Positions 1 to 64,000 of a DNA stretch of 64,000 nucleotides are shown here, piece after piece. The DNA is from Elusimicrobiales bacterium (GTDB lineage Bacteria > Elusimicrobiota > Elusimicrobia > Elusimicrobiales > UBA9959). The stretch spans positions 1,099 to 65,098 of the forward strand of contig DAOPZW010000001.1 in NCBI GenBank assembly GCA_035353595.1. The letters run 5' to 3'. The notes under the pieces were generated by a model. It saw only the letters and a list, made by a program, of their open reading frames with translations, searched no databases and was not told the DNA's origin. The position numbers and the translations under genes were made by a program. Within the stretch, counting starts at the first letter, position 1, and every line of letters begins with the position of its first letter.

Positions 1-17
1 GTAAAAAGGGGGGGGCG

Positions 18-1481
18 ATGGAGAACAAGAAACTTACCACCAACGCCGGCGCGCCGGTGGCGGACAACCAGAACATACTGACGGCGGGCCGGCGCGGGCC
101 GGCGCTGCTGCAGGACGTGTGGTTCCTGGAGAAACTGGGTCATTTCGACCGCGAGGTGATCCCGGAGCGGCGCATGCACGCCAAGGGCTCCGGGGCCTAC
201 GGGACTTTTACCGCTACGCGCGAGCTGGGTAAATACAGCCGGGCCAGGCTCTTCGCCAAAGCCGGCAAGAAGACCGAAGTGTTCGCGCGCTTCTCCACGG
301 TGGCCGGCGAACGCGGCGCCGCCGACGCCGAGCGCGACATACGCGGTTTCGCGCTGAAGTTCTATACCGAGGAGGGCAACTGGGACCTGGTGGGCAATAA
401 TACGCCGGTGTTCTTCCTGCGCGACCCGCTGAAGTTCCCCGACCTGAACCACGCCGTGAAGCGCGACCCGCGCACCAACCTGCGCAGCGCGCGCAATAAC
501 TGGGACTTCTGGAGCTCCCTGCCCGAGGCGCTGCACCAGGTGACCATCACCATGAGCGACCGCGGCATCCCGTTCTCCTACCGGCACATGCACGGCTTCG
601 GCAGCCATACCTTCAGCCTGATCAACGCGGCCAATGAAAGGTTCTGGGTGAAGTTCCACCTGGTGACCTGGCAGGGGATAAAGAACCTCACCGACGCCGA
701 AGCCGCGGTGCTGGCCGGCAGGGACCGCGACAGCCACCAGCGCGACCTCTACGAGAGCATAGAGCGCCGGGACTTTCCCCGGTGGACCATGTACGTGCAG
801 GTTATGCCGGAGGCGGACGCGGCGCGGCTGCCGTATAACCCGTTCGACCTGACCAAGGTCTGGCTGCACAAGGATTGCCCGCTGCAGGAAGTGGGGGTGC
901 TGGAGCTCAACCGCAACCCGGAGAATTATTTCGCCGAGGTGGAGCAGTCGGCCTTCAACCCCGCCAATATCGTGCCGGGCATAGGGTTTTCGCCGGACAA
1001 GATGCTGCAGGGGCGGCTGTTCGCCTACGGCGACGCGCAGCGCTACCGCCTGGGCGTCAACCACCACCTGATACCGGTGAACGCGGCGCGCTGCCCCTTC
1101 CACAGCTATCACCGCGACGGGGCCATGCGGGTGGACGGCAACCACGGCGGCGCGCCGGGCTATGAGCCCAACAGCCGCGGGGAATGGGCCGGGCAGCCGG
1201 GCGCGGCGGAACCGCCGCTGGAGATAGGCGGGCTGGCGGCGCATTGGGACCACCGCGAGGATACGGATTACTACAGCCAGCCGGGCAGGCTGTTCAACCT
1301 GATGAAGCCCGGGCAGCGGCAGGCGCTGTTCGAGAACACCGCCCGCGCGCTGGGCGACGCCCCCGGGGAAATTAAGCTGCGCCATATAGGCAACTGCCGG
1401 AAAGCCGACCCGGCTTACGGCGCGGGCGTGGGCGCGGCGCTGGGGATGCCGATGGGGGAACTGGCGAAAGCGGGAAAATAG
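18..1481 (+). CDS. katA: Monofunctional haem catalase
   Basis: 487-aa ORF. Catalase motifs are readable in the translation: '[22 protein letters not shown]', '[43 protein letters not shown]', and the proximal Tyr region '[15 protein letters not shown]'. Confidence 0.95.
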
Positions 1482-1591
1482 TAGCTTGTTCTTGAGCGGG
1501 GGGATACAGGACGGAAAAATGGCGGAGCTGCGGGCGAGCGTCCGAACGCGGGGTCTTTAATTCAACCCCGCGCCCGGGCCGGGAGGCTTTT

Positions 1592-1771
1592 TCAGTTCAC
1601 GGCCTCCAGTTCCGCCAGCGTTTTCGTTATTTCGGCCGCCGCGGCCTTCATCAGGGCCAGCATTTCTTTTTTTTCAGGGGCGGAGCAGTCCTTGTAAAGC
1701 TCGGCGGCGCTCTTGAGGCTGGAGCATTTCGACCTCAGGTCGTGCAGCAGTTTGGAAGGGTCGGCGGTCAT
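1592..1771 (-). CDS. 59-aa helical His-containing protein (mini HPt-like), paralogue of 11955..12137
   Basis: Hand translation: MTADPSKLLHDLRSKCSSLKSAAELYKDCSAPEKKEMLALMKAAAAEITKTLAELEAVN. ATG at 1771 lies 9 nt after the regulator stop (1781) and is preceded by GGAG. Absent from the ORF track because it is under 60 aa. Aligns along its length with the 60-aa product of 11955..12137. Confidence 0.7.
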   Translation of the reverse strand: MTADPSKLLHDLRSKCSSLKSAAELYKDCSAPEKKEMLALMKAAAAEITKTLAELEAVN

Positions 1772-1780
1772 GCGGTCTCC

Positions 1781-3127
1781 TTAAATCTTGTCCCCGCTCT
1801 TTTTGAGCGTGGCGTAGAGCAGCCTGGTGGAGATCTTAAGGGCCGCCAGCGTTTTTGTGCGGCTGCCCTCGTTCTCGTCCAGGTTCCTTTTGATTATTTC
1901 CGCTGAAACTTTATCCAGCGCGGCTTCCAGGCCGTGGGCCAGCGCATAGGCGTAAAGGTCCTCGCCGGCGGGCCCCGCCGCGGGGCTGCCGGCGGGACCC
2001 GCCGCGCGGCCTTTCAAGTGCTTCTGCGCGGTCTCCAGGCTTACCCTGCCGCCGGGGCCGCCGGCCACCAGGTCCGTGAACTTCTTCAGTTCGCGGATAT
2101 TGCCGGGCCATGCATAGCTTCCCATGAATTCCCTGGCCTCGGGCGTGAAAGCCAGGCGCCGGCCGGTTTTGGTGAAGTGCAGCACCAGCGGGAAAATATC
2201 GCAGCGGCGGCGCGCCAGCGGCTTGAGCGTTATTGTATAGCCGTGCACGCGGTGGAACAGGTCGAAGCGCAGCTTGCCCTGCGCTATCAGCGCCTGCGGG
2301 TCTTCCAGCGTGGCGCTGATGATGCGGAACTCCGAGCGCTCCGGCTTTTCCGAGCCCAGCGGGTAGAAGGAGCGCTCCTCCAGCGCCTTGAGCAGCTTGG
2401 TCTGCATGTTCAGGCTCATGGCGCCTATCTCGTCGAGGAATAGCGTGCCTTTGTGCGCTTCCAGCAGGCGGCCTTTGCGCGCTTCGGAGGCGCCGGTGAA
2501 AGCGCCTTTCTTGTAGCCGAACAGTTCCGCTTCCAGCAGGTCTTCGGAATAGGCCGAGCAGTTGATGGCCACGAAAGCGCCGTCCCGCCCGGAATGCTCG
2601 TGCAGGATCTTGGCCAGAGAGGTTTTGCCGGTGCCGGAGGGGCCCAGGATCACGATGGGCAGCTCGGTGGGCGCGTATTTGAGCGCCTCGGCGGCCGCGG
2701 CCTTCGTTTCCGGGTCCTGGGTGATGAAAGCGTCCGCGAAGATGTCGGCGGCGCCGGCGGCTTTGCGGTGCTGCAGGAATTTCTGCAGGATGTCCGCCAC
2801 GTTGCGCTCTTCGTTGCCCTTGGCGTAGAAGTCGCCCGCGCCCGCCTCGTAGGCCTTGTCTATCATCTCGTCGGAATCGGAGCTGGACACCACCACGGCG
2901 TAGAGCCCTTTGTCCACGGCCCGCGGGATCGCCTTGAGGCCGGAGTAATCGTCGCCGGGGCCCAGCATCAGGTCGAAGAAGCCCAGGTCGTAGCGCCCGG
3001 TCTCCAGTTTTTTCAGGGCGGTCTTAAGGTCGCCCGCCAGGTCCACGTTGTGCGCGGCCAGCTGCGCGGCCATAACTTTCTGGGCCAGCTTGTCGTCTTC
3101 CACCACCAGGATATTCAGCTTTTCCAT
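1781..3127 (-). CDS. Sigma-54-dependent response regulator (REC + AAA+ + Fis-type HTH), here 'EBP1'
   Basis: REC domain ('LNILVVEDD', 'FFDLML'), Walker A 'GPSGTGKT', sigma-54 contact loop 'GAFTGA', 'WPGNIRELK', C-terminal HTH. The likely start is MEKLNILVVEDD at 3127, not the ORF-track start at 3157. Confidence 0.92.
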   Translation of the reverse strand: MEKLNILVVEDDKLAQKVMAAQLAAHNVDLAGDLKTALKKLETGRYDLGFFDLMLGPGDDYSGLKAIPRAVDKGLYAVVVSSSDSDEMIDKAYEAGAGDFYAKGNEERNVADILQKFLQHRKAAGAADIFADAFITQDPETKAAAAEALKYAPTELPIVILGPSGTGKTSLAKILHEHSGRDGAFVAINCSAYSEDLLEAELFGYKKGAFTGASEARKGRLLEAHKGTLFLDEIGAMSLNMQTKLLKALEERSFYPLGSEKPERSEFRIISATLEDPQALIAQGKLRFDLFHRVHGYTITLKPLARRRCDIFPLVLHFTKTGRRLAFTPEAREFMGSYAWPGNIRELKKFTDLVAGGPGGRVSLETAQKHLKGRAAGPAGSPAAGPAGEDLYAYALAHGLEAALDKVSAEIIKRNLDENEGSRTKTLAALKISTRLLYATLKKSGDKI

Positions 3128-3146
3128 AGATTCTCTTTTGAGAAGA

Positions 3147-3168
3147 AATATTTTCAAATGAAAATGTT
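3147..3168. promoter_or_regulatory. Palindromic upstream activator site AATATTTTCA-AA-TGAAAATGTT
   Basis: 22-bp near-perfect inverted repeat in the divergent EBP1/RpoN-like intergenic region, about 90 bp upstream of the -24/-12 promoter at 3251. The same core recurs at 4428 and at 57680/57700. Confidence 0.6.
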
Positions 3169-3250
3169 AACCCTTGGAACTATTATACAGAAGTTGCGGG
3201 TATAGTGTATCTCCTATAGAAAAACGGTGGCGCGGGTGCCGCCTGTTTTT

Positions 3251-3266
3251 TGGCATAAAAATTGCT
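3251..3266 (+). promoter_or_regulatory. Sigma-54 (-24/-12) promoter TGGCAT-AAAAA-TTGCT
   Basis: Matches the TGGCAC-N5-TTGCW consensus with correct GG/GC spacing. Nearly identical to the sites at 4525, 57799 and 10397 (minus strand). Confidence 0.75.
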
Positions 3267-3310
3267 CTGCTGCGGGTACAATGACTATAATATGCCTTGA
3301 GAGAAAAACT

Positions 3311-4390
3311 ATGACAAGATCTTACCGCACAGGGCTGCACCACGTGACCGGGGCAAAAACTTCCGCCTCCGTAATGGGCGCCGTTAAAATGGGCCAGCTG
3401 GCCGCCATGAGCGAGGAGGAATTCGAGAAAAGCCTGCTCGAGATGGAGAGCGGCCGCACTTTCCAGCTGCTCAAGGCCTCCGGCGCCGTGAACCTGGCCG
3501 AATTCCCGTCGGCGCGCTACGCCGCGCGCAAATACGCGGGCTACGGTCTTAAACTTTCCGGCGGGGACCTGCCCGAACTGGCCGACGGCAAAGGCGACCT
3601 GGTGGCCCTGATCCAGGGAATCGGCCAGGAGAAGTTCGAAGCCTGCTTCCTTAAAGACGCCGCGATGAGCGACGTGGAGCGGGCCGAAGAGTGCGATATC
3701 AGCGTGGCCGACGCGCAGCGCCTGCGCGATTTTGTGAACCGGGCTTTCATCCAGGCCGAGTTCGAAGGCGCGGCCGAGGCGCCGGCGGCCAAAGTTTTCA
3801 GCGCGGTGGCCGGCATTGAACTTAATGACGGCGAGCCGCAGCTGGGCTTCTTCCACCGCGAGGTGTGGAAAGGCCGCTACAAGGTGGACGCCGAAAAGCT
3901 GGCGGCCCTGCTGCCGGGGCTGCCGCAGGCCGAGCAGAACCGCGTGGAGAAGCTGCTGCGCAAGCTGGAATTCGCCGACAAGCGCAAGACCACGCTGTAC
4001 CGCGCGCTGGAGATCCTGATCAGCGTCCAGGCCGAGTACCTGGCCACCGGCGAGGCCGGCCGCCGCCGTCCGCTGTCGCAGCGGACCATGGCTAAAAACC
4101 TGGATGTGGACGCCAGCGTGTTCAACCGCCTGATCTCCAATAAATCGATACAGATGCCCTGGGGCATGGAAGCGCCCATGAGCGCGCTGCTGCCCAGCCC
4201 CAAGAAAGTGAACATAGACCGGCTTTATGAGATCGCGTCCGAAAAACCCGAGCTCAGCGACGAGGCCCTGCGCACCGAACTGAAGACGCGCCACGGCATA
4301 GCCCTTTCGCGGCGCTCGGTGGCGCAATACCGCAAGGATCTCGGCCTGCAGTCCGGCGGCCGGCGCGCGCCCGAAGCGGCGCAAGAGTGA
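3311..4390 (+). CDS. Short, divergent sigma-54 (RpoN)-like factor
   Basis: Collinear with the RpoN C-terminal two-thirds: 'KRKTTLYRALEILISVQAEYL', HTH 'PLSQRTMAKNLDVDASVFNRLISNKSIQMPWG', RpoN box 'IALSRRSVAQYRKDLGL'. About 360 aa, against roughly 480 for typical RpoN. Start is uncertain (ATG 3281 or 3311). The ORF-track start at 3227 lies upstream of the predicted promoter. Confidence 0.75.
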   Translation: MTRSYRTGLHHVTGAKTSASVMGAVKMGQLAAMSEEEFEKSLLEMESGRTFQLLKASGAVNLAEFPSARYAARKYAGYGLKLSGGDLPELADGKGDLVALIQGIGQEKFEACFLKDAAMSDVERAEECDISVADAQRLRDFVNRAFIQAEFEGAAEAPAAKVFSAVAGIELNDGEPQLGFFHREVWKGRYKVDAEKLAALLPGLPQAEQNRVEKLLRKLEFADKRKTTLYRALEILISVQAEYLATGEAGRRRPLSQRTMAKNLDVDASVFNRLISNKSIQMPWGMEAPMSALLPSPKKVNIDRLYEIASEKPELSDEALRTELKTRHGIALSRRSVAQYRKDLGLQSGGRRAPEAAQE

Positions 4391-4409
4391 CCGGCCTTGA
4401 GCCGCCATA

Positions 4410-4441
4410 TTTTCATGCGAGAATATATTTTCAAATGAAAA
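4410..4441. promoter_or_regulatory. Upstream activator sites (TTTTCA-TG-CGAGAA degenerate copy plus TTTTCA-AA-TGAAAA)
   Basis: Full palindrome at 4428..4441, degenerate copy at 4410..4423, and an extra TGAAAA half-site at 4494..4499. All lie upstream of the -24/-12 promoter at 4525. Confidence 0.55.
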
Positions 4442-4524
4442 CATTTGCGTTCAAACCTGTTGCGGTCTTGCCTCTCCCAAACAGTTCCTCAAATGAAAAC
4501 CGGGCGGCTCCTGGTGATCCCCGG

Positions 4525-4540
4525 TGGCATAATTATTGCT
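4525..4540 (+). promoter_or_regulatory. Sigma-54 (-24/-12) promoter TGGCAT-AATTA-TTGCT
   Basis: Consensus GG/GC spacing. Followed by TCT, as at the other sites. Confidence 0.75.
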
Positions 4541-4647
4541 CTATATAGGGTGTGGCCGGGTTCCGTCGGGAGGTTCAGCGGGTAGGGCGGGACCCGGTCC
4601 CTAAATTTTGAGATGAAGGTAAAAGGCCTTAAGGCCGGCAAGAGAGT

Positions 4648-4740
4648 ATGGAATACCTGTTCGACATAGGATACTCATTTATTATCGCGGTCCTGGCCGT
4701 TGTCTATATTTCTTCCGTCCTGGTTGAGGGCGGCGTTTGA
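4648..4740 (+). CDS. Possible 30-aa hydrophobic micro-ORF in the leader of the DUF4097 operon
   Basis: Hand translation MEYLFDIGYSFIIAVLAVVYISSVLVEGGV. Lies between the sigma-54 promoter and the 4776 start. The RBS is weak (AAGAGAG directly abutting the ATG). Confidence 0.25.
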   Translation: MEYLFDIGYSFIIAVLAVVYISSVLVEGGV

Positions 4741-4775
4741 GCAGCTGGTTGATAAATCTTCAGAGGGAGAATAAA

Positions 4776-5597
4776 ATGAAAATACTGGCATCACTGGCGG
4801 TCATCTGCTTAGTTCCGGCAACAGCCGTTTATTGCGCGGCTCCGGAAATAAAAACTTTTCCCGCGGCGGGGATACAAAGTCTGCGCGTTGAAACCGGGGC
4901 CGGGGACATCCTTGTGGAGGGCGCGCCGGGGGACATACGGGTGGAGGTTACCGGCGAGGAGCCCGGCAAATGCCTGCTGACGATGAAGGCCGAAGCCGGT
5001 ATCTTTCTCGTCCGGGCCGAGGACGATCCCGCGGCCGCGACAAAACGCGGGTTCTGGCGCTCCCTTTTCGGCGGTTTTCACGGCGAGAATGGCTGCCAGG
5101 CGGGCTTTAAGGTTTCGGCGCCGGCGGCCCTGCCGCTCAGCGCGGCCAACGGCTCGGGCGAAATTTATATCAGCGGCCGCGACGGCGACGTGAGCGCCGG
5201 CAACGGCAGCGGCCATATCAAGGCGGAAAAAATCACGGGCAACCTGGACGTCAAGAACGGCTCGGGCGGCCTCTCCGGCGCCGGCTGCCCGAAAAGCCTG
5301 CGCGCGCGCACCGGTTCCGGCGGCATAACTTTCACCGGCCTTTGCGGGCCGGTCAACGCCGCCGCCGGCAGCGGCAATATCGAACTGAAATGGACGGGCG
5401 TTCCCCCCGCGGGCGAAGTGAGCGCGCGCACCGGTTCCGGGGATATCACCATGGTGTTCCCGCCTTCCGCCGCCATAGCCGCCAAGCTCGATAACGGTTC
5501 GGGCTCGATACGCAACGATTTCGTAAACGGCGGCAAATTTCCGGTGTCGGCCGGGGCCGGTTCCGGAAATATTTCCCTGCTCAAGGCCGTGAAGTAA
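4776..5597 (+). CDS. DUF4097-like beta-strand-repeat protein with signal peptide
   Basis: Starts MKILASLAVICLVPATAVYCA (signal-like). Reiterated 'GSG.I' strand repeats (NGSGEIYI, NGSGHIKA, TGSGGITF, AGSGNIEL, TGSGDITM, NGSGSIRN, AGSGNISL), typical of DUF4097 putative adhesins. Confidence 0.55.
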   Translation: MKILASLAVICLVPATAVYCAAPEIKTFPAAGIQSLRVETGAGDILVEGAPGDIRVEVTGEEPGKCLLTMKAEAGIFLVRAEDDPAAATKRGFWRSLFGGFHGENGCQAGFKVSAPAALPLSAANGSGEIYISGRDGDVSAGNGSGHIKAEKITGNLDVKNGSGGLSGAGCPKSLRARTGSGGITFTGLCGPVNAAAGSGNIELKWTGVPPAGEVSARTGSGDITMVFPPSAAIAAKLDNGSGSIRNDFVNGGKFPVSAGAGSGNISLLKAVK

Positions 5598-5634
5598 TTA
5601 AAAAACACAATTCAGCGGTTATTAAGGAGAAAAA

Positions 5635-6039
5635 ATGAAAATAAATATGAAACTGTTCGCGGGCGCGGCGCTGCTGGCCGCAGTGTGCGGGTTCGCGGCC
5701 TGCTCCAGGGGCGTGAGCAGTGTAAAGATCGTGTCCATCTCCCCGGATACTACCGTTAACCTGGCGGTGGGCGCCACGGTAGAACTGGAAGTGGCGGTGG
5801 CCTACGAGCTGAAGGAAAAAGAAGGCGCCATCTCGCTGGTGGTGCAGAAACAGGACAATTCTCCGATAGCCGACCTGCGTGAAAAGATCCTGAGCGGCAA
5901 GGGGACGTATACCTTCAAACAGAAATTCGTCGTGCCCGACACACACGCTGTTTCCGTTTCCGTGCCGCTGTTCGCCGATAACGCGGTAAAGACCGAGATA
6001 GTCGACCACCGGCTCTACGGCGTGGCAAAGAAGAAATAA
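5635..6039 (+). CDS. Lipoprotein, unknown function
   Basis: 134 aa. Lipobox 'GFAAC' after a hydrophobic signal. GGAG RBS upstream. Confidence 0.6.
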   Translation: MKINMKLFAGAALLAAVCGFAACSRGVSSVKIVSISPDTTVNLAVGATVELEVAVAYELKEKEGAISLVVQKQDNSPIADLREKILSGKGTYTFKQKFVVPDTHAVSVSVPLFADNAVKTEIVDHRLYGVAKKK

Positions 6040-6067
6040 GCGCGGTTGAGGCGGGCGGCGCAAAAAG

Positions 6068-6099
6068 AGGCGCCCCGTAAAAACGGGGCGCCTGTTTTT
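6068..6099. terminator. Bidirectional rho-independent terminator (repeat copy)
   Basis: AGGCGCCCCG-taaaaa-CGGGGCGCCT stem-loop, flanked by an A-run on one side and a T-run on the other. Confidence 0.7.
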
Positions 6100-6117
6100 A
6101 TTTCGCCGGGTCTTGCG

Positions 6118-6648
<531 letters not shown>

Positions 6649-6985
6649 TTAAAGAGGGAAGGCGAACCGGCGCGGGTTGGAATCCGACAGCAGGTCGATG
6701 TGCTTAAGCGGAGATCGGCCACGGCGGGCATTTTGAGCCGTTCCCGAGCGATATATATAGGGGGGATTTTTGGGGAGTCTCGCCGGTGTCCCTTAAAAAC
6801 AAAGAGGAGTTCCCGCTATGGAAAACCAGGATTCGGTAGTAAAAATCTATAAGTATTAGGGCTTACTGATCCCGATAGGCTTTAAGAAATAAGTATAGCG
6901 GCTATATTAAGCGGGACCCGGTAGCTATAGCTTGTGTTTTGTAGTAAGCGGCCAACTGGCCCGATTTAGAGCAGGAGGATGCCGT

Positions 6986-7135
6986 ATGAAGATGAACGTA
7001 TCATTAAGTGCCACGGAGCTTTCAGCGCTTCTGGTTGTTGTTGCTGTGGTGGTCGTTTATATCGTTGCCCCCGAGCGGGCAGACGTTGTGGCGCGGGTTT
7101 GGGTGGACGTGCTGCTCTTGGCCAGGACAAGGTAG
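6986..7135 (+). CDS. 49-aa hydrophobic small protein
   Basis: Strong RBS AGGAGG 8 nt before the ATG at 6986. MKMNVSLSATELSALLVVVAVVVVYIVAPERADVVARVWVDVLLLARTR has one predicted TM helix. Confidence 0.4.
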   Translation: MKMNVSLSATELSALLVVVAVVVVYIVAPERADVVARVWVDVLLLARTR

Positions 7136-7181
7136 CATGAATTGTTGTAGGCCGGGTGGTAACGCCTGTGTGGAAGGCGAA

Positions 7182-7361
7182 CTAGTTGTTCCTGTCTCTT
7201 TTTTGAGAAGAACGGGCCTCGAAACTTTTACCTTGTGTTAATGTGGCTTTCCATCCTTTAGGCGGCGGCCATGGTACACCCCATTCAGAAAGTTGCTTTT
7301 TCGTCCATCCTCCGTTGGCGGTACGAGCTTTTTCGATTTCATCAAGTGAAGGAATTTTCAT
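7182..7361 (-). CDS. 59-aa hypothetical protein with a 'GGWTKKQLSEWGVPWPPPKGWK' motif
   Basis: GAGGTGG RBS 6 nt before the internal ATG at 7361. The Trp/Pro-rich motif looks like a conserved small domain that I cannot name. Confidence 0.4.
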   Translation of the reverse strand: MKIPSLDEIEKARTANGGWTKKQLSEWGVPWPPPKGWKATLTQGKSFEARSSQKRDRNN

Positions 7362-7431
7362 AAAAACCACCTCGGAGCCCTTCATAAACGGATTTCCGCC
7401 TGAAAGGCGAACTACAGCTAAAGATGCGAGT

Positions 7432-8013
7432 TTACCGATTCAACGAATTCCCGCGACTCGCTTCGTCACGGAGCGCGGCCTGGAGTATTCTGTACACTTG
7501 TTTGTTTAGTTCGAAGGAATCCACGTCGATGGAATTTTTAGGAGAAGGAGTTCTACACACCGGACATTGCGGCAGAACCCGCATGATGCCGGTTCCGGGT
7601 ATCATGCCGGAACATTCCGCAAGGCAGTTTCTACACAATGGCCCTTTTATAAAGTCCTTAATATACGCCGGGGCGCAGTTATCGACAGGAGTTCTAAAAC
7701 CGTCATTGATAAAATGTGGGGAAATCTCCCAGTTGAAGTCGAGGAGCTTGATATATTTATGCCGCAGATTTCTGGTTTGATACCATCGGAAGACTCGTTT
7801 AATGTAGTCGCCCGCGCACCAGGCGGCTATGGCCCCGGCAATTACAAGGCCATATCCTTTTACTGGATGATTGTTCAGGGAGAATCCCAACACGCTTTGG
7901 GCGCTTTTCCGCAAGTAGAATAGAACAGATAATCCGAAAGCTCCAAGAAATAATCCAGCTGCCCAATCGACGGTTTTTTGGACCAACTGCCAAAACACTT
8001 GTTTAATATCCAT
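7432..8013 (-). CDS. Membrane protein with C-terminal Cys4 zinc-ribbon-like domain
   Basis: 193 aa. Two N-terminal hydrophobic helices, then 'CRNC...(19 aa)...CPVC'. No family recognised. Confidence 0.45.
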   Translation of the reverse strand: MDIKQVFWQLVQKTVDWAAGLFLGAFGLSVLFYLRKSAQSVLGFSLNNHPVKGYGLVIAGAIAAWCAGDYIKRVFRWYQTRNLRHKYIKLLDFNWEISPHFINDGFRTPVDNCAPAYIKDFIKGPLCRNCLAECSGMIPGTGIMRVLPQCPVCRTPSPKNSIDVDSFELNKQVYRILQAALRDEASRGNSLNR

Positions 8014-8037
8014 GGCTACATTTTGCCGGCGAAAAGC

Positions 8038-8304
8038 TCACTCATAATGGGTCCACATACGCAGCACTTTGACCGTGTGCTCGGGCTTGTAGACCTGGTA
8101 GACGAGGCGGTGCTTGATGTTAATGCGCCGCGAGTAGGCGCCGGCGAGGTCGCCGACGAGCCTTTCGTAGGGGGGAGGGTTCTGGAACGGGTTGGCGCGC
8201 AGAACGGCGAGCAGCGCCTCCGCGCGGGCGCGCAGGCCCGCGGCCTGGAGTTTTTTCGCGTCCTTGCAGGCGTCCCGCGTGAAGACGAGCTCCCAGCCTA
8301 CCAT
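8038..8304 (-). CDS. yoeB: YoeB/Txe-family type II toxin (mRNA interferase)
   Basis: 88 aa starting MVGWELVFTRDACKDAKKL, ending 'YSRRINIKHRLVYQVYKPEHTVKVLRMWTHYE', the YoeB signature. Overlaps the antitoxin stop by 7 nt. Confidence 0.85.
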   Translation of the reverse strand: MVGWELVFTRDACKDAKKLQAAGLRARAEALLAVLRANPFQNPPPYERLVGDLAGAYSRRINIKHRLVYQVYKPEHTVKVLRMWTHYE

Positions 8305-8540
8305 GGCAGCTTCTTGGCGCACTTTGAGACGGGGGTCTTCATGTTCTTGACCAGGGAGTCGCGCATGCCGGGAACAGACAGGAGGTAGAGCGTTTCCTGG
8401 ATGGCGTCCCAATCCTCGGCCGAGACGAGGACTGCGGCGGCGCGGCGGCCCTGGATCTGGACGGGGTGGTGGGTTGTCACGGCCGCGTCCACGAGGTGGA
8501 AGAGCTGGGCACGGGCCTGGCTGGTGGTTAGGGTTGTCAT
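8298..8540 (-). CDS. yefM: YefM/Phd-family antitoxin
   Basis: 80 aa. 'MTTLTTSQARAQLFHLVDAAVTTHHPVQIQGRRAAAVLVSAEDWDAIQETLYLLSVPGMRDSL' is the typical Phd/YefM fold sequence. The ORF-track N-terminal extension is rejected. Confidence 0.85.
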   Translation of the reverse strand: MTTLTTSQARAQLFHLVDAAVTTHHPVQIQGRRAAAVLVSAEDWDAIQETLYLLSVPGMRDSLVKNMKTPVSKCAKKLPW

Positions 8541-8835
8541 ATACTTATTGTACCAGATATTGTACCACTTGGCAAGGGGGGGGGGCTGTGGTGGCATTGT
8601 AAACCAGGATGAATAACTGTAATGCGGAATTAACAATAGCGGATGACAGGGATTCGCCGCGCGGTGTCGTGGAAGTAGAAGTTTTGCGACACTCGAAGAA
8701 AGAACGGGGAAATCCCACGACGAGAAAAGACAAGACGGGGGTGGACTTTTGCGACACTGAGGGAGGGTTGGGATAATTGGGGGAGTATTTTCGTGTCTGC
8801 CTATGGAAAATGGCGACTTCAGAAGAGGCTGCGGG

Positions 8836-9570
8836 TCAGAGGGAGAAACCAAAGAGCTTATCACTGAAGATGTTTAGGGAAACAAACAGATTCATATAGG
8901 CGTGAATTAAAATAACGGTTGAAAGTTTTTTCCCCTTCTCGTACGCAAAGCACATAAAAAAACCGATTAACATAGGATCGAGAAAGTCTTTGCCGTGTAA
9001 AAGTCCGAACAAGGCCCCATTAAGAAAAACAGCGGCAGCAAAGGGCAATTTCTTGCGCATGGCCACGTAAAGGCCCCTCCTCATAATGAATTCCTCTATC
9101 AAGGGCGAAAAGATGCAAAGGGCAAGGAGAAATAACGGTATTCTTGCTGGTGACGCCCGCAGAGCCGTTATAAACGAATCCGCAATCGCCGGGTTGTGTG
9201 TCTGGTCGTTCCAGAACAAAAGCATGTTCGACCACGGAAGGTCTATCGCCGCAAGAGCAATAGCAATAATCGCATCCGAAACATAAAGCAGGCACATTAA
9301 GACCACCCAATACTTCAAAGCCGGCTTGAATTCTGTTGTTATACCACTGAAATACTCACAAACATCTTTATACCCATAACCGAGTTTTTTAACATAGGGG
9401 TATATAGCAACCAAAGACCCAATACCCGTCATTACCAACTGTATTTCTTGATTCTTCAAGATAGGGAAGATCTTGCCCGGCAGGATTGCAAATAAAATAT
9501 AGGAAAGAAAGACTCTTCCAACCATCCATGTCAAATCCTTAAAATTCAAACTCTTTTTTTCAGTAATCAT
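8836..9570 (-). CDS. CPBP-family intramembrane glutamic endopeptidase (CAAX protease/bacteriocin-immunity type)
   Basis: Polytopic. Motif 1 'EEFIMRRGLY', motif 2 'FGLLHG', motif 3 'HAYMNL'. Confidence 0.75.
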   Translation of the reverse strand: MITEKKSLNFKDLTWMVGRVFLSYILFAILPGKIFPILKNQEIQLVMTGIGSLVAIYPYVKKLGYGYKDVCEYFSGITTEFKPALKYWVVLMCLLYVSDAIIAIALAAIDLPWSNMLLFWNDQTHNPAIADSFITALRASPARIPLFLLALCIFSPLIEEFIMRRGLYVAMRKKLPFAAAVFLNGALFGLLHGKDFLDPMLIGFFMCFAYEKGKKLSTVILIHAYMNLFVSLNIFSDKLFGFSL

Positions 9571-9654
9571 CTAAGTATTGATAATAACAGTTTCCTACTA
9601 CATCGGACTAGCCTATGGTTGTGTCGTAACAGCGACTATTCCTTTAGAATATAT

Positions 9655-9683
9655 CTGCCGCCCCAAGACTTATGGGGCGGCAG
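9655..9683 (-). terminator. Stem-loop terminator after the 9697..10347 gene
   Basis: Perfect 10-bp stem CTGCCGCCCC/GGGGCGGCAG with a 9-nt loop, 14 nt past the stop. The downstream tract on the minus strand is A/T-rich (ATATATTCT), a weak U-run. Confidence 0.5.
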
Positions 9684-9696
9684 ACTGGTTTACTGT

Positions 9697-10347
9697 TTAT
9701 TTCCGAACAGGAGGATTAATCGGCAGGGGATGAAGCGCGGCACCGCCGCCACCGCCGCTGCCACCACCACCACTATTGCTCGGTGGTGTCGGAGTAGGTT
9801 CGTATTCCGAACAGACTTTGACTACTTGATCTATAAAATGGTCTACAACCCAGGTGGCGACCGTTGTGAGAATCCATGTAACACATTTACCTTTGGTAGC
9901 ACCATTAGCAGAAAGATTATAACGAATCGTGTTCAGTAGTATTTCATTGTCAATAGTGTTTAAGGTTTCCCCATCCTTCATTATTAGTATTTGGTTAGGC
10001 AATTTTAAAGTAATGATTACCCCTTCAATCTTTAGGTTTTTTTCAATGCTATCATCATGCAATCTTTGTGTATTGTATGAAGCTACAATATCTTTTATTA
10101 ACTGCTGTTTGCTTCTCATGGGGCTTTCTTTTGTGCCTGGCTCTACTTTGTTTGTTTCAAGGAAGGCGGATACGGTGGGAATTGGCAATGCCACCGTCTC
10201 GAAATCAGATAAAGCTTTCTTGAAGCCATCTAAAGATGATGTCAGATTGCCTCCCCTGTCAAAGTCAATTTGCATTTCCTCGGCCCTGGCCATCGAGGCC
10301 GCCGTCATCACCGCGAAGATCGCTATCAGTATGCTGGTCTTTTTCAT
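9697..10347 (-). CDS. Secreted protein with Gly-rich C-terminal tail, unknown function
   Basis: 216 aa. Signal peptide MKKTSILIAIFAVMTAASMARA. C-terminus 'PTPTPPSNSGGGGSGGGGG'. AGGAG RBS. Sits directly downstream of a sigma-54 promoter. Confidence 0.6.
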   Translation of the reverse strand: MKKTSILIAIFAVMTAASMARAEEMQIDFDRGGNLTSSLDGFKKALSDFETVALPIPTVSAFLETNKVEPGTKESPMRSKQQLIKDIVASYNTQRLHDDSIEKNLKIEGVIITLKLPNQILIMKDGETLNTIDNEILLNTIRYNLSANGATKGKCVTWILTTVATWVVDHFIDQVVKVCSEYEPTPTPPSNSGGGGSGGGGGAALHPLPINPPVRK

Positions 10348-10396
10348 AATTCTCTTATCTCCTAACCTTTAGATTTTGTGCCGTCACCTTTGTATA

Positions 10397-10412
10397 GGCA
10401 ATATTTATGCCA
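10397..10412 (-). promoter_or_regulatory. Sigma-54 (-24/-12) promoter TGGCAT-AAATA-TTGCC (minus strand)
   Basis: The reverse complement of GGCAATATTTATGCCA matches the consensus spacing. Lies ~50 nt upstream of the ATG at 10347. Confidence 0.7.
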
Positions 10413-10525
10413 AACCCCTGATTCGCTGTGCCTGGGCGGGTGTAATATCATGGTTATCGTCGGAGGAGTTCTTGTTATGGCGCGGCTTCATAGGGAGCTT
10501 TCAAAACACGGGGGCAGGGAATTCA

Positions 10526-10561
10526 GTCCCGTACCGGAACGATATCGTTCCGGTATGGGAC
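10526..10561. promoter_or_regulatory. 36-bp palindrome GTCCCGTACCGGAACGAT|ATCGTTCCGGTATGGGAC
   Basis: 18-bp arms with 1 mismatch. Lies ~115-150 bp upstream of the minus-strand sigma-54 promoter and ~50 bp upstream of the EBP2 start. Candidate activator or operator site. Confidence 0.5.
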
Positions 10562-10609
10562 TATTCCGCCGGATTTTGGTATCATTCTGGATACCGAACA
10601 AGGGGACTT

Positions 10610-11953
10610 ATGCAAAAACTGAAGATACTGGTTATTGAGGATGACAGCCTGGCGCGCGAGGTGATGGCCGAGAACTTGGCCGGCCATGCGGTGGACTTTG
10701 CCGCGGATAAGGCCGCGGCCGAGCGCAGGCTGAAGGCCGGGGATTACGATATCTGTTTTGTGGATCTGCTTCTGGGCGTGGACGATGACTATTCCGGGCT
10801 GAAGTTGATTCCATTGGCGGCGGCTAAGAAAATATACACGGTGGTGATGTCGGGTTGCGATACCGAGGACACCATAAGCCGCGCCTATGCGCTGGGTTGC
10901 AGCGAGTTCTACGTCAAAGGCAATGAGGTGGCCAATATCCCGGCCATCATAGTCCGGTATCTGCAGGGTGACGGGGGGAAGAAAGCGCAGGAAATCTTCG
11001 CCGGGGATTTTATTACCCACGACCCAGAGACACGCGGGCTGGTGACGGAGGCGCTTAAATATGCCGCCACGAGCCTGCCGTTGATGATATTGGGGCCCTC
11101 GGGGACGGGCAAGACTACGCTAGCACAGTTATTGCACGACCATTCCGGCCGGGAAGGGGATTTTGTGGCGATGAACTGTTCGGCCTATACAGAGGATCTG
11201 CTGGAGGCCGAGCTGTTCGGCTATAAGCGCGGAGCGTTCACCGGCGCGCACGAAAACCGCAAAGGGAAACTGGCCCAGGCGGACAAGGGCACGCTGTTCC
11301 TGGACGAGATAGGCGCCATGAGCCAGAATATGCAGGTAAAGCTGCTCAAAGCCATAGAAGAGAAGCGTTTTTCTCCGCTGGGTTCGGACAAGCCCGAGTA
11401 TTCCGACTTCCGTGTGATGAGCGCGACGCTGGAGGACGTGCAGAAGCTGCTTGCCGAGAAACAACTGCGGTTCGATTTCTTCCAGCGCGTGCACGGCATG
11501 ACGATAACGCTTAAACCTCTGGCGCAGAGGAAATGCGACATTTTCCCTCTGATGCAGGCTTTGACCAGAAAGGGGAAGCGGCTGGCCTTCGAGCCCGAGG
11601 CCAGGGAGTACGTGCTGGCGCATAACTGGCCAGGCAATACGCGGGAGCTAAAACGCTTTGTGGAGCTAGTAAGCGCCGGCACGCATGGACAGGTAACGCT
11701 GGAGACCGCGCGCCGGCATATTACGCCCGCCGCGCCGGCTACGGCGGCCACCGGGGCGGCGGCGGGGGAATACTATGATTATGCGCTTAAACACGGCTTG
11801 GCGGCCGCGGTGGACCGCCTTACGGGGGAACTGGTAAACCGCAGCCTGGACGAGAACGGCGGCAAGAGGGCAGCAGTCCTGGCGCAGCTTAAGATCTCAA
11901 AGCGTCTTTTGTATGGTACGCTGTCGAAAACGCGCGGACCGGAGGGAAAATAA
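10610..11953 (+). CDS. Sigma-54-dependent response regulator, paralogue of 1781..3127 ('EBP2')
   Basis: Starts MQKLKILVIEDD (AAGGGGA RBS). 'GPSGTGKT', 'GAFTGA', 'WPGNTRELK', C-terminal HTH. Long identical runs with EBP1, for example DLLEAELFGYK, GTLFLDEIGAMS, ITLKPLA, CDIFPL. Confidence 0.92.
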   Translation: MQKLKILVIEDDSLAREVMAENLAGHAVDFAADKAAAERRLKAGDYDICFVDLLLGVDDDYSGLKLIPLAAAKKIYTVVMSGCDTEDTISRAYALGCSEFYVKGNEVANIPAIIVRYLQGDGGKKAQEIFAGDFITHDPETRGLVTEALKYAATSLPLMILGPSGTGKTTLAQLLHDHSGREGDFVAMNCSAYTEDLLEAELFGYKRGAFTGAHENRKGKLAQADKGTLFLDEIGAMSQNMQVKLLKAIEEKRFSPLGSDKPEYSDFRVMSATLEDVQKLLAEKQLRFDFFQRVHGMTITLKPLAQRKCDIFPLMQALTRKGKRLAFEPEAREYVLAHNWPGNTRELKRFVELVSAGTHGQVTLETARRHITPAAPATAATGAAAGEYYDYALKHGLAAAVDRLTGELVNRSLDENGGKRAAVLAQLKISKRLLYGTLSKTRGPEGK

Positions 11954-11954
11954 C

Positions 11955-12137
11955 ATGGCCGACATCGAGAAGATCTATCACAATATAAAGTCCAAGGCGG
12001 TAAACCTTAAAGCGGCGGCTGAGCAACTGGATAAATATCCGCAGGATAAGCGCGATAAATTTATACCGCTCATGCGTGAGGCGGCGCAGGACATTATAAG
12101 ACTGTTGGGTGAGCTGGAGGCGCAGCCCCGGAAGTAA
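11955..12137 (+). CDS. 60-aa helical His-containing protein (mini HPt-like), paralogue of 1592..1771
   Basis: MADIEKIYHNIKSKAVNLKAAAEQLDKYPQDKRDKFIPLMREAAQDIIRLLGELEAQPRK. ATG is 2 nt after the EBP2 stop, with GGAGGG upstream. Shares H-x-[LI]-[RK]-S-K-x3-L-K-x-AAE and the ...LM+-AA--I---L-ELEA pattern with the 1592..1771 product. Confidence 0.7.
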   Translation: MADIEKIYHNIKSKAVNLKAAAEQLDKYPQDKRDKFIPLMREAAQDIIRLLGELEAQPRK

Positions 12138-12156
12138 TTCCTGTTCGGCCCGGCGA

Positions 12157-14289
12157 TTAACTTTCTGACTTCACGCCCCAGGGGGCTTCTTTGGTAACCA
12201 CCCGCAGCCAGGGAAGGTGGGCGAATCTTTGCGGCGGGTGGCCGGTGGCCAGGGAAATATTGGTGTAACCTTTCTCTTTGAGCTCGACGGCTATGTTTTC
12301 ACCTTTTATGTTGTCGCCGAGCTCGGAATCTATATAAAGTGGAATATCTTTGGGGAAGTCGCCCAGGCTTGCCAAGAACTCGGCCGGGTTGGTAAACGCC
12401 TTGAGTTCGATGCCGTTTTCCTGGGCGGCCCATTCCCAGTTCATATGCGTGATGGCGTCGTCGTCCAGCAGGACCGCCCGCGTAGGCGGGGCGGCGGCTA
12501 CCGAAACAGGCACAAAACCGGACAAGCTTTTGGGGATCATCCGCACTTTAAGCCGGGCGCATTCCTCAATTATCCGTTTTTCTTCGCAGCGGCTGGTGAC
12601 CAGTATTGTCTGGCCGCAAAGGCCGAGCTCTTCGGCCAGGCCTAAGCCGGTTTCTTTATAGCCCGCAAGCTCATAGTCGAAAAGACAGACGGCGCTTTCG
12701 GCTTTTGCTGAATTGTCTTTAATCCAGGAGCGTAATTTATCAGGCTCGCAGAAATGGAGAATTTCAATATCATATTCTTTGACGCGGGCGGATTCGAACC
12801 AGCCGCGCCAGATCTGGTGGATGCCGGGGTCGTCATCAAGTACTACTACCGGGCGGCCGGGGGGAAGTGCTAGCGCTGACACGAAACCGGCCGGGGCCGC
12901 AGCCTTGGGCAGTTTTATGGTGACTGTGGTACCTTTGCCGGGCGTTGAAGCGATTGCCAGGCTGCCGCCCCAGCTTTCCGCGGTGGACCTGGCGTGGAAC
13001 AGGCCGAGGCCCGAGCCGCCGGCTTTGCCGTGGGTTTCGCCCTTTTGCCCGAGCTTTGTCAGGATCTCGGGCGGTATGCCTTTGCCTGTGTCCGATACCG
13101 TCAGAACAACTTTTTCATCTTCATGTGTTAACTTCACGTCCACCGCACCTTTATCCCCCAAGGCCTCGACGGCATTATTGACCAGGTTGGAGATCATGCG
13201 CCGGAATTCGATCGGCTGGAGCCTGGCGAACAGGCCGTAGGATTCCCGTGTTAATTCAAAATCAATATTGATGCCGGGCTTTGATCCGAATTGCAGGCGC
13301 TTTTCCGTGACGACCGGATCTATGAGGCTTGAGAGCAGGCGAACTTCCGGAGGCTCGCCGGCGACATGGCCGCCGGCGGCTCTGCCGGCTACAGCGCTTG
13401 GCTGCTGCCGGTTCTTTTCGAGAAGGTTGTTGGCTATGTCGCGTATACGATTGACCGCGTGGCGCACCATAATGCGCTGCTTCTCTGGGAGTTGTTCTGT
13501 GTTCTTGAGCGCGGCGTCCAGAGCTACCAGAGGGGAGCGGATATCGTGGGCGACCTGGGCGGCCATATTGGAAACGGCCTTGCTTACGGCAAGCTCGCTT
13601 TCAAGGCGCGCGGCCAGCCCCAGCGCGTCGCTCATGCGGTTGGTCATCTGGGCGAAAGGCACGCCTATAATATCCGCCGGGAGAGTTTCTATATGGCACT
13701 TTATCGAATCGCGGATAATGTCGCTCCGGCCGGACCCGGCTATGGCGTTTATCTCGTTGATGGAGCGCTCGATGGCCAGCAGCGTCCGCATAGCGCCCAG
13801 GTTGGAAATTATCAGCAGCCCCAGGAAGAAGAATACCACGGTGATGAACAGAATGTAATTCTGCCCGAACGCCACGGCGTTAACGTCCACAAGGTCTATG
13901 ACATATTCAAGCCGGCCAAGCTCCGCGCCGTTAGAGATGAATGGGACATTGTGTGTTATCTGGGCGCGAGACCTGTCGTAAAGGTTGCCGACTATGGCCT
14001 CTTTAAAGATCCACCGGCTGCCCTCGAACCCTACCGGGTGGAAAGTGATGCGCTTGATGTTGTCGTTCTTGATGCGCCACATGATGCGTTGCGTCTCGAA
14101 GACGTCACCATCAAGAAAAGCCTTCTCGAAGTAAGCTGCGTTCTGACGCATGGCGGTCAGCAGCTTGTCGTTCGCCACACGCACTGCGGAGAAGGCCGAG
14201 AACGCCTGCCAGAAAGCGACAAAGACCAGCACCGACACTACGTAGTGCCGCCAATTGTAGGCAAGAATGCGGGCAAAAAGTCTTACCAT
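12157..14289 (-). CDS. Hybrid sensor histidine kinase (2 TM, HisKA, HATPase_c, two C-terminal receiver domains)
   Basis: H-box 'AHDIRSPLVAL'. N/G boxes 'NLVNNAVEA', 'DTGKGIPPE', 'GGSGLGLFHA'. REC1 'VVVLDDDPG...CLFDYEL...ILVTS...MIPK'. REC2 'AVLLDDDA...LYIDSEL...SLATG...VVTK'. Confidence 0.88.
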   Translation of the reverse strand: MVRLFARILAYNWRHYVVSVLVFVAFWQAFSAFSAVRVANDKLLTAMRQNAAYFEKAFLDGDVFETQRIMWRIKNDNIKRITFHPVGFEGSRWIFKEAIVGNLYDRSRAQITHNVPFISNGAELGRLEYVIDLVDVNAVAFGQNYILFITVVFFFLGLLIISNLGAMRTLLAIERSINEINAIAGSGRSDIIRDSIKCHIETLPADIIGVPFAQMTNRMSDALGLAARLESELAVSKAVSNMAAQVAHDIRSPLVALDAALKNTEQLPEKQRIMVRHAVNRIRDIANNLLEKNRQQPSAVAGRAAGGHVAGEPPEVRLLSSLIDPVVTEKRLQFGSKPGINIDFELTRESYGLFARLQPIEFRRMISNLVNNAVEALGDKGAVDVKLTHEDEKVVLTVSDTGKGIPPEILTKLGQKGETHGKAGGSGLGLFHARSTAESWGGSLAIASTPGKGTTVTIKLPKAAAPAGFVSALALPPGRPVVVLDDDPGIHQIWRGWFESARVKEYDIEILHFCEPDKLRSWIKDNSAKAESAVCLFDYELAGYKETGLGLAEELGLCGQTILVTSRCEEKRIIEECARLKVRMIPKSLSGFVPVSVAAAPPTRAVLLDDDAITHMNWEWAAQENGIELKAFTNPAEFLASLGDFPKDIPLYIDSELGDNIKGENIAVELKEKGYTNISLATGHPPQRFAHLPWLRVVTKEAPWGVKSES

Positions 14290-15696
14290 CTAAAATTCGC
14301 CACCTCGGGGTATTCCATTAGTTCGCTACCGACAACAAGATTTTTTATTTCCCTGGGATAATAAACTGTGTCATTCCCCTGATAAAGAGCAAGGGCGGCA
14401 TAATGCTTGGAAAGTTTATTCGCGATTTCCTCAGCCAGCCGCCGGCGCGGTTCCCGGGAGTCTTCATTTAAAAGCTCTGTATATTCAGCATTCAGGCCCG
14501 CAACATTATAATCCAGATAACTGCCTTTTCCAGTGAATGATGAAAGGAAGTCCTGCTGCTCTGCCCGCATAGCGCTGAGCATTATCACCAATAAGTCGTA
14601 TGCACGGGGTCTTTTACTGAGAGATGCCGCGAGTGTGTTTGCGTCATAGTTCACAACCTTGATATTTAGGCCTGTCCTCTTGTGGAGGATAGAGGCAAAT
14701 TCGGTAATCTGCGGAATATTATCCTTCCGCCAATTTGCAAGAATTATTGGTCTGGCGAAACTATGCTTTCCGCAGAGCGAACGGTCCTGGTAAGGAAGCC
14801 CGGCCCTGGCCCCTGGGATCCCCAACGGAAAAACCGTCTGAATATTATAAAAGGACTGTTTTTGGGGGAAGTAAGCCCGCCGGAAAGTATCAACGTCAAT
14901 GCAGTTGTACAGGACCTCTCTGATTTTTTCATCCGCTACGTTTATCAGCAGAACTTCAGATTTTAGCCCTAAATTCTCAAAACTCAGGAAGCCTTTCCTG
15001 ACATGCTCCGGGACATCGAACGGCGCGATACGGTTAAAATCTTTTACGGCTTTATTGTGCAGATTGGGATCGTTCCCCCCCTTTATAGTCGTAAAAGGCG
15101 ATTTTATTGTACCCGTGCGCCACAGGCTCCTTACGCACGAGAGTTATTTTGTCTTTGGACATTTCCGAGATCCTATACGCTCCCAGACCGAGCTGGTACG
15201 CCCCATTGTCAATGGCGGGCGCGTTTTCGTATTGAGAAAGGAAATCTAGGTAGCCACTCCGGCCCCGCTTGAAAGTTACAGCGCAACAGCTGCCGGTGTT
15301 GGTTACCGTGGCGGTTGGATCGTAGCTGGCGGTGACAGCACGTAAATAATTGTTGAAATACTCCGCGGAGAACGGGCGAGAAGTGTCGAAGTGCAGGTTG
15401 GTATCCGGGCACAGAACGTACTGTGAAGAGTCGGCGCTCCTGCTCCAGTTGCTCAGCACTTTCGTCGTGTAATTTTGCCCGTCATCTTTCCGGAAGACCG
15501 GTTCATGGGTCTGCTTCAGGATATAGTAAACACTGTTTGTAATAGTCTTCGTCGATATTCTGTCGGGTAGCGCAGAAAGCAGTGCTCCCCATACTTTTGC
15601 GTCGCTCCGGGCAACGGATAACCCCCACAGGGCCGCACACAGGACGGCAATCGCGGCGAATGCGAGTCTCGCTTTTTTATGTGGCCAGATCATCAT
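14283..15696 (-). pseudogene. Family-5 (peptide/nickel-type) periplasmic solute-binding protein, split by a frameshift in a C7 run
   Basis: ORFs 15052..15696 and 14283..14825 are the N- and C-terminal parts of one SBP. Removing one base from the C7 homopolymer (15075..15081) gives an uninterrupted ~470-aa frame, verified by hand from 15074 to 14826 with no stop. The stop overlaps the kinase start by 7 nt. Confidence 0.75.
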
Positions 15697-15717
15697 TACA
15701 AAAGGGCGATCACCAGA

Positions 15718-17154
15718 CTAGCGCGCCGGCGGTTTTTCAGCTTCACTGCAGGGGGCAAGCAGACATTTATTTGCGCGCTCCTGGAGGTTTTCGTAGTCCA
15801 CACCGCTAGCCAGAGCTTTTTCATATTCTGCACAGGCCAGCTCCCGCTCACCGAGGAGATCGCGGCAATTTCCGATATAAAAATGCGACAAGGCATCCCA
15901 GACCGGCTTCAACGAACCAGCCTGCCCCAGGATGGCGTTATTGAATTCTTCGATGGCTTTTTGATGCTTTCCGGCGGCCATATGTACGCGCCCAAGAATA
16001 TGCCAGGAATACTCGTCCGTGGGTTTGTCTGCCAAAGCGCGGAGAAGTCCTGATTCCGCCTTATCATAAATCCCGGCGTTAAAATAGCTTTCTGCCAGAT
16101 CCTTTTCCACCTGCGCTCTGGCATAGGCCTCATCGCCGCTTTTATCGCCGAACACGTACCCGCCTCCGTTCACGGGCGGCAGTGAAAAGCCACTGAACTC
16201 CGCTGCGGAAGGATATGCCTCCGTCCCTCCAGGCTGCAGGATGAAGAATTCCCGGTCCGTCCCGACAACAGAGGACTTGACCTTGATGTTTTCTCCGATG
16301 AGGCAGATAAGCCGTTTTGGATAAAGGTTGCCGAAAAACCACTCCGGGCTGACATCACCTATGCCCGCCGTCTCCCTGACCCGCCTGGCAAGGGCGCTTT
16401 CCGGTTCAAATTTGAATCTTCTGGCTAGGGTAGGGTCAACTGGGACCCAACCAAAAGGCGGAAGAAAGACCTCCGCCCATTGATGGCCGCCGTTTTTTAA
16501 CCAGTTACAGGTCACCGTCCTCGCGGGGATGCCCTGTGAGCGGCATAGAGAGATAAAAACAGCGCAGAATTCACCGCAATCGCCTTTCAACCTCTTAAGA
16601 GACTTCGATGCTCCGCGAGATTTAAAGTCTGGATATTCATAGTGGAGGTTATCCACTACCCACATAAAAATCTTTTTAGCGATAAAATATGGGTTGCGCT
16701 CCCCTCCGGCTATCTCTTGCGCTTTTGCCATAATCTCACCGGAGATATCAAGCCAGCCCTCGGATATCGTATAGCGGACATACTCGGCAGAATTTTTGTC
16801 GCACCAGGAAACACGCTTCGGGTCTATCTTAATAGACACTCCCTCGAACTCCAGGTCGAAATCATAGTAAAAGGTCGCTTGGCCGCTACCGGCCAGGCTC
16901 CCGGCTTTTGTATTCCAGATAAGGATCCGATTGCCGTTGGGCTGGTCGTCGATGATAGCCGAAGGCTGCGGCGAGAAAGTGAGATTCTCAACCCGCTGTC
17001 CCATATGGTTCATCGGTAGGGAAAAGAAAAGGGTTATCTCACCCACGCCAGTTGCTGACAATTTTAGATTGTCCACGAAATACCAATATCTACCATGAAC
17101 ACGGCAGCGTTCAGGCGCGATTTGGATGGGAGCTGTGCGGGATTCTTCAGGCAT
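15718..17154 (-). CDS. Transglutaminase-like (Cys-His-Asp) enzyme with C-terminal TPR repeats
   Basis: 'GDCGEFCAVFISLCRSQGIPARTV...GGHQWAEVFLPPFGWVPVDPT' is the transglutaminase-core triad context. The C-terminal ~120 aa is TPR-like. No signal peptide. Confidence 0.75.
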   Translation of the reverse strand: MPEESRTAPIQIAPERCRVHGRYWYFVDNLKLSATGVGEITLFFSLPMNHMGQRVENLTFSPQPSAIIDDQPNGNRILIWNTKAGSLAGSGQATFYYDFDLEFEGVSIKIDPKRVSWCDKNSAEYVRYTISEGWLDISGEIMAKAQEIAGGERNPYFIAKKIFMWVVDNLHYEYPDFKSRGASKSLKRLKGDCGEFCAVFISLCRSQGIPARTVTCNWLKNGGHQWAEVFLPPFGWVPVDPTLARRFKFEPESALARRVRETAGIGDVSPEWFFGNLYPKRLICLIGENIKVKSSVVGTDREFFILQPGGTEAYPSAAEFSGFSLPPVNGGGYVFGDKSGDEAYARAQVEKDLAESYFNAGIYDKAESGLLRALADKPTDEYSWHILGRVHMAAGKHQKAIEEFNNAILGQAGSLKPVWDALSHFYIGNCRDLLGERELACAEYEKALASGVDYENLQERANKCLLAPCSEAEKPPAR

Positions 17155-17165
17155 GTGTAAATGGA

Positions 17166-18053
17166 CTATGTTGAGAGTGCGGCCAGAGTTTTCCGACCCT
17201 TAGCTCTTAAACTGAAAAGATACTTGCACATGGCGCAAGGCGCTGAATGCTGTGGGGAGAACTTGGGGGAGGGAATCTTAAAATACTCTATCAATTCCTG
17301 GAAAGTTTTTTTGCGCATGATAGAATAGAACTCGCTGCCGAGATGTCCTGCCAACGTCGGATGCACATATCCTCTCCCATCCCCGTCCAATGCAAGATGG
17401 GAACAACATGTGGTAAAACCTTCGCCGGGAAGATAAATCAGTTTATTGTTGTTTGGGCATTTTTTCTGCAGGACGTCCGCGTCAAAGCTCGGGTAAATGT
17501 GCTGTAGTTTGTTCTTTTGCGCCGCACCTATAGGGTGTATCGGCTGAACACCGACCGGGAAGTCCCCCATCTTTTTAAGATCTTTGATAAGCAGAAGGTC
17601 CATTGGGGTCTGGACCGTCATCAAGACATTAAAGCTTCTGCCGCTCCGCCTGCATGCAGAATAAAGATTTGACAGGTTCGCCTCTTTCTGGAACGCTTTA
17701 TGGAAGCGGTCGTATGATAACTGGACGCCGGAAAGCGCCCTAAACTCGTTTAGGACCGTTAAGGCGGCCGCTTCGGTCCTGGCGAAGTGCCCGTTAGTGG
17801 TTATCTTTATTTGCGGGAAGGGCGCGTATTTGATTCCGGAGAGAATCGTGTTTATCTTGTCTATGTACAATGTCGGTTCACCGCCGACAAAAAGCAGCGA
17901 CTGGAACTGATATGTATTTATTGCTCTGATTAGAAGATGGATCTCTTCTTCGGTAAGACTTACCTGGCGCTTTTCGCTGACCCCGCAATGCGCACAGTTG
18001 AAATTACATCTATATCCTACAAGTATACTGCAGCTGGTCGGCCTATTTCGCAT
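17166..18053 (-). CDS. Radical SAM enzyme (short, with C-terminal Cys cluster)
   Basis: 'YRCNFNCAHC' is the CxxxCxxC motif. 'GGEPTL' SAM-binding motif. C-terminal Cys residues ('TTCCSH', 'CAMC') suggest an auxiliary cluster. Confidence 0.8.
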   Translation of the reverse strand: MRNRPTSCSILVGYRCNFNCAHCGVSEKRQVSLTEEEIHLLIRAINTYQFQSLLFVGGEPTLYIDKINTILSGIKYAPFPQIKITTNGHFARTEAAALTVLNEFRALSGVQLSYDRFHKAFQKEANLSNLYSACRRSGRSFNVLMTVQTPMDLLLIKDLKKMGDFPVGVQPIHPIGAAQKNKLQHIYPSFDADVLQKKCPNNNKLIYLPGEGFTTCCSHLALDGDGRGYVHPTLAGHLGSEFYSIMRKKTFQELIEYFKIPSPKFSPQHSAPCAMCKYLFSLRAKGRKTLAALST

Positions 18054-18134
18054 AAAATAGCTGGCATTACCAGGATATCGTATAAAAAGACGGCGGGGTC
18101 AGCAAGCATGGGACAGTTGATGTCTAGACCTGAG

Positions 18135-18338
18135 TTATCCGACTTTTTTAGTATCCCCGGCAGCATCAAATACCGGAGATTCACACACCAGAACCCCGGT
18201 ATCAGAAATCTTGGCAACCGAAAATAATTTCGTTCTTTCGCCTATAGAAAGCGTCTGAACATACTGCATAGCCTGGGTAGTGGAAAAAATCCCTACGGAA
18301 ACCAGGAAGGCCGCTATCACTTTATCTTTGTTCGTCAT
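18135..18338 (-). CDS. 67-aa secreted small protein, candidate radical-SAM substrate
   Basis: AAGGGGA RBS 6 nt before the ATG. MTNKDKVIAAFLVSVGIFSTTQA|MQYV... has a signal or leader with an AxA-like site. The predicted mature ~44 aa has one Cys. It is the first gene of the operon, directly upstream of the rSAM gene. Confidence 0.5.
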   Translation of the reverse strand: MTNKDKVIAAFLVSVGIFSTTQAMQYVQTLSIGERTKLFSVAKISDTGVLVCESPVFDAAGDTKKVG

Positions 18339-18361
18339 TTGTATTCCCCTTAACTCCTAAC

Positions 18362-18390
18362 ATTCTGCCATTTTCAGCGCGGCCTTACAA
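18362..18390 (-). promoter_or_regulatory. Possible sigma-70-type promoter TTGTAA-17-CAGAAT for the peptide/rSAM operon
   Basis: Read on the minus strand. 17-nt spacer. The -10 element ends ~23 nt before the ATG at 18338. Preceded by an A/T-rich hairpin plus T-run (18381..18426) that could insulate it from read-through. Confidence 0.3.
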
Positions 18391-18677
18391 AGAAAAAAGG
18401 AAAAGCAAATTTTGATTTTGCTTTCCCTGGATGCGCCGGATTAAGGTCCGACCGTGGATACCCGGGGGCCAATTCCCCCGATTACAAGGAAACTACGATT
18501 AGAGTTTAGCTGACTTAGGTTGCGCCCGGAAGTGCCGTTGGGCCTGGTGGGTTCTAGGCCCTGCCTTCCCCGCAGTTGAATGACGCCATTACTGGTTCTG
18601 CTTCTTTGCAGTTTTCCGCAAGGCCGAGGTTGTTGGCGCGGGCCTTACCGCCGCAGGCGGTACAATGGTGACCGTAA

Positions 18678-18941
18678 ATGGGCCCGAAGAATTCGCACTG
18701 CGTTGTGCGGCTGGGCATCTTCGACGGCGAGTTCCACTGGCACAAGCACGACGCGGAAGACGAACTCTTCTACGTGCTGGAAGGCAGACTGCTGCTGGAC
18801 CTGGAGGGCCAAACCCTGGAACTGCTGCCCAACCAGGGCTACACCGTCCCCAGGACCGTGCTGCACCGCACCCGCGCCCGGGAAAAAACGGTGGTGCTGA
18901 TGGTGGAAAAGAACACCGTAAACCCCAAAGGCGACAACTGA
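18678..18941 (+). CDS. Cupin-domain protein, probably N-terminally truncated or degraded
   Basis: 'GEFHWHKHDAEDELFYVLEGRLLLDLEG...VPRTVLHR' is a cupin_2 core. Only 87 aa. A stop sits immediately upstream in frame, and an N-terminal-like 'NGPEEFAL' occurs in another frame. Confidence 0.5.
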   Translation: MGPKNSHCVVRLGIFDGEFHWHKHDAEDELFYVLEGRLLLDLEGQTLELLPNQGYTVPRTVLHRTRAREKTVVLMVEKNTVNPKGDN

Positions 18942-18994
18942 GAAACAAAAGGGCCCCTGCGGCTTGTCTTATGTTTGCCGCAGGCCGGCGCAGT

Positions 18995-21426
<2,432 letters not shown>

Positions 21427-21665
21427 CTATTTTAAGGTTATTGAAAATAACGGGCATTGTCAAGCCTGCATTTGTGAACGCTGGGGTGTGCCGGAAAATA
21501 CTTGCGGTAAACAGCCTGTACCGCGTTAAGCGCCTGGGGGTCGAACTGAACCCGCCTGCGGGCGATTACCAAATACGCGCTTTTGCGCTGAGGGCCGGAG
21601 TAGGTCTAAAAACGGGGCGTCCTGAGCGGCCGGCCCATGCGGCGGCCGGCGCCCCGGACTATACT

Positions 21666-22808
21666 ATGGATATGAAAAAAATACTCATGGCAGTTGCGGC
21701 GCTGGGTTTAGCCGCCGCGGCACAGGCGGCAACCCTTGAAGACTTGGCGGCCTCTCCCGCGGGTTTCGCTTCGCTGTATGCGGCGGACCTTTCCGGTCTT
21801 GAAAGTCCCAAATCCCTGCCCGGTATAAATATCCCGGCGGCCAAGGCTTACGCTGTGGATTATACGCTGCGCGGCGTGCTCACGCGCAGCGGTGATAAAA
21901 CCCTCTTCAACACCCCCGACGGCAGGCTGTTCGAACTGAAAATAAGCGCCGGCAAAGCCCGCCGCTACGACGGCAGGTCCGTGGAGATCTCCGCCAGGGC
22001 CACGGCCGCGGACCAGCTCTCCGTGCTGAAGGTTTCCAGGATAGAGGAATACCGGCCGGGCAGCCAGGAAGTGCAGCTGCCGCCGTATTCGGCCTTAAGA
22101 AAGCCCGCCCGTATAGTGAGCGGCGACGGCGCGGCCGCGGTGGTTGAAAATGTGCGCTGGAATTACGACCTCAAGGCCCCCGCGGTTTTCGACTGGGCCA
22201 CCGCCACGATAAAGCCGGAGCTGGTAAAAAATATTTACTTCGTGAAAAAACCTTTCGCTCCGGAATGGCTGGCGGCCCATTCGCTGTTCGCCTTCTCCTT
22301 CGAGGACGGCGGGCTGACCGACGCCGCGGGTAATAAGGCCGGCGCCCTGGTGCTTTCCATAGAGGCTTACCTGCGCGACGGCCAGAGCTATTCCCTGACG
22401 GACGGCCTGAAGAACAAATTCTCCATAGTATGGCAGCTCACCACCTGGGAGGAATACTCCGCCCGCACGGTATATGTTGAAAAGCAGCGCCTGATCCCCT
22501 ATCCCGTTACTCTCGGCCATGAACAGAAAGCGGCGCTCCTGCGGGAGGCCCTGCGGCAGGCCGCCGTCAACCGCGAGGGGGAATATTACCACACGGTCAC
22601 CAATAACTGCACCAATAACCTGGTCATACTGATGAACCATGTGCTGCCGGAGAACCGGCGCATCAAGCCCTGGACCATCCCCGCGCTGGTCTATAATCTT
22701 AATTCCACCATGCCCATCTGGGTGCCGGGTTACCTGCAGAAGAAAGGTTTGCTCGGCGCGGAGCTGCCGCCCGTGAACGAGGCGAGCTTCCCCGTGATGC
22801 TGCCCTGA
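21666..22808 (+). CDS. DUF4105-like secreted/outer-membrane-associated protein
   Basis: Signal peptide MDMKKILMAVAALGLAAAAQA. C-terminal region 'YYHTVTNNCTNNLVILMN' resembles the DUF4105 'Y..f..NC' motif. The ORF-track start at 21441 is rejected. Confidence 0.5.
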   Translation: MDMKKILMAVAALGLAAAAQAATLEDLAASPAGFASLYAADLSGLESPKSLPGINIPAAKAYAVDYTLRGVLTRSGDKTLFNTPDGRLFELKISAGKARRYDGRSVEISARATAADQLSVLKVSRIEEYRPGSQEVQLPPYSALRKPARIVSGDGAAAVVENVRWNYDLKAPAVFDWATATIKPELVKNIYFVKKPFAPEWLAAHSLFAFSFEDGGLTDAAGNKAGALVLSIEAYLRDGQSYSLTDGLKNKFSIVWQLTTWEEYSARTVYVEKQRLIPYPVTLGHEQKAALLREALRQAAVNREGEYYHTVTNNCTNNLVILMNHVLPENRRIKPWTIPALVYNLNSTMPIWVPGYLQKKGLLGAELPPVNEASFPVMLP

Positions 22809-22886
22809 AACCCTTACTGGTTTAGCGGATTCATTCCGCGTGGGCTGCGATCTGCCTGGTGTGGTTTTTACTCGGAAGCTGCTGTC

Positions 22887-24116
22887 TTATTGCGGGCCGG
22901 GTTTGCTTTTCAATTTCAGCACCGCCCGCCGCAACCAGCCGGTCTGCCCGGTGCTGGTGCTGACTTTTGCGCGTTCACCTTTCAGGCCGAGCACGGTCAC
23001 TACGGAATCTTTGAACATGAAGCCGAGGCTGTCCGTGCTTTCGGGGTCTTTGTACAATATGGCGCGGTTCGTTACTATTATAGCGCTGCTGCCGGTTTCA
23101 AAATAGTTGGCCGACTGCGGGCTGGCATATGCCGCGTCGCTGGCCTTTTTTTCCGCTATCTTATGCTTTTCGAATTTCATGACCAGCGTCAGCAGGTGGG
23201 AATTGCCCAGGTCCCCGAACGGGACATAGGCGTAATCAAAGCCGGCATCTTTATAACCTATACCGAACCCGGCGCTGAAGCCGGCGTATTTCCCGGCTTT
23301 TCCCGCGCCGGTGCGGCCGTTGTAGCCGGCGCGGAGAGCGGCGCTCAGCGCGTCAAAGAAACTCTTCCGGTATTCCAGGCCGGCACAGCCGTACGCCGGC
23401 GCGCCTCTGGCCATAATCCCGTCGAAAGCCAGCAGGAACCCCGTGCCCAGCCGGTAGCTGCTGCCCAGCCTGAACGTACTGGGCAGCCGCGCGACCTCGG
23501 ACCTGTACTTCAGCCCGGGGCCCAGATTAGAAAATGAAGCCGCCAGCGTCAGCGAGCGGCCGGTCCAGCGCACGCCGCCGTCGCCCGCATAGGACAGCGC
23601 CTCGTGATAAAGCCGCGAATAGAGCAGTTTCGCCCCGAGCCCGTATTCGAAGTCTTTATACCTGCGCGCATTGTACGCCGAGACCGCCAGGTCCATGGGT
23701 GACAGGGAATCGCCGGTCAGGTTACCGGCATTATCCACCTTCGCTATGCCTCCCGGGGACAGATACTGCGCCCCGAACCCCAGAACGCCGTGTTTGAGCG
23801 TCTCTACCGCCAGGCTGACGTGATCATAAGAGACCGACTGGAAATAGACCGCGTGCGTCAGGGAGAGATTGACCCCTTCCAATCCGGCGATCTGCGCGGG
23901 ATTATAATGGATGGCCGAGGCGTCGGTGGAGGCGGCTGCCTGCGCGTCGCCCAGCGCTACCGCCCTGGCGCCGGCCGGGAGCTCCAGGAATTGCGCGCCG
24001 GTGGTGCCTAAGGCGCCGGCTGAATAATCTCCGGCCCGGGCGGCAGGCAGCCCTGCCGTGCAGATGCCGAGCGCGAGCAGGATCGCCGGGAACTTTTGCC
24101 GCTGATCAGTGTTCAT
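22887..24116 (-). CDS. PorV/PorQ-like outer-membrane beta-barrel protein with C-terminal SH3b-like domain
   Basis: Signal peptide. N-terminal signature 'FLELPAGARAVALGDAQAAASTDASAIHYNPAQIAGL'. Alternating beta-strand pattern. C-terminus 'AILYKDPESTDSLGFMFKDSVVTVLGLKGERAKVSTSTGQTGWL' is SH3-like. Start overlaps the upstream stop (ATGA). Confidence 0.65.
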   Translation of the reverse strand: MNTDQRQKFPAILLALGICTAGLPAARAGDYSAGALGTTGAQFLELPAGARAVALGDAQAAASTDASAIHYNPAQIAGLEGVNLSLTHAVYFQSVSYDHVSLAVETLKHGVLGFGAQYLSPGGIAKVDNAGNLTGDSLSPMDLAVSAYNARRYKDFEYGLGAKLLYSRLYHEALSYAGDGGVRWTGRSLTLAASFSNLGPGLKYRSEVARLPSTFRLGSSYRLGTGFLLAFDGIMARGAPAYGCAGLEYRKSFFDALSAALRAGYNGRTGAGKAGKYAGFSAGFGIGYKDAGFDYAYVPFGDLGNSHLLTLVMKFEKHKIAEKKASDAAYASPQSANYFETGSSAIIVTNRAILYKDPESTDSLGFMFKDSVVTVLGLKGERAKVSTSTGQTGWLRRAVLKLKSKPGPQ

Positions 24117-27100
24117 CTTTCAATTACCAGCTTTTTGACCGCGCGCTTGCCGGCAGCGTTTTCAATAACGGCCATGTAAACTCCGCTGGCCGCGGCGCGG
24201 CCCGCTTCGTTCTTGCCGTCCCAGGCCTTGCAGCCGCCGTCGGACGCCGCTATGGCGAGCTTGCGGATGCGGTCGCCCTGCAGGTTGTAAATGGTTATCC
24301 GCCCTTCGAGCCCGAGGTTTTCAAAGTTAACCCCCGCGCCGCAGCCGGCGGCCGGGGAATCGTACCGGCCGCCGCTGCCGGGCGTCCACGGCACCGGGTA
24401 AACCTTCACTGAATCAAGGCCCGGCGCCGCGCTCACCAGCAGCCCGTACGTCGAAAAATGCGGTACCGCTGCGCTGAAATGATTCTGGACATAATCGGGA
24501 ACAGAGCCCGCTACCAGCTCCCAGCGGGAGAAGGCTTCATTGAGCCAGTACAGCGAAAGTTTGGTTTCCTTGATATGCGTGCCGTCCACCAGCCCGTCAT
24601 TATCAGCGTCGGGATAAGGAATTGTTATGGTTACCGGCAGGTCGAAACCGGGGATCACCGCCTGGGTGTTGGTGTCGGTTGCGGTAAACATCCTGTACAG
24701 ATTGACCGCCTGTACCGGAACCAGCCCGCCGGTGTTCTGGAAAGCCGTCCCGAGCTGGCCGCCCGACGGGTCCGGCCGCGCTATCTCCACATCCAGCTGT
24801 CCGGCATAAGCGTTGGCCGGCACTGTTACCATTGTGCCGTCATCGCTGTAAAAAACGCCCCCGCTGAGGCCGCTCAAAGAAGTGTCGATCGCGAACGTAG
24901 CGCCGGTGAGGATAAGCGTCCCGACGTTGCCGGCCGTGTCCGTGGCTGAAAGGTCAAAGGCGGCCGTGCCGTTGGGAACACCGGGATTTATAAATCCATG
25001 GCCCGTCCAGTTCTTGTTAGCCCCGGTTAAAGTGAGCGGTACCGTCAACCCGCCGGACGGGGTGTACGACAGCAGAGGCGCCTGTGGGATGGAGCCGGCG
25101 TCCTGCAGCGTAACGGCCACAGAGAAGACGCCGGTTTTTAAAGGCTGGACCGGGGTGACAACTATAACGGCGCGGGGCCCCACGGTGTCTACCTGGAAAG
25201 ACGCGTTCTTTACGCCTGTATTCGAGGCCAGGTCTTTGCCCGAAGAGGCTATGGCCGCCGTACCTTCAAAACCAGGGACCGCGGTATAAACGCCCTGCCA
25301 GCTCAGCGCCCCGGCGGCGCTAAGAACGACAGGCGTTGCCGCGCCCTGCCCGTGCTGTGTTACGCTGATAGCCGGCGGCTCTTTCAGGTCTTCGCTGGAA
25401 AGCAGCGTAATGGTGACCGGCCCCGCCTTGGCCGGATCGGGCGCGGCCGTTACGGTCAGCGTCGGCGAGGCGGTATCTACCGTGAACTTGTAGCGCGCGA
25501 TCGCGCCCGCGTTGCCCGCATCGTCCACGCCGCGCAGGTGGAACCAGTAGGTGCCGTCGGCCGTCAGGGGGCCGGTATAATTCGTAAGAACGGTTTCCGT
25601 AACGGCGTCGAGCGTATACGCCTCAGCCTGGTTGAGCGCGTAACTGTAACCGGCTAAACCGGAACCGGTTTCCGCCGCAGCGCTCCAGGTAAAAGAGGGG
25701 GTATTCAGCGAAGTGGAGGCGTTCTCGGCGTGTGTGGGAGAAGTTATGGCCGGCGTGCCCGGCGCCGTGGTATCCACCGCGAAACTGGCGGAACCGGCCA
25801 GGGGACGCGCGTGCAGGTCCAGCCCGGAAACCGAGATTGCCGCGTTGCCGTCGTACCCGGCCAGCACCGTATAGGTGCCGCTCCAGGTTATGTTGTTCTG
25901 GCTCGTCAGCGGCACAGCGGCAGCCGAGGCGCCGTTCTGCGTTACGGTCGCCGACATCGCGCTCATTTCCTTGTTGAGGGTAACGGTCAGCGTTATCGGA
26001 CCTTCTTTGGCCGGATCGCGGGAAACAGCTATCCCCTGCAGCACGGGGGCCAACAGGTCTATCTTGACCGGGCCGTAGCGCGCGGGATCTCCCCAGTTGC
26101 CGGCATTGTCCTTGGCCTTGACATAAAAATACCAGGTGCCGTCGGGTACGTTCTGGAACGTGGTCGTGTTGGCGGTAAGGTTCACCGTCATGGCCGGCGA
26201 ATAAGCGGCGGACTGGACCAGCGCCACGCTGTACCCCGCCACGCCGGAGGGGCCGTCGTCCAGGACCAGCCAGCTGAACTGCGGGTTATTGCTGACCGTG
26301 TTCCAAACGTTCGGCTGATGCGTTGCCGAAGTGGTAGGCGGCTCCGGCGGGGTGGAGGCATCCACCGTTTGGCCGTTGGAATTTACCGGTGTGGAATACA
26401 GCCCCGCCCCGTTCTGGGCTTTGATGGAAAAATAGCAGGTCGCCCCGTCATCCAGCCCCGGCCCCGAAACTGTCACGGCGCGGGCGGCGCCGTTGTCGGT
26501 CCAGGGGGCTATATCCGTAGCCCCGGGGGCGGTTCCCGCTGCGTACCAGTATTTCGCGATCCCGGAATAGTTGTCGGCAGCGGCGCTCCAATTGGCTGAA
26601 AACCGGCTGGTAGAGCTCGAATAGGTAATGTCGGCGCCTGTGCCGTCGTTGACTACGGCTACCGCCGACGGCGGCGTGGAGTCCAGCGTCTGCCCGTCGG
26701 ACATCGTCTCGGCCGAGAGCAGCCCGGCCCCGTTCTCGGCTTTTACAAAGAAGTACACATGGTCGCCTTCTGTCATGGAGTTGGTGAAATAAGTCACCGC
26801 GCGGGAGGAACCATTGTCGGTCCAGCCGAGAAGGCTCGTCGGATCATCCTGAGTGAAACCGATAGCGTACCAGTAACGCGCTATGCCGCTCTGCGCGTCG
26901 CTGGAGGCGCTCCAGTTGGCCGAGATCTGGGTTGCCGAGGTGGTATAGCTGATATCGGCGCCGGTGCCGTCGTTTACCGCGGCTATCGCGGCCGGCGCGC
27001 TGCCGTCCGCCGTCTGCCCGTTGGAATTGGCCGCCGCGGACAGCAGCCCCGCCCTGTTCTCGGCCTTGACCGAAAAATAATAGGTCTGGCCGGTAGTTAA

Positions 27101-30100
27101 TGATAAGCCCGTTTTGGTTACGCTCAGCGAGCCGCCGTTGTCGGTCCAGCCCGCCACATCGGTGCCGCCGGCCGCGGTGCCTATGGCGTACCAGTATTTC
27201 GCCACTCCGGACTGCGCGTCGGAAGAGGCGCTCCAGTTCGCCTTAAGCTGGGTCAGCGAACCGGTATAAACGATGTCGGCCCCGGCGCCGTCGTTGACCG
27301 TGGCTACCGCGGCCGGCGCGCTGGTGTCCACCAGCTGCCCGTCGGAATTGGCCGCGGCGGAAAGCAGGCCGGCGCCATTTTCGGCTTTTACCGTGAAGTA
27401 ATAAGTCGTTCCGTTGCTGAGCGAAAGCCCTGTTCTGGTCACGCTGAGCGAGCCCCCGTTATCGGTCCAGCCCGCCACGTTCGTGCCGCCGGCGGCGGTG
27501 CCTATGGCGTACCAGTATTTAACTATCCCGGATTGCGCGTCGCTGCCGGCGTTCCAGTTAGCGGACAGCTGGGTCAGGGACCCGGTATAATTTATGTCCG
27601 CGCCGGTGCCATCTCTTGAGGTGCTTGGCGCCGCGGGCGCGGTCGCGTCCACCAGCTGGCCGTTCGAATTGGCGGCCGCGGACAGCAGCCCCGCCCCGTT
27701 CTCGGCCTTGACCGAGAAGTAGTAGGTCTGCCCGTCGCTGAGGGACAAACCGGCGGCTGTAACGCTGCGGGCGGAACCGTTATCCGTCCAGCCCCGTATA
27801 TCGGCGCCGCCGGCCGTGCTGCCTATGGCGTACCAGTATTTTACTATGCCGGATTGGGCGTCGGACGAGGTTCCCCAGTTGGCCGCCAGCTGGGTCAGCG
27901 AACCGGTGTAGGCGCTATCGGCGCCGGTGCCGTCGTTCACCGCGGCTACCGCGGCCGGCGCGCTGGCGTCCACCGTCTGGCCGTTGGAATTGGCGGCGGC
28001 GGATTGCAGCCCTACGCCGTTCTCGGCTTTGACCGTAAAGTAATAGGTCTGCCCCGTAGTCAGCGAGAGGCCTGTCCGGGTTACGCTGAGCGCGGCCCCG
28101 TTGTCGGTCCAGCCCGCGATATTGGCCGCACCCGCGCTGGTGCCGATGGCGTACCAGTATTTGGCTATGCCGCTTTCGGCGTCGGTGGCGGCGCTCCAGT
28201 TGGCCGCCAGCTGGGTCAGCGAACCGGTATAGGTTATGTCGGCGCCCGCGCCGTCGCTTACCGCGGGTACGGCGCCGGGCGGAGTGCTATCGGGAGGCGT
28301 ATCGTCCCTGATCAAGCGGACAGCCATCCCGTATTTGTTGCCGGTGACATAATCCCCCAAAAAGGTGTAGCCGTAAAACAGCCCCTGATAGTAGGACTCC
28401 ACATCAGTATTTAAGGTGGAAGTCCAGAACAGAGAGCTTGCGCTCATGGCGCCGAAGACCCCGCTGATCCCATACCGCAAGCCTGAAGCATAAGCGGTAA
28501 AGCCGCTGCTGTTGTTGGCCGCCTGATTGTTGCCAGGAGCTCCGGCTGTTGCGGAAGCGGCCCAAGAACTGTTGCCGGCAATTGATTTGGCTATTTTATT
28601 CCCGCTGGTAGTGGCATCGTAATTATAACCATTGGCTATAAGCCAGTCACTGGCCCTGTTCCATTCCTGTCTGCTGGGCACATGCCAGCCCGAAGGGGCT
28701 ATGTTGCGGTTATCGGCGGCCGCATACCAGTTATACAGCAGTCCGTAAGTCGGTACATTGCCGGAGTCGTTGTCGTAGCTGCAATATGCGGCCGAGCCGG
28801 CATTCGCCCAGGCGGTATCGTCCGTGATATTGCTTATGCTGTCGCCGTTCCTGAACCGGGTGGTTCTCAGGTTTTCCACCGTCCAGGTGTTGGTCCCTAT
28901 GATCACCGTGTGGTACACGTTCCCGTCAATGTCCGTAACCGTGCTGGATTGGGCGGCCGCATTTACCGTCTGGCCGTTCGAATTTGCCGGGGTAGAATAT
29001 GTGCCCGCTCCGTTTTCGGCCTTCACCGAAAAGTATACGGTGCTGCCATTGGGGACCAGCAGGCCGGTTTTGGTCACGCTGAGCGCCGTGCCATTATCCG
29101 TCCAATCCACAATATTCGTGCCGCCGGCAACAGTGCCTATGGCGTACCAGTACCTTAAGATACCGGATTCAGCGTCGGAGGAAACGGTCCAGTTGGCTGA
29201 AAGTTCGGTCCGGGAATCGGTAGTAGCTATGTCGGCGCCCAGGCCGTCGTTTACGGTCGCTACGGTCGCGGGCGCGGTGGTGTCCACGCTCTGCCCGTTG
29301 GAATTGGCCGGGGTGGAATTAATGCCCGCGCCGTTCTCGGCTTTAACTGAAAAATAATACATCTGGCCATAGGCAAGGGACAAGTCGGTTTTGATCGCGT
29401 TGAGGGATAAGCCAACGCTGGTCCAGTTCGTTATGTCGGTGCCGCCGGGGGTGGTGCCTATGGCGTACCGGTATTTAACTATGCCGCTTTCCTGGTCGGT
29501 GGAGGCGGTCCAGTTGGCGGAAAGCCGGGTAAGCGAATCGCCGTAATCCCTGTCGGAACCGAGGCTGTCGCTGACAACCGGCTGTGTGGGCGGGGTGGTA
29601 TCGGGCGTGGCGCCGGATTGGCATGAGCAATACGCGCTGCCTGTAAGCCCGCGGCCATTTTTTACCTGCAGGTAGACGGTATCGCCATAGCCTAAAGTCC
29701 AATCCCCTACGGTTTTTGAGAAGGAGCTCCCGCTGGAGGTGAGCTGCCAGGCGGTATCGGTAAAAGAGGCGTTGTTCGAGACCCGGTAAGCCAGCGGATT
29801 GCTGTCGGTGTCCGCCGCGCTGAGCGACAGGGTTGCCGGCCCTGCCGGACAGGCAGCGCCGCAACTGCCGTTGATCTTGATATCGGCCGCGGGCGGAGTT
29901 GTGTCGGGAAGATAATCAAAAATGCGATTAACAAATATTTCGGTATTAACCGGACCGAAAAGATCTGCTGATTCGTTCATTTTTGAGATATAGGTGGGGC
30001 GATAAACCCCCAGCGGTTTGTAAGCCGCCCCTTCGAACAGGCCTACTTCGGCGGAGCCGGCAGGTCCTATGGTAGGCAGCGGGGTAGCGGGAAACACCCA

Positions 30101-30769
30101 TTCTCCCCACTTAAGCGTAGAACGGTCCGTGTTGATGGTTACATTCCGTTGGGAGGGTTCACCGCCTGAATAGTAGCCTGTAGATTCCACATACTCATCG
30201 CTCAGTAAGCCAAAACAGTGCCCGGCCTCATGCGTAAGACAGTCCGGGCCGGATGTTATGGAACACGACCCAATTCCGCCATACCAGGCCGCGCCGCCAT
30301 AGGCGACGCTGTTTACAATAACAAGTACGATGTCGCGGCCCTGTACGAATCCGGCCACGGAGCCGGCCGCGGCATGCGCCAGATTGATATTGGAGGATAA
30401 TGAACGACAGCTGCTGCTGTTGCCGGCTACGATCGAGAATGCGCTGCCAAGGGCATTGTCCACTACATTGCCGGAGCAGTTTTCATTGCTCGCGCCGGAT
30501 TGGTTGCTGATAACGTCGACGCGGTAGACATTGAAGAAATCCTTGTAATCGCCCAGTTCCTGTGAAAAAAAAGTGTTATAGGCGGTCTGGGCGTCAGTCG
30601 CAAAATTGGAGATTTGCGCGCTGGTGTACCCGTCGCTTAAAAAGATCAGGTTTATTTTGTTCGCCGCCGTGCCGCTGTAAATGGTGGCGGTATTCCAGGC
30701 TGTGGCAGGGGCGGCCAGGAACATTAAAAGTCCCGCCATGGTCCCCGCCAGGCCGGGGCGCGGTCTCAT
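24113..30769 (-). CDS. 2218-aa secreted multidomain protein: M64-like metallopeptidase, FN3-like repeats, FISUMP domain, Ig-like domains, T9SS-type C-terminal domain
   Basis: 'LTHEAGHCFGLLSDEY' is the M64-type HExxH (30218..30232). Eight ~105-aa repeats built around 'KYWYAIGT..GG.....WTDNG...SVT..GLSL..G.TYYF.VKAENGAGL'. 'DIDGNVYHTVIIGTNTWTVENL...YGLLYNWYAA...APSGWHVPS' is a Fibrobacter-type FISUMP domain. C-terminus 'VYPVPW...ITIYNLQGDRIRKL...WDGKNEAGRAAASGVYM'. Confidence 0.8.
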   Translation of the reverse strand: MRPRPGLAGTMAGLLMFLAAPATAWNTATIYSGTAANKINLIFLSDGYTSAQISNFATDAQTAYNTFFSQELGDYKDFFNVYRVDVISNQSGASNENCSGNVVDNALGSAFSIVAGNSSSCRSLSSNINLAHAAAGSVAGFVQGRDIVLVIVNSVAYGGAAWYGGIGSCSITSGPDCLTHEAGHCFGLLSDEYVESTGYYSGGEPSQRNVTINTDRSTLKWGEWVFPATPLPTIGPAGSAEVGLFEGAAYKPLGVYRPTYISKMNESADLFGPVNTEIFVNRIFDYLPDTTPPAADIKINGSCGAACPAGPATLSLSAADTDSNPLAYRVSNNASFTDTAWQLTSSGSSFSKTVGDWTLGYGDTVYLQVKNGRGLTGSAYCSCQSGATPDTTPPTQPVVSDSLGSDRDYGDSLTRLSANWTASTDQESGIVKYRYAIGTTPGGTDITNWTSVGLSLNAIKTDLSLAYGQMYYFSVKAENGAGINSTPANSNGQSVDTTAPATVATVNDGLGADIATTDSRTELSANWTVSSDAESGILRYWYAIGTVAGGTNIVDWTDNGTALSVTKTGLLVPNGSTVYFSVKAENGAGTYSTPANSNGQTVNAAAQSSTVTDIDGNVYHTVIIGTNTWTVENLRTTRFRNGDSISNITDDTAWANAGSAAYCSYDNDSGNVPTYGLLYNWYAAADNRNIAPSGWHVPSRQEWNRASDWLIANGYNYDATTSGNKIAKSIAGNSSWAASATAGAPGNNQAANNSSGFTAYASGLRYGISGVFGAMSASSLFWTSTLNTDVESYYQGLFYGYTFLGDYVTGNKYGMAVRLIRDDTPPDSTPPGAVPAVSDGAGADITYTGSLTQLAANWSAATDAESGIAKYWYAIGTSAGAANIAGWTDNGAALSVTRTGLSLTTGQTYYFTVKAENGVGLQSAAANSNGQTVDASAPAAVAAVNDGTGADSAYTGSLTQLAANWGTSSDAQSGIVKYWYAIGSTAGGADIRGWTDNGSARSVTAAGLSLSDGQTYYFSVKAENGAGLLSAAANSNGQLVDATAPAAPSTSRDGTGADINYTGSLTQLSANWNAGSDAQSGIVKYWYAIGTAAGGTNVAGWTDNGGSLSVTRTGLSLSNGTTYYFTVKAENGAGLLSAAANSDGQLVDTSAPAAVATVNDGAGADIVYTGSLTQLKANWSASSDAQSGVAKYWYAIGTAAGGTDVAGWTDNGGSLSVTKTGLSLTTGQTYYFSVKAENRAGLLSAAANSNGQTADGSAPAAIAAVNDGTGADISYTTSATQISANWSASSDAQSGIARYWYAIGFTQDDPTSLLGWTDNGSSRAVTYFTNSMTEGDHVYFFVKAENGAGLLSAETMSDGQTLDSTPPSAVAVVNDGTGADITYSSSTSRFSANWSAAADNYSGIAKYWYAAGTAPGATDIAPWTDNGAARAVTVSGPGLDDGATCYFSIKAQNGAGLYSTPVNSNGQTVDASTPPEPPTTSATHQPNVWNTVSNNPQFSWLVLDDGPSGVAGYSVALVQSAAYSPAMTVNLTANTTTFQNVPDGTWYFYVKAKDNAGNWGDPARYGPVKIDLLAPVLQGIAVSRDPAKEGPITLTVTLNKEMSAMSATVTQNGASAAAVPLTSQNNITWSGTYTVLAGYDGNAAISVSGLDLHARPLAGSASFAVDTTAPGTPAITSPTHAENASTSLNTPSFTWSAAAETGSGLAGYSYALNQAEAYTLDAVTETVLTNYTGPLTADGTYWFHLRGVDDAGNAGAIARYKFTVDTASPTLTVTAAPDPAKAGPVTITLLSSEDLKEPPAISVTQHGQGAATPVVLSAAGALSWQGVYTAVPGFEGTAAIASSGKDLASNTGVKNASFQVDTVGPRAVIVVTPVQPLKTGVFSVAVTLQDAGSIPQAPLLSYTPSGGLTVPLTLTGANKNWTGHGFINPGVPNGTAAFDLSATDTAGNVGTLILTGATFAIDTSLSGLSGGVFYSDDGTMVTVPANAYAGQLDVEIARPDPSGGQLGTAFQNTGGLVPVQAVNLYRMFTATDTNTQAVIPGFDLPVTITIPYPDADNDGLVDGTHIKETKLSLYWLNEAFSRWELVAGSVPDYVQNHFSAAVPHFSTYGLLVSAAPGLDSVKVYPVPWTPGSGGRYDSPAAGCGAGVNFENLGLEGRITIYNLQGDRIRKLAIAASDGGCKAWDGKNEAGRAAASGVYMAVIENAAGKRAVKKLVIER
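26360..28294 (-). repeat. Six tandem ~320-bp coding repeats (FN3-like modules R3-R8); two more at ~28961..29608
   Basis: Repeat boundaries derived from residue counts 826..1470 of the 2218-aa protein. The copies are clearly diverged at nucleotide level, not identical. Confidence 0.75.
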
Positions 30770-31698
30770 TGGCTTTCCCCTGTAACGGTGCCGAGTTCCA
30801 GCACCGACTTTAGGTCAAGGTCGGCCGCCGCGGGGGCGGAGGACGCTTTTACGGTTTTAAAGTTCTTCCTCTGTTGGCCGCGGCCGCCTGCCGGGGCCTT
30901 GCGATGCGAAACCCGCAAGGTCTTGATCCTGGTGTCGTAGGGCAGGGTCAGGGTCATTTCAGCCTTGGCCGCCTTGTAGCTGCCGCCCTTCATTACCTTG
31001 CGCCCCGGCGACCGCCCTCCCGCCTGCTGCGGTTCCGGGTCTTCAAAATAATCGTAGAATCCCTGCGTGGGATCATCCAGGCTCTGGGTCGCCAGGGTGT
31101 TTCCGGCGGCGTCCACCGCTTCAACGTAGCGGGAGCCTTCCGAGGCAGGCTGGCGGTAGAACATCGGCCTGGGTTTATTTATTATCTTTTTTGAAACCAC
31201 CTTGTAGCTGTTCCCGTCGGTTCCCAGTACGACCTGCAGGTATTTATCGCCGGGGGGAGGCTGCGGGGCGGGCATGGCTTCCAGGTTGTTGTTCCAGGTC
31301 TGCGCCGCCATTACGCCAGCGGGGCCGTAGGCCGCGCGCAGGCTCTCCGGCTCGGTTATCTCTTCCCTGTAAAATACGGCGCCGCAGCGGGTGGCCAATT
31401 CCGCCTCCAGGGCTGCCGGCACATGCCCGTAGAAAATGCCTGGCCCCAAAGCGCCATCCAGCCGCCCCCCATTGTCCGCTACGTAGCGGCGGCATTCCGC
31501 GGCAAGGCCGGCCGCGGCCCGGCTGCTGAGCAAAACCAGCGCATCCGCGGCTGCCGGCGCGGCAAGGCAGCGCTGCGCGGCCAGCAGCGGCAACAGCGCG
31601 AACAGCTGCAGCAGGATGGATTTATGTAATGGCCGCTGGGTTGCTGTTGATGGCATATGATAAGTATAAAGCAGGCTGGTAGACATGTCAACACCCAC
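30766..31698 (-). CDS. Secreted hypothetical protein, first gene of the M64 operon
   Basis: Hydrophobic signal 'ILLQLFALLPLLAAQRCLAAPAA'. Stop overlaps the M64 start (ATGA). Exact start uncertain. Confidence 0.5.
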   Translation of the reverse strand: MGVDMSTSLLYTYHMPSTATQRPLHKSILLQLFALLPLLAAQRCLAAPAAADALVLLSSRAAAGLAAECRRYVADNGGRLDGALGPGIFYGHVPAALEAELATRCGAVFYREEITEPESLRAAYGPAGVMAAQTWNNNLEAMPAPQPPPGDKYLQVVLGTDGNSYKVVSKKIINKPRPMFYRQPASEGSRYVEAVDAAGNTLATQSLDDPTQGFYDYFEDPEPQQAGGRSPGRKVMKGGSYKAAKAEMTLTLPYDTRIKTLRVSHRKAPAGGRGQQRKNFKTVKASSAPAAADLDLKSVLELGTVTGESQ

Positions 31699-31851
31699 GG
31701 CAATCAGGCCGCTGCATTTATCAGCTATGTTATTCTATCAGTATCGGCGGCATTAAGCCTGAGACGCAGGGCCCGGTACGGTCCGGTTTTAACTCCCAGG
31801 CCTTTTGCCCGGATGGCTTACGTCCGCGCGGAGCAATGAATTAATGAGAAA

Positions 31852-31870
31852 AGTGAAGTGTCACTTCACT
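31852..31870. promoter_or_regulatory. Perfect palindrome AGTGAAGTG-T-CACTTCACT (candidate operator)
   Basis: 9-bp arms in the divergent intergenic region between the M64 operon and the HTH regulator. A TATAAT lies at 31909..31914. Confidence 0.4.
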
Positions 31871-31929
31871 GCTATATTTTACTTGTGAAGCGCGCTGCCG
31901 ATATTCGTTATAATATGCGGTAAAGGAAC

Positions 31930-32796
31930 GTGAAACAATCGCTTATGAAAACCGTTTTTTCTGAAATGCTGGGGCAGCTCCGGACGCAGGCCGGTTTTGA
32001 GACAGCTTATAAGTTCTACCATAAGAACGGCGGCCAGGGCGTGTTGAAGATGAGCTATCGCAACTATCTCAACCTTGAGCAGGGGCGCAGCCTGCCACCT
32101 TTGGAAAGACTCGGAACTCTTACCTGGGCGCTGCGCATTCATCACGGCAGCGCCGAGGCTAATGCCCTGGTTTCCGCCTGGCTGCGGAGCATGGCGGGAG
32201 AGGATAATTTCCGGGATTACCTGGCGCCCCTGCTGGCGCCGAAACCCGCGGAGCCCCCGCTATCCCCGGCGTCGCAGGCGCTGAAAAAATTTGTAGATGC
32301 GGGGACTGGGCCTCTGAGCCTGGAACAGGTCCGCGCCATACACCTGTCCGAGAACCATTGCCTGTGCGCTACCGCCATGAATTGCGAGAGGGGCGCGCTG
32401 AGCATCAGGGAATTGGCGGAGCGCCTGGAACTGCCGGAAGCAACGGCGGCGAAAGTAATGAGGGATCTGGCAGGAGCGAAGCTCGTGAAAGAGGTGAAAA
32501 AAGATGTATATCGCAATTCTGCCGGGATGTCCTGCAAACGTGCGCCCGGAGGCAATATCATTCCCGAAGATATCAAACAAAAAATACGCGGGACCTGGCG
32601 CAAGTTGGAAGCCGCCGGGAAAGTGGTCTACCCGTACCGGGTAATTATGCGGGCTGACGAAAAGGACTCCGCCGGGTTGTTCAACATGATGGATACGCAT
32701 ATGGCGGCGGTGCAGGCCTACGCCGTGGATAAGGGCAGCGCTTCCACCGCCCTGTTCATGGTGGAGGCGCGCATCACCCGGTTGCGCAAGTTCTGA
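31930..32796 (+). CDS. HTH transcriptional regulator (possibly TIGR02147/DUF4423-like)
   Basis: N-terminal XRE-like HTH ('MSYRNYLNLEQGRSLPPLERLGTLTWAL'). A second wHTH-like segment ('LSIRELAERLELPEATAAKVMRDLAGAKLV'). GTG start at 31930 or ATG at 31945. Confidence 0.5.
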   Translation: MKQSLMKTVFSEMLGQLRTQAGFETAYKFYHKNGGQGVLKMSYRNYLNLEQGRSLPPLERLGTLTWALRIHHGSAEANALVSAWLRSMAGEDNFRDYLAPLLAPKPAEPPLSPASQALKKFVDAGTGPLSLEQVRAIHLSENHCLCATAMNCERGALSIRELAERLELPEATAAKVMRDLAGAKLVKEVKKDVYRNSAGMSCKRAPGGNIIPEDIKQKIRGTWRKLEAAGKVVYPYRVIMRADEKDSAGLFNMMDTHMAAVQAYAVDKGSASTALFMVEARITRLRKF

Positions 32797-32871
32797 GCGG
32801 CGTTGCTTTATTTTTATTTACAGCCTGAATATGTTTCAATTGTACAGGACAAAACGGAGACAGGAGCAACT

Positions 32872-34425
32872 ATGAACAAGCCCAGCGAGCCCCAGAAAAC
32901 GGAAACGGCCGTGACGCCCCGCGCGCAGGATTACGCGCAGTGGTACCTGGACGTTATAAAGAAAGGCAGCATGGCCGAGCACTCGCCGGTGCGCGGCTGC
33001 ATGGTGATCCGCCCGCACGGCTACGCCGTCTGGGAAAAGATGCAGCGCGAGCTCGACGACAGGTTCAAGGCCACCGGCCACGAGAACGCCTATTTCCCGC
33101 TGTTCATCCCGCTGTCCTTCTTCTCCAAGGAAGAGAAGCACGCCTCCGGCTTCGCCAAGGAATGCGCGGTCATCACGCACCACCGCCTGAAGTCCGCCAA
33201 CGGCGAGGTGGTGGTGGACCCCGAGTCCAAGCTGGAGGAGCCGCTGGTAGTGCGGCCCACCAGCGAGACCATAATCTGGGCGCAGTACAAGAACTGGATC
33301 CAGAGCTACCGCGACCTGCCGCTGCTGATAAACCAGTGGGCCAACGTAGTGCGCTGGGAAATGCGCACGCGCCTGTTCCTGCGCACCGCCGAGTTCCTGT
33401 GGCAGGAAGGCCACACCGCGCACGCCACCGAAAAAGAGGCGCTGGAAGAGACCTGGCGCATGCTTGACGTGTATGCCGACTTCGCCGAGAACGTGATGGC
33501 CGTGCCCGTGGTGAAGGGCCGCAAGACCGAGGGCGAGCGGTTCGCCGGCGCGCTGGAAACGCTTTCCATAGAAGGCATGATGCAGGACGGCAAGGCCCTG
33601 CAGATGGGCACCAGCCACTACCTGGGCCAGAACTTCTCCAAGGGCGCGGACGTGAAGTTCCAGAACAAGGAAGGCCAGCTGGAATACGTGTACGCCACCA
33701 GCTGGGGCGTGAGCACCCGCCTGGTGGGCGCGCTGATCATGACCCACTCCGACGACAACGGCCTGGTGCTGCCGCCCAAGCTGGCCCCCATACAGGTGAT
33801 AGTGATCCCGATCTTCAAGACCCCCGACGAGCAGGCCCGGACGGTGGCCGAGGCGAAGAAAGTTGCCGCCGAGCTGAAGGCCCTGGGCGTGGCCGTGCGC
33901 GTGGACGACCGCGACGGCATAATGCCCGGCGCCAAGTATTATGAATGGGAAGGCAAGGGCGTGCCGCTGCGCATAGAAGTGGGCCCCAAGGACCTGGAGA
34001 AGGGTTCGCTGTGCATAGCCCGCCGTTTCGTGGCCGAGATACCCGGCGAGGCGCCCGCCGACCAGCGCCGGCGCCGCAAGGTTTTCCTGCCGCGGGCCGA
34101 GGCTATCGCCTCCATAGCGCCCACGCTGGCCGCCATGCAGAAAGAGCTGCTGGAGCTGGCCCGCACGCGCCGGACCGCGCGCACGCGCGTGATAGACAAG
34201 CTGGAGGATTACGAGAAGTTCTTCAAGGGCGAGGGCGGCGGCTTCGCCTGGGTGCACTGGGCCGGCACGCCGGCGCAGGAGGAGGAGATGACCCAGCGTT
34301 TCGAGACCAGCATACGCTGCCTGCCTTTCGAGGACCAGATCCCCGCCGAGGCCAAAGGCGAGGGCGTCTGTATCCTTACGGGGCAGCCTTCCAAACAGCG
34401 GGTGCTGATGTCCAAGTCCTACTAG
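32872..34425 (+). CDS. proS: Prolyl-tRNA synthetase (archaeal/eukaryote-like type)
   Basis: 'YAQWYLDVIKKGSMAEHSPVRGCMVIRPHGYAVWE', 'RPTSETIIWAQY', 'FLWQEGHTAH', 'GTSHYLGQNFSK'. Starts MNKPSEP with a GGAG RBS. Confidence 0.92.
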   Translation: MNKPSEPQKTETAVTPRAQDYAQWYLDVIKKGSMAEHSPVRGCMVIRPHGYAVWEKMQRELDDRFKATGHENAYFPLFIPLSFFSKEEKHASGFAKECAVITHHRLKSANGEVVVDPESKLEEPLVVRPTSETIIWAQYKNWIQSYRDLPLLINQWANVVRWEMRTRLFLRTAEFLWQEGHTAHATEKEALEETWRMLDVYADFAENVMAVPVVKGRKTEGERFAGALETLSIEGMMQDGKALQMGTSHYLGQNFSKGADVKFQNKEGQLEYVYATSWGVSTRLVGALIMTHSDDNGLVLPPKLAPIQVIVIPIFKTPDEQARTVAEAKKVAAELKALGVAVRVDDRDGIMPGAKYYEWEGKGVPLRIEVGPKDLEKGSLCIARRFVAEIPGEAPADQRRRRKVFLPRAEAIASIAPTLAAMQKELLELARTRRTARTRVIDKLEDYEKFFKGEGGGFAWVHWAGTPAQEEEMTQRFETSIRCLPFEDQIPAEAKGEGVCILTGQPSKQRVLMSKSY

Positions 34426-34513
34426 GCTGCGGCGCTGACGTTCTCCCTGATAACTGGACCACGGGAAGCTGGAAAAATTGCTGGATTATAGGCCTCCAAG
34501 AGCGGAGGAGAAC

Positions 34514-34777
34514 GTGAATAAGCGGTTCACGGAAGAACAGGTAGCGTTCGCGCTGAAGCAGCATGAGACCGGGGTCCCCATAGCTGACATATGCCGTAAA
34601 ATGTGCGTCAGCGACGCCTCATTTTATCTTTGAAAGAAGAAATACGCGGGGATGGGCATAACCGAGCTGCGCAAATTGAAGGCCTTGGAGGAGGAAAACC
34701 GGCAGCTTAAGAAGCTGGTGGCGGATCTCAGCCTGGACAAGCAGATGCTGCAGGATGTGCTCTCAAAAAAATTCTGA
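34514..34777 (+). pseudogene. IS3 orfA (HTH transposase N-terminal part) with an in-frame TGA
   Basis: VNKRFTEEQVAFALKQHETGVPIADICRKMCVSDASFYL*KKKYAGMGITELRKLKALEEENRQLKKLVADLSLDKQMLQDVLSKKF. The TGA at 34631 sits where IS3 OrfA proteins have the conserved Trp (TGG). Confidence 0.7.
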
Positions 34778-35633
34778 AGCTGCGCGTAAGCGCACCGCCG
34801 CCCGATCCCTCCAGGATACCTACAGGGTCAAAATAAGGCGGGCGTGCAGGCTTGTGAAGGCCGAGCGCTCCGGATATTACTATAAGCCGCATGGCAGGGA
34901 CAATAGGGCCCTGCGCTTGCGGATACTGGACATAGCCAATGCCGGGCCCGGATTCGGATATCTGCGGATACACATCCTTCTTCGACGGGAGGGCTGGCTG
35001 GTAGATAAAAAGTGCGTTTACAGGATCTACACGGAAGAAATGCTTCAGGTCCGCACGAAGCAGCGAAGAAAACGCATAAGCCAGCCCCGGGTTAGATTGC
35101 CATTGCCGGGGGCAGTAAACGAGCACCGGAGCATGGATTTTATACATGATCCCCTGGAAGACGGCCGAAAGTTCCGGATCCTGACCGTGGTAGACCAGTT
35201 TAGCCGGGAATGCCCGATACTGGCGGCGGAGCATTCGTTAAGCTGGGAAAAAGTCGTAGAATATCTTGAAGGGTTGCGACGCAGGCGCGGTCTGCCCAAG
35301 GCGATAACCGTGGACAACGGGACGGAGTTCATTTCAAAAGCTCTTGATGCCTGGGCGTATCGCAACGGCATACACCTGGATTACATAAGGCCCGGGAAAC
35401 CGGTTGAAAACGCCTGTATCGAGAGTTTTAACGGCCGGCTTCGCGACGAGTGTTCGAACGCGAACGTGTTCGCGGCATTAGAGTCGGCTTCGAGTTTGCT
35501 TGAGGCATGGCGGCAGGATTACAATAATTTTAGACCGCACACTTCTGCCGACGGCATGCCGCCGGCCGAGTATGCGGCGAAGTGCAGGGAAGGCCTAAAA
35601 ACAGCTGCGGTTTTCCAACGCTCTGTGGTCTAG
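34755..35633 (+). CDS. IS3 orfB (DDE transposase catalytic part)
   Basis: 'RRACRLV', 'GYLRIHILLRREGW', 'DFIHD...RILTVVDQFSRE', 'ITVDNGTEF', 'RPGKPVENACIESFNGRLRDE'. Lies in the +1 frame relative to orfA, not the canonical -1 frame. Confidence 0.85.
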   Translation: MCSQKNSEAARKRTAARSLQDTYRVKIRRACRLVKAERSGYYYKPHGRDNRALRLRILDIANAGPGFGYLRIHILLRREGWLVDKKCVYRIYTEEMLQVRTKQRRKRISQPRVRLPLPGAVNEHRSMDFIHDPLEDGRKFRILTVVDQFSRECPILAAEHSLSWEKVVEYLEGLRRRRGLPKAITVDNGTEFISKALDAWAYRNGIHLDYIRPGKPVENACIESFNGRLRDECSNANVFAALESASSLLEAWRQDYNNFRPHTSADGMPPAEYAAKCREGLKTAAVFQRSVV

Positions 35634-35684
35634 TTTTCGGAGGAAGGTCAGGTTAACCCGAATCAGATCTACGCATTAATTTTG

Positions 35685-37628
35685 ATGACCGACTTGGATC
35701 TTAGAATTGCAACTCGCCACTCTTTGTTTTGGGTCCTTTTTGTACTCCTATCAACTCCAAGGTTACTGCTTGCCGTTACGGCAAGCCCGAGAGGTGTCGA
35801 AGTTACGCAGCCGGATGGGACTAAGATCGCCATCTATATGCGCGGAGATGAGTTTTATAGTTGGAATGAAGACGCAAAGGGCTACACGATCGTAAAAGAC
35901 ACAAGTACCGGCGAATGGTTATATGCAAAAAAAGACCTCAAGGGTGCTTTGTCCACAACTGAGTTTAAGGTCGGAGTGAAGGACCCCGACACCTTAAATT
36001 TAAAAAAACATTTCACGGATGGTTCAAAGGTTTCGCGGGCGCGGAATTTTCACCGTGCACGGAAAACGGCTTCGGCGTTTTCAGTTGCCGCTAGTCGTGT
36101 TAGCGCTGCTCCAGCCAGAGTTCCGGTATTAACCGGGACAATGAAGAACCTGGTTATTCTTGCACGTTTTTCCGACATTGCTCCGACCTATTCACAGGCT
36201 CAGCTAGACAGCTTGTTTAATCAAGTCGGCTATAGCTTTGACGGCGCCGTCGGTTCGGTTAAAGACTATTATCACGAGGTTTCATACAACCTCCTGACCA
36301 TACAATCTACGGTTAGCCAGTGGGTCACTTTGCCGCATGGTTATGCGTACTATGGGGCAAATGATGTGAACGGCAACGACGTCGGAGCACGGGAAATGGT
36401 CCTTGATGCCATAAACGCTCTTGATGCTGCCGGTTTTGACTTCAGTACCGTTGATGGAAATAACGATGGAGAAGTTGACGGACTTACCATTATCCATTCT
36501 GGCCGCGGTGAAGAAGCAAATTCCGGAATCAATAATGATTACATCTGGTCCCATCAATATGGACTTTCTGCCCCTGTTTATAAAGATGGCAAAAAGTTGC
36601 AAATGTACCATACCGAACCGGAAGTTCGTGGCACTGATGGATGGCCTGCGACATGGGGAATCTCCCGTATAGGGGTAATTGCCCACGAAACCGGCCATTT
36701 CTTAGGCTTACCTGACCTTTATGATTATGGCGGAGACAGTCACGGCGCCGGGCAATTTTGCCTTATGGCTGAAGGAAACTGGAACGGTGGAACCAATTGC
36801 GGCGTATCTCAAGGCGATGGGTCAACCCCTGCCCATATGAGCGCTTGGCCCAAGGCGATACTTGGTTGGGCTACGCCGACACAGATTACCAATGCCGGCA
36901 GTTATAACCTGCCGAGGATAGAGGATAACCGCAGCGCCATGTATTGGATGCAGGCAGCCGCATTCTTATCTTCCGAATACTTCCTGATGGAAAACAGGCA
37001 AAGTGTCGGCTTTGACTATTGTTTGCCGGGTGTAACCAACGGCATTTTGATATGGCATGTTGACCACACCATGTGGAATAACGGGGATAACGACGACCAG
37101 ACTCACTACCTTGTGGACCTTGAAGAGGCAAGTGGGATTCAACATCTTGCCAGCAACACAAGTTCGGGGGATGGTTCTGATTACTTTCGACCAGGGAATA
37201 ATGTAAGTTTCGGGGATACAACTTTTCCTAATAGCAAAAGCTATCTGAACTATAATCTCGGGCTTCTTATTCGCAACATCTCCGCGAGTGGCGATCCGAT
37301 GACTTTTAGTGTTACGCAATCTGCCGCTTCCGAATTGTCCATGGGGAAACTTAAAGCCTATCCCAATCCTTGCTACTTTGACAAGAACCCGAACATAACC
37401 ATAGCCGGCATCCCGCCGGACGCAAAGGACGTAAAGGTTTACATTTACAACGCCGCGGGCAAATTGGTCCGCACCCTGGAAAGCGGCAGCGAGATAGACG
37501 AGGACAACGTTGCTGTATGGGATGGCCGCGACGAGAACGGCCTTAAATCCGCGAGCGGCATCTGTTTTTATCTGGCTAAGTTCTCCAACTACGACAGGGC
37601 GACCGGCAAGTTCTATGTTTTTTGGTAA
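35685..37628 (+). CDS. M6-family (immune inhibitor A-like) metalloprotease with T9SS-type C-terminal domain
   Basis: 'GVIAHETGHFLGLPDLYDY' HExxH. 'M6 domain' context ('MKNLVILARFSD', 'SVKDYYHEVSYN'). C-terminus 'KAYPNPCYF...VKVYIYNAAGKLVRTL...WDGRDENGLKSASGICFY'. Confidence 0.78.
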   Translation: MTDLDLRIATRHSLFWVLFVLLSTPRLLLAVTASPRGVEVTQPDGTKIAIYMRGDEFYSWNEDAKGYTIVKDTSTGEWLYAKKDLKGALSTTEFKVGVKDPDTLNLKKHFTDGSKVSRARNFHRARKTASAFSVAASRVSAAPARVPVLTGTMKNLVILARFSDIAPTYSQAQLDSLFNQVGYSFDGAVGSVKDYYHEVSYNLLTIQSTVSQWVTLPHGYAYYGANDVNGNDVGAREMVLDAINALDAAGFDFSTVDGNNDGEVDGLTIIHSGRGEEANSGINNDYIWSHQYGLSAPVYKDGKKLQMYHTEPEVRGTDGWPATWGISRIGVIAHETGHFLGLPDLYDYGGDSHGAGQFCLMAEGNWNGGTNCGVSQGDGSTPAHMSAWPKAILGWATPTQITNAGSYNLPRIEDNRSAMYWMQAAAFLSSEYFLMENRQSVGFDYCLPGVTNGILIWHVDHTMWNNGDNDDQTHYLVDLEEASGIQHLASNTSSGDGSDYFRPGNNVSFGDTTFPNSKSYLNYNLGLLIRNISASGDPMTFSVTQSAASELSMGKLKAYPNPCYFDKNPNITIAGIPPDAKDVKVYIYNAAGKLVRTLESGSEIDEDNVAVWDGRDENGLKSASGICFYLAKFSNYDRATGKFYVFW

Positions 37629-37634
37629 GAGCAA

Positions 37635-39053
37635 ATGAAACGGGCCAGCGCACTAATTCTGATTGCGGCCGTGTCGGCGATCCCGGCAAAGCCCCTTGCC
37701 GCCCAGACAGCCTCCAATGCTGCCTCGTTCCTTGAAATAGACTGTGGAGCCAGGGGCGAGGCCTTGGGCGGAGCGTTCACGGCCATAGCCGACGACGCCT
37801 CTTCCGTTTTTTACAACCCGGCCGGACCGGGCCTGGTCAACAGGTCGGAAGTGATGGTTTCGCACTCCCAATGGCTTGAAGGCTTATGGAATGAACAGGT
37901 CGCCTATGTTCATCCTGTAAACGCCAAGTTGACCGTGTTTGCGGGGATAACCGCGCTGGTCAGTCCCCCGCTCGACAAATTCGACGAGACCGGGGCGCAG
38001 AATGGCACATTCAACGCGTTTGACGGCGCGCTGAGCGTGGGCGCCGCGACCGGGTTTGGCGCCAACGGTTATATCGGCATGAACGTGAAAACCATTTATT
38101 CCGAGGCCGACCTCCATAAGGCTTTCGCCTACGCGGGAGATGCCGGAGTCATACAGAATATCGGCGCATTGCGGCTCGGCTTCTCTATACAGAATATCGG
38201 CACGCAGATGAAACTCTATAAAGAAAAGTTCAACCTGCCCCGCATCTCCCGCGGCGGCGCCGCACTTAAGCTGTTAAACAAGCACTGGCTGTCGGCCGAA
38301 GTAATTAGGTTGAACGATGGCAAGGCATTATGGGGCGGAGGGTTGGAAAGCGAATTTACGGTTACTTCGGAATATACCGGGGTATTGCGGTTCGGCTACA
38401 AACAGGGCCGCTCCAAAAATACCGGCTCGGGAATTTCAGCAGGCCTCGGGCTGAAGGCCGGGGATATTTCCGGGGACTACGCGTTTTCCCCGTTCGGAGA
38501 ACTGGGCGCCACGCACCGGCTTACGCTGAACTTAAAATTTGGCGAAAGCCGTGACAGTTCCTCGCGTCCTGCGCGGAGCAAGCCGCCGGTAAAAGCGGAT
38601 ATCCCGGCGCCGGCACCTGATCCCGAACCGACCGCGACGGAGCCGGCAACCGCCACGAACGCGGCGCTTGAAGCGGCGGACAGGTATTATTCCCAAAAGG
38701 ATTATTCCAATGCGGCGGCGCAGTATGCCGCGGCGTCGAAGATGCTGCCGGAAGACGATACGCTCCGCATACGTGTGTTTGAACGGCAGGGACAGATATC
38801 ACTGAAGGGCAAGAACATCCCCAAAGCGAGGGGCTTTTATCTGGCTGCCATACAGACCGCAAAAATACTTGCCGTGACAGATGTGAATGTTGTCAATTCC
38901 TATCTTGGTTTGGCATACTGTTTCGATAAAAGCGCGAACATTCCGGCGGCGATAAAGAACTACGAAAAAGCCCTGGAGCTTTCCACGAACGAAAAGACCA
39001 AGGCGGGGATCCGGAAAACACTGCAGCGGCTTAAATCCAATCCTAAGCAGTAG
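37635..39053 (+). CDS. PorV/PorQ-like outer-membrane beta-barrel protein with C-terminal TPR region
   Basis: Signal peptide. 'FLEIDCGARGEALGGAFTAIADDASSVFYNPAGPGL' is the same signature as the 22887..24116 product. Pro-rich linker, then TPR-like 'YYSQKDYSNAAAQYAAA...'. Starts 7 nt after the M6 stop. Confidence 0.65.
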   Translation: MKRASALILIAAVSAIPAKPLAAQTASNAASFLEIDCGARGEALGGAFTAIADDASSVFYNPAGPGLVNRSEVMVSHSQWLEGLWNEQVAYVHPVNAKLTVFAGITALVSPPLDKFDETGAQNGTFNAFDGALSVGAATGFGANGYIGMNVKTIYSEADLHKAFAYAGDAGVIQNIGALRLGFSIQNIGTQMKLYKEKFNLPRISRGGAALKLLNKHWLSAEVIRLNDGKALWGGGLESEFTVTSEYTGVLRFGYKQGRSKNTGSGISAGLGLKAGDISGDYAFSPFGELGATHRLTLNLKFGESRDSSSRPARSKPPVKADIPAPAPDPEPTATEPATATNAALEAADRYYSQKDYSNAAAQYAAASKMLPEDDTLRIRVFERQGQISLKGKNIPKARGFYLAAIQTAKILAVTDVNVVNSYLGLAYCFDKSANIPAAIKNYEKALELSTNEKTKAGIRKTLQRLKSNPKQ

Positions 39054-39086
39054 CGGGGGCATAACGCGCGGCATCAGTTCTGGTAC

Positions 39087-41318
39087 ATGCGAAGACTTGT
39101 AAAGATTTTAGTGCCGGCTTTAGGCGGGGCCTTGGCGCTTGGCCTGGCCACCTTTGTGGGGTTAAAGCTGTACTTCACCCCGGCCCGGATCAAAGCTCTG
39201 ATAGTCAGCTATGCCGCTGCAAATCTGAAAAGAGAGGCCAGCCTGGATTCCGCCACGTTAACGCTGCGCGGTTTTGCCGTGAAGAATTTGCGGATATCGG
39301 AGTATCCCGACCTGAAGAAAGGCGAGTTCCTGTCCGTCGCCGAGTTCGACATCCGTCCGGACCTGTTGGCGCTGCTCAAAAAGCAAATTAAGATCGGTTC
39401 CATCCTGGCTTCCGGGGTAAATCTCAGCATCGTTGAGGTCGCCACCGGTACCTACAATTTTTCGGATATGCTGCAGTCACAGCCGGGCGCCGGGGTGGCC
39501 GGGACTTCCGTGGCCGCCGCGCCGCCGGCATTCAGTATCTCAAATATAACCGTAAAGAATTTAAAGCTTTCCTATTTAAGCGCGGACAAAAGCATGGCGG
39601 TGCGTTTGTCCGATACCAAATTCACCGCCGGCAATATTTCCGGGGCGGACTTTTTCCCGTTCGAAGCGGGTTCTAAGCTTAAAGTGAAATCTCCGTACCT
39701 GAGCGGCGAGTTCCCGGTATCGGTAAAGGGCAAGCTGGATCTGGGCGGTCTCAACCCGGAAAAGGGCAAAGTAATTATTGAAGCCGGCTCCCTCAAGGCG
39801 GGCAACATCAATGCGGGGTATTCCGGCGAACTGGAAGGGTTCCAGAAATTTTCAATAAAACTCGCGCTGAACGTGGAGCCATTCTCGACCAGTGATCTGA
39901 AACCGTATCTTCCGGCCGTACCGCCCCGCATTCCGGTCCCGGTGATCCGGGTTTCCGCCGTATTCAATGCCACGACCAGCAGCGCGGTCTTCAAAAGCAT
40001 TGAGTTCAAGTCCGGCCCGGCTGAGGGGAATTTAACGGGCCGCGCCGCCTGGAATCCCGCCGTAGACTATGAGCTGCAGGCCCGGTTGAAGGTGCGCAGC
40101 CCTAAGATGGCCTCGGATGTTCTGGCCGTGAATTTCCCCGCCGTTCCCAAAGGTTATCAGCTGCCGCCGGCGAATATCGACGCGGTCGTCTCGCTTACGC
40201 CGGAGAAGATAAGCATCACGGAGGCAAAACTATCAGCCGCCAGTCTTCAAGGCGGCATAGTGGGGGATCTGAAACGATCTCCTCTTTCGTTCATCGGAAT
40301 AGCCAGGTTCAATGTGGGAGAAATGAAGGACATGGCCGCCATCGCCCCGTTCCTTAAACAATTCGAGCCCAAAGGCAAAGCGGGGGCGGATATCAAAATT
40401 AGTTATGCCAAGAAATTGGCGCTGAGCGGAAAGGCCAGTTTCAACGGGATGGGCGCGAAATTCGCCGGCTGCGAGCTTTCCTCTTTGAAAGGCGCGATAG
40501 ACATTTCTAAAAACCAGATGAAATCCAAAGGTATCAGCGCAAAGTTAAATGGCGCGGAATTAAAAATGGATCTCGCCGCCCAGAATTATCTCGAGCGCCC
40601 GAAGATTACGCTTAATGTTGAACAGGCCCCGGTAGTTATTCCGGAAATTTCCATTTCCACCGCGGCTCAGGGCGGCGGGCCCGTTAAGGCCGCACAGCTT
40701 GCGGCGCAGGAAAAACCATTAACCTTTGATCTGAGCGGTGTTTCGAAGATAGGCGGGCTTACCTACCCGGAATTGAACGCCGGCGAAAGCACGTTTAAAT
40801 ATGATCTGAAAGGGATATCTGCGGACCTTACGGGTTTGTCCGGACGGGCGTCTTTTGCGGTAAAAGGCGGAAAATTCGACAATTTGTGCGCCTTGGCGGA
40901 AAAGAACAAGGTTTCAAAAGTTGTGCTGTACCCTATGGTGATATTGGCTGTCGCCTCACGAACCATAAAAGGCGTAAAACTGCCGGATTTCAACACTGTG
41001 GTTTTCAGCAAGATGGAAGGCGATTATGTTTTTGAGAACGGCGTGATGCGATTGCAGAAATCCAGCCTGGACGCAGAAGCGGCCGACGTTAACGCCAGCG
41101 GCAGCATTAACCTTGCTACGGAAGAAATAGACATGAGGGTCAGCGTGAAGCTGAAGAAAGCCAGCGGCATAAGCATGTCCGTGCCCCTGGCGATGAAGAT
41201 CAAGGGCACTTTTGCCGCGCCGGAGGCGAAAGTCGATGTGAAGTCCGTCCTGGACCAGCCCGTAATTAAAGACAACCTGAAAAAACTATGGGACGGATTG
41301 GTTAAGAAAAAGAAGTGA
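39087..41318 (+). CDS. AsmA-family protein
   Basis: 743 aa. N-terminal anchor 'ILVPALGGALALGLATFVGL', then a long beta-rich region with a C-terminal AsmA-like segment ('DVNASGSINLATEEIDMRVSVKL'). Confidence 0.55.
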   Translation: MRRLVKILVPALGGALALGLATFVGLKLYFTPARIKALIVSYAAANLKREASLDSATLTLRGFAVKNLRISEYPDLKKGEFLSVAEFDIRPDLLALLKKQIKIGSILASGVNLSIVEVATGTYNFSDMLQSQPGAGVAGTSVAAAPPAFSISNITVKNLKLSYLSADKSMAVRLSDTKFTAGNISGADFFPFEAGSKLKVKSPYLSGEFPVSVKGKLDLGGLNPEKGKVIIEAGSLKAGNINAGYSGELEGFQKFSIKLALNVEPFSTSDLKPYLPAVPPRIPVPVIRVSAVFNATTSSAVFKSIEFKSGPAEGNLTGRAAWNPAVDYELQARLKVRSPKMASDVLAVNFPAVPKGYQLPPANIDAVVSLTPEKISITEAKLSAASLQGGIVGDLKRSPLSFIGIARFNVGEMKDMAAIAPFLKQFEPKGKAGADIKISYAKKLALSGKASFNGMGAKFAGCELSSLKGAIDISKNQMKSKGISAKLNGAELKMDLAAQNYLERPKITLNVEQAPVVIPEISISTAAQGGGPVKAAQLAAQEKPLTFDLSGVSKIGGLTYPELNAGESTFKYDLKGISADLTGLSGRASFAVKGGKFDNLCALAEKNKVSKVVLYPMVILAVASRTIKGVKLPDFNTVVFSKMEGDYVFENGVMRLQKSSLDAEAADVNASGSINLATEEIDMRVSVKLKKASGISMSVPLAMKIKGTFAAPEAKVDVKSVLDQPVIKDNLKKLWDGLVKKKK

Positions 41319-41380
41319 ACGGTAATGCGGTTTTTTTGCGGGTAACCGACTGCGGCTTTTTCTTAAACCCGCGCTGATCT

Positions 41381-42673
41381 TTATTCGTAGCGCAGCGCTT
41401 CCACGGGGTCCAGCTTGGAGGCCTGGAGGGCGGGGTACAGGGCGGCCAGGAAGCCGGTGAGCACGGCGGCCAGCACCGACAGCAGCGGCATCCACCATTG
41501 CACCATCATCATGTCCGTATCGCCTTTGGAGGCCAGGTATTGTATGCCGGTCATCGAGATGAGGATGCCCGCTATGCCGCCGAAGAAGCCCAGCAGCATG
41601 GCCTCGATGAGGAACTGCGCCATGATGTCGGCGCGGGTGGCGCCGATGGCGCGCCGGATGCCTATTTCCTTGATGCGGGAATAAATGGTGGCCAGCGTCA
41701 CGTTCATGATACCTATGCCGCCGGCCAGGATGGCGATGGCGCCGATGATCAGCACCGTGTACATGTCGCGGTGCTTGTCGGCCATCTTGGTCTTTATGAT
41801 CTCGCCGAAATCCTTGATGTCCAGCCGCAGCCTGCCGCCGTGCCTGGCCTGCAGGGTCTTTTCCATGCGGCGCTTGTATAATTCAACCGTCGAGGCTTTG
41901 CCGGTGTCCACGTTGATGGCGTCGATGCTGCCCACGCCGCCCCAGCCGCTGTCGAGCAGGCGTTGGTAGGTGGTTACCGGTACCATCACCTTCGCGTCCC
42001 ACTCCTCCAGGTCCAGGAAAGTTTTGGGGTTGTTCTCCAGCGGCGGGGATTCCAGGATGCCGACCACCGTATAAATATTGTCGCCCAGCTGCACGGTCTT
42101 GCCCAGCAGGTCGTGATGCTTTATGAATTCCTGGAAATCGTCCTTCCAGCCGTAGAACTTCATCCACTGCGGCTTCTTGAACCAGCCGCCGGTCTGGATG
42201 ATGACGCAGACGCGGGCATAGGAATCTATGTCGTATTGGCTGATAAAGCGCCCGCGCACCTTGTAGATCCAGCCGCGCTTCTTCCACTCCAGCGTGATGC
42301 CGCCCACGCCTTCCCAGTCATTGTAGTCGCCGTAAACGAACTGCGCCCCGCTGTCGGTGACGGGCGAGACCATAGGCAGCTCCGGGAAATTGGCGCGCAG
42401 CGCCATGGCGTCCTCGAAGGTTATATGGTCGCGGGCTTCCTTCTTGTCAATGCTGGTGCTTTCCTGGTAGGAGCGCTTGGTCTGGATCTTAAGGCGGCCG
42501 TGGCCCAGCACTTCCAGCGCTTTCCTGGTGCGGAAGTTCATCGAATAGATGAGCGTGAGGCTGTACATGATGGAGATGACGCCGATGGAGATGGCGAAAA
42601 AAGTAAGGAAGGACCGCATCTTGTGATGCAGGATCTCCAGCGTGCCCGTGCGCAGCGATTCTGAAATTCTCAT
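41381..42673 (-). CDS. MacB/FtsX-type ABC transporter permease
   Basis: 430 aa. N-terminal TM, large periplasmic domain, then the C-terminal FtsX 3-TM bundle ('EIGIRRAIGATRADI'). Confidence 0.85.
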   Translation of the reverse strand: MRISESLRTGTLEILHHKMRSFLTFFAISIGVISIMYSLTLIYSMNFRTRKALEVLGHGRLKIQTKRSYQESTSIDKKEARDHITFEDAMALRANFPELPMVSPVTDSGAQFVYGDYNDWEGVGGITLEWKKRGWIYKVRGRFISQYDIDSYARVCVIIQTGGWFKKPQWMKFYGWKDDFQEFIKHHDLLGKTVQLGDNIYTVVGILESPPLENNPKTFLDLEEWDAKVMVPVTTYQRLLDSGWGGVGSIDAINVDTGKASTVELYKRRMEKTLQARHGGRLRLDIKDFGEIIKTKMADKHRDMYTVLIIGAIAILAGGIGIMNVTLATIYSRIKEIGIRRAIGATRADIMAQFLIEAMLLGFFGGIAGILISMTGIQYLASKGDTDMMMVQWWMPLLSVLAAVLTGFLAALYPALQASKLDPVEALRYE

Positions 42674-43338
42674 GGGTTCTCGATGGCCCCGTCTTTCATG
42701 CTGATTATGCGCGAAGCCTGTTTGGCCAGGCCCTGGTCGTGCGTGACCATGATTATCGTAAGCCCGGAAGCGTTCAGTTCCTTGAGCAGCGCCATCACTT
42801 CCAGCCCGGTGCGCGAATCCAGATTGCCGGTGGGCTCGTCGGCCAGCAGCAGGCCGGGGTTATTGGCCAGCGCCCGGGCCATGCCCACGCGCTGGCGCTC
42901 GCCGCCGGAAAGTTCCAGCGGGCTGTGCTCGGCCTTGTCTTTAAGCCCCACGCGTTCCAGCAGCGCGCGGGCGCGGGTTTCGCTCTCGTCGGAAGCGGCG
43001 CCCAGGTAGAGCATGGGCAGGCGCACATTGTCCAGCGCCGTGAAGCGCGGCAGCAGATTGAAGGACTGGAAGATGAAGCCCACCTCGGAAAGGCGCAGCG
43101 CGGAGCGCTCGGAGTCGGAGAAAGAACCGACATTTCGGTCCCGGAAAAAATAGTGGCCCGCGCTGGGTTTGTCCAGGAACCCCAGGATATTCAACAGCGT
43201 GGATTTGCCGCAGCCCGACGGCCCCGTGACGGCCACGAATTCGCCGGCCTTGATGGAAAGGTCCAGCCCTATCAGGGCCTGGAAACCGTGCAGCCGCTTG
43301 AGCTGGTAGGTTTTTTGGAGGTTCTCGCACTTGATCAC
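42670..43338 (-). CDS. ABC transporter ATP-binding protein (MacB/LolD type)
   Basis: Walker A 'GPSGCGKST', signature 'LSGGERQR', Walker B 'LLLADEPTGNLD'. Confidence 0.92.
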   Translation of the reverse strand: MIKCENLQKTYQLKRLHGFQALIGLDLSIKAGEFVAVTGPSGCGKSTLLNILGFLDKPSAGHYFFRDRNVGSFSDSERSALRLSEVGFIFQSFNLLPRFTALDNVRLPMLYLGAASDESETRARALLERVGLKDKAEHSPLELSGGERQRVGMARALANNPGLLLADEPTGNLDSRTGLEVMALLKELNASGLTIIMVTHDQGLAKQASRIISMKDGAIENP

Positions 43339-43351
43339 GGTGGCTCCGGTG

Positions 43352-44353
43352 CTATTTGCCCGCAGGGGGTGAAGCCGGGCTGCCTGAGGCGCCGCCGGCG
43401 GCGGAACCGGCGGGCTTGGGGGCGTCGTCGGCCTCTATGTTCAGCGGCTTGTCGGCGTAAACGGTGTCGCCTTCTTTAAGCCCCGAGAGCACTTCCACTT
43501 CCGTCTCGTTGCGCAGACCGGTCTTAATGTCTGCTTTCCTGGATTTGCCGCCGGGTACGTACAGGTAGGCGAATTGCCTCCCCTTTTCCTCGAAAAGTCC
43601 GGAAACAGGCATTACCAGCGTGCCGCGCCGGGAGTCCATCACGGCTTCTATGCGCGAAGTCATGCCGGATTTAACCCTGGCCAAATTCTTCTGGTCTATG
43701 CCTATTTCCACTTTGAAGCTCTTGGTGCTGCCGCGGCTGGATTCCGCCTGGGGGGAGATCAGCGTGATCCTGCCGCTCAGCGGCAGGGCGGGCAGCGCGT
43801 CTATGGTCACTTTTACCGGCAGGCCGGCGCGCAGCTTCATAACTTCCATCTCGCTGACGTTGAGCCCCACCACCAGCGAGGTGAAATCACCCACCTGCAT
43901 CAGGCAGGCCGGGCTGCCGTCGGCCAGGCCGCTGATGCGCTGGTCGATCTTGACTATGCCGCCGGAACCCGAGTTGCCGGAACAGGTCAGCACGGTGCCG
44001 CTGATGGGCGCGGCCACGTCCACCGGCACGTATTTATCCGAATCGGTCTGGCCGGGCTGCACCACGGCCAGCTTGTCGCCCTTCTTTACGGTGTCGCCTT
44101 CGCGGGCCAGCACCGCGGTCACGCGGCCGCCTACGCGCGAATATACTTCTATCACGTCCCTGGGGCGCACGTCGCCTATGTCCTGGAACTTGACCGCGAT
44201 ATCGCCTTTGGTCACGGTCACCTTTTCTATTTCGCCTTCCACCAGCGAAGTGTTCTTGTAGGCGCGGTAGCCCCACCAGCCGCCGCCGCCCAGCACGGCC
44301 AGGAGCCCGCCGTAGATGAAAATTTTCCGCAGTAAGTGTTTAAGTGTTTTCAT
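43352..44353 (-). CDS. Efflux periplasmic adaptor (HlyD/MFP family)
   Basis: N-terminal anchor, lipoyl-like hairpin ('GDTVKKGDKLAVV'), beta-barrel domain. Confidence 0.8.
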   Translation of the reverse strand: MKTLKHLLRKIFIYGGLLAVLGGGGWWGYRAYKNTSLVEGEIEKVTVTKGDIAVKFQDIGDVRPRDVIEVYSRVGGRVTAVLAREGDTVKKGDKLAVVQPGQTDSDKYVPVDVAAPISGTVLTCSGNSGSGGIVKIDQRISGLADGSPACLMQVGDFTSLVVGLNVSEMEVMKLRAGLPVKVTIDALPALPLSGRITLISPQAESSRGSTKSFKVEIGIDQKNLARVKSGMTSRIEAVMDSRRGTLVMPVSGLFEEKGRQFAYLYVPGGKSRKADIKTGLRNETEVEVLSGLKEGDTVYADKPLNIEADDAPKPAGSAAGGASGSPASPPAGK

Positions 44354-44368
44354 AAGCGGCGCGGCGCC

Positions 44369-45646
44369 TCAACGCCAGATCTTCCTGCCCACGGTCTTGT
44401 CATAAGAAATGCGGTCGAGCAGCAGGTCGAAGAACGAATTGGCCAGGCTGTTCTGCGCGCTCAGTTCGTCGGACTGCGCGTCGTTGAGCTCGATGATGCC
44501 GGCCCGGCCCTGGGAATACTTTTCTTTTACTATGGCGAGGTTCTCCGCCGAGATCTCGGCCTGCATTTTGGCTACTTCATAGCTTTTAAGCGCCAGCGCC
44601 CGGGAATGCCAGGCCGAAATTATTTCTTTTTTTGCGGCCAGCTCGTCGGAGAGCAGCGACCGCTGCGAACGCGCCAGCTCGATCTCGGCCGACAAATTCG
44701 AATTGTTGACGCCCAGGGTGCCCACGCCCAGGGGCAGGGACAGGCTGACGCCGGCGGAGTAGGAGTGGTTCAGCGCGCCGGGCGCCGGGTCGCCCAGGCC
44801 CAGCAGGCCCTGGCGGCTGTAGGAAGCGTCCGCCGATAAGTTCGGCAGCCAGCCGATGCGGGCTTCCTTGCGGGCTATTTTTTTTTGCTCCAGGGAAAGC
44901 CGCGCCTGGCGCAGGTCCGGCCTGTTGGCCAGCGCATAGGCCAGGTCCGCGGACAGGTCCGGCATGCCGAGGTCGGAAACCCCGGTCACTTCGGCCAGCA
45001 GGGCTTCTTCGTCGGGCTGGCGGTAGACCAGTGTGTTGAAGGCCATCTCCGAGTTGCGGCAGCTCTCGGCGTAACTCATTTCGCTGAGCTGGCTGGAGCG
45101 GAAATTCAGTTCGCTCTTGAGCACGTCGGAATAGCTCTTGAGCCCGTCCTTGTAATAGGCCTGGGCTTTCCTGAACTGCTCCTCGTAGGCGGCCAGGCTG
45201 GCCTGCGCCACTTTCCTGAGCTGGCGCTTGCGGAGCACGTCGTAATAAGTGTTGAGGGCGCTGATGGTCAGGTCCTGCCGGGCGGAGAACAGCGCCAGTT
45301 CCGTGCTGTCTCGGCCCAGGCGCGCCGAGTCCAGCCCCAGCTTGTCCTTGAAATTATTGAACAGGTTCAGCGAGGCCGACAGCCCGGCCGTAGTGTTGTT
45401 TTTAGCGAAGGCCAGCCGGGGGGAACGCGACGAGCTGTAGAAGGTGTTGGCGGCGCTGACCGAGACCGAGGGCAGGTAGAAGGAAGCCAGGGAATACAGG
45501 TAGCCGCTGCGGGAAAGCTCCAGGCTTTCCTCGGCCTGTTTGAGCGTATGCGAAACCGCGAAGACCTCGGCCAGGTAGCTGTCCAGCGTCCAGGAGGCGG
45601 CGCTGGCCGCCTGGCTGAACGCGAGGAGCAGGACGAGGATCTTCAT
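44369..45646 (-). CDS. TolC-family outer-membrane efflux protein
   Basis: Signal peptide, duplicated coiled-coil/beta architecture, 425 aa. Located in an operon with the adaptor and ABC genes. Confidence 0.8.
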   Translation of the reverse strand: MKILVLLLAFSQAASAASWTLDSYLAEVFAVSHTLKQAEESLELSRSGYLYSLASFYLPSVSVSAANTFYSSSRSPRLAFAKNNTTAGLSASLNLFNNFKDKLGLDSARLGRDSTELALFSARQDLTISALNTYYDVLRKRQLRKVAQASLAAYEEQFRKAQAYYKDGLKSYSDVLKSELNFRSSQLSEMSYAESCRNSEMAFNTLVYRQPDEEALLAEVTGVSDLGMPDLSADLAYALANRPDLRQARLSLEQKKIARKEARIGWLPNLSADASYSRQGLLGLGDPAPGALNHSYSAGVSLSLPLGVGTLGVNNSNLSAEIELARSQRSLLSDELAAKKEIISAWHSRALALKSYEVAKMQAEISAENLAIVKEKYSQGRAGIIELNDAQSDELSAQNSLANSFFDLLLDRISYDKTVGRKIWR

Positions 45647-45652
45647 TTGCGG

Positions 45653-47083
45653 CTATTTGCCCTTAAGTTTCGCCGTATAGGCCGCGTGGAATTTCTTCAT
45701 CTCCGCCACCAGCTGCTTGATCTCGTCTTTGGGCGGCAGGAAAGTGGTGCGGAAGTGCAGCGTGCCCGGCCGCTGGCCGAAGCCCGAGCCCGGCACCACG
45801 CAGATGCCGGTGGCCTCCAGCAGCTCCAGGCAGTAGTCGCCGTCGCGGCCGGCCTCGTAGGCCGCCCGCTCTTCGGCGGTCATCGCGTCGGGGTTCACGC
45901 CGGAGGCGTGCGGCAGGTCGAATTTTACGAAAGCGTACATGGCGCCTTCCGGAATGTTCGTGGTCATGCCGGGGATCTCGTTCAGGCCGCGGCCCAGGAT
46001 CTCCGCTTTCTCCCTGAGGTCGCTGAGGATGGCGGAGCGCTCGGCCGTGTAGAGCGAATAGCTGGCTTCGCCCTTGACCGGCGGCGCCACCATCAGGCCG
46101 GTAACCACCTGGCCGTCCACGTTGGAGCACAGGCCGATGGACTGCAGCTTGATCATCTCCGCGTAAACATCGTCGGGCATGTTCCGGATCTCCAGGTAGC
46201 CGCCGCGGTGGCCGCATTCGCCCAGGAAACCTTTCGACACGGAGTGGAAGCTGAACAGCGTCACTTCGGTTTCGCCCATGTCGTGCATGACCTTGGCGAA
46301 GGAATGGAATTTCAGCTTGTCGGAATAGATGTTCTCCTGGTACACCTCGTCGGCCAGGATGGCCAGCCCGTTCCTCTTGGCGAAGCCGATTATCATCTTG
46401 ATGTTCTCGCGGGACAGCACCGCGCCGGTGGGGTTGCCGGGGTTGATGACGGCGATGGCCACGGGGTTGATGCCGCTTTCGCGGCCGGCGGCCAGGCTGG
46501 ATTCCAGCTCGCTCTCGTCGAGCTGCCAGTGCTTGGCCTCGTCGAGGAAATAATTTATCTGCCTGGCGCCGTACAGCTCTATGGTGGCGCTGTACAGCGG
46601 GTACTGGGGGATGGGGATCATGAACCCGTCGTTGCTGCCCTTGATGAGCAGCGTGAACGCCGCCTGCACGCCCTTGCTGGCGCCGTCGGTGAGCAGGATG
46701 CGGTCCGGGTCGGCCGGGATGCCGTCGCGCCGGGTTATGAACTCCGCCACCGCGCGGCGGAAGAACGGTATGCCGGCGCTCTGGGTGTACGCCCCGGTGC
46801 CGCTGGGGTTATTCGCCAGTATGGTTTTGGCCCGGGCTATGGCGTCGGCCGGAAAAAGCTTCGCGGCTTCGGGCATTTCCAGCAGGGCCGGGTATTCCAG
46901 CAGGCTCAACACCTGGCGCACGAAAGTTATGGGCTTCTGCTTGAGCGCCTGCGGGTTGCCGATATTGCAGTAAATTATTTTACGACCCTGGGCTTCCAGC
47001 TGGTTGGCCCGGGCAACAATTTTGCCCCTTACGGCATAATGGGCTTTGCGGAGTTTTGGATTGACATCGTTGAGTTTTACCAT
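45653..47083 (-). CDS. PLP-dependent aminotransferase, alanine-aminotransferase-like
   Basis: 'CNIGNPQ', 'VINPGNPTG', 'SFHSVSKGFLGECGHRGGY' with the PLP-binding Lys in SKG. Confidence 0.85.
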   Translation of the reverse strand: MVKLNDVNPKLRKAHYAVRGKIVARANQLEAQGRKIIYCNIGNPQALKQKPITFVRQVLSLLEYPALLEMPEAAKLFPADAIARAKTILANNPSGTGAYTQSAGIPFFRRAVAEFITRRDGIPADPDRILLTDGASKGVQAAFTLLIKGSNDGFMIPIPQYPLYSATIELYGARQINYFLDEAKHWQLDESELESSLAAGRESGINPVAIAVINPGNPTGAVLSRENIKMIIGFAKRNGLAILADEVYQENIYSDKLKFHSFAKVMHDMGETEVTLFSFHSVSKGFLGECGHRGGYLEIRNMPDDVYAEMIKLQSIGLCSNVDGQVVTGLMVAPPVKGEASYSLYTAERSAILSDLREKAEILGRGLNEIPGMTTNIPEGAMYAFVKFDLPHASGVNPDAMTAEERAAYEAGRDGDYCLELLEATGICVVPGSGFGQRPGTLHFRTTFLPPKDEIKQLVAEMKKFHAAYTAKLKGK

Positions 47084-47158
47084 AGCTTAAATTATATAAA
47101 TATTAGCGGGCCTCCGATTCGCCGGAAAGATTAGGTAAAATAAACGGGGCAGGAAAAT

Positions 47159-48097
47159 ATGCATATCATCAGCGCCTCCAGGCGCACCGACATCCCCCAT
47201 TACTACGCCCCGTGGTTCCGGGCCCGGCGGCGGGCCGGGTTCGCCGATTACCGTACGGTGTTCGGCGGCGGCAGCAAGGGGTATTTCCGGGCTTCGCTCA
47301 GGCCGGAGGAGGTAATAGGCTATTTGTTCTGGACCAAGTTCGCGGGGCCTTTCCACGGCGAGCTGGCGGCGCTGCGGGCGGAGAACCTGCCTTATGTTTT
47401 TCAGTACACCATCACCGGCTACGGCCGGGAAATCGAGCCTGGCATCCCGGACCGCGAGGCGGCCATAGCGGATTTCCTGGCCGTGGAAAAAACTTTGCCG
47501 GGCCCCGCCGCCATACAGTGGCGCTACGACCCGGTGCTGATCTCCGACAAGACCTACGGCCACGCCTGGCACCGGGAAAATTTCAGGCAGATAGCCGCGC
47601 GCCTGGCCGGCCATACCCGCGTGGTGAACGTGAGCTTTACCGAGCCTTACCGCAAAGCCGTAGGCAAAGTGCCGGCCGGGCATAATATCCTGTGGCGCCA
47701 GAGCCCCGGGCAGTGCGAGGGGCTGGCTTTGAAACACCCGCAACTGCGCGCGGTGGGCGAGCCGGAGACGGCGCTGCTGCACGAGCTGGCCGCCATCGCC
47801 GGCGCCTGCGGCATACAGCTGCGCGTCTGCTGCAATAAAGAATACGCCTATGAATTTCCCCGGGCGCAATGCTGCGGCCCCGAACTGTTCGCCCCTTACG
47901 GGCCGGTGCTGGAGCTGCAGGTCACCGGCCTGCCGCAGGGCCCTTCGCGCGAAAGCTGCCGCTGCCTGAAAACCGTGGATATAGGCATGTCCGACACCTG
48001 CCCGGCCGGCTGCTTCTACTGTTATGTAACCACCACCGCACAGCAGGCCGCCAAGAATTTTGAGAACCACGACCCGGGCGCGGCGCGGCTGCGGTAG
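47159..48097 (+). CDS. DUF1848-family protein
   Basis: N-terminus 'MHIISASRRTDIPHYYAPWF' and a C-terminal Cys cluster ('CRCLKTVDIGMSDTCPAGCFYCY'), both typical of DUF1848. Confidence 0.6.
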   Translation: MHIISASRRTDIPHYYAPWFRARRRAGFADYRTVFGGGSKGYFRASLRPEEVIGYLFWTKFAGPFHGELAALRAENLPYVFQYTITGYGREIEPGIPDREAAIADFLAVEKTLPGPAAIQWRYDPVLISDKTYGHAWHRENFRQIAARLAGHTRVVNVSFTEPYRKAVGKVPAGHNILWRQSPGQCEGLALKHPQLRAVGEPETALLHELAAIAGACGIQLRVCCNKEYAYEFPRAQCCGPELFAPYGPVLELQVTGLPQGPSRESCRCLKTVDIGMSDTCPAGCFYCYVTTTAQQAAKNFENHDPGAARLR

Positions 48098-48275
48098 CGG
48101 CTGCAGTCCGGTAAAAACATTCCGCCTGCCCGTGAGCTCTGCGAAAAACCGCAAAACCGCCTTTCCCGCGACGGTAATTTCGGCCGGTCCGGCTGCGTTC
48201 TGCTGCGAAGGCTTGTTCCCGGGCAGGGTTCCAATGGGGCAAAAGATTTAGCCCGGCGTATCCGGGGACAGCGGA

Positions 48276-49214
48276 CTATTTCAATAAACCATAGGCGCCG
48301 ATAATCCCATATAGTTCTTGCGCATATATCTCATTGGCGAGAGCTGAAGGGTGCTGGTCTAAAGGGTGCAGGTAAAATTTTCTTTTTGAAGTATGCATTA
48401 TGCCGGCTTTTTTATAATAGACGGCGGGGTTGGCTTTTGCTGTTTCCATAAAAAGATCAGCATGCTCTTTTCCCTGAGTTAAGGTGTATATCAGGATTTT
48501 AAAACCGGACCTTTTCGCAAGTTCCTCGAGCTTCTTCAATGGTTGTCTGACAAAATCTATGTTCTTTAATCTTTTATTGTTCATTAACTCTTCGTATTTT
48601 CCGCCACTGTGTTTTATTCCCAGTTCGTTGACTAAAGTTGAAAATTCCACGCTTTCATCGTCATTTCCCAGGAAGGCTATTATGACCAGATCCGGGCGGT
48701 ATTTTAAAGCTTTTTCTTTAAAACGTTCAATTTCCTGCGCAGTATTCATTCCCGGAACGCCAAAATTCAAAACCTCAAAATGTTTCCCGGCGATTTCCTT
48801 GTTCAACATCTTTTCTAACTGGAAACTAAACGTTTCCTCTAAATTCAAGCCCACGCCAAAAGCAAAAGAATCGCCTAATACAGCCACTCTATAAACATTA
48901 TCGGGTTTATTGACGGTATATTCTCTACCCCTGAAACCGTCGGAGTTTATCCTGATAAGATAAGGGTCCAGGCCTTCCACGCCGGATACAGGCGTAACTT
49001 CACAATTCGCAATAAGCTTCCATCCTTTTCCGCAAATATATTCCCATGAGGGTTGGATCGCTTGCCGGGGCCCTGCTGCGAAATATGACCGCGCCTTTGC
49101 GGCTGCCTCCTTGATCTCCGCCGATCTGAAAGAAATGAAAAATATTAAAAACAACCAGGCCGATATAATGATCAGCCAGGAGCACACTAGAGCGGTTTTA
49201 TTCCTGGGCGTCAT
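48276..49214 (-). CDS. SGNH/GDSL-type hydrolase, membrane-anchored
   Basis: N-terminal TM. Block I 'VAVLGDSFAFG'. 'GVPGMNT' and 'DQHPS' blocks. The gene is visibly AT-rich relative to its neighbours. Confidence 0.7.
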   Translation of the reverse strand: MTPRNKTALVCSWLIIISAWLFLIFFISFRSAEIKEAAAKARSYFAAGPRQAIQPSWEYICGKGWKLIANCEVTPVSGVEGLDPYLIRINSDGFRGREYTVNKPDNVYRVAVLGDSFAFGVGLNLEETFSFQLEKMLNKEIAGKHFEVLNFGVPGMNTAQEIERFKEKALKYRPDLVIIAFLGNDDESVEFSTLVNELGIKHSGGKYEELMNNKRLKNIDFVRQPLKKLEELAKRSGFKILIYTLTQGKEHADLFMETAKANPAVYYKKAGIMHTSKRKFYLHPLDQHPSALANEIYAQELYGIIGAYGLLK

Positions 49215-49568
49215 AACCTGTTATATCCTCTTGCCGTAAGAACACCGTTATCCTGCCGGATCAGCTCAACTGGCGGGCTTGCGCAAACCGGTGTCCGGGC
49301 GGAAGCCGCCCGGCCCCCGGCCGCCGCGGCGGATTTAATTTTTTTCGGGAAAAACGCCGAGTTTTTGTTATTATAGCTAAATTAGACGGAGGCGCAGTCT
49401 TTCTGAAATTGCAGCCGGGATATAAGGAAGGTTCATTGTAAGGACCGCCACCCGGGCAAGCGCAGGGCAGCTTAATATCCGCCGCGCGTTTCCGGCCGGC
49501 TAACGGCATAACCCGGGGCCGGTTTTGTTTCGGCCGGGTCTCTAAGTTGCGTAAAATATCTTCTCTGA

Positions 49569-50663
49569 ATGACCGGCCAAAAAATGAAAACAAGTTCACG
49601 CGCGAACCGCGAGCCCGGGGTTGAAAAACGATCCCGGTTGCGCGCGCTCCTGCTGGGCGGCTCGGGCCTGCTGAGCGGCGCCGCCCGCGAAGCCTTCCTG
49701 GCCGCCGGGCATGAGGTGACCGTGCTTTCGCGCGGCACGGCGGAACTGCCGGCCCATCCCGGCCTGCGCCGCCTGCGCGCCGACCGTCATGACGGGGGAG
49801 CGCTGGGCGCGGCCCTGCGGGGGCAGCGCTTCGACTTTACCGCCGACTTCCTGGCCTATGACGCCGCCGATATAGAGCGGCTGCTGGCCGCGCCAGGCTT
49901 CGTGCCGGGCCGGCTGGTTATGATCTCGAGCGGCCAGGTTTACCTGGTAGGCGAAGGGGCGCGCCCGCCCTACAGGGAAGCGGACGCCGCGCTGCCGGCC
50001 GTGCGCGAGCCCGCGCCCGGCACCAGGGACTGGCGCGAGTGGGCCTACGGCATGGGCAAGCGGGCCGCCGAGGCGGCGCTCGCGCGCGGCTTCGCGGCCC
50101 GCGGCGTCCCGTCACTGGCCCTGCGGCTGCCGGTGGTGCAGGGAGAGGCCGACGGGCAGGCTTCGCGGCGGCTCTGGGCCTGGCTGGAGCGTATGCGGGA
50201 CGGCGGCCCGGTGCTGCTCCCCGACGGGGGAACGCAGCAGGTCCGCTTCATTTACGCCGGAGATGTGGCCGCCGCCCTGTTGCGCCTGGCCGTCATGCCG
50301 GAGTGGCCGGCCGCGCCGGCCCTCAACCTGGCTCAGCCCGGCGAGAACACGCTGAAGGAATTTCTGGAACTTGCGGCCGCCGGCGCCGGGCTGCATCCGC
50401 GCTTTGTTCCCGTGCCGGCGGCGGCGCTGGAGGCCGCGGGCCTGGCCGAGACCTGCGCGCCCTACTGGGGGCGCTGGTGCTCGCGCCCCGACCCTTCAGC
50501 TGGCTTCGCGGCGCTGGGCCTGCGCACCAGGGGCCCGGCAGAATACCTGCCGGCGGTGGTGCGGGCGCACCTGCAGGCTCTGCCCGCTCTTTCCCACCCG
50601 GGTTATGCGCTCCGCGCGCAGGAACTGGCCCTGGCCGCCCGCCTGCCCGGCGGCGTTGACTGA
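49569..50663 (+). CDS. NAD-dependent epimerase/dehydratase family protein
   Basis: Rossmann motif 'LLLGGSGLLSGA', 'YGMGKRAAE' (YxxxK). Start uncertain (49569 or 49584). Confidence 0.7.
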   Translation: MTGQKMKTSSRANREPGVEKRSRLRALLLGGSGLLSGAAREAFLAAGHEVTVLSRGTAELPAHPGLRRLRADRHDGGALGAALRGQRFDFTADFLAYDAADIERLLAAPGFVPGRLVMISSGQVYLVGEGARPPYREADAALPAVREPAPGTRDWREWAYGMGKRAAEAALARGFAARGVPSLALRLPVVQGEADGQASRRLWAWLERMRDGGPVLLPDGGTQQVRFIYAGDVAAALLRLAVMPEWPAAPALNLAQPGENTLKEFLELAAAGAGLHPRFVPVPAAALEAAGLAETCAPYWGRWCSRPDPSAGFAALGLRTRGPAEYLPAVVRAHLQALPALSHPGYALRAQELALAARLPGGVD

Positions 50664-50919
50664 CGCTCCTGCGCCGGGCCGCTCACAAAATTCGTGTCCC
50701 CGTCTGTCCGGCGGCGTCCGGAACTTAAAACAGGAACAGCAGCGTCTTTTCTGTGATGCGGATCTATGTCCTTCCTTCCCGGCTGGTCTGCCTGATCTTT
50801 GCCGTATTGCCGGCAGCTGTCGCCCCGGGCGGCCGCCACGGCATATTTTTCAAAAAAACCGCCAACTTTTTGTTATCATACCTTTCAGCCGCCGCCCCTG
50901 CCGCGGCGAGGAGGGCCAT

Positions 50920-52542
50920 ATGGACATAAAAGAGAAGATAGAAGGGATTTTTCCCGCGGAAGACGGAGTTCCCGCCGAAGCGCGCATAGCGCCGCTGGAG
51001 CAGAAAGATTACCTGGCCAACGGCCGCATAAAGGCCTGGGCCGGCCCCCGCCAGGAGGTGTTCTCCCCGGTCTGCCTGCAGGGGAAAAAGGGGCCGGCGC
51101 GCGTGCGCCTGGGTTCCTACCCGCTGATGACCGAGAAGGAGGCGCTCGAGGCGCTGGACGCGGCGGCCAGGGCTTACGATGAGGGGCGCGGCCTGTGGCC
51201 CACCCTCGGCGTGGAGGCCCGCATAGCCCACATGGAGGAGTTCGTGTGGCGCATGAAGGAGCGCCGCGCCGAAGTGGTGAAGCTGCTGATGTGGGAGATA
51301 GGCAAGTCGGCCGACGATTCCGCCAAGGAGTTCGACCGTACGGTGGAATACATCGCCGACACCATAAGCGCCCTCAAGGACCTGGACCGGAGCTCGTCGC
51401 GGCTGTCGGTAACGCAGGGCATCATAGCGCAGATAAAGCGCGCGCCGCTGGGCGTGGTGCTGTGCATGGGGCCGTACAATTACCCGCTCAACGAGACCTT
51501 TACCACCCTCATCCCGGCCATCCTGATGGGCAACACCGTGGTGTTCAAGCCGCCCAAATACGGCGTGCTGCTGCACCGGCCCCTGCTGGAGGCTTTCCGC
51601 GATTCGTTCCCCAAGGGCGTGGTGAACACCCTGTACGGCGAGGGCCGCAAGATCATCGGGCCCATCATGAAGACCGGCAAGGTCAACGTGCTGGCCTTCA
51701 TCGGCTCGAGCAAGGTGGCCGACCTGCTCAAGCAGCAGCACCCGGCGCCGCACCGCCTGCGCAGCGTGCTGGGCCTGGACGCCAAGAACGCCGGGATAAT
51801 CCTGCCCGACGCCGACATAGACCTGGCGGTGGCGGAAACCCTTACCGGCGCCCTGTCCTACAACGGCCAGCGCTGCACCGCGCTCAAGATCCTGTTCGTG
51901 CACCGCTCGGTGCAGAGCGAGTTCCTGGAGAAACTGGTGACCGGCATAGAAGGCCTGAAGCTCGGCATGCCCTGGGAGCCCAAGGTGAAGATCACCCCGC
52001 TGCCCGAGGCCGAGAAGCCCGCCTACCTGGCCGAGGTGCTGGCCGACGCCAAAAAGCACGGCGCCAAGGTGATAAACGAGGGCGGCGGCCAGGCGAGCGC
52101 CAGCTTCGTCTATCCCGCCGTGGTCTACCCCGTCAGCGAGAAGATGCGGCTGTGGCGCGAGGAGCAGTTCGGCCCCGTGATCCCGGTGGTGCCGTTCACG
52201 GACGTTAAGGAGCCGCTGAAGTACGTGGTGGATTCCGACTTCGGCCAGCAGGTGAGCGTGTTCGGGCGCGACATCGGGAAGATCGCCCCCATGCTCGACG
52301 TCCTGGTCAACCAGGTCTGCCGCGTCAACGTGAACAGCCAGTGCCAGCGCGGCCCCGACGTGTTCCCGTTCACCGGCCGCAAGGATTCCGCCGAGGGCAC
52401 GTTGTCGGTGTCCGACGCGCTGCGCTGCTTCTCCATCCGCTCGCTGGTGGCGGCCAAGGAGTCGGACGCCAACAAGCGGCTCATCCGCGGCATCCTGCGC
52501 GGCCGCAAGTCCAGGTTCCTGTCCACGGACTTCATCCTGTAA
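50920..52542 (+). CDS. NADP-dependent aldehyde dehydrogenase (GapN-like)
   Basis: Starts MDIKEKIEG with a GAGGAGGG RBS. 'FKPPKYGVL', catalytic 'YNGQRCTALK', 'EEQFGPVIPV'. The 183-aa upstream extension in the ORF track is rejected. Confidence 0.8.
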   Translation: MDIKEKIEGIFPAEDGVPAEARIAPLEQKDYLANGRIKAWAGPRQEVFSPVCLQGKKGPARVRLGSYPLMTEKEALEALDAAARAYDEGRGLWPTLGVEARIAHMEEFVWRMKERRAEVVKLLMWEIGKSADDSAKEFDRTVEYIADTISALKDLDRSSSRLSVTQGIIAQIKRAPLGVVLCMGPYNYPLNETFTTLIPAILMGNTVVFKPPKYGVLLHRPLLEAFRDSFPKGVVNTLYGEGRKIIGPIMKTGKVNVLAFIGSSKVADLLKQQHPAPHRLRSVLGLDAKNAGIILPDADIDLAVAETLTGALSYNGQRCTALKILFVHRSVQSEFLEKLVTGIEGLKLGMPWEPKVKITPLPEAEKPAYLAEVLADAKKHGAKVINEGGGQASASFVYPAVVYPVSEKMRLWREEQFGPVIPVVPFTDVKEPLKYVVDSDFGQQVSVFGRDIGKIAPMLDVLVNQVCRVNVNSQCQRGPDVFPFTGRKDSAEGTLSVSDALRCFSIRSLVAAKESDANKRLIRGILRGRKSRFLSTDFIL

Positions 52543-52717
52543 GCGGCGGGGAGGAAAAAGAGGGGCCCGGGCGTAAACCCGGGCCCTTCCGTTTTCCCTG
52601 CGTGAACGGGCAGCCTGTCACGGTTCAATTTATTATTTGGTCCGGGTCCGGTCTGGCCCTCGGGTTCGCCGGCTGATCATACGGCAGCCTGCTTTTTTCG
52701 TCCCATCCCGTGCTTAC

Positions 52718-52746
52718 TTGACAGGTCAATGGGCCTGGGGTATAAT
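52718..52746 (+). promoter_or_regulatory. Consensus sigma-70 promoter TTGACA-17-TATAAT
   Basis: Both hexamers match exactly with a 17-nt spacer. The -10 ends 6 nt before the ATG at 52753. Confidence 0.65.
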
Positions 52747-52752
52747 CTTGAT

Positions 52753-53781
52753 ATGAGGCTTCTGCTGGCACTGGCTCTGACGCTGTTCCACCTCGACATA
52801 TATGCCGGGGTAAAGACCGTTTACGGTGAAGACGGGCGCGTAGATTTCTGGCAGGTCAGCGACAAGGTGCAGCGCCGCGTAATGCCTTCCGCGGTATCTA
52901 TCTTCAATTCGACCGGGACGCTGGCCTGCGAAGGCGCGGAGTGTTTCTTCCGCGGCCCCGCTTTCTCTCACGAGAACAGGGCCATGTGCCCGGGGGAAAG
53001 GTTCTTCGACCAGCCCAGCGGCGCCGTGTGTTCGGGGACCCTGGTAGGGCCGGACCTGGTGCTTACGGCCGGGCATTGCCTGGAGCCGAAAGACGGCCAG
53101 CCGCCGCCCTGCCGGAGCACGCGCTTCGTGTTCGGCTACAATGTCCCCCGGGAGGGCGTCTACCCGCAGAAAGTGCCCGCGGCCGAAGTGTATTCCTGCA
53201 AGGCGGTTGTGCTTTACGCGCTGGAGAAAGGCGACGATTATGCGCTGGTGCGGCTGAATCGCAAGGTTTCCGGCCACCAGCCGGCGCAGGTGGACTACAG
53301 GCTGCCCGCAGCCGGCGCTGCCATCTTCTCCGTGGCGGGGCCCTACGGCCTGCCGCTGAAAGTGCTGGCCGGCGCCAGGGTGCGCAAGGCGTTCGCCGAC
53401 GCGCCGCAGATGTTCATCACGGACCTGGACGCCTCGGGCGGAGTTTCAGGGGGCGGGGTGTTCGACGCCGTCACCGGGAAAATGGTGGGCATACACGTGG
53501 CCAGCTACGACACCGACAGCGAGGTAGTGCCGCTGCCGGCGAACCACGGCCTTCCGCCCGGAGACAGGCGGGTGCTCAAGGGCAAGTGCCGGACCGTCAA
53601 GCGCTACACGCAGGACGCGGGGGACGGGAAAAAGACCGTAGCCATCGCCTCGGTGCGCAAACTGCCGGCTTTTCTGCGCCCCGCCGTTAAAGAGGCGGTG
53701 AAGAGCCTGCCCCCGGTCGAAGCGCCCAAGCCCCTTCCTTCCGGCATGGCCGAGCAGATCAATTCCGCCTTCGGGCGCTGA
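52753..53781 (+). CDS. Secreted trypsin-like (S1) serine protease
   Basis: Signal peptide MRLLLALALTLFHLDIYA. 'CSGTLVGPDLVLTAGHC' (His), 'DYALVRL' (Asp), 'DASGGVSGGGVF' (Ser). Confidence 0.82.
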   Translation: MRLLLALALTLFHLDIYAGVKTVYGEDGRVDFWQVSDKVQRRVMPSAVSIFNSTGTLACEGAECFFRGPAFSHENRAMCPGERFFDQPSGAVCSGTLVGPDLVLTAGHCLEPKDGQPPPCRSTRFVFGYNVPREGVYPQKVPAAEVYSCKAVVLYALEKGDDYALVRLNRKVSGHQPAQVDYRLPAAGAAIFSVAGPYGLPLKVLAGARVRKAFADAPQMFITDLDASGGVSGGGVFDAVTGKMVGIHVASYDTDSEVVPLPANHGLPPGDRRVLKGKCRTVKRYTQDAGDGKKTVAIASVRKLPAFLRPAVKEAVKSLPPVEAPKPLPSGMAEQINSAFGR

Positions 53782-53958
53782 TAGCTGTTTGACTTGATAT
53801 TGACAAGCGGTGTTTCGAAGCCGCCGGGAAAGCCCGGCGGTTTTATTTTGGGCCGGCCATGGCGGCCTGTCGATATTGTCTCATTTGCTAGAATGGCTGT
53901 ATCGGTAACGGGCGTATACAGTCATTTAATCAAGCGTCCCTAAGGAGCAGCGTAACCT

Positions 53959-55377
53959 ATGACGGAAGGCAAAACAACCTGGAAATTTTCTTCTACGTTC
54001 TGGTCCGCTAATATTATCGAGCTCTTCGAGCGGGCGGCTTATTACGGCTGCTTCATCTTCCTTACCGTCTACCTGACCAACCGCATCGGCTTCACGGACA
54101 AGGAGACGGGCGTCATCACCGGCGTGTTCTCCTTCCTGCTCTACCTCATGCCCACTTTCATGGGCACGCTCGCAGACAGGATAGGTTTCCGCAAGGCGCT
54201 GTGCGCGGCGTTCCTGCTGCTGGCCTTCGGCTACGCCCTGCTGGGCCTGGTGCCGGCCAAGCTGACGGCGGTCATCGCCCTGCTGTTCATCATCAGCGGC
54301 GCGGCCATAGTCAAGCCCGTGGTCTCCGGCACGGTGGCCAAGTGCTCCGACGAACTCAACCGGGCGCGCGCCTTCTCGCTGTTCTATTGGGCCGTGAATA
54401 TCGGCGCCTTCGCGGGCAAAAGCGTGGTGGACCCCATCCGGCAGGCCTTCGCCGGCGCGGGGGATTCCGGCCTGCTGGCGGCGCTGAAAACGCTGATCGG
54501 AAACCCGACCGGCCTCGGCTGGGAGCTGCAGTTCGTCAACCTCTATTCTTCCTGCATGGCGCTGACGGCTTTCCTGCTTACTTTCTTCTTTTACCGGGAG
54601 GTGGCGCCCGCCGCGGGAACCGCCGGAGCCCCGAAAAAGACCGTGCGGGAACTGGCGCGGGGCATGGCCAAAGCCGTTACCAACTGGCGCTTCGCCTGCC
54701 TTATCGTGATCACCGGCTTCTTCTGGGCCATACAGGGCCAGCTCTACGCCACCATGCCCAAGTACCTCTTCCGCATGGTAGGGCTCGCGTCCAAGCCGGG
54801 CTGGGTGGCCAACGTGAACCCGTTCGTGGTGGTGCTGTGCGTGATCCCGATCACGCACATGGTGCGCAACTGGCGGTCCGTGAACTCCATCGCCGTTTCT
54901 TTCCTCATCATTCCTTTCTCAGCTTTTGCGGTCACGCTGGCCCCGCTGCTCGGCACGCAGGAAGTGTCCCTGGGCTTCACCACCATGAACCCCGTGATCC
55001 TGATGATGATGATCGGCATCGCTTTCCAGGGCCTGGCCGAATGCTTCCTTTCGCCGAAGTACCTGGAGTTCGCGTCGAAGCAGGCGCCCCCCGGCGAGAC
55101 GGGCCTCTACATGGGCTACGCCCATCTCAATTCGGCCTTCGGCTGGCTGTTCGGCTTCATCCTCTCCGGGATCCTGCTGGACAAGTGGTGCCCCGACCCG
55201 GCCAAGCTGCCGCCGGACCTGACCGAGGCGGCCAGGGCCGCCGTCTACGCCCACGCCCACTACATCTGGTACGTGTTCACCGGCATCGGCATACTGGGCT
55301 TCTTGCTGCTGATGGTCTTCCGCGCCGTCACCGACGCGATAGACAGGAAGCAGGCTCAGGGACGCTTGCTTAAATGA
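53959..55377 (+). CDS. POT/PTR2-family proton-dependent oligopeptide transporter
   Basis: Signature 'ELFERAAYYG' (ExxERFxYYG). About 12-14 TM segments. Confidence 0.82.
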   Translation: MTEGKTTWKFSSTFWSANIIELFERAAYYGCFIFLTVYLTNRIGFTDKETGVITGVFSFLLYLMPTFMGTLADRIGFRKALCAAFLLLAFGYALLGLVPAKLTAVIALLFIISGAAIVKPVVSGTVAKCSDELNRARAFSLFYWAVNIGAFAGKSVVDPIRQAFAGAGDSGLLAALKTLIGNPTGLGWELQFVNLYSSCMALTAFLLTFFFYREVAPAAGTAGAPKKTVRELARGMAKAVTNWRFACLIVITGFFWAIQGQLYATMPKYLFRMVGLASKPGWVANVNPFVVVLCVIPITHMVRNWRSVNSIAVSFLIIPFSAFAVTLAPLLGTQEVSLGFTTMNPVILMMMIGIAFQGLAECFLSPKYLEFASKQAPPGETGLYMGYAHLNSAFGWLFGFILSGILLDKWCPDPAKLPPDLTEAARAAVYAHAHYIWYVFTGIGILGFLLLMVFRAVTDAIDRKQAQGRLLK

Positions 55378-55475
55378 CTATTTATTAACAAGCCGTACGC
55401 CGCCGGCCGGCTGCGCGGGCGGCCGTCAGGGCGCATAGCGCTTGAGACGGCAGGCCCGCTGCTGCGCCCGGGATT

Positions 55476-57596
55476 TTGATATATTATTCTCCGGCAGGTT
55501 CAAAGAAATATTTTTGTGTTTCACCACGGGCCGCCCGGGCGATCGGCTGGCTGCTGGCCGCCTGGCTGGGCGCGACAGGCTGGGTGTATTACCACGGGCA
55601 CGACTGGACGGCGCTGTGGCAAATGTGGCGCTACTGGCCCACCCTTATCCCGAATTTTTCCGCCGCCCGGGCCTGGATCATCCTGTGCGACCTGGCCCTG
55701 CTGGCGGCGCTGCTCTGGCTGACGCTGCTGGGCCGCGGCGCCGGCGCCGCGCTGCTGGCATACGCCGGGCTGGCTACCGGGGAAAAGCCGGGGCAGTTCG
55801 CTTTGAGCCTGGCGGCGGGCTGGGGCGCCATGGCCCTGGCCATGTTCGGGCTGGGCGCGCTGGGCGCGTGGAACAGGCCGTTAGTGTTCGCGCTGCTGGG
55901 CGCCGGCACGGCCGCCCTGGCCTTTGGGCAATACCGCGGCTGGCGCGCCGCGGCCGCGGCGCCGCCCAAGGCGTCCCCCGCCGGGGCGCGGCCGCTGTTC
56001 TCCTGGAATAAAGCGTGGCTTTTAATCTTCGCCTGTTTCGCCGCGCTGAACCTGCTGTGCGCCTTCGTCCCCGAAATATTCTACGACGCGCTGGTCTACC
56101 ATTTAGCTCTGCCGGACCTGTACTGGAAACACGGCGGCCTTATGGCTACGCCGTGGAACCTTTACGCCGGGCTGCCGCAGCTGGTGGAATGCCTCTACGC
56201 CTTGGCCCTGCCGGTGGGCGGCGACGGGCTGGCGCGCCTGCTGCACTGGGCCTTCGGCCTGGGCGCGGCGCTGCTTACTTTCGCGATGGCGCGCCGTTAT
56301 GTAAGCCTGGGCGCCGCTTACCTGGCCGCGCTGCTGTTTTACAGCATCCCGCTGGTGGGCGTGCTGTCCGGCCAGTCTATGACGGACCTGGGCTGGGTGT
56401 TTTTCCAGCTGGCCGGGCTGTACGCGCTGTGCATACGCCTGGAAGCCCCGGATAATTCGCGGAACTGGACGCTGCTGGCCGGAATGCTATGCGGTTGCGC
56501 CATGGGCAGCCGCTACCAGGCCTGGCTGCCGTCCCTGCTGGCCGGCGCGGCGCTGGCCCGGGCGCTGCCCGCCGGCGGCAAAGGCGGCCGCCGGGAAGCG
56601 CTGCTGCTCGCCGCGGCCGCCCTGGCGGCGGCGGCGCCGTGGCTGGTAAAGAACGCGGTCTTCTATCACAATCCAGTTTACCCGTTCCTGCACGAGTATT
56701 TTTCGGCGGGGCCCGCCCCGCGCTGGCGGGACCTGCTGGCCGACGGCGGGGGCCGGGACCCGGGGCTGTTGCTTTCCAGCTGGGCCGGCCTGCGCTCCTG
56801 GCTGCTGTACTTCTGGGACTACTCTTTCGGGGCCAATGACCTGGGGCCGGCGCTCCTGCTGGCGTTTCCCGCGCTGTTGCTGCGCAAACATCTTAAACAG
56901 CCGCTGCTTTTTCTGCGGGAAGTTTTCTTGCTGGTCTGGTTCACGCAGAGTTTTTTCAGCGGCCTGGCCCGTTTCCTGCTGCCCTGCTTTCCGCTGGCCT
57001 TCATACTCTTTGCCGCGGCGGCGGAAAATTACCTGGACCGCAGGGTGAGAAACGCGCTCAACGCCGGCCTGCTTTTTGTTTTTTGTTCCAACTTCATGCT
57101 GCAGGTCTATATCTTCAAAGCTTACGGGGCCGACAACGCGGTGCTGGGGCTGGAAACGGCGGCCGAATATCTTAAGACCGCGCATAAGACTTATCCCCGG
57201 CCGCCTTATGTCGCGCTGGAATACATCAATAATACCCTGCCGCAGGACGCGCGCGTGCTGTTCGTGGGCGAGGCGCGCGGCTTTTACTGCCGGCGCGATT
57301 ACCTGGCCGGCGCGGTCTTTAACGAGCCGCCGCTGCGCGAGTGGCTGCGCGGCGCCGCCGGCGCCGAAGAACTGCTGGCCCGTTTCCGCGCGGAGCGCAT
57401 AACGCATGTGCTGATAAATCACAATGAGCTGGAAGCCTGGCGGCGCGCCTACCCCGCGGCCATGGCGCTGGACAGCAGGGCCGCGGCGGTCTTCGATGAA
57501 TTCACACGGCGCTTTCTGCGTTTGAAGTTCGAAAGCAAAACCGCCCCGGCCGGCAGCATAATTTCCTGGACCCAGGTTTACGAAGTAGCCCTGTAA
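55476..57596 (+). CDS. Polytopic membrane protein, tentatively a GT-C-type (PMT_2/ArnT-like) glycosyltransferase
   Basis: 706 aa. More than 10 hydrophobic segments followed by a ~150-aa soluble C-terminal domain. The family call is tentative and the start is uncertain. Confidence 0.4.
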   Translation: MIYYSPAGSKKYFCVSPRAARAIGWLLAAWLGATGWVYYHGHDWTALWQMWRYWPTLIPNFSAARAWIILCDLALLAALLWLTLLGRGAGAALLAYAGLATGEKPGQFALSLAAGWGAMALAMFGLGALGAWNRPLVFALLGAGTAALAFGQYRGWRAAAAAPPKASPAGARPLFSWNKAWLLIFACFAALNLLCAFVPEIFYDALVYHLALPDLYWKHGGLMATPWNLYAGLPQLVECLYALALPVGGDGLARLLHWAFGLGAALLTFAMARRYVSLGAAYLAALLFYSIPLVGVLSGQSMTDLGWVFFQLAGLYALCIRLEAPDNSRNWTLLAGMLCGCAMGSRYQAWLPSLLAGAALARALPAGGKGGRREALLLAAAALAAAAPWLVKNAVFYHNPVYPFLHEYFSAGPAPRWRDLLADGGGRDPGLLLSSWAGLRSWLLYFWDYSFGANDLGPALLLAFPALLLRKHLKQPLLFLREVFLLVWFTQSFFSGLARFLLPCFPLAFILFAAAAENYLDRRVRNALNAGLLFVFCSNFMLQVYIFKAYGADNAVLGLETAAEYLKTAHKTYPRPPYVALEYINNTLPQDARVLFVGEARGFYCRRDYLAGAVFNEPPLREWLRGAAGAEELLARFRAERITHVLINHNELEAWRRAYPAAMALDSRAAAVFDEFTRRFLRLKFESKTAPAGSIISWTQVYEVAL

Positions 57597-57679
57597 AAGG
57601 GCAAGGCGCCGCGGGCTTTCCGGCCGCCTGTGCCGGCAGCGGGGCGCCGTTGCGGCCTTCCGCCGCTGCTTTATATACA

Positions 57680-57713
57680 TTTTCAAGTGAAAATAAGGAT
57701 TTTCATATGAAAA
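57680..57713. promoter_or_regulatory. Two tandem upstream activator sites TTTTCA-AG-TGAAAA and TTTTCA-TA-TGAAAA
   Basis: Sites at 57680..57693 and 57700..57713, centres 20 bp apart, ~90-120 bp upstream of the -24/-12 promoter at 57799. Confidence 0.6.
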
Positions 57714-57798
57714 TAATTTATCCTCATTAATACAGGGGCCCTGCCAGGCGGGGGGCTACCTCCTATGAAAATGCCGGGTTTCGGCTTACCGGGGGCGC

Positions 57799-57814
57799 TG
57801 GCATATAAATTGCT
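57799..57814 (+). promoter_or_regulatory. Sigma-54 (-24/-12) promoter TGGCAT-ATAAA-TTGCT
   Basis: Consensus spacing. Followed by an ~85-nt leader and an AAGGAG RBS before the ATG at 57911. Confidence 0.75.
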
Positions 57815-57910
57815 CTGTGAAGGTTGCCGGGGTCACCGGATCCCGGTAAGGCAAAGCGTGGTACGGGGCAATATTCGTTCTGCGCTGCACAGCAGTAAGG
57901 AGAAAAATAC

Positions 57911-58213
57911 ATGGAAGCTAATGAAAAAGGGGTTTCGCGGCGCGACGCGCTCAGGCGGATGGCGAAAGTTACGATGGGCATCGGCATGGGCCTGCAGCTC
58001 GTAGGATCTTTTGTGCCGTCGGGGCACGCGGCGGTGACCGCGGCGCAGGGCGCCAGATTCAGTACAATAGGGCAGGTGTCCTCTCCCGCCATAGGCGTGG
58101 CGACGGCCGGCGCTGTGAACAGCGTCACCAGGGAGGGCTGCTATACGAACGGCGCCGGTTACAGCAATAACGGCTACCAGCCGTACAGCAAATACGTTAA
58201 CTGCAATCCGTAA
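57911..58213 (+). CDS. 100-aa precursor-like protein with twin-arginine signal peptide
   Basis: 'VSRRDALRRMAKV' is a Tat motif. Followed by the h-region 'TMGIGMGLQLVGSFV' and 'GHA|AV'. C-terminus 'REGCYTNGAGYSNNGYQPYSKYVNCNP' is Tyr/Asn/Gly-rich with two Cys 20 residues apart. AAGGAG RBS. Confidence 0.7.
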   Translation: MEANEKGVSRRDALRRMAKVTMGIGMGLQLVGSFVPSGHAAVTAAQGARFSTIGQVSSPAIGVATAGAVNSVTREGCYTNGAGYSNNGYQPYSKYVNCNP

Positions 58214-58223
58214 GCTGAACCTC

Positions 58224-58266
58224 GTTGCGCCGCGGCGGCCGCAGCGCCGCCGCGGCGCGGCGCAAC
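58224..58266 (+). promoter_or_regulatory. GC-rich intercistronic stem-loop after the precursor gene
   Basis: GTTGCGCCGCGGCGG...CCGCCGCGGCGC(GGCGC)AAC imperfect inverted repeat. No T-run follows, so it is more likely an attenuator or stabiliser than a full terminator. Confidence 0.45.
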
Positions 58267-58296
58267 CGGGGGAGACAAGACGAAGAAAAACACAAT

Positions 58297-59298
58297 ATGC
58301 CCAACATCCTGCTCACACAAAAATGCGTCCGTTCCTGTCCTTACTGTTTCGCCAAGAAACAGATGAACGACGGCGACAGCGGTGAAATAATAAAGTGGGA
58401 AGACATGGTTTACCTGGCGGACCTGTTCTCCCGGGGCGGCTGCCGCGAAATGCGGTTCCTGGGCGGCGAGCCCACGCTGCACCCGGCTTTCGCCGACTTT
58501 CTCGCCTATTCCCTGACGCGCGGTTTTTCCGTAACGGTCTTCAGCAGCGGCATCATGTCGGACAAGGTCAAAGAAGATCTGCGGCGGGTCTATAAGACCG
58601 TGCCGCAGGCCGACAAGAACGTTTCCTTTCTCTGCAACCTCAACGACCCCGAGCTGTCCCCGCCCGCCGAAAACAAGCGCGTCGAGGAATTCCTGGAAGA
58701 ATTCGGGGCCTGGGTGATGCCCGGCTTCAATATCTACCGGAAGGACTTCAGCCTGGATTTCCTGTTCCGCTATATCAACCGCTACGGCCTGCGGCGCTCC
58801 ATCCGGCTGGGCCTGACGCACCCGATCCTGGGCGAGAGCAATTCCTTTATAGCCATTCCCGAGATGCAGGGCATAGTGGACCGGCTGCTGGGCTACCTGC
58901 CGCAGTTCAACCAGCAGGACGTGGTGCCCGGGCTCGACTGCGGCTTCCCGATGTGCCTTTTCAGCGACAGCCAGCTGGGGCAGCTGTATAAAGCCACCAA
59001 GGGTTCCCAGAGATTTACCTGCGGTGTGCCGCTGGATATCGGGCCGGACATGACGGCCTGGGGCTGCTTCCCGCTGTCGGCCACGCACCGCAAATCCGTG
59101 TACGAATTCGACGATTATAACCAGATGACGGAATACTTTACGACTTTCGCGCAGGACATCAGAAAAGAGGCCGGCGGCATCTACGAGAAATGCGACGCCT
59201 GTACCTGGCGGAAAAAAGGCATGTGCGACGGCGGCTGCGCGGCGCATATGCTGCGCGAAATAGCCAAGGAGGGCGGCGTGCGCGCTTTCAAAATATGA
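58297..59298 (+). CDS. Radical SAM/SPASM-domain enzyme 1
   Basis: 'QKCVRSCPYCFAKK' is the CxxxCxxC motif. 'GGEPTLHP'. C-terminal 'CDACTWRKKGMCDGGCAAH' is a SPASM-like Cys cluster. Confidence 0.85.
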   Translation: MPNILLTQKCVRSCPYCFAKKQMNDGDSGEIIKWEDMVYLADLFSRGGCREMRFLGGEPTLHPAFADFLAYSLTRGFSVTVFSSGIMSDKVKEDLRRVYKTVPQADKNVSFLCNLNDPELSPPAENKRVEEFLEEFGAWVMPGFNIYRKDFSLDFLFRYINRYGLRRSIRLGLTHPILGESNSFIAIPEMQGIVDRLLGYLPQFNQQDVVPGLDCGFPMCLFSDSQLGQLYKATKGSQRFTCGVPLDIGPDMTAWGCFPLSATHRKSVYEFDDYNQMTEYFTTFAQDIRKEAGGIYEKCDACTWRKKGMCDGGCAAHMLREIAKEGGVRAFKI

Positions 59299-60131
59299 CA
59301 ACAGCGACAAAACGTGTTTTCGTGGTTCCCTTCAATGAAGCCGTGCTGGGTAAAACGGGTTCGCACCCGGTGGCCGTGCGCACCAACGATCCCGGCGAGA
59401 TAAGCCGCATAGCCGCTTCGGTCAGCGCCGACAGGCTGCATTGCATCGAGGTCAGCTCCGACAGCCTGGCCGGGCTGGACTTCAAGAAAGAATGGCTGGC
59501 GCTGCCGCTGGTGTTCCGCTTGAAACGCGCCGGGCGGCTGCTGGACAGCATTCCCGCGCTCGAAACCCTGCGCGGCGCCGCGGCCCGCTTCTATTTCCCG
59601 GCCACGCCTGAAAATATCACGGCGGCGCGCGTGCTGTCCTCGCTGATGGTGAAGACGGGGCTGCTGCTGGACGGCGAAGGCGCCGACTGGGACGCCCTGG
59701 AAGACCTGGTGGTCTACGATTCCTGCGGCAAAGTGCCGCACTCCTCCGTGGAGCCTTTCCGCTACGTGTACGCCGAGTATAAGAACCGGCAGGCGGATTA
59801 TAACGAGCTGTACCTGGAAAAAGAGGGCACCTTCTACCATTGCGACGCGCAGGGCAATGTGGCCCTTTCCGGCGCCGCGCTGGCCGGCGGCGACTTTATA
59901 GGCACGCTGGACAAAGCCGACGCCATAGACTTCTCCGCCTGCAGCCTGGCCGCCAGGGAAAAGCGCCGCGCCCCGCTGCTGAAATTCGAAGGCTGCGCGG
60001 TGTGCCCCGGCTGGCTGGCCTGCGGTTACCGCAACAGCGCCAAACCCGAAACCTGCGGCATGAAGCCGTTCATGACCGCGCTGCTGGACGCCGCCGAACA
60101 GGTGAATAAAAATGCCGACCATAATATTTAA
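59295..60131 (+). CDS. SPASM-only 'pseudo-rSAM' protein (no CxxxCxxC motif)
   Basis: 278 aa. ATGA overlap with the upstream stop. No N-terminal radical-SAM Cys triad, but a C-terminal 'CAVCPGWLACGYRNSAKPETC' cluster. Confidence 0.55.
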   Translation: MTTATKRVFVVPFNEAVLGKTGSHPVAVRTNDPGEISRIAASVSADRLHCIEVSSDSLAGLDFKKEWLALPLVFRLKRAGRLLDSIPALETLRGAAARFYFPATPENITAARVLSSLMVKTGLLLDGEGADWDALEDLVVYDSCGKVPHSSVEPFRYVYAEYKNRQADYNELYLEKEGTFYHCDAQGNVALSGAALAGGDFIGTLDKADAIDFSACSLAAREKRRAPLLKFEGCAVCPGWLACGYRNSAKPETCGMKPFMTALLDAAEQVNKNADHNI

Positions 60132-61221
60132 AGCTACCGAACGCTGCAACGCGAACTGCGCCTACTGCGACGTGGTGCGCAAGAAATGCGTGCCGGACAT
60201 GTCCATGGACATGCTGCGGCTGGTCTTCTCCCGGGCGGACGCGTTCCTGAAAGAAAGGCCCGCCGAGCATATCAACCTGACCTGGCACGGCGGGGAAGTG
60301 ATGATGCTGGGGGCCGATTACCTGAACGCGGCGGCGCGGCTGCAGGCCGAGTGCTGCCCGTCCACCAAAGACCGGATCTTCCATTCGGTGCAGTCCAACC
60401 TTACGCTGCTCGACGCCGGGCTGGTGGCCGCGCTGCGCAACCTGGGCATCAATAACGTCGGGACCAGCTACGACCCGCAGGACAATGTGCGCGGGTTCGG
60501 CAGCAGTCGGGATTCCGACAGCTACAATAAGCGCTTCTTCAGGGGCGTATCCCTGCTAGAGGAGAACGGCATGCAGTGGGGGCTTATCTACGTGGTCACC
60601 AAAAAGTCGCTGGCGGTGCCCGGCGAGTTGTTCCATTTTTTGACCAATATGACCAACGCCCTGATGATAAATCCCATCCTCACGCACGGCGGCGACGAGC
60701 TGGGCCTGGGCATAACGGCCGCGGAATACGCCGATTTCCTGGGCGAGATGTTCAAACTGTGGTGGCCGGCCCGGGACCGGTACGGCATGGTGCGGCCCTT
60801 CTCGGAATATTACGGCTACTATACGCGGCGCGAGACCGGGCTGGTCTGCACCCGCGGCGGCCAGTGCGGCAACAACCACATGTACATCGGCCCGCAGGGC
60901 CAGCTTTCGCATTGCAGCTGCTCCGCCGACTGGAGCCTGGTGGATTACGGCAATATCGCGGATACCACCATCGGCGAAGTTTTCGGCCGGCAGAAGCGCA
61001 AAGACTGGGCGGAGCGCGGCGCGGTGCTGGAGGCAGGGGACTGCAAGGACTGCCGCTTCTGGGGCATCTGCCACGGCGGCTGCCCGATGGATTCGCTGGC
61101 CGTGCACGGCGACCTGCGCCACAAGAGCGAGTGGTGCGACGGCACGAAACTGTTCCTGACCAAGTATTTCGAGCCGATAACAGGCTTACATTATGAAGGG
61201 GGCTCCGGCCATGGCAACTGA
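60112..61221 (+). CDS. Radical SAM/SPASM-domain enzyme 2 (anSME-like)
   Basis: 'TERCNANCAYCDV' is the CxxxCxxC motif. 'HGGEVMM'. C-terminal 'CTRGGQCGNNHMYIGPQGQLSHCSC' and 'GDCKDCRFWGICHGGCPMD' are SPASM clusters. Confidence 0.88.
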   Translation: MPTIIFKATERCNANCAYCDVVRKKCVPDMSMDMLRLVFSRADAFLKERPAEHINLTWHGGEVMMLGADYLNAAARLQAECCPSTKDRIFHSVQSNLTLLDAGLVAALRNLGINNVGTSYDPQDNVRGFGSSRDSDSYNKRFFRGVSLLEENGMQWGLIYVVTKKSLAVPGELFHFLTNMTNALMINPILTHGGDELGLGITAAEYADFLGEMFKLWWPARDRYGMVRPFSEYYGYYTRRETGLVCTRGGQCGNNHMYIGPQGQLSHCSCSADWSLVDYGNIADTTIGEVFGRQKRKDWAERGAVLEAGDCKDCRFWGICHGGCPMDSLAVHGDLRHKSEWCDGTKLFLTKYFEPITGLHYEGGSGHGN

Positions 61222-62062
61222 ACCGCAGTGGATAGATCCTACCGGCGGGCTGGGCGACGTGCTGCTGCTGTCGGGCGTGCTCAAGCTGGTCCACGACAGG
61301 ACGGGCAAGAAATACAACATGATCCGGCGCACTTCTTTCACCGAAATGCTGGCCGGGCATCCGGCCATAGACCGCATAGATTATTTGCCGGCTGGCGCCC
61401 CGGTGATGCCGGTGAAATACGGGCTCAGCGAAGAAGTGCAGACCGGCGGCACCCGGGCTTTCCAGATGCTGGCCAAGATGTTCGGCCTGGAGCTGCCGGC
61501 GCCGGAAACTTTATACCTGCCGATGGACGGGGTTTCGGATACGCTGCTGGCGGACATGATCCCGTGGCGGGAGAAGAACGTGGCCATAGTGCCGGACAGC
61601 ACGGCGCCGAAAAAAATGATGCCGGCGGCCAAATGGGAAAAGGTGGCCAAAGCGCTGGCCGACAGCGGGGCGCTGGTGGTGCAGTTCGGCAAGAAAGGGT
61701 CCGAAAAGATCAAGTACTCCTATTCGCTGGCCGGCGTGACCACGCCCAAAGAAGCGATACTGCTGCTCAAGCGCATGGACCTGCTGATAACGCCCGACAG
61801 TTTCCTGATGCACGCCGCGCACATGACCGGCACGCCGGCCATTTCCCTGTGGGGCCCCACCGAAGCCGACATCTACGGCTACCCGGACCAGCAGCGGCTG
61901 GTAGTTCCCTGCCAGCACGGCCCCGGGAAATGCCGGGTGGCCGACTTTTTCGGCAAATGCTCGGCGCCGGCGCACTGCATGGACAAGATAGACACGGACG
62001 AGATAGTGGCGCGCGCGCTGAAGCTGCTGGGCGGGCAGGGCGGCCGCGGGGGGAAAAAATGA
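61211..62062 (+). CDS. Glycosyltransferase family 9 (heptosyltransferase-like)
   Basis: 'PTGGLGDVLLLSGVL' N-terminal motif and 'LITPDSFLMHAAHMTGTPAISLWGPT' C-terminal GT9 motif. Overlaps the upstream gene by 11 nt. Confidence 0.7.
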   Translation: MATEPQWIDPTGGLGDVLLLSGVLKLVHDRTGKKYNMIRRTSFTEMLAGHPAIDRIDYLPAGAPVMPVKYGLSEEVQTGGTRAFQMLAKMFGLELPAPETLYLPMDGVSDTLLADMIPWREKNVAIVPDSTAPKKMMPAAKWEKVAKALADSGALVVQFGKKGSEKIKYSYSLAGVTTPKEAILLLKRMDLLITPDSFLMHAAHMTGTPAISLWGPTEADIYGYPDQQRLVVPCQHGPGKCRVADFFGKCSAPAHCMDKIDTDEIVARALKLLGGQGGRGGKK

Positions 62063-63240
62063 GCCTGAAGCCGTATGTTTTCCTGATGTGGCTGGCGCTG
62101 CTGCCGGCGCCGGCAGGCGCGGCGGTGCCCGAGGGCCAGCCGGCGCCGCGCGTGAGCATGCAGCTGCTTAAAGACGGCGCCGTTACCGATTTCCCCGGCT
62201 GGGCGGCGTACCGGGGCAAGGTGGTTGTGCTGGAACTGTGGGGCACCTGGTGCGCCCCTTGCGTGGTCTCCATTCCGCATTTTAACGGCTTGCAGAAAGC
62301 GCTGCAGGGTAAACCTGTGGAATTTATTTCCGTCACCGACGAGAGCGCGGCCCGCGTGGGGAAGTTCCTGGAGCAGCATCCGATGGCGGGCACCGTGGCC
62401 GTGGGCGGCGGGGAAGCCATCAGCGCTTTCGGCACGGGCCTGTTCCCGCAGACGGTGATAATAAGCAAAACCGGGACCGTGCTGCGCTATACCCAGCCCG
62501 AAGAACTTTCTGAGAAAGCCCTGGCCCGGCTGCTGGCTACCGGCTCAGCCGCCGGCATCAGGCGCATACTTCCCGACGTCGCTCCCGCGAAAAAGACGGC
62601 GCGCAGGACGCTGTTCGAGGTGCGCATAGACAGCATGTCCTGCGACGAGCCCGACAGTTTCGAGACCCAGGCCGGCCCCGCGGGCGTGACGCTGACCTGC
62701 AGCGGGGACCTGCGCCACGCGCTGTCGCAGGCTTACGGGATAAAGGAAAATAATATAGAGATCTCGTCCGCGCTGCCGCGGCAGAGCTTCAGCCTCACCG
62801 CGCGGTATCCGCAGGCTTCTGAGAAAATGTTCCGGTCTTTGCTGCGGCAGGCCGTAAAGACCGCTTACGGCGCAGAAGTGCGCGGCGTGAAAAAAGAAAA
62901 ACAGGTGCTGCTGCTCCGTTATGACAAAGAGACGCCGCACAGCGGCCTGCAGCCGGCCAAAGATAGCCGCGCCTCCGTAAGCGGCAGCAACCAGTCCGTC
63001 CGCGCGCAAGGCGCCCGGATGGACCAGATCGCGGGGATGCTTGAAAATATCTGCCGCCTGCCGGTACTGGACGAAACAGGGCTGGCCGGCGGCTACGATA
63101 TAGACATTGAATGGGAGCCGGCAACCCCGGAGGCGCTGGGCGCCGTTCTTAAAGAAAAGCTCGGCCTGACGCTGGTCCCCGCCAGCCGCGGGCTGGAGAC
63201 GCTGGAAGTCTACCCGGCCGGGGGAGAATCAGGTTCCTAA
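62059..63240 (+). CDS. Exported TlpA-like thioredoxin fused to a TIGR03435-type C-terminal domain
   Basis: Signal 'FLMWLALLPAPAGAA'. Redox motif 'WGTWCAPC'. C-terminal 'TLFEV...LRHALSQAYGI...LPVLDETGLAGGYDIDIEW...KLGLTLV' matches the TIGR03435 pattern. ATGA overlap with the GT9 stop. Confidence 0.7.
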   Translation: MSLKPYVFLMWLALLPAPAGAAVPEGQPAPRVSMQLLKDGAVTDFPGWAAYRGKVVVLELWGTWCAPCVVSIPHFNGLQKALQGKPVEFISVTDESAARVGKFLEQHPMAGTVAVGGGEAISAFGTGLFPQTVIISKTGTVLRYTQPEELSEKALARLLATGSAAGIRRILPDVAPAKKTARRTLFEVRIDSMSCDEPDSFETQAGPAGVTLTCSGDLRHALSQAYGIKENNIEISSALPRQSFSLTARYPQASEKMFRSLLRQAVKTAYGAEVRGVKKEKQVLLLRYDKETPHSGLQPAKDSRASVSGSNQSVRAQGARMDQIAGMLENICRLPVLDETGLAGGYDIDIEWEPATPEALGAVLKEKLGLTLVPASRGLETLEVYPAGGESGS

Positions 63241-63421
63241 AAAGCGCCGGCAGCCGCGCTGCGCAAAAATCCGCGCCAGGGTAAAAGGGGCTGAAACTTT
63301 CCCGATGCGCCACGTTAAGGATCTGCTGCCGGGAGCGGCAGGCCTCGCGATATGGCCGGGTATTTGAAATCCGGGACCGGGGGTGTCTTTTTTCTTTAAG
63401 TTTGGTAATATATACCTGTAC

Positions 63422-63492
63422 GGCGCGGTGGCCAAGTGGTAAGGCGGAAGTCTGCAAAACTTCTATTCGCGGGTTCGATTCCCGCCCGCGCC
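63422..63492 (+). tRNA. tRNA-Cys (GCA)
   Basis: Acceptor GGCGCGG/CCGCGCC. Anticodon stem GAAGT/ACTTC with loop CTGCAAA. T-arm GGGTTCGATTCCC. No encoded CCA. A T-run follows. Confidence 0.9.
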
Positions 63493-63547
63493 TTTTTTCT
63501 TTTTCAAATTAATCTGGAGGATGGGGAGGAACCCCCTTAACACGCCT

Positions 63548-64000
63548 ATGCACCTCAGCAGATTAGCACTGTCCCTCGGCCAGTCGGCCACGCTCAAACT
63601 AAATGAATTAGCCAATAACCTCAAAGCTGAGGGCAAGCCCGTAGTGCACCTGGGCGGCGGCGAACCCGAAGAGAAAATACCCGCCGGCGCCTTCGAAGAA
63701 AGCCGCAAAATGCTGGACGCGGGCTTTGTGCGCTATACGCCCGTTTCCGGCACCGCGCCGCTTAAAAAAGAGATCGTGGCCTATACCGAGCGGTATTACG
63801 GCGTGAAGCCCGGCCCCAAAAACATAGTGGTAGCTTCCGGCGCCAAGCAGGCTATTTATAATTTCCTTATTTCGGTGCTGGACCCCGGCGACCAGGTGAT
63901 CTTCCCCGCGCCTTACTGGGTGAGCTACCCGGAGATGGTGCGCCTGGCCCACGGCACGCCCGTGGTGGTGCGGCCCGCCGCCGGCCGGCTCCAGGTGGAC
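63548..64000 (+). CDS. Aspartate/aromatic-type class I aminotransferase (3'-truncated by the window end)
   Basis: Open frame from the ATG at 63548 to the window end. 'VVHLGGGEPEEKIP', 'YTPVSGTAPLKKEIVAY', 'VVASGAKQAIYN', 'PAPYWVSYPEM'. Confidence 0.75.
   Translation, partial: MHLSRLALSLGQSATLKLNELANNLKAEGKPVVHLGGGEPEEKIPAGAFEESRKMLDAGFVRYTPVSGTAPLKKEIVAYTERYYGVKPGPKNIVVASGAKQAIYNFLISVLDPGDQVIFPAPYWVSYPEMVRLAHGTPVVVRPAAGRLQVD

What the first reader, a model, noticed from the sequence alone, without database searches (positions are those of the whole stretch)
1592..1771. Unannotated 59-aa gene: a minimal HPt-like His protein coupled to each sigma-54 response regulator (copy 1)
A 59-codon ORF is missing from the ORF track because it falls below the size cutoff. 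It starts 9 nt after the EBP1 stop, behind a GGAG.

Its product aligns end-to-end with the 60-aa protein encoded 2 nt after EBP2 (11955..12137):
- MTADPSKLLHDLRSKCSSLKSAAE...LMKAAAAEITKTLAELEAVN
- MADIEKIYHNIKSKAVNLKAAAEQ...LMREAAQDIIRLLGELEAQPRK

Both are predicted to be helical hairpins with an invariant His in the motif H-x-[LI]-[RK]-S-K-x3-L-K-x-AAE. This resembles the HPt signature (H-x-L-K-G-S-x3-L-G-A) and the kinase H-box (HDLRSPL). At half the size of a normal HPt domain, they would be an undescribed minimal phosphotransfer or phosphatase module.
Basis: partly seen in the sequence, partly recalled or inferred. Interest (0 to 1): 0.7.

Follow-up and report, generated by a model that had tools for sequence, protein, structure and literature searches.

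The report
Bare kinase-hairpin histidine protein beside sigma-54 activators
A real, conserved 59-residue gene of Elusimicrobia encodes just the histidine-bearing helical hairpin of a sensor kinase, sits directly behind a sigma-54 activator gene, and most likely passes phosphate from a hybrid kinase to that activator, although no experiment has tested this.

Summary
ORF 1592..1771(-) follows the EBP1 stop by 9 nt, behind an AAGGAG. It is paralogous to 11955..12137(+) (38% identity, E 4e-12). It is already annotated publicly as a hypothetical protein.

The family has 85 clusters at 50% identity, nearly all 50-100 aa. Every taxonomically named source is Elusimicrobia, with several copies per genome. 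His is kept in 85 of 87 members.

It is not an HPt domain. It is a stand-alone DHp (HisKA-type) hairpin:
- AF2 gives a hairpin at pLDDT 94.
- HisKA is the Pfam family most members match (25/87; the best sits exactly at the gathering cutoff).
- ChpT is the best meaningful PDB and NCBIfam match, with His aligned on its phospho-His.
- hhalign against the DHp of the neighbouring kinases gives E 1.5e-4.

The gene lies directly 3' of a REC-AAA+ activator in 26 of 30 loci. A compact sigma-54-like gene follows it in 19. A hybrid kinase with two receiver-fold domains and no HPt is usually nearby.

Best reading (about 0.5): a minimal ChpT/Spo0B-type histidine phosphotransferase, playing the LuxU or ShpA role. 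Phosphatase and inhibitor roles are not excluded. All evidence is computational.

The parts
1592..1771 (-). Copy 1 of the 59-aa stand-alone DHp-like His protein. His10 lies in HDLRSK. Helix 5-26, loop 27-30, helix 31-58.
   Evidence: Translation. Homologues. AF2 pLDDT 94. Weak HisKA and ChpT similarity.
1777..1782 (-). Shine-Dalgarno AAGGAG, 5 nt before the ATG, overlapping the EBP1 stop codon (1781-1783). This suggests coupled translation.
   Evidence: Read directly from the sequence.
1781..3127 (-). EBP1: response regulator of 448 aa with REC, sigma-54 AAA+ and HTH parts. It has an intact DD/D/S/K receiver quintet and a GAFTGA loop.
   Evidence: Pfam Sigma54_activat 2e-56 and Response_reg 1e-11. 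Alignment of 15 homologues.
3251..3265 (+). Sigma-54-type -24/-12 element TGGCATAAAAATTGC, in the divergent intergenic region upstream of the sigma-54-like gene.
   Evidence: one of four exact TGGCAT-N5-TTGC sites, all with A/T-only spacers and at least three in intergenic DNA (the 10398 site is upstream of the 9697..10347(-) gene but inside the longest EBP2 ORF).
3311..4390 (+). Compact sigma-54-like protein of 359 aa, divergent from EBP1. In 19 related loci its homologue lies directly 3' of the small ORF.
   Evidence: Pfam Sigma54_DBD 1.8e-15. PDB RpoN 5ui5 1.3e-12. hhalign against E. coli RpoN 95%, C-terminal part only. Context.
10610..11953 (+). EBP2: the second REC-AAA+-HTH sigma-54 activator. 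The start is taken at MQKLKILVIEDD; the longest ORF starts at 10376.
11955..12137 (+). Copy 2 of the small DHp-like His protein (60 aa; His9 in YHNIKSK).
12157..14289 (-). Hybrid histidine kinase of 710 aa, convergent with copy 2. It has TM segments, a DHp with AHDIRSPL (about residues 240-292), a CA domain (360-463) and two receiver-fold domains (about 480-590 and 600-700). No HPt domain.
   Evidence: Pfam. Alignment of 11 homologues. AF2 of residues 470-710 gives two (beta-alpha)5 domains, pLDDT 76. Foldseek top hits are tandem-receiver proteins, PleD and ShkA.

Best explanation
The 59-aa protein and its 60-aa paralogue are free-standing DHp (HisKA-type) domains. That is the dimerisation and histidine-phosphotransfer hairpin of a sensor kinase, without a sensor and without an ATPase domain.

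Inferred mechanism:
- Two hairpins pair into a four-helix bundle that displays His10 on helix 1.
- The bundle accepts phosphate from an aspartate of a receiver domain of the associated hybrid kinase (DHp-CA-REC-REC, no HPt).
- It passes the phosphate to the receiver aspartate of the REC-AAA+-HTH activator encoded immediately upstream.
- The activator then drives TGGCAT-N5-TTGC promoters, probably together with the module's own sigma-54-like factor.

The protein would therefore do the job of LuxU in LuxQ/N-LuxU-LuxO, or of ShpA in ShkA-ShpA-TacA. It would use the ChpT/Spo0B type of fold, stripped of their C-terminal domain.

Shown here: a real conserved gene, the hairpin fold, a near-invariant His in an H-box-like motif, similarity to HisKA and ChpT, conserved gene order, and hybrid kinases with two receiver folds.

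Inferred only: dimerisation, phosphorylation of the His, and the direction of phosphate flow.
For: 1. The gene is real and under constraint. The profile search found 85 clusters at 50% identity, nearly all 50-100 aa. H10 is kept in 85/87 members, M41 in 84/87, the H+4 Ser in 76/87. GC3 follows the coding frame.

2. The fold is a two-helix hairpin: H5-26 and H31-58, mean pLDDT 94.

3. DHp homology, His in register in the alignments that were printed:
- HisKA is the Pfam family most members match, 25 of 87.
- P0162 scores 26.9 bits, exactly the gathering cutoff, E 5.2e-6. P0154 scores 22.7 bits.
- The profile search against PDB sequences puts ChpT (4fmt, 4fpp) as the best meaningful hit, E 0.06, over both helices, with the family His on LCHDFISP.
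- The only NCBIfam hit of copy 1 is histidine phosphotransferase ChpT, E 0.017.
- hhalign against the DHp of the neighbouring kinases gives E 1.5e-4, 45 columns, HDVxSKC on HDIRSPL.
- Foldseek gives HK853 at TM 0.77, rmsd 1.3 A.

4. Context:
- A REC-AAA+ activator ends within a few nt of the small ORF, or overlaps it by 4-8 nt, in 26 of 30 distinct loci with upstream sequence.
- The activators keep the DD/D/S/K quintet and a GAFTGA-type loop (GSFTGA in one) in 15/15.
- Homologous kinases are present in 17 related loci, besides the one in this window.
- Both C-terminal domains of these kinases keep DDD, D, T and K and fold as tandem receivers resembling PleD and ShkA. No HPt domain was detected.

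5. The variable helix-1 positions H+3, H+7, H+10/11 and H+14 form a stripe on the His face between invariant positions. From my own knowledge (Skerker 2008; Casino 2009), H+7 and H+11 are where kinases encode receiver specificity.

6. Precedents:
- Hybrid kinases -> LuxU -> LuxO at the luxOU locus (PMC4398556).
- ShkA (Rec1-Rec2) -> ShpA -> TacA (PMC6969517).
- From my own knowledge, the isolated EnvZ DHp 'domain A' (67 aa) dimerises, is phosphorylated in trans and serves OmpR in vitro (Park 1998; Zhu 2000).
Against: - There is no biochemical, proteomic or expression evidence.
- The sequence similarities to HisKA and ChpT are individually weak (E 0.13 and 0.017 for the window protein; hhalign probability only 51%).
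- The fold search returns only generic hairpins, none with E below 1e-3.
- The kinase's receiver-like domains are divergent. Pfam Response_reg is sub-threshold (2/8 and 6/8 members), so their competence as phospho-acceptors is inferred from conserved residues.
- Copy 1 has no kinase in its own operon.
- Helix 1 is unusually conserved across paralogues, which fits a shared partner as well as it fits specific relays.
- The gene is linked to the sigma-54-like gene (19 loci) almost as tightly as to the activator.
- Two members lack the His, and one extra paralogue has Cys there (L029).
- I could not check whether these genomes lack ordinary HPt proteins.
Confidence: 0.5

Rival explanations
1. It is a stand-alone DHp acting as a phosphatase or phosphate sink for the activator. 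The hairpin dimer docks on the phosphorylated receiver of the co-translated activator and catalyses or accelerates dephosphorylation, as the DHp of bifunctional HisKA kinases does. This would give negative feedback because it is made from the same mRNA.
For: - It has the same DHp similarity and hairpin fold as above.
- The H+4 position, which in HisKA kinases carries the Thr/Asn needed for phosphatase activity (my knowledge, Willett and Kirby 2012), is a near-invariant Ser (76/87). The cognate kinases also have Ser there.
- It is translationally coupled to the activator.
- From my own knowledge, isolated EnvZ domain A has OmpR-P phosphatase activity (Zhu 2000).
Against: - From my own knowledge, phosphatase activity of DHp domains often survives loss of the His. 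Yet the His is the most conserved residue in this family (85/87).
- The H+1 acid is lost in the copy-2 subfamily (N, G, T, A) while the His stays.
- The accompanying kinases are hybrids with no HPt. That leaves a missing relay step which this protein would fill.
Confidence: 0.2
2. It is a non-catalytic binding protein. One option is an anti-activator that holds the activator's receiver (or its AAA+ ring) inactive. Another is a decoy that forms heterodimers with the DHp of the hybrid kinase and blocks it, in the manner of Sda or KipI acting on KinA.
For: - It is a small amphipathic hairpin with a conserved hydrophobic seam.
- It resembles the DHp of the neighbouring kinase, which would allow mixed bundles.
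- It is co-expressed with the activator.
Against: - A pure binder has no need for a near-invariant His inside an H-box-like motif with D at H+1 and S at H+4.
- No similarity to Sda, Spo0E or known anti-activators appeared among the Pfam families that the members match most often.
Confidence: 0.12
3. It is a partner of the private sigma-54-like factor. It could be a co-factor, chaperone or anti-sigma, or a trans-acting substitute for sigma-54 region I. It would be placed between the activator and sigma genes because it bridges them.
For: - The sigma-54-like gene starts within a few nt of, or overlaps, the stop of the small ORF in 19 of 32 distinct loci with downstream sequence.
- In L008 and L026 the small ORF stays with the sigma-like gene although no intact activator precedes it.
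- The N-terminal 200 aa or so of the sigma-like protein cannot be aligned to known sigma-54.
Against: - Thirteen loci, including both in this window, have the small ORF without an adjacent sigma-like gene.
- By eye, the sigma-like proteins carry their own region-I-like N-terminus (MRLxL...GQMKLARLLEMPExEFExRIRELEAxPLF, same spacing as E. coli residues 5-48).
- No member gave a Sigma54_AID match among the commonest Pfam families.
- This role does not explain the H-box.
Confidence: 0.1

Closest known systems
ChpT (Caulobacter, Brucella), Spo0B (Bacillus) and PhyT (Sphingomonas): DHp-type dimeric histidine phosphotransferases
   Same: - A helical hairpin with the phospho-His on helix 1, homologous to kinase DHp.
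- It shuttles phosphate between receiver domains.
- ChpT is the best meaningful PDB and NCBIfam match, with the family His aligned on the ChpT phospho-His.
   Different: - Those proteins are about 190-250 aa and keep a C-terminal pseudo-ATPase alpha/beta domain. This family is the bare 57-70 aa hairpin.
- Their genes are not linked to a sigma-54 activator.
- Phosphotransfer is untested here.
LuxU in the luxOU locus (hybrid kinases LuxN/LuxQ/CqsS -> LuxU -> LuxO), and ShpA in ShkA -> ShpA -> TacA
   Same: - System logic: a hybrid kinase without HPt, a small separate His protein, and a REC-AAA+ sigma-54 activator (PMC4398556; PMC6969517).
- The small gene lies directly after the activator gene, as luxU does after luxO.
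- ShkA, like the kinase here, carries two receiver-fold domains, and it is a Foldseek hit.
   Different: - LuxU and ShpA are monomeric four-helix-bundle HPt domains of about 110 aa and are not homologous to DHp.
- Here the fold is a two-helix DHp hairpin, which would have to dimerise.
HisKA (PF00512) DHp domain of sensor kinases, including the isolated EnvZ 'domain A'
   Same: - Hairpin fold and an H-box-like motif: H-D-[VIL]-x-S-[KR] against H-[ED]-[LI]-[RK]-[TSN]-P.
- The His-to-loop spacing is close to that of the cognate kinase's DHp, about two residues longer.
- 25 of 87 members match HisKA, and one is at the cutoff.
   Different: - There is no CA domain and no sensor.
- Lys or Arg replaces the helix-kinking Pro at H+5 (76/87).
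- The window protein scores only 12.8 bits against a cutoff of 26.9.
- EnvZ domain A is a laboratory fragment, not a natural gene.
Spo0E-family phosphatases and Sda: small helical hairpins that modulate phosphorelays
   Same: They are 46-85 aa antiparallel helical hairpins that act on receiver or DHp domains.
   Different: - There is no SQELD motif and no sequence similarity in the Pfam scans.
- Those families have no conserved phospho-acceptor His.

Membership tests
HPt domain (Pfam Hpt PF01627; LuxU, ShpA, Ypd1, ArcB-C) | Monomeric up-down four-helix bundle of about 100-120 aa | tested here: not met
   The protein is 59 aa. AF2 gives two helices only, H5-26 and H31-58, pLDDT 94.
HPt domain (Pfam Hpt PF01627; LuxU, ShpA, Ypd1, ArcB-C) | Match to the Hpt profile, with the H-x-x-K-G signature | tested here: not met
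   The two window proteins gave no Hpt hit at E<=1. Hpt is not among the 25 families most matched by the 87 members. The motif here is H-D-[VIL]-x-S-K.
HisKA / DHp domain (PF00512) | Antiparallel two-helix hairpin with the conserved His on helix 1 | tested here: met
   AF2 hairpin. His10 lies on helix 1 and is conserved in 85/87 members.
HisKA / DHp domain (PF00512) | Profile match at Pfam's gathering score | tested here: inconclusive
   - Window copy 1 scores 12.8 bits against a cutoff of 26.9. Copy 2 gives no hit.
- Across the family, 25/87 members match at E<=1. The best is 26.9 bits (equal to the cutoff), E 5.2e-6, and another is 22.7 bits.
- hhalign against the cognate kinase DHp gives probability 51%, E 1.5e-4.
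HisKA / DHp domain (PF00512) | Homodimeric four-helix bundle | not testable with these tools
The heptad-like hydrophobic seam is compatible with a bundle.
Sensor histidine kinase | HATPase_c catalytic domain in the same polypeptide | tested here: not met
   Members are nearly all 50-100 aa, the ORF ends at a stop codon, and no profile hit exceeds 144 aa.
ChpT / Spo0B-type histidine phosphotransferase | DHp-like hairpin carrying the phospho-accepting His | tested here: met
   The profile aligns over both ChpT helices with His on LCHDFISP (E 0.06). NCBIfam ChpT gives E 0.017. Both are weak but specific.
ChpT / Spo0B-type histidine phosphotransferase | C-terminal alpha/beta pseudo-ATPase domain | tested here: not met
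   The protein ends after helix 2.
ChpT / Spo0B-type histidine phosphotransferase | Reversible phosphotransfer between two receiver domains | not testable with these tools
   This needs biochemistry. The context supplies both receivers: the hybrid kinase REC-REC and the activator REC.
Spo0E-like aspartyl-phosphate phosphatase | SQELD motif on a helical hairpin | tested here: not met
   There is no such motif in the sequence or in the family consensus, and no Pfam hit.

The most novel reading that the evidence does not exclude
Elusimicrobia carry a multi-copy, lineage-specific regulatory cassette. Each cassette would contain:
- a hybrid kinase (DHp-CA-REC-REC);
- a 60-aa DHp-only protein that would be the smallest natural histidine phosphotransferase known;
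- a REC-AAA+ activator;
- a private, compact sigma-54 paralogue.

The cassette would drive TGGCAT-N5-TTGC promoters in front of secreted-peptide and radical-SAM operons. In this reading the phosphorelay intermediate has been reinvented from a kinase hairpin rather than from an HPt bundle.
Probability: 0.4. Interest if true: 0.7.

Novelty: new variant of a known kind. Interest (0 to 1): 0.6.

Why it matters
If the protein shuttles phosphate, a bare DHp hairpin would be sufficient in nature, as it is in the EnvZ domain-A experiments, to act as a histidine phosphotransferase. That would add a third and minimal solution beside HPt bundles and the ChpT/Spo0B proteins.

Such proteins are invisible to domain-based censuses of two-component systems, because they are sub-threshold for HisKA and often fall below ORF size cutoffs. 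Hybrid kinases in little-studied phyla may therefore only appear to lack a relay partner.

The cassette also pairs each activator with its own sigma-54-like factor. This is unusual for sigma-54 biology and gives a compact, testable system for studying how phosphorelay specificity is kept among many paralogues in one genome.

Tried and rejected
- **HPt membership:** rejected on size, fold and profile.
- **Sigma-54 region I supplied in trans:** considered because the small ORF abuts the sigma-54-like gene. Set aside because the sigma-like proteins have their own region-I-like N-terminus (read by eye) and there is no Sigma54_AID signal. hhalign and PDB searches align only the C-terminal third of the sigma-like protein, so this is not fully excluded.
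- **Zinc-binding anti-sigma idea (His plus Cys16):** rejected. Cys16 is Ala or Ser in the copy-2 subfamily.
- **Dimer prediction with a fused two-copy chain:** No complex with a receiver could be modelled.
- **The search for related loci with the broad alignments A2 and A1:** failed because no stretch was conserved enough. A narrower alignment, A3, worked.
- **Literature:** searches for natural stand-alone or DHp-only proteins, and for Elusimicrobia sigma-54 modules, found nothing relevant.
- **ORF 3167..4444(-):** looked like a candidate kinase next to EBP1 but is spurious. The real gene there is the sigma-54-like gene on the + strand.
- **Natural fusions:** the apparent fusions P0167 and P0202 are a remnant of a deleted activator gene and a chimeric call. 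They are not Rosetta-stone fusions.
- **Co-variation between the small protein and the receivers:** not attempted. About 30 pairs are too few.

Full report
**1. The observation**

The window carries a 59-codon ORF at 1592..1771 on the minus strand.
- Its ATG lies 9 nt after the TAA of a 448-aa gene (1781..3127, minus).
- That gene's product has Response_reg (1e-11) and Sigma54_activat (2e-56) domains.
- An AAGGAG overlaps that stop codon.

A second ORF of 60 codons (11955..12137, plus) starts one base after the stop of a second activator of the same type.
- The two small products share 38% identity over 55 ungapped residues, E 4e-12.
- GC content by codon position follows the coding pattern of the neighbours.

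The one correction is that both genes are already annotated in the public MAG, as hypothetical proteins PKI19_00020 and PKI19_00090 of an Elusimicrobiales bacterium.

**2. A real and sizeable family**

- Word-indexed searches gave 138 clusters at 90% identity for copy 1 and 22 for copy 2. All were 56-66 aa.
- A profile of both subfamilies, run against 1.84 billion representatives, found 85 clusters at 50% identity with E<=1e-3. Members are 49-144 aa, nearly all 57-83, and no large kinase was among them.
- In the 87-sequence alignment the His is kept in 85. Met41 is kept in 84, the Ser at H+4 in 76 and Ala at H+12 in 75.
- Every source that names an organism says Elusimicrobia. One record says only 'bacterium'.
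- Several MAGs carry two to four or more copies on different contigs.

**3. What the protein is**

AlphaFold2 with the family alignment gives a two-helix hairpin (5-26, 31-58) at mean pLDDT 94. A hairpin alone identifies nothing, and Foldseek duly returned only generic hairpins. HK853 was among them at TM 0.77 and rmsd 1.3 A.

The sequence evidence points consistently to the DHp (HisKA) hairpin of histidine kinases:
- HisKA is the Pfam family most members match (25 of 87). One member sits exactly at the gathering score (26.9 bits, E 5.2e-6) and another scores 22.7 bits.
- The family profile's best meaningful match among PDB sequences is the DHp of the histidine phosphotransferase ChpT. The match covers both helices, with the family His on the ChpT phospho-His (E 0.06).
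- The only NCBIfam hit of copy 1 is ChpT (E 0.017).
- hhalign against the DHp of the kinases encoded in these same loci aligns 45 columns, His on His, at E 1.5e-4 and probability 51%.

The kinase H-box reads AHDIRSPL and the small family reads HD[VIL]xSKC. Both have an acidic residue at H+1 and Ser at H+4. The small proteins have Lys where kinases have the kinking Pro. The protein does not meet the definition of an HPt domain in size, fold or profile.

**4. Context**

I called ORFs in 44 fetched loci and searched them with the window's activator, sigma-like protein and kinase. There were 34 distinct small peptides, and 30 of them have at least 400 nt of upstream sequence.

The activator lies directly upstream in 26 of those 30.
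- The script flagged 24. L014 and L017 were missed by my coordinate filter, but one search lists both with 4-nt overlaps.
- Gaps range from an 8-nt overlap to 9 nt.
- The four exceptions are explicable: L008 (a CLC gene upstream, with the activator and kinase convergent nearby), L016 (an IS30-like transposase inserted upstream), L026 (only a remnant of the activator gene is left) and a second, His-less copy in L029.

The activators keep the receiver quintet and a GAFTGA-type loop in 15 of 15 (GSFTGA in one).

Directly downstream of the small ORF, 19 of 32 distinct loci with downstream sequence encode a compact (343-382 aa) sigma-54-like protein. In this window its gene (3311..4390) is instead divergent from EBP1. 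Only the C-terminal third of that protein (ELH-HTH-RpoN box) is recognisably sigma-54.

A kinase homologous to window 12157..14289 is present in 17 related loci, besides the one in this window.
- Its DHp is nearly invariant across loci.
- Behind the CA domain it has two domains that keep DDD, D, T and K at the receiver positions.
- These domains are sub-threshold for Pfam Response_reg.
- A single-sequence AF2 model (pLDDT 76) shows two (beta-alpha)5 domains.
- The best Foldseek matches of that model are tandem-receiver proteins (3luf 6e-7, PleD about 1e-5, the hybrid kinase ShkA 1e-4) and single receivers.
- No HPt domain is detectable in the kinase.

**5. Mechanism**

The module has a hybrid kinase whose phosphate ends on its own receiver aspartate. 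It has a terminal response regulator with an intact receiver. It has no HPt. It does have a small, co-translated protein that is a DHp hairpin with a near-invariant His.

The simplest reading is a His-Asp-His-Asp relay in which the small protein, as a four-helix-bundle dimer, supplies the second His.

Two characterised relays have the same logic with a sigma-54 activator at the end:
- Hybrid kinases -> LuxU -> LuxO, encoded as luxOU (PMC4398556).
- ShkA (with Rec1 and Rec2) -> ShpA -> TacA (PMC6969517). That TacA is a sigma-54 activator is from my own knowledge.

ChpT and Spo0B show that a DHp-type bundle can do the HPt job. From my own knowledge, EnvZ domain A shows that 67 residues of DHp suffice in vitro.

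The variable helix-1 positions (H+3, H+7, H+10/11, H+14) line up on the His face between invariant residues. From my own knowledge of HK-RR co-variation, that is where kinases encode receiver specificity. This fits many insulated paralogous relays in one genome.

I give this explanation about 0.5. The steps not shown are dimerisation, phosphorylation of His10 and the direction of flow.

**6. Rivals**

- *Phosphatase or phosphate sink for the activator (0.2).* The Ser at H+4 and the coupling to the activator fit. The extreme conservation of the His, together with loss of the H+1 acid in the copy-2 subfamily, fits less well.
- *Non-catalytic binder or kinase decoy (0.12).* This does not explain the H-box.
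- *Partner of the sigma-54-like factor (0.1).* The linkage in 19 loci, and in L008 and L026, argues for it. Against it are 13 loci without an adjacent sigma-like gene and the region-I-like N-terminus of the sigma-like protein itself.

**7. Novelty**

I found no description of natural DHp-only proteins or of this cassette. The components and the logic are known kinds. The stripped-down DHp hairpin as a separate gene, fixed between an activator and a private sigma-54 paralogue, is a new variant.

Everything here is computational. The window protein's own similarity scores are weak, and the case rests on agreement between independent weak signals plus conserved context.

**8. Outputs of the module**

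Four exact TGGCAT-N5(A/T)-TTGC elements lie in the window:
- upstream of the sigma-like gene;
- upstream of a DUF4097 gene;
- upstream of the 216-aa gene divergent from EBP2;
- upstream of a roughly 100-aa ORF with a twin-arginine-like signal, followed by a radical-SAM gene.

This suggests what the cassettes control.

Noticed in passing
window 3311..4390 (+); homologues in L008, L010, L011, L013, L015, L021, L023, L025, L026 and others: A compact sigma-54-like protein family (343-382 aa). Only the C-terminal 140 aa or so (ELH-HTH-RpoN box) align to known sigma-54. The N-terminal 200 aa or so are unassignable by profile, although by eye they begin with a region-I-like motif. There is one such gene per cassette, so several sigma-54 paralogues per genome.
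   Followed up: partly
window 3251-3265 (+), 4525-4539 (+), 10398-10412 (-), 57799-57813 (+): Four exact sigma-54-type promoter elements TGGCAT-N5-TTGC, all with A/T-only spacers in a 59% GC window. They lie upstream of the sigma-like gene, a DUF4097 gene, a 216-aa gene of unknown function and a small secreted-peptide ORF.
   Followed up: partly
window 57912..58213 (+) and 58225..59298 (+): A roughly 100-aa ORF with a twin-arginine-like signal (SRRDALRRMA) and a Gly/Asn/Tyr/Cys-rich tail. A radical-SAM/Fer4_12 protein follows it, and one of the sigma-54 promoters precedes it. This looks like a RiPP-type precursor with its maturase.
   Followed up: partly
window about 15700..18300 (-); also L005, L006, L011: Near copy 2 and its relatives there are radical-SAM genes, 60-67-aa ORFs, a transglutaminase-core protein, a YcaO-like gene and SBP_bac_5 peptide-binding proteins. 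These are possibly peptide-modification and peptide-sensing genes under control of the cassette.
   Followed up: no
window 12157..12560 (-), kinase residues about 600-700: The second receiver-like domain of the hybrid kinase carries a conserved L-[AE]-T-G-H motif at the end of beta4. It recalls the 'FATGUY' motif described for intermediary receivers that talk to DHp-type phosphotransferases (PMC9981736).
   Followed up: no
L029 3337..3507 (-): An extra family member lies divergent from the activator and has Cys in place of the conserved His (LTCEVNSKC). P0164 (Phe) and P0194 (Gly) also lack the His.
   Followed up: no
L016 723..1691; L026 303..737; L035: Rearranged loci. L016 has an IS30-like transposase inserted upstream of the small ORF. 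In L026 a remnant of the activator's C-terminal lid is fused in frame to the small ORF. L035 is an inverted-duplicate contig, probably an assembly artefact.
   Followed up: partly
window 8038..8304 (-) and 8298..8597 (-): A YoeB/ParE-type toxin and a Phd/YefM antitoxin pair lie between the two cassettes.
   Followed up: no
window 6118..6555 (-) versus 19057..21333 (-): A 145-aa ORF matches the monomeric isocitrate dehydrogenase family (PF03971), and a full-length 758-aa gene of the same family lies in the window. The short ORF is probably a gene fragment.
   Followed up: no
window 3167..4444 (-): A 425-codon ORF antisense to the sigma-54-like gene is spurious. This is typical of GC-rich DNA and could mislead an ORF-length-based annotation.
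   Followed up: yes

What the first reader, a model, noticed from the sequence alone, without database searches (positions are those of the whole stretch)
3251..4390. Short divergent RpoN paralogue transcribed from a sigma-54 promoter (possible positive feedback loop)
The ~360-aa product keeps the sigma-54 DNA-binding elements: an ELH/HTH-like segment and an RpoN box, 'ALSRRSVAQYRKDLGL'. It lacks the Gln/Leu-rich region I sequence, and the acidic and core-binding part is much shorter than in canonical ~480-aa RpoN.

Its own promoter is a -24/-12 element with an upstream activator site. Expression would therefore need a sigma-54 (itself or a second, canonical RpoN) plus an activator. Sigma-54-dependent rpoN paralogues are known in a few organisms, for example Rhizobium etli rpoN2. 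A truncated version next to its likely activator is unusual.
Basis: partly seen in the sequence, partly recalled or inferred. Interest (0 to 1): 0.65.

Follow-up and report, generated by a model that had tools for sequence, protein, structure and literature searches.

The report
Miniature sigma-54 factor of Elusimicrobia
This gene encodes a conserved, unusually small version of the alternative RNA-polymerase factor sigma-54 found across the phylum Elusimicrobiota, and its own promoter combines a sigma-54-type and an ordinary-type promoter, so it probably amplifies its own production when its neighbouring activator is switched on.

Summary
CDS 3311-4390 (+) encodes a 359-aa protein with a bona fide sigma-54 DNA-binding half (ELH-HTH and RpoN box, SRRSVAQYR). 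No Pfam AID or CBD hit appears.

It is not a truncation. It belongs to a large family of ~340-395-aa proteins; every named member is from Elusimicrobiota.

Profile comparisons show a degenerate, Gln-poor region I, no region II, and a core-binding domain cut to about half.

The gene is almost always linked to an NtrC-type activator (EBP) with a canonical GAFTGA loop.

The TGGCAT-N5-TTGCT element at 3251-3266 and the upstream site TTTTCAAATGAAAA at 3151-3164 are conserved in orthologues.

New finding: an exact TATAAT sits 16-19 nt after TTG[CT]TC in 30/36 promoters of this gene, against 0/48 other sigma-54-type promoters. This indicates an overlapping sigma-70-type promoter, so expression need not depend on sigma-54.

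"Paralogue of a canonical RpoN" is unproven. No canonical rpoN was seen in the window or in 1.2 Mb of related loci, but whole genomes could not be searched.

Best reading: this is the working compact sigma-54 of these bacteria, with basal plus activator-boosted self-amplifying expression. It is a new variant of a known kind.

The parts
1781..3127 (-). EBP1: response-regulator receiver + sigma-54-interaction AAA+ domain, with a C-terminal segment that looks like a Fis-type HTH by eye only (no Pfam HTH hit among the 25 families listed). Transcribed divergently from the sigma-54-like gene.
   Evidence: Pfam Response_reg, Sigma54_activat (2.1e-56) and AAA_lid_14. GAFTGA loop present. The likely ATG at 3127 (MEKLNILVVEDD) was read from the sequence; the ORF list starts at TTG 3157. 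A divergent EBP orthologue is present in nearly all close homologue loci.
3151..3164 (.). Upstream activator site TTTTCAAATGAAAA (palindrome TTTTCA-N2-TGAAAA). It lies ~100 bp upstream of the -24/-12 element and ~25 bp upstream of the EBP1 ATG.
   Evidence: 4 sites in the window against 0.10 expected, each upstream of a -24/-12 promoter. The same motif lies ~80-105 bp upstream of the promoter in orthologous loci.
3251..3266 (+). Sigma-54-type -24/-12 promoter element TGGCATAAAAATTGCT.
   Evidence: Exact consensus match. TGG at -24 in 38/45 close homologue loci. The strict motif occurs 69 times in 1.2 Mb of related loci against ~1 in shuffles.
3262..3291 (+). Overlapping sigma-70-type promoter: -35-like TTGCTC (3262-3267), an 18-nt spacer, then -10 TATAAT (3286-3291).
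   Evidence: Exact TATAAT at spacer 16-19 in 30/36 promoters of this gene across loci, against 0/48 other sigma-54-type promoters. It stays with the promoter where a small ORF is inserted before the gene. The tool's consensus scan does not list it because TTGCTC matches only 3/6 of TTGACA.
3311..4390 (+). CDS of the 359-aa miniature sigma-54 (stop included).
   Evidence: ORF. Start supported by the family alignment. More than 120 homologues of ~350 aa.
3350..3481 (+). aa 14-57: helical, degenerate region I (Gln-poor).
   Evidence: AF2 helices 14-32, 35-47 and 49-57. hhalign to canonical region I in register: P 4e-4; distant members P 0.0019, 0/150 column shuffles; window-clade-inclusive alignment 1/200 shuffles. 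No Pfam AID hit.
3482..3661 (+). aa 58-117: family-specific conserved segment, partly disordered in the model. It takes the place of region II and the first part of the CBD. Its end, 'GIGQEKFEACFL', aligns with canonical 'GVGARxLRECLL'.
   Evidence: Invariant residues. pLDDT below 50 at 69-91. hhalign alignment.
3662..3925 (+). aa 118-205: retained C-terminal part of the core-binding domain, an HTH-like unit plus a three-stranded sheet.
   Evidence: hhalign independent of the DBD: probability 74-81%, E 1.2e-5 against the second half of the canonical CBD. Collinear BLASTP of distant member P0186 with canonical sigma-54s. Full-length hhalign covers residues 103-359, probability 99.9.
3926..4189 (+). 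aa 206-293: extra-long helix and helix-turn-helix (-12 recognition).
   Evidence: Pfam Sigma54_DBD. PDB profile hits to sigma-54 chains. AF2 helix 206-239 and HTH 257-276.
4199..4348 (+). aa 297-346: RpoN domain with the RpoN box (LSRRSVAQYRK; -24 recognition).
   Evidence: Positions S333, R334, S336, Q339 and Y340 are invariant in the family; R335 and R341 are >=90% conserved.
4428..4540 (+). Second EBP1-type upstream site (4428-4441) and second -24/-12 promoter, TGGCATAATTATTGCT (4525-4540).
4648..6039 (+). Putative target operon: a 30-aa membrane peptide, a DUF4097 'toastrack' protein (about 4776-5597) and a small lipoprotein-like ORF (5635-6039).
   Evidence: Sequence, ORFs and Pfam DUF4097. 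The regulatory link is inferred from the promoter position.
57680..58213 (+). Third module: two upstream sites (57680, 57700), the promoter TGGCATATAAATTGCT (57799-57814), and a 100-aa ORF with a twin-arginine-like leader (57911-58213), followed by a radical-SAM gene.
9697..11953 (.). Second activator module: EBP2 (10610-11953, +). It is divergent from a sigma-54-type promoter, TGGCATAAATATTGCC (10412..10397, -), that faces a 216-aa secreted-looking protein (9697-10347, -).

Best explanation
The gene encodes the working sigma-54 of this Elusimicrobiota bacterium in a miniaturised form. The layout is a degenerate region I, no region II, a core-binding domain reduced to roughly its C-terminal half, and then a normal ELH-HTH and RpoN domain.

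Inferred mechanism:
1. The protein binds core RNA polymerase.
2. It reads TGGCAT-N5-TTGCT promoters: the RpoN box at -24 and the HTH at -12.
3. It forms closed complexes that need an NtrC-type AAA+ activator, acting through its GAFTGA loop on region I, to open.

Its own gene has two superimposed promoters:
- A sigma-70-type promoter (TTGCTC-N18-TATAAT) gives basal supply. This solves the bootstrap problem.
- A sigma-54-type promoter has a TTTTCA-N2-TGAAAA activator site ~100 bp upstream. Through it, phosphorylated EBP1 raises sigma-54 levels together with its other targets (the toastrack/envelope operon at 4525 and the peptide/radical-SAM cluster at 57799). This is a positive feedback or amplifier loop.

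Because the -12 element doubles as the -35 hexamer, the sigma-54 closed complex should compete with the housekeeping holoenzyme when EBP1 is inactive.

Shown here: domain homology, family conservation, gene linkage, and motif conservation and enrichment. Inferred: core binding, activator dependence, the direction of autoregulation, and that this is the main or only sigma-54 type in the genome.
For: Sigma-54 identity:
- DBD: Pfam 57.5 bits for the 387-aa ORF and 57.8 bits for the 359-aa protein.
- PDB profile hit to Aquifex sigmaN, E 1.7e-11.
- All 28 top Foldseek PDB hits for the AF2 model (pLDDT 70.6) are sigma-54 chains.
- hhalign to 42 canonical sigma-54s covers residues 103-359, probability 99.9, E 1e-35.
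- CBD C-terminal half alone: probability 74-81%, E 1.2e-5.
- Region I in register: P 4e-4 to 2e-3, 0/150 shuffles. The distant member P0186 has a near-canonical region I.

Family:
- More than 120 close homologues of ~350 aa.
- 286 clusters at 50% identity share the N-terminal half, and nearly all full-length entries among the 150 listed are 340-395 aa.
- Every named member is Elusimicrobiota.
- A sharp gap separates the family from canonical sigma-54.

Working sigma-54 system:
- EBPs are linked in most loci, in three conserved arrangements.
- 63/64 EBPs carry GAFTGA.
- 69 strict -24/-12 motifs in 1.2 Mb against ~1 expected.
- The window has two EBPs and four sigma-54-type promoters spread over 54 kb.

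Own promoter:
- The -24/-12 element and the upstream site are conserved.
- TATAAT is specific to this gene's promoter: 30/36 against 0/48.
Against: - Pfam AID and CBD models and the NCBIfam rpoN equivalog fail (59 bits against a 277 cut-off).
- The N-terminal 208 aa modelled alone is low-confidence (pLDDT 56) and finds no significant PDB match.
- From memory, not checked here: the missing N-terminal CBD part corresponds to the strongest core-binding determinant mapped in E. coli sigma-54. Core binding is therefore not guaranteed.
- Whole genomes could not be searched, so a canonical rpoN elsewhere is not excluded.
- About ten orthologues have TTGT instead of TTGC at -12, so sigma-54 use of the gene's own promoter may vary.
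- TTGCTC is a poor -35 (3/6) and fails the tool's sigma-70 scan.
- There are no expression data.
Confidence: 0.6

Rival explanations
1. This is a specialised extra sigma-54 paralogue working alongside an undetected canonical full-length RpoN. The canonical factor (with EBP1) fires the 3251 promoter, as in rhizobial prxS-rpoN2.
For: A sigma-54-type promoter and upstream site lie in front of the gene. Precedent exists in R. etli and M. loti rpoN2 (PMC3538637). Several Elusimicrobia genomes hold 2-3 diverged copies of the short family, so sigma-54 multiplicity does occur in the phylum.
Against: - No canonical rpoN in the 64-kb window or in 1.2 Mb around 79 related loci.
- None of the few named canonical hits closest to the family is from Elusimicrobiota (one search added only one further name, Bryobacterales).
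- The family spans the phylum with deep divergence and a gradient towards canonical region I. That looks like vertical descent of the phylum's own rpoN.
- The first cultured Elusimicrobium is reported to lack sigma-54 and EBPs altogether (PMC3162934).
- The conserved sigma-70-type -10 removes the need for another sigma-54.
Confidence: 0.2
2. The protein is not a sigma factor. It is a DNA-binding regulator that kept only the sigma-54 promoter-reading half. It would occupy -24/-12 elements as a repressor, decoy or anti-activator without productive binding to RNA polymerase.
For: AID and CBD are undetectable with curated models. The CBD is about half size. The N-terminal model is weak.
Against: - Region I and the C-terminal CBD module are detectably homologous and strongly conserved.
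- GAFTGA EBPs and consensus -24/-12 promoters are abundant and gene-linked. That makes no sense without a sigma-54 partner.
- No other candidate sigma-54 was seen.
Confidence: 0.1
3. The -24/-12 element at the gene's own promoter acts mainly negatively. The sigma-54 holoenzyme's closed complex sits on the -35 of the sigma-70-type promoter and throttles its own synthesis. That is homeostatic negative autoregulation, with little or no EBP1-driven activation.
For: The -12 TTGC overlaps the -35-like TTGCTC of the conserved TATAAT promoter. Negative autoregulation of rpoN is reported for R. leguminosarum (PMC3538637). Some orthologues weaken the -12 to TTGT.
Against: A conserved EBP1-type palindrome lies ~100 bp upstream at the classic enhancer distance. 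The same arrangement is seen at the two other EBP1-type promoters, which have no TATAAT. The two modes are not mutually exclusive.
Confidence: 0.25

Closest known systems
Canonical sigma-54 (RpoN), e.g. E. coli/K. pneumoniae (477 aa) and the compact Aquifex aeolicus sigmaN (PDB 5UI5)
   Same: ELH-HTH and RpoN domain with the RpoN box. -24/-12 promoter type. Partnership with GAFTGA AAA+ activators. An N-terminal helical region I followed by a CBD module and the DBD in the same order (domain definitions from PMC7057263).
   Different: About 120 aa shorter than E. coli RpoN. Region I has almost no Gln (2 against 13). There is no region II. The CBD lacks its N-terminal part and one further helix. 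It falls below the Pfam AID and CBD thresholds and the NCBIfam rpoN threshold.
Rhizobial prxS-rpoN2 (Rhizobium etli, Mesorhizobium loti)
   Same: [quoted passage not shown] An additional weak sigma-54-independent promoter provides basal expression, giving a feed-forward or positive loop (PMC3538637).
   Different: rpoN2 is a full-length paralogue beside a chromosomal rpoN1 and is co-transcribed with prxS. Here the protein is a miniature form, no canonical copy is known, the activator gene is adjacent and divergent, and the two promoters physically overlap.
Multiple RpoN paralogues with cognate activators in Rhodobacter sphaeroides
   Same: Several sigma-54 copies per genome, each working with particular EBPs and promoter variants (as summarised in PMC3538637). 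Some Elusimicrobia genomes hold 2-3 diverged short copies, most of them EBP-linked.
   Different: The Rhodobacter copies are full-length. Cognate pairing in Elusimicrobia is only suggested by gene linkage. The window also has a second EBP without its own sigma gene.
Truncated RpoN-like proteins of Neisseria
   Same: A naturally shortened RpoN homologue (PMC12316311).
   Different: [quoted passage not shown] Here the DNA-binding half is intact and the protein is under strong conservation.

Membership tests
Sigma-54 (RpoN) family | C-terminal DNA-binding domain (Pfam PF04552: ELH-HTH plus RpoN domain) | tested here: met
   57.5 bits for the 387-aa ORF and 57.8 bits for the 359-aa protein, against a 22.8 cut-off. 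All 27 members hit. hhalign probability 99.6-99.9. PDB sigma-54 hits.
Sigma-54 (RpoN) family | RpoN box (ARRTVAKYR-type) for -24 recognition | tested here: met
   SRRSVAQYR at aa 333-341. S333, R334, S336, Q339 and Y340 are invariant in the family; R335 and R341 are >=90% conserved.
Sigma-54 (RpoN) family | Core-binding domain (Pfam PF04963) | tested here: inconclusive
   No Pfam hit in 37 members tested. Profile-profile comparison finds only the C-terminal half, aa ~103-205 (probability 74-81% alone, 99.9% in the full alignment). The N-terminal half is missing or unrecognisable.
Sigma-54 (RpoN) family | Region I / activator-interacting domain (Pfam PF00309), Leu/Gln-rich | tested here: inconclusive
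   No Pfam hit and only 2 Gln. In-register hhalign similarity: P 4e-4 to 2e-3, 0/150 and 1/200 shuffles. Distant members look near-canonical.
Sigma-54 (RpoN) family | Full-length equivalog score (NCBIfam TIGR02395 rpoN_sigma) | tested here: not met
   59.2 bits against a 277.35 cut-off. Only model positions 281-433 match.
Sigma-54 (RpoN) family | Genomic partners: -24/-12 promoters and AAA+ activators with a GAFTGA loop | tested here: met
   3-4 promoters and 2 EBPs in the window. 69 strict motifs against ~1 expected, and 63/64 EBPs with GAFTGA in related loci.
Sigma-54 (RpoN) family | Binds core RNA polymerase; forms closed complexes opened only by ATP-hydrolysing activators | not testable with these tools
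   Needs biochemistry or complex modelling.
Sigma-54-dependent rpoN paralogue (rhizobial rpoN2 type) | A second, canonical rpoN in the same genome | not testable with these tools
   None in the 64-kb window or in 1.2 Mb of related loci.
Sigma-54-dependent rpoN paralogue (rhizobial rpoN2 type) | RpoN-type promoter plus an activator site upstream of the rpoN gene | tested here: met

The most novel reading that the evidence does not exclude
Free-living Elusimicrobiota have replaced canonical RpoN with a miniature sigma-54. It lacks region II and the N-terminal core-binding subdomain, so it must hold and inhibit RNA polymerase in a different, minimal way. The gene has also diversified into several sigma-54/activator cassettes per genome, forming cognate pairs analogous to ECF sigma modules. 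Each cassette would be wired with an overlapping sigma-70/sigma-54 dual promoter that makes sigma-54 supply itself signal-dependent.
Probability: 0.35. Interest if true: 0.75.

Novelty: new variant of a known kind. Interest (0 to 1): 0.6.

Why it matters
Sigma-54 is the only bacterial sigma factor that locks polymerase until an ATPase opens it. Its region I, region II and CBD are all assigned roles in that lock (PMC7057263).

A naturally occurring, phylum-wide version about 120 aa shorter than E. coli RpoN would define the minimal parts list for enhancer-dependent transcription. It has almost no Gln in region I, no region II and half a CBD, yet still sits among canonical GAFTGA activators and textbook -24/-12 promoters. 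It could also serve as a compact orthogonal part for synthetic biology.

Surveys that require all three Pfam domains, or high thresholds, will miss it (e.g. PMC12316311; Elusimicrobium was scored as lacking sigma-54 in PMC3162934). The distribution of sigma-54 across phyla may therefore be under-counted.

The overlapping sigma-70/sigma-54 promoter is specific to the sigma gene (30/36 against 0/48). It is a clean, testable design for making sigma-factor supply inducible without a bootstrap problem.

Tried and rejected
1. A longer upstream start restoring a canonical N-terminus. Rejected: an in-frame stop lies before 3227, and the family alignment fixes the start at 3311.
2. Pfam and NCBIfam detection of AID or CBD, even at E<=10 and in distant members. 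Negative.
3. hhalign against a small, 7-sequence canonical alignment. It saw only the DBD. A 42-sequence canonical alignment was needed to reach the CBD.
4. A separate AF2 model of the N-terminal 208 aa. Poor (pLDDT 56), and Foldseek gave nothing significant.
6. A search for canonical rpoN, or the lptB-rpoN-hpf neighbourhood, in the window and 79 loci. None found, but the sample is too small to be decisive.
7. Taxon names for distant family members and for the nearest canonical hits. Only a few names were returned: the family names were all Elusimicrobiota, and no canonical hit was.
8. Literature searches for Elusimicrobia sigma-54 or short sigma-54 proteins. No description found.
9. The 425-aa antisense ORF 3167..4444 (-). 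Treated as a GC-rich shadow ORF, because all homology is in the + frame.
10. The tool's sigma-70 consensus scan does not list TTGCTC-N18-TATAAT, since the -35 is only 3/6. The claim rests on comparative conservation instead.
Full report
**Observation.** ORF 3227..4390 (+) is real. A 27-sequence family alignment places the start at the ATG at 3311, giving 359 aa. An in-frame stop just before 3227 excludes any longer N-terminus.

Pfam finds only Sigma54_DBD: 57.5 bits for the 387-aa ORF and 57.8 bits, residues 210-352, for the 359-aa protein. NCBIfam's rpoN equivalog scores 59 bits against a 277 cut-off and matches only its C-terminal third. The quoted RpoN box is at aa 331-346.

The upstream gene 1781-3127 (-) is a receiver + AAA+ sigma-54 activator (EBP1) with a GAFTGA loop.

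TGGCATAAAAATTGCT lies at 3251-3266. The window has three exact TGGCAY-N5-TTGCW sites against 0.11 expected. It has four TTTTCA-N2-TGAAAA palindromes against 0.10 expected, each ~85-120 bp upstream of one of those promoters.

**Not a truncation but a family.**
- A database search returned more than 120 homologues at 53-100% identity. Nearly all are ~350 aa, all carry only PF04552, and all named ones come from Elusimicrobia MAGs.
- A scan of one genome per GTDB species gave 79 loci. All are Elusimicrobia or unlabelled MAGs.
- An HMM of the N-terminal 208 aa alone found 286 clusters (50% identity) in 1.84 billion proteins, and nearly all full-length entries among the 150 listed are 340-395 aa.
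- Ten distant members again show only Sigma54_DBD.
- The few with names are Elusimicrobiota.
- A search with the distant member P0186 shows a sharp gap between the family (E<=2e-73) and canonical three-domain sigma-54s (E>=4e-13).

**What the N-terminal half is.** Several tests gave nothing:
- Curated models fail, even at E<=10.
- A small canonical alignment aligned only the DBD.
- The separately modelled N-terminus is low-confidence and matches nothing.

Three lines then recover homology.

(i) Distant members have a recognisable region I. An example is P0186, 'PRLQQSQQLKGTQTHKLIHRLKLARIMELPENEFSALVNQIENDPLY'. Ninety-nine distant N-termini align in register to canonical region I with P 0.0019 and 0/150 column shuffles. 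The full family gives P 4e-4 for aa 27-53.

(ii) BLASTP of P0186 against canonical sigma-54s is collinear from family residue ~93 to the C-terminus.

(iii) hhalign of 42 family members against 42 canonical sigma-54s aligns residues 103-359 with canonical ~224-517 (probability 99.9, E 1e-35). With the DBD removed, aa 118-203 still match the second half of the CBD (probability 74-81%, E 1.2e-5).

Thus 'GIGQEKFEACFL' corresponds to 'GVGARxLRECLL'. The HTH-like unit 'SDVERAEECDISVADAQRLRDFV' corresponds to the unit ending in LDPRPG. The three strands at 165-192 correspond to the 'PDVxV..G.W.V.LN..P.LRIN' hairpin.

Missing relative to E. coli are region II, the N-terminal part of the CBD (roughly residues 57-188) and one further helix. 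In their place is a conserved, partly disordered ~60-aa segment.

The full AF2 model (pLDDT 70.6) has sigma-54 chains as all 28 top Foldseek PDB hits. Domain roles are as reviewed in PMC7057263.

**A working sigma-54 system surrounds it.** tblastn shows an EBP gene next to the sigma gene in most loci, in three arrangements:
- divergent, in the window's clade;
- immediately upstream on the same strand, in a deep clade;
- downstream, in others.

Other evidence:
- 63/64 EBPs in these loci have a canonical GAFTGA.
- Strict -24/-12 motifs occur 69 times in 1.2 Mb against ~1 in shuffles.
- The window has a second EBP (10610-11953) divergent from a fourth sigma-54-type promoter (10412..10397, -). The promoters are spread over 54 kb, so the factor serves more than one activator.

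Targets look like cell-envelope or secreted proteins: a DUF4097 'toastrack' protein, lipoprotein-like ORFs, and a twin-arginine-like peptide next to a radical-SAM gene. This fits the 'bacterial exterior' theme of PMC3162934.

**The gene's own promoter.**
- In close homologue loci, TGG at -24 is present in 38/45. The EBP1-type palindrome lies ~80-105 bp upstream.
- An exact TATAAT lies 16-19 nt after the TTG[CT]TC of the -12 element in 30/36 promoters of this gene, but in 0/48 other sigma-54-type promoters in the same DNA.
- In lineages where a small ORF has been inserted before the sigma gene, the TATAAT stays with the promoter.
- A sister clade without an adjacent EBP keeps AAAATTGCTC-N17-TATAAT but loses the GG.

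I read this as an overlapping sigma-70-type promoter: -35-like TTGCTC at 3262-3267 and -10 at 3286-3291. It gives basal, sigma-54-independent expression. EBP1 plus the sigma-54 holoenzyme adds inducible expression, which is positive feedback.

Because the two promoters share the TTGC, closed-complex occlusion (negative autoregulation, as reported for R. leguminosarum rpoN; PMC3538637) is a live, non-exclusive alternative.

The tool's consensus scan does not list this promoter, because TTGCTC matches only 3/6. The evidence is comparative only.

**Paralogue or sole sigma-54?** No canonical rpoN is present in the window or in the 79 loci.

Several genomes hold 2-3 diverged short copies at 47-68% identity. 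Paralogy within the short family is therefore real.

The first cultured Elusimicrobium was reported to lack sigma-54 and EBPs (PMC3162934). A 2025 survey requiring all three Pfam domains does not list the phylum (PMC12316311).

I put ~0.2 on an additional canonical RpoN in this genome.

**Comparison and novelty.** Functionally this is sigma-54. Architecturally it fails the curated AID, CBD and equivalog tests, and it is shorter than any sigma-54 I could compare it with here.

The regulatory layout resembles rhizobial prxS-rpoN2: an RpoN promoter, a NifA site and a weak independent promoter (PMC3538637). Here the miniature protein, the adjacent divergent activator gene and the physically overlapping promoters all differ from that case.

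No description of this family was found, though the search covers open-access text only.

**Verdict:** a new variant of a known kind. Interest 0.6.

Noticed in passing
window 18422-18492 (-): Rfam match to the 2dG-II purine-type riboswitch aptamer (82 bits, gathering score 60). It lies upstream of the radical-SAM ORF 17166-18053 (-).
   Followed up: no
window 9697-14289: A second two-component/sigma-54 module. It comprises EBP2 (10610-11953, +, 59% identical to EBP1), a divergent sigma-54-type promoter TGGCATAAATATTGCC (10412..10397, -) in front of a 216-aa secreted-looking protein, and a histidine kinase at 12157-14289 (-).
   Followed up: partly
window 57680-59298: The third EBP1-type promoter drives a 100-aa ORF with a twin-arginine-like leader and two Cys. 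A radical-SAM gene (58225-59298) follows directly. This may be a sigma-54-controlled modified-peptide cluster.
   Followed up: no
L031, L034, L035, L036, L041, L042, L044 (about 160-180 nt upstream of the sigma gene start): In these lineages a short Gly/Phe-rich ORF (e.g. ...FFGRFFSFGGYTGYYGGRCV*) sits between the dual promoter and the sigma-54-like gene.
   Followed up: no
L026, L028 (two copies), L029, L030, L032, L033, L038: A sister clade of the short sigma-54 has no adjacent EBP. Several copies lie next to a tRNA gene. Most have lost the GG of the -24 element but keep AAAATTGCTC-N17-TATAAT. These are possibly constitutively expressed copies.
   Followed up: partly
L002, L003, L004, L005, L009, L015, L016, L017, L018, L052 (promoter of the sigma gene): The -12 element reads TTGT or ATGT instead of TTGC in about ten orthologues, while TGGCA and (mostly) TATAAT are kept. 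Sigma-54 use of the gene's own promoter may differ between lineages.
   Followed up: no
window 3226-3243 (+): A terminator-like GC hairpin followed by a T-run (GGTGGCGCGGGTGCCGCC TGTTTTTT) lies immediately upstream of, and runs into, the -24 element. From the orthologue sequences listed, it does not appear to be conserved.
   Followed up: no
window 34755-35633 (+): IS3-family transposase (rve/rve_3 integrase core) next to prolyl-tRNA synthetase.
   Followed up: no
window 24113-30769 (-): A very large ORF of 2218 aa, followed by a PorV/UPF0164-like outer-membrane protein (22887-24116). Not analysed.
   Followed up: no
L049, L064, L066, L071, L073-L075, L079 (upstream of the EBP-sigma operon): In the deep 'EBP upstream, same strand' clade, a sigma-54-like element lies on the opposite strand (e.g. 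CGGCATAAAAATTGCTC, CTGGCATGAAAATTGATC). It faces the divergent neighbour gene. EBP-type palindromes (TTTTCAAATGAA, ATTCTCAAATGAGAAT) sit at the EBP start.
   Followed up: partly

What the first reader, a model, noticed from the sequence alone, without database searches (positions are those of the whole stretch)
10610..14289. Complete multistep phosphorelay candidate: hybrid kinase with two receiver domains, mini-HPt (copy 2) and sigma-54 regulator
The kinase at 12157..14289 ends in two receiver domains. Both have recognisable acidic pockets and phospho-acceptor Asp residues (VLDDD...FDYEL, and LLDDD...IDSEL).

Hybrid kinases cannot phosphorylate a response regulator directly and need an HPt intermediate. 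The only candidate nearby is the 60-aa His protein at 11955..12137, which is wedged between the regulator and the convergent kinase gene.

This gives a functional rationale for the small-protein family. It also predicts the relay order: kinase His, then REC Asp, then mini-HPt His, then EBP2 Asp.
Basis: inference. Interest (0 to 1): 0.6.

Follow-up and report, generated by a model that had tools for sequence, protein, structure and literature searches.

The report
Stand-alone mini kinase-dimerisation domain in phosphorelay cassette
A 60-residue protein, encoded between a sigma-54 activator gene and a histidine kinase gene whose product carries two receiver domains, is a free-standing copy of the kinase's histidine-bearing helical hairpin and probably carries phosphate from the kinase to the activator, which would make it the smallest histidine phosphotransfer protein yet proposed.

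Summary
**Observation: confirmed.**
- The 710-aa kinase (12157..14289, -) ends in two receiver folds. The model has pLDDT 91.5 and best matches the tandem receivers of PleD. D-D, Asp, Thr and Lys sit at the canonical positions in both.
- The 60-aa gene (11955..12137) is real. It has its own ribosome-binding site, dN/dS of 0.08-0.36 and an invariant His9.

**Interpretation: partly right.**
- The small protein is not an HPt domain. It has no PF01627 match and only two helices.
- It is a stand-alone HisKA-type DHp hairpin. hhalign against the DHp of the associated kinases gives P = 4e-5 with the histidines aligned. Of 62 family members, 19 hit CreC, 13 hit ChpT and 8 hit NtrB models.
- The family has at least 324 clusters, all 49-144 aa. 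Every named or located member is from Elusimicrobia. In every locus with upstream DNA the gene directly follows an EBP of this clade. A Sigma54_DBD-only gene and a kinase-REC(-REC) gene are often adjacent.

**Best reading (confidence 0.5).** A Spo0B/ChpT-like relay without the CA-like domain: H248, then a kinase receiver Asp (probably D654), then His9, then EBP2 D52.

No phosphotransfer is shown. A role as a phosphatase or modulator remains open. This is a new variant of a known kind.

The parts
10610..11953 (+). EBP2, an NtrC-type sigma-54 enhancer-binding response regulator: receiver (D52), AAA+ domain with GAFTGA, and a C-terminal Fis-like HTH
   Evidence: Pfam Response_reg 35.8 bits and Sigma54_activat 182.5 bits. 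Residue positions. It is 59% identical to EBP1. The HTH is read from the sequence, not tested.
11955..12137 (+). Small protein 2 (60 aa): a stand-alone DHp-like helical hairpin, with helices at residues 2-25 and 30-56. The invariant His9 is at 11979..11981, in the motif H-N-I-K-S-K.
   Evidence: AF2 pLDDT 92.5. His invariant in 23 close relatives and at least 90% conserved in 62 diverse members. hhalign against the kinase DHp gives P = 4e-5. NCBIfam hits to histidine kinase and ChpT models. RBS and coupling to EBP2. dN/dS 0.36 for the one copy-2 pair with unsaturated dS, 0.08-0.31 for copy-1 orthologues.
12157..14289 (-). Hybrid sensor histidine kinase (710 aa). It has two hydrophobic segments (about residues 17-36 and 143-168) around a loop of about 105 aa, followed by DHp, CA, REC1 and REC2.
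13405..13587 (-). Kinase DHp domain (about residues 235-295). The H-box is HDIRSPL; H248 is at 13546..13548.
   Evidence: HisKA 21 bits over residues 240-292. NCBIfam kinase models align from residue 238. Coordinates.
12901..13218 (-). Kinase catalytic ATP-binding domain (residues 358-463)
   Evidence: HATPase_c 88.8 bits over residues 360-463.
12499..12852 (-). REC1 (about residues 480-597), with D485/D486, D538 (12676..12678), T565 and K587
   Evidence: AF2 model and Foldseek. Positions. Conservation.
12181..12483 (-). REC2 (about residues 603-703), with D609/D610, D654 (12328..12330), T682 and K700. Helix 4 is very short and there is no helix 5. It carries an L-A-T-G-H motif after beta4.
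   Evidence: REC2 is the only receiver kept in the kinases of L007, L016 and L018.
10397..10412 (-). Sigma-54-type -24/-12 element, TGGCATAAATATTGCC, about 50 nt upstream of the 216-aa secreted-protein gene 9697..10347 (-). It is the probable target promoter of EBP2.
   Evidence: The total count of such sites in the window is not above chance. The assignment rests on position and on three sister sites sharing TGGCAT-N5-TTGC.
10525..10562 (.). A 38-bp palindrome (19-nt arms, 95% complementary), 113 bp upstream of the -24/-12 element. It is the probable EBP2 binding site.
   Evidence: The 24-bp core is unique in the window, with 0 expected by chance.
1592..1771 (-). Small protein 1 (59 aa), a paralogue 36% identical to small protein 2, with the motif H-D-L-R-S-K-C
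   Evidence: Weak ChpT DHp hit, E = 0.017. RBS GGAG.
1781..3127 (-). EBP1, a paralogue of EBP2, directly upstream of small protein 1
3227..4390 (+). Sigma-54-like protein with only the Sigma54_DBD domain (residues 238-380), divergent from EBP1. Its start codon is uncertain.
   Evidence: Adjacent to the EBP-small pair in most related loci.

Best explanation
The small protein is a free-standing HisKA-type DHp hairpin. It probably dimerises into a four-helix bundle and acts as a minimal Spo0B/ChpT-like histidine phosphotransferase dedicated to the EBP it is co-translated with.

Proposed flow:
1. A periplasmic signal is sensed, possibly with the SBP-like protein encoded just upstream of the kinase.
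2. The kinase autophosphorylates on H248.
3. Phosphate passes within the molecule to a receiver Asp. REC2 D654 is most likely, with REC1 D538 as a second acceptor or sink.
4. Phosphate passes to His9 of the small protein.
5. Phosphate passes to D52 of EBP2.
6. The EBP2 AAA+ domain assembles at the palindrome 10525-10562 and activates the sigma-54-type promoter at 10397-10412.

**Shown by results here:** the folds, the catalytic residues, the DHp homology, the conservation of the His, the gene linkage and the promoter-like elements.

**Inferred:** dimerisation, every phosphotransfer step, which receiver relays, and the signal.
For: **The small protein is a DHp homologue**
- The model is a two-helix hairpin with pLDDT 92.5.
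- A profile-profile match to the DHp of the 13 associated kinases covers 45 columns across both helices, with His on His, P = 4e-5.
- Of 62 family members scanned singly, 19 hit CreC (best 2e-6), 8 hit NtrB (1.8e-5) and 18 hits go to the two ChpT models (best 9e-4).
- ChpT (4fmt, 4fpp) and ZraS DHp domains are among the top six PDB sequence hits, aligned across the His-bearing helix and the start of helix 2.
- HK853 and SrrB DHp domains are among the top Foldseek hits.
- PGAP names three members 'histidine kinase'.

**The His matters**
- It is invariant in 23 close relatives and at least 90% conserved in 62 diverse members.
- H+1 is Asp or Asn and H+4 is Ser, as in ChpT (HDFIS) and in the neighbouring kinase (HDIRS).
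- Conservation is highest in helix 1, the loop and the start of helix 2. From general knowledge, this is the receiver-docking surface of DHp domains.

**The kinase is a hybrid**
- It has two receivers that look competent.
- REC2 lacks helix 5, has a vestigial helix 4, and carries an L-A-T-G-[HYF] motif. This resembles the FATGUY motif that PMC9981736 associates with intermediary receivers such as CckA-Rec, which engages ChpT.

**Linkage**
- The small gene directly follows an EBP of this clade in every locus with upstream DNA. Stop and start codons overlap or lie within 10 nt.
- A kinase with the same REC2 (with or without REC1) lies within the fetched flanks in 18 of 45 loci. This includes distant loci at 45-55% identity.

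**Other points**
- No canonical HPt occurs in the window.
- The whole cassette sits on a 12.5-kb island of lower GC, flanked by 483-bp repeats. It therefore appears to travel as a unit.
- There is a precedent for the idea. HmrB of Caulobacter is a 108-aa hairpin proposed, but not shown, to be an atypical dimeric HPT beside a hybrid kinase (PMC11481889).
Against: - No phosphotransfer, dimerisation or protein contact was tested. The structure tool folds single chains only.
- The hhalign probability is only about 70%, and all PDB and Pfam sequence hits are individually non-significant.
- Twenty-seven of 45 loci show no kinase within about 6 kb, so the small gene is bound to the EBP rather than to the kinase.
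- An isolated DHp can also act as a phosphatase. From general knowledge, EnvZ domain A does this.
- Some hybrid kinases phosphorylate their regulators directly.
- Only 64 kb of the genome is visible, so a canonical HPt could lie elsewhere.
- The window has two EBP-small pairs but only one kinase.
- A few family members lack the His (for example P0053).
Confidence: 0.5

Rival explanations
1. DHp-only phosphatase or phosphate sink. The kinase phosphorylates EBP2 directly from H248, and its own receivers are regulatory. The co-translated small DHp binds the EBP2 receiver and accelerates its dephosphorylation, or takes phosphate back onto His9, which sets the off-rate of the activator.
For: The same DHp homology applies. 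The H-[DN]-x-x-S arrangement resembles the HisKA phosphatase motif E/D-x-x-T/N next to the His. From general knowledge, EnvZ domain A alone dephosphorylates OmpR~P. The small gene is linked to the EBP in all loci but to a kinase in only 18 of 45. It is coupled to the EBP through stop-start proximity.
Against: - A conserved His is not strictly required for HisKA phosphatase activity, yet it is at least 90% conserved here.
- Every kinase found beside the module is a hybrid with REC2, which is unexplained if the receivers play no part in output.
- REC2 has the reduced form expected of a passive intermediary.
Confidence: 0.2
2. Non-catalytic modulator. The hairpin binds the kinase DHp to form an inactive heterodimer, or binds the EBP or the Sigma54_DBD-only protein as an adaptor or anti-activator, with no phosphorylation of His9.
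For: Small helical hairpins that regulate kinases are known; from general knowledge, Sda of Bacillus is one. In distant loci the gene sits between the EBP and the Sigma54_DBD gene in one operon, which would fit a bridging role.
Against: An H-box-like motif (H, D/N at +1, S at +4, hydrophobic residues at +2 and +9) retained across 62 members at 22-40% identity points to chemistry at the His rather than simple binding.
Confidence: 0.12
3. A canonical HPt protein or domain encoded elsewhere in the genome serves the hybrid kinase. The small protein has some other role tied to the EBP.
For: Only 64 kb of the genome is visible. HPt genes are often unlinked to their kinases.
Against: - The cassette lies on an island that carries the kinase, the EBP and the small DHp together.
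- The same set recurs in distant Elusimicrobia.
- A 2015 census lists 0.00 in its second percentage column, beside 100.00 for two-component proteins, for the one Elusimicrobia genome it covered (PMC4558063). That column was read as the share of genomes with phosphorelay or HPt proteins; the header was not checked. It is a single, different genome, so the evidence is weak.
Confidence: 0.1
4. Split kinase. The CA domain of the kinase phosphorylates His9 of the free DHp in trans, and the small protein then phosphorylates EBP2 without any receiver intermediate.
For: From general knowledge, the isolated EnvZ DHp is phosphorylated in trans by the isolated CA domain. The small protein's H-box is close to that of the kinase.
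Against: The kinase has its own intact DHp tethered to the CA domain. This reading does not explain why the receivers are conserved.
Confidence: 0.08

Closest known systems
ChpT (Caulobacter and Brucella) and Spo0B (Bacillus): dimeric DHp-type histidine phosphotransferases
   Same: Both have a helical hairpin with the phosphorylatable His in helix 1 and an H-D-x-x-S motif (ChpT: HDFIS). They act between an intermediary receiver and a terminal response regulator. ChpT models are hit by 18 family-member matches, and ChpT structures are among the top PDB sequence hits, aligned across the His-bearing helix and the start of helix 2.
   Different: ChpT (about 225 aa) and Spo0B (about 190 aa) carry a C-terminal CA-like alpha/beta domain. 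This protein is the hairpin alone (57-70 aa). It is always fused in an operon to a sigma-54 EBP and has been seen only in Elusimicrobia. Its activity is untested.
HmrB of Caulobacter crescentus (PMC11481889)
   Same: A small all-helical hairpin protein encoded beside a hybrid histidine kinase. AF2-multimer predicts a dimer forming a four-helix bundle. It has been proposed as an atypical HPT.
   Different: HmrB is 108 aa. No sequence relationship was tested here. It is not linked to an EBP. Its own phosphotransfer role is also only proposed.
HPt domain proteins (Pfam PF01627: Ypd1, LuxU, ShpA, ArcB-C)
   Same: The proposed role is the same: a His carrier between two receiver domains.
   Different: HPt is a monomeric four-helix bundle of about 110-170 aa with an HxxKG-type motif. 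This protein has two helices, no PF01627 match and an H-box of HisKA type.
Isolated DHp ('domain A') of EnvZ
   Same: It is about 67 aa, forms a hairpin, and has the His about 8 residues into helix 1. From general knowledge, it forms a dimer on its own, can be phosphorylated in trans, transfers phosphate to OmpR, and acts as a phosphatase.
   Different: EnvZ domain A is a laboratory fragment of a full kinase. This protein is a natural gene.
TorS/TorT/TorR and LuxQ/LuxP/LuxU/LuxO relays
   Same: A hybrid kinase is paired with a periplasmic binding protein. In the Lux case, the relay ends at a sigma-54 EBP (LuxO).
   Different: Those relays use canonical HPt domains (TorS C-terminus, LuxU). The SBP link here is inferred from gene order only.

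Membership tests
HPt domain (Pfam PF01627) | Significant match to the HPt profile, or an HxxKG-type motif | tested here: not met
   No PF01627 hit for the protein or for any of 23 relatives, even at E up to 10. The motif is H-N-I-K-S-K, not HxxKG followed by a Gly.
HPt domain (Pfam PF01627) | Monomeric four-helix bundle of about 110 aa or more | tested here: not met
   60 aa with two helices (residues 2-25 and 30-56), pLDDT 92.5.
HPt domain (Pfam PF01627) | Conserved phosphorylatable His on a helix | tested here: met
   His9 is invariant in alignment A1 and at least 90% conserved in A2. Solvent exposure was not measured.
DHp-type dimeric histidine phosphotransferase (Spo0B/ChpT class) | Helical hairpin homologous to the HisKA DHp, with the His in helix 1 | tested here: met
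   hhalign P = 4e-5 against the kinase DHp alignment. Histidine kinase and ChpT models are hit by many members. Hairpin model.
DHp-type dimeric histidine phosphotransferase (Spo0B/ChpT class) | C-terminal CA-like alpha/beta domain | tested here: not met
   The protein ends at residue 60. The 60 listed family representatives are 49-144 aa.
DHp-type dimeric histidine phosphotransferase (Spo0B/ChpT class) | Homodimeric four-helix bundle | not testable with these tools
   Structure prediction folds single chains only. SEC-MALS or a multimer prediction is needed.
DHp-type dimeric histidine phosphotransferase (Spo0B/ChpT class) | Accepts phosphate from a receiver Asp and passes it to another receiver | not testable with these tools
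   A biochemical assay is required.
Hybrid histidine kinase | H-box/DHp plus a HATPase_c catalytic domain | tested here: met
   HATPase_c scores 88.8 bits. HisKA scores 21 bits, below the cut-off, but the H-box is HDIRSPL, and full-length kinase models (AtoS, ZraS, PhoR) align over residues 238-463.
Hybrid histidine kinase | Fused receiver domain with the D-D, D, T/S and K catalytic set | tested here: met
   There are two such domains. Evidence is the AF2 model, Foldseek matches to PleD, Sln1 and CheY receivers, and residue positions. Pfam Response_reg alone is below threshold at 15 bits.
Intermediary receiver with FATGUY motif (PFxFATG[G/Y]; PMC9981736) | The motif at beta4 and the following loop, with a reduced alpha4 | tested here: inconclusive
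   REC2 has I-S-L-A-T-G-H; homologues have [LM]-x-T-[GA]-[HYF]. Helix 4 has 4 residues and helix 5 is absent. The leading P-F is absent. This is a resemblance only.
NtrC-type bacterial enhancer-binding protein | Receiver plus sigma-54-interaction AAA+ domain with GAFTGA | tested here: met
   Response_reg 35.8 bits and Sigma54_activat 182.5 bits. GAFTGA at residue 208.

The most novel reading that the evidence does not exclude
A natural 57-70-aa DHp hairpin is the smallest histidine phosphotransferase. It is the relay element of a self-contained, horizontally mobile regulatory cassette specific to Elusimicrobia. The cassette consists of a hybrid kinase with REC-REC, the mini-DHp, a REC-AAA+ EBP, and a sigma-54 paralogue reduced to its DNA-binding domain. 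In a phylum that may lack canonical HPt domains, the cassette replaces them.
Probability: 0.35. Interest if true: 0.7.

Novelty: new variant of a known kind. Interest (0 to 1): 0.55.

Why it matters
- Phosphorelays are usually recognised by HPt domains. Censuses based on PF01627 would score these genomes as having hybrid kinases with no relay partner.
- A natural DHp-only protein that shuttles phosphate would show that the hairpin alone is sufficient. It would set the minimal size for a histidine phosphotransferase.
- It would also give an easily synthesised 60-residue scaffold for studying or engineering kinase-receiver specificity.
- The family is absent from Pfam and NCBIfam. It marks an uncharacterised sigma-54 regulatory module, with a Sigma54_DBD-only partner, that has multiplied within Elusimicrobia: up to five copies in one genome.

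Tried and rejected
- **Pfam on the small protein and 23 relatives.** Only noise (ApoA-II and similar); HisKA in 2 members at E = 0.07.
- **Profile against PDB sequences.** Nothing significant. The ChpT and ZraS hits at E = 0.3-0.5 are supporting evidence only.
- **Foldseek of the hairpin.** No hit at E of 0.001 or better, because hairpins are ubiquitous.
- **hhalign of the close-relative alignment against the single kinase sequence.** E = 0.018 only. It improved once both sides were family alignments.
- **The search for related loci with the diverse alignment.** A sub-alignment worked, but its pattern (..SKC..L[KM]) biases the result towards copy-1-like members. The Elusimicrobia-only result from that scan is therefore not proof of restriction. 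The names agree with it.
- **Regex scan for HxxKG-type motifs.** Three hits, all in implausible frames or contexts.
- **Literature search for 'DHp-only' and similar terms.** Returned unrelated papers.
- **The weak kinase hit in L040.** It is not a recognisable kinase ORF.
- **The small ORF as a remnant of a truncated kinase gene.** Considered and rejected. It has its own RBS, a conserved length, dN/dS well below 1, and at least 324 clusters.
- **The alternative start at 11913 (74 aa).** Considered and rejected, because all homologues begin at MAD.EK.

Full report
**1. What is in the sequence**

The window comes from an Elusimicrobiales metagenome-assembled genome. The small protein is identical to an NCBI entry of that origin.

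*EBP2.* At 10610..11953 (+) lies a 447-aa NtrC-type enhancer-binding protein.
- Response_reg scores 35.8 bits and Sigma54_activat scores 182.5 bits.
- GAFTGA is at residue 208. The receiver residues are E10-D11-D12, D52, S81 and K103.

*Small gene.* The EBP2 stop codon is one base before the ATG of a 60-codon gene, 11955..12137.
- GGAGGG lies inside the last EBP2 codons.

*Kinase.* Nineteen bases after the small gene's stop, a 710-aa kinase gene ends on the other strand (12157..14289).
- HATPase_c scores 88.8 bits.
- The H-box is HDIRSPL with H248.
- There are two hydrophobic segments around a loop of about 105 aa.

**2. The two receiver domains are real**

Pfam sees almost nothing in the last 240 residues. 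Response_reg scores 15 bits.

Sixteen homologues at 37-74% identity conserve the same pattern twice: VVLDDD / LFDYEL / LVTS / IPK and LLDDD / YIDSEL / LATG / V..K.

An AlphaFold2 model of residues 464-710, built on that alignment, has mean pLDDT 91.5 and two alternating beta/alpha domains.

Foldseek places it with the tandem receivers of PleD and 3luf (E = 2e-5 to 3e-5, probability 1.00) and with single receivers of Sln1, CheY, DivK and Spo0A.

Mapping sequence onto the model puts each residue at its canonical position:

| Position | REC1 | REC2 |
|---|---|---|
| After beta1 | D485/D486 | D609/D610 |
| End of beta3 | D538 | D654 |
| End of beta4 | T565 | T682 |
| After beta5 | K587 | K700 |

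REC2 is reduced. It has a four-residue helix 4 and no helix 5.

It also carries L-A-T-G-H after beta4; homologues have [LM]-x-T-[GA]-[HYF]. This resembles the FATGUY motif that Brüderlin et al. associate with intermediary receivers such as CckA-Rec, MrrA and SdrG (PMC9981736). It is a resemblance, not a match, because the leading P-F is missing.

Kinases beside copy-1-type loci in L007, L016 and L018 go straight from the CA domain to REC2. REC2 is therefore the constant receiver.

**3. The small protein is a stand-alone DHp, not an HPt**

*A real gene.*
- It has a paralogue at 1592..1771 (-), 10 nt after EBP1.
- Twenty-two close homologues are all 59-66 aa.
- An exhaustive profile search finds 60 representatives at the 50% cluster level, all 49-144 aa.
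- A profile search of the 90% clusters finds 324.
- dN/dS against orthologues is 0.08-0.36.
- His9 is invariant among close relatives and at least 90% conserved overall.
- The family consensus is L-x-x-L-I-H-D-V-N-S-K-C-x-S-L-K-x-A-A-x-L-L ... P-E-E-x-R-E-L-L-x-L-M.
- The model is a two-helix hairpin, residues 2-25 and 30-56, with pLDDT 92.5.

*Not an HPt.* There is no PF01627 match, no four-helix monomer and no HxxKG motif.

*Several independent results tie it to the HisKA-type DHp.*
- hhalign of the family against an alignment of the DHp regions of the 13 kinases found next to these genes gives P = 4e-5 over 45 columns spanning both helices. His aligns to His, and the loop P-E-x-x-R aligns as well.
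- When the 62 members are scanned one by one against NCBIfam, 19 hit CreC (best 2e-6), 13 hit Caulobacter ChpT, 8 hit NtrB (1.8e-5) and 5 hit Brucella/Rhizobium ChpT. Single hits go to ZraS, VanS, ChvG, TorS, PhoR, CseC and CpxA.
- ChpT structures and ZraS are among the six best PDB sequence hits, aligned across the His-bearing helix and the start of helix 2. Each has E = 0.3-0.5.
- In a six-frame ORF set of all fetched loci, the weak tail of the family HMM is dominated by the H-box regions of the neighbouring kinases.
- HK853 and SrrB DHp domains appear among the top, non-significant Foldseek hits.
- PGAP calls three members 'HAMP domain-containing histidine kinase'.

The motif H-D/N-x-x-S is shared with ChpT (HDFIS) and with the adjacent kinase (HDIRS).

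**4. Genomic association**

- All 36 loci recovered from one-genome-per-species contigs are from Elusimicrobia or unclassified MAGs. One genome has five copies.
- In every locus with upstream DNA, the small gene directly follows an EBP of the EBP1/EBP2 clade. Starts and stops often overlap by 4 or 8 nt.
- A protein with only a Sigma54_DBD domain is adjacent in most loci. It is divergent from the EBP in copy-1-type loci. In distant loci it lies immediately downstream of the small gene in the same operon.
- A kinase with the same DHp-CA-REC1-REC2 (or REC2-only) layout lies within the fetched flanks in 18 of 45 loci. This includes three distant loci at 45-55% identity.
- The other 27 loci show none within about 6 kb.

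The EBP link is therefore obligatory. The kinase link is frequent but not universal.

**5. Output side**

- A TGGCAT-N5-TTGC element at 10397-10412 (-) lies about 50 nt upstream of a gene for a secreted 216-aa protein (9697..10347).
- A 38-bp palindrome at 10525-10562 lies 113 bp further upstream.
- Three sister -24/-12 elements, at 3251, 4525 and 57799, each have an ATTTTCA..TGAAAAT-type palindrome about 85-105 bp upstream. These are likely EBP1 sites.
- The overall count of -24/-12-like matches is not above chance. These assignments rest on position and on shared form.

**6. Mechanism**

The best reading is a four-step relay in which the mini-DHp plays the part of Spo0B or ChpT without their CA-like domain: H248, then a kinase receiver Asp (D654 favoured), then His9, then EBP2 D52.

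What favours this reading:
- the conserved His in an H-box context;
- the hybrid nature of every linked kinase;
- the reduced, intermediary-like REC2;
- the absence of any HPt in the window;
- the location of the cassette on an island (section 7).

What is missing is any test of dimerisation or phosphotransfer.

The main rival is a DHp-only phosphatase or phosphate sink for EBP~P. This fits the stronger linkage to the EBP and the H-D-x-x-S motif. Further rivals are a non-catalytic modulator, an unlinked canonical HPt, and trans-phosphorylation by the kinase CA domain.

**7. Context noticed on the way**

- The EBP2/small/kinase genes sit in a 12.5-kb segment of lower GC (0.50-0.54, against 0.59-0.65 in the flanks). 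It is bounded by 483-bp direct repeats, 98.3% identical, of the 3' end of the monomeric isocitrate dehydrogenase gene. This is the signature of an element integrated into icd.
- The segment also carries a YoeB/YefM-like pair, a CPBP protease, a transglutaminase-TPR protein, a radical SAM enzyme and a 67-aa candidate precursor peptide. Syntenic loci add SBP_bac_5, YcaO and small peptides. This suggests control of a peptide-modification cluster.

**8. Novelty**

Dimeric DHp-type phosphotransferases are known (Spo0B, ChpT). A hairpin-only candidate, HmrB, has been proposed from structure prediction and genetics (PMC11481889).

What is new here:
- a large, conserved family, unannotated in Pfam and NCBIfam, of 57-70-aa proteins with demonstrable HisKA/ChpT homology;
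- obligatory pairing of these proteins with a sigma-54 EBP;
- their membership of a module that includes a Sigma54_DBD-only protein.

I rate it a new variant of a known kind, of moderate interest. The function remains to be shown.

Noticed in passing
window 6056-6538 and 18995-19477: 483-bp direct repeats, 98.3% identical, consisting of the 3' end of the monomeric isocitrate dehydrogenase gene. The intact gene is 19057..21333 (-) and the fragment ORF is 6118..6582 (-). They bracket about 12.5 kb of lower GC (0.50-0.54) that contains the whole EBP2/small/kinase cassette. This looks like an element integrated into icd. No integrase or tRNA was seen.
   Followed up: partly
window 3227-4390 (+); also L043 7206-8261, L044 7200-8255, L045 7171-8217: A sigma-54-like protein of about 350-387 aa with only the Sigma54_DBD domain (residues 238-380). 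It has no detectable activator-interacting or core-binding domain. It is conserved next to the EBP-small pair across Elusimicrobia, and its function is unknown. In the window a TGGCAT-N5-TTGC site (3251-3266) lies at its 5' end, so its start codon is uncertain.
   Followed up: partly
window 3147-3168, 4407-4444, 57679-57714 (palindromes); 3251-3266, 4525-4540, 57799-57814 (-24/-12 sites): Three ATTTTCA..TGAAAAT-type palindromes, each about 85-105 bp upstream of a TGGCAT-N5-TTGC element. This is a likely EBP1 regulon. It includes the sigma-54-like gene and the DUF4097 gene 4737..5597.
   Followed up: partly
window 14283-14825 and 15052-15696 (-): Two ORFs in different frames that together span about 470 codons, directly upstream of the kinase and overlapping its start. 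Syntenic loci have one SBP_bac_5 gene of 480-504 aa at this position. This is a possible frameshift, pseudogene or assembly error. Pfam finds nothing in either half.
   Followed up: partly
window 15718-18338 (-): A transglutaminase-core plus TPR protein (15718..17154), a radical SAM enzyme (17166..18053) and a 67-aa ORF (18135..18338) lie upstream in the same orientation as the kinase. Related loci carry radical SAM, YcaO and 60-71-aa ORFs. This suggests a modified-peptide (RiPP-like) cluster under control of this system.
   Followed up: no
window 8038-8412 (-) and upstream, overlapping ORF 8298-8864: A YoeB/Txe-like toxin ORF (ending ...VLRMWTHYE), preceded by a Phd/YefM-like antitoxin sequence (MTTLTTSQARAQLFHLVD...), on the island. 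This was read from the sequence only.
   Followed up: no
L031 5645-6198; L026 11043-11306 (-): L031 gives two overlapping hits of the small-DHp family HMM in different frames, possibly tandem copies or a frameshift. L026 has a second EBP-small pair flanking the same kinase. One groundwater genome (JACQWW01) has five copies. The module multiplies within genomes.
   Followed up: no
L044 8301-8750 (+): In one distant locus a single-domain receiver protein (149 aa, Response_reg 92 bits) follows the Sigma54_DBD gene. It may be an extra relay or sink component.
   Followed up: no
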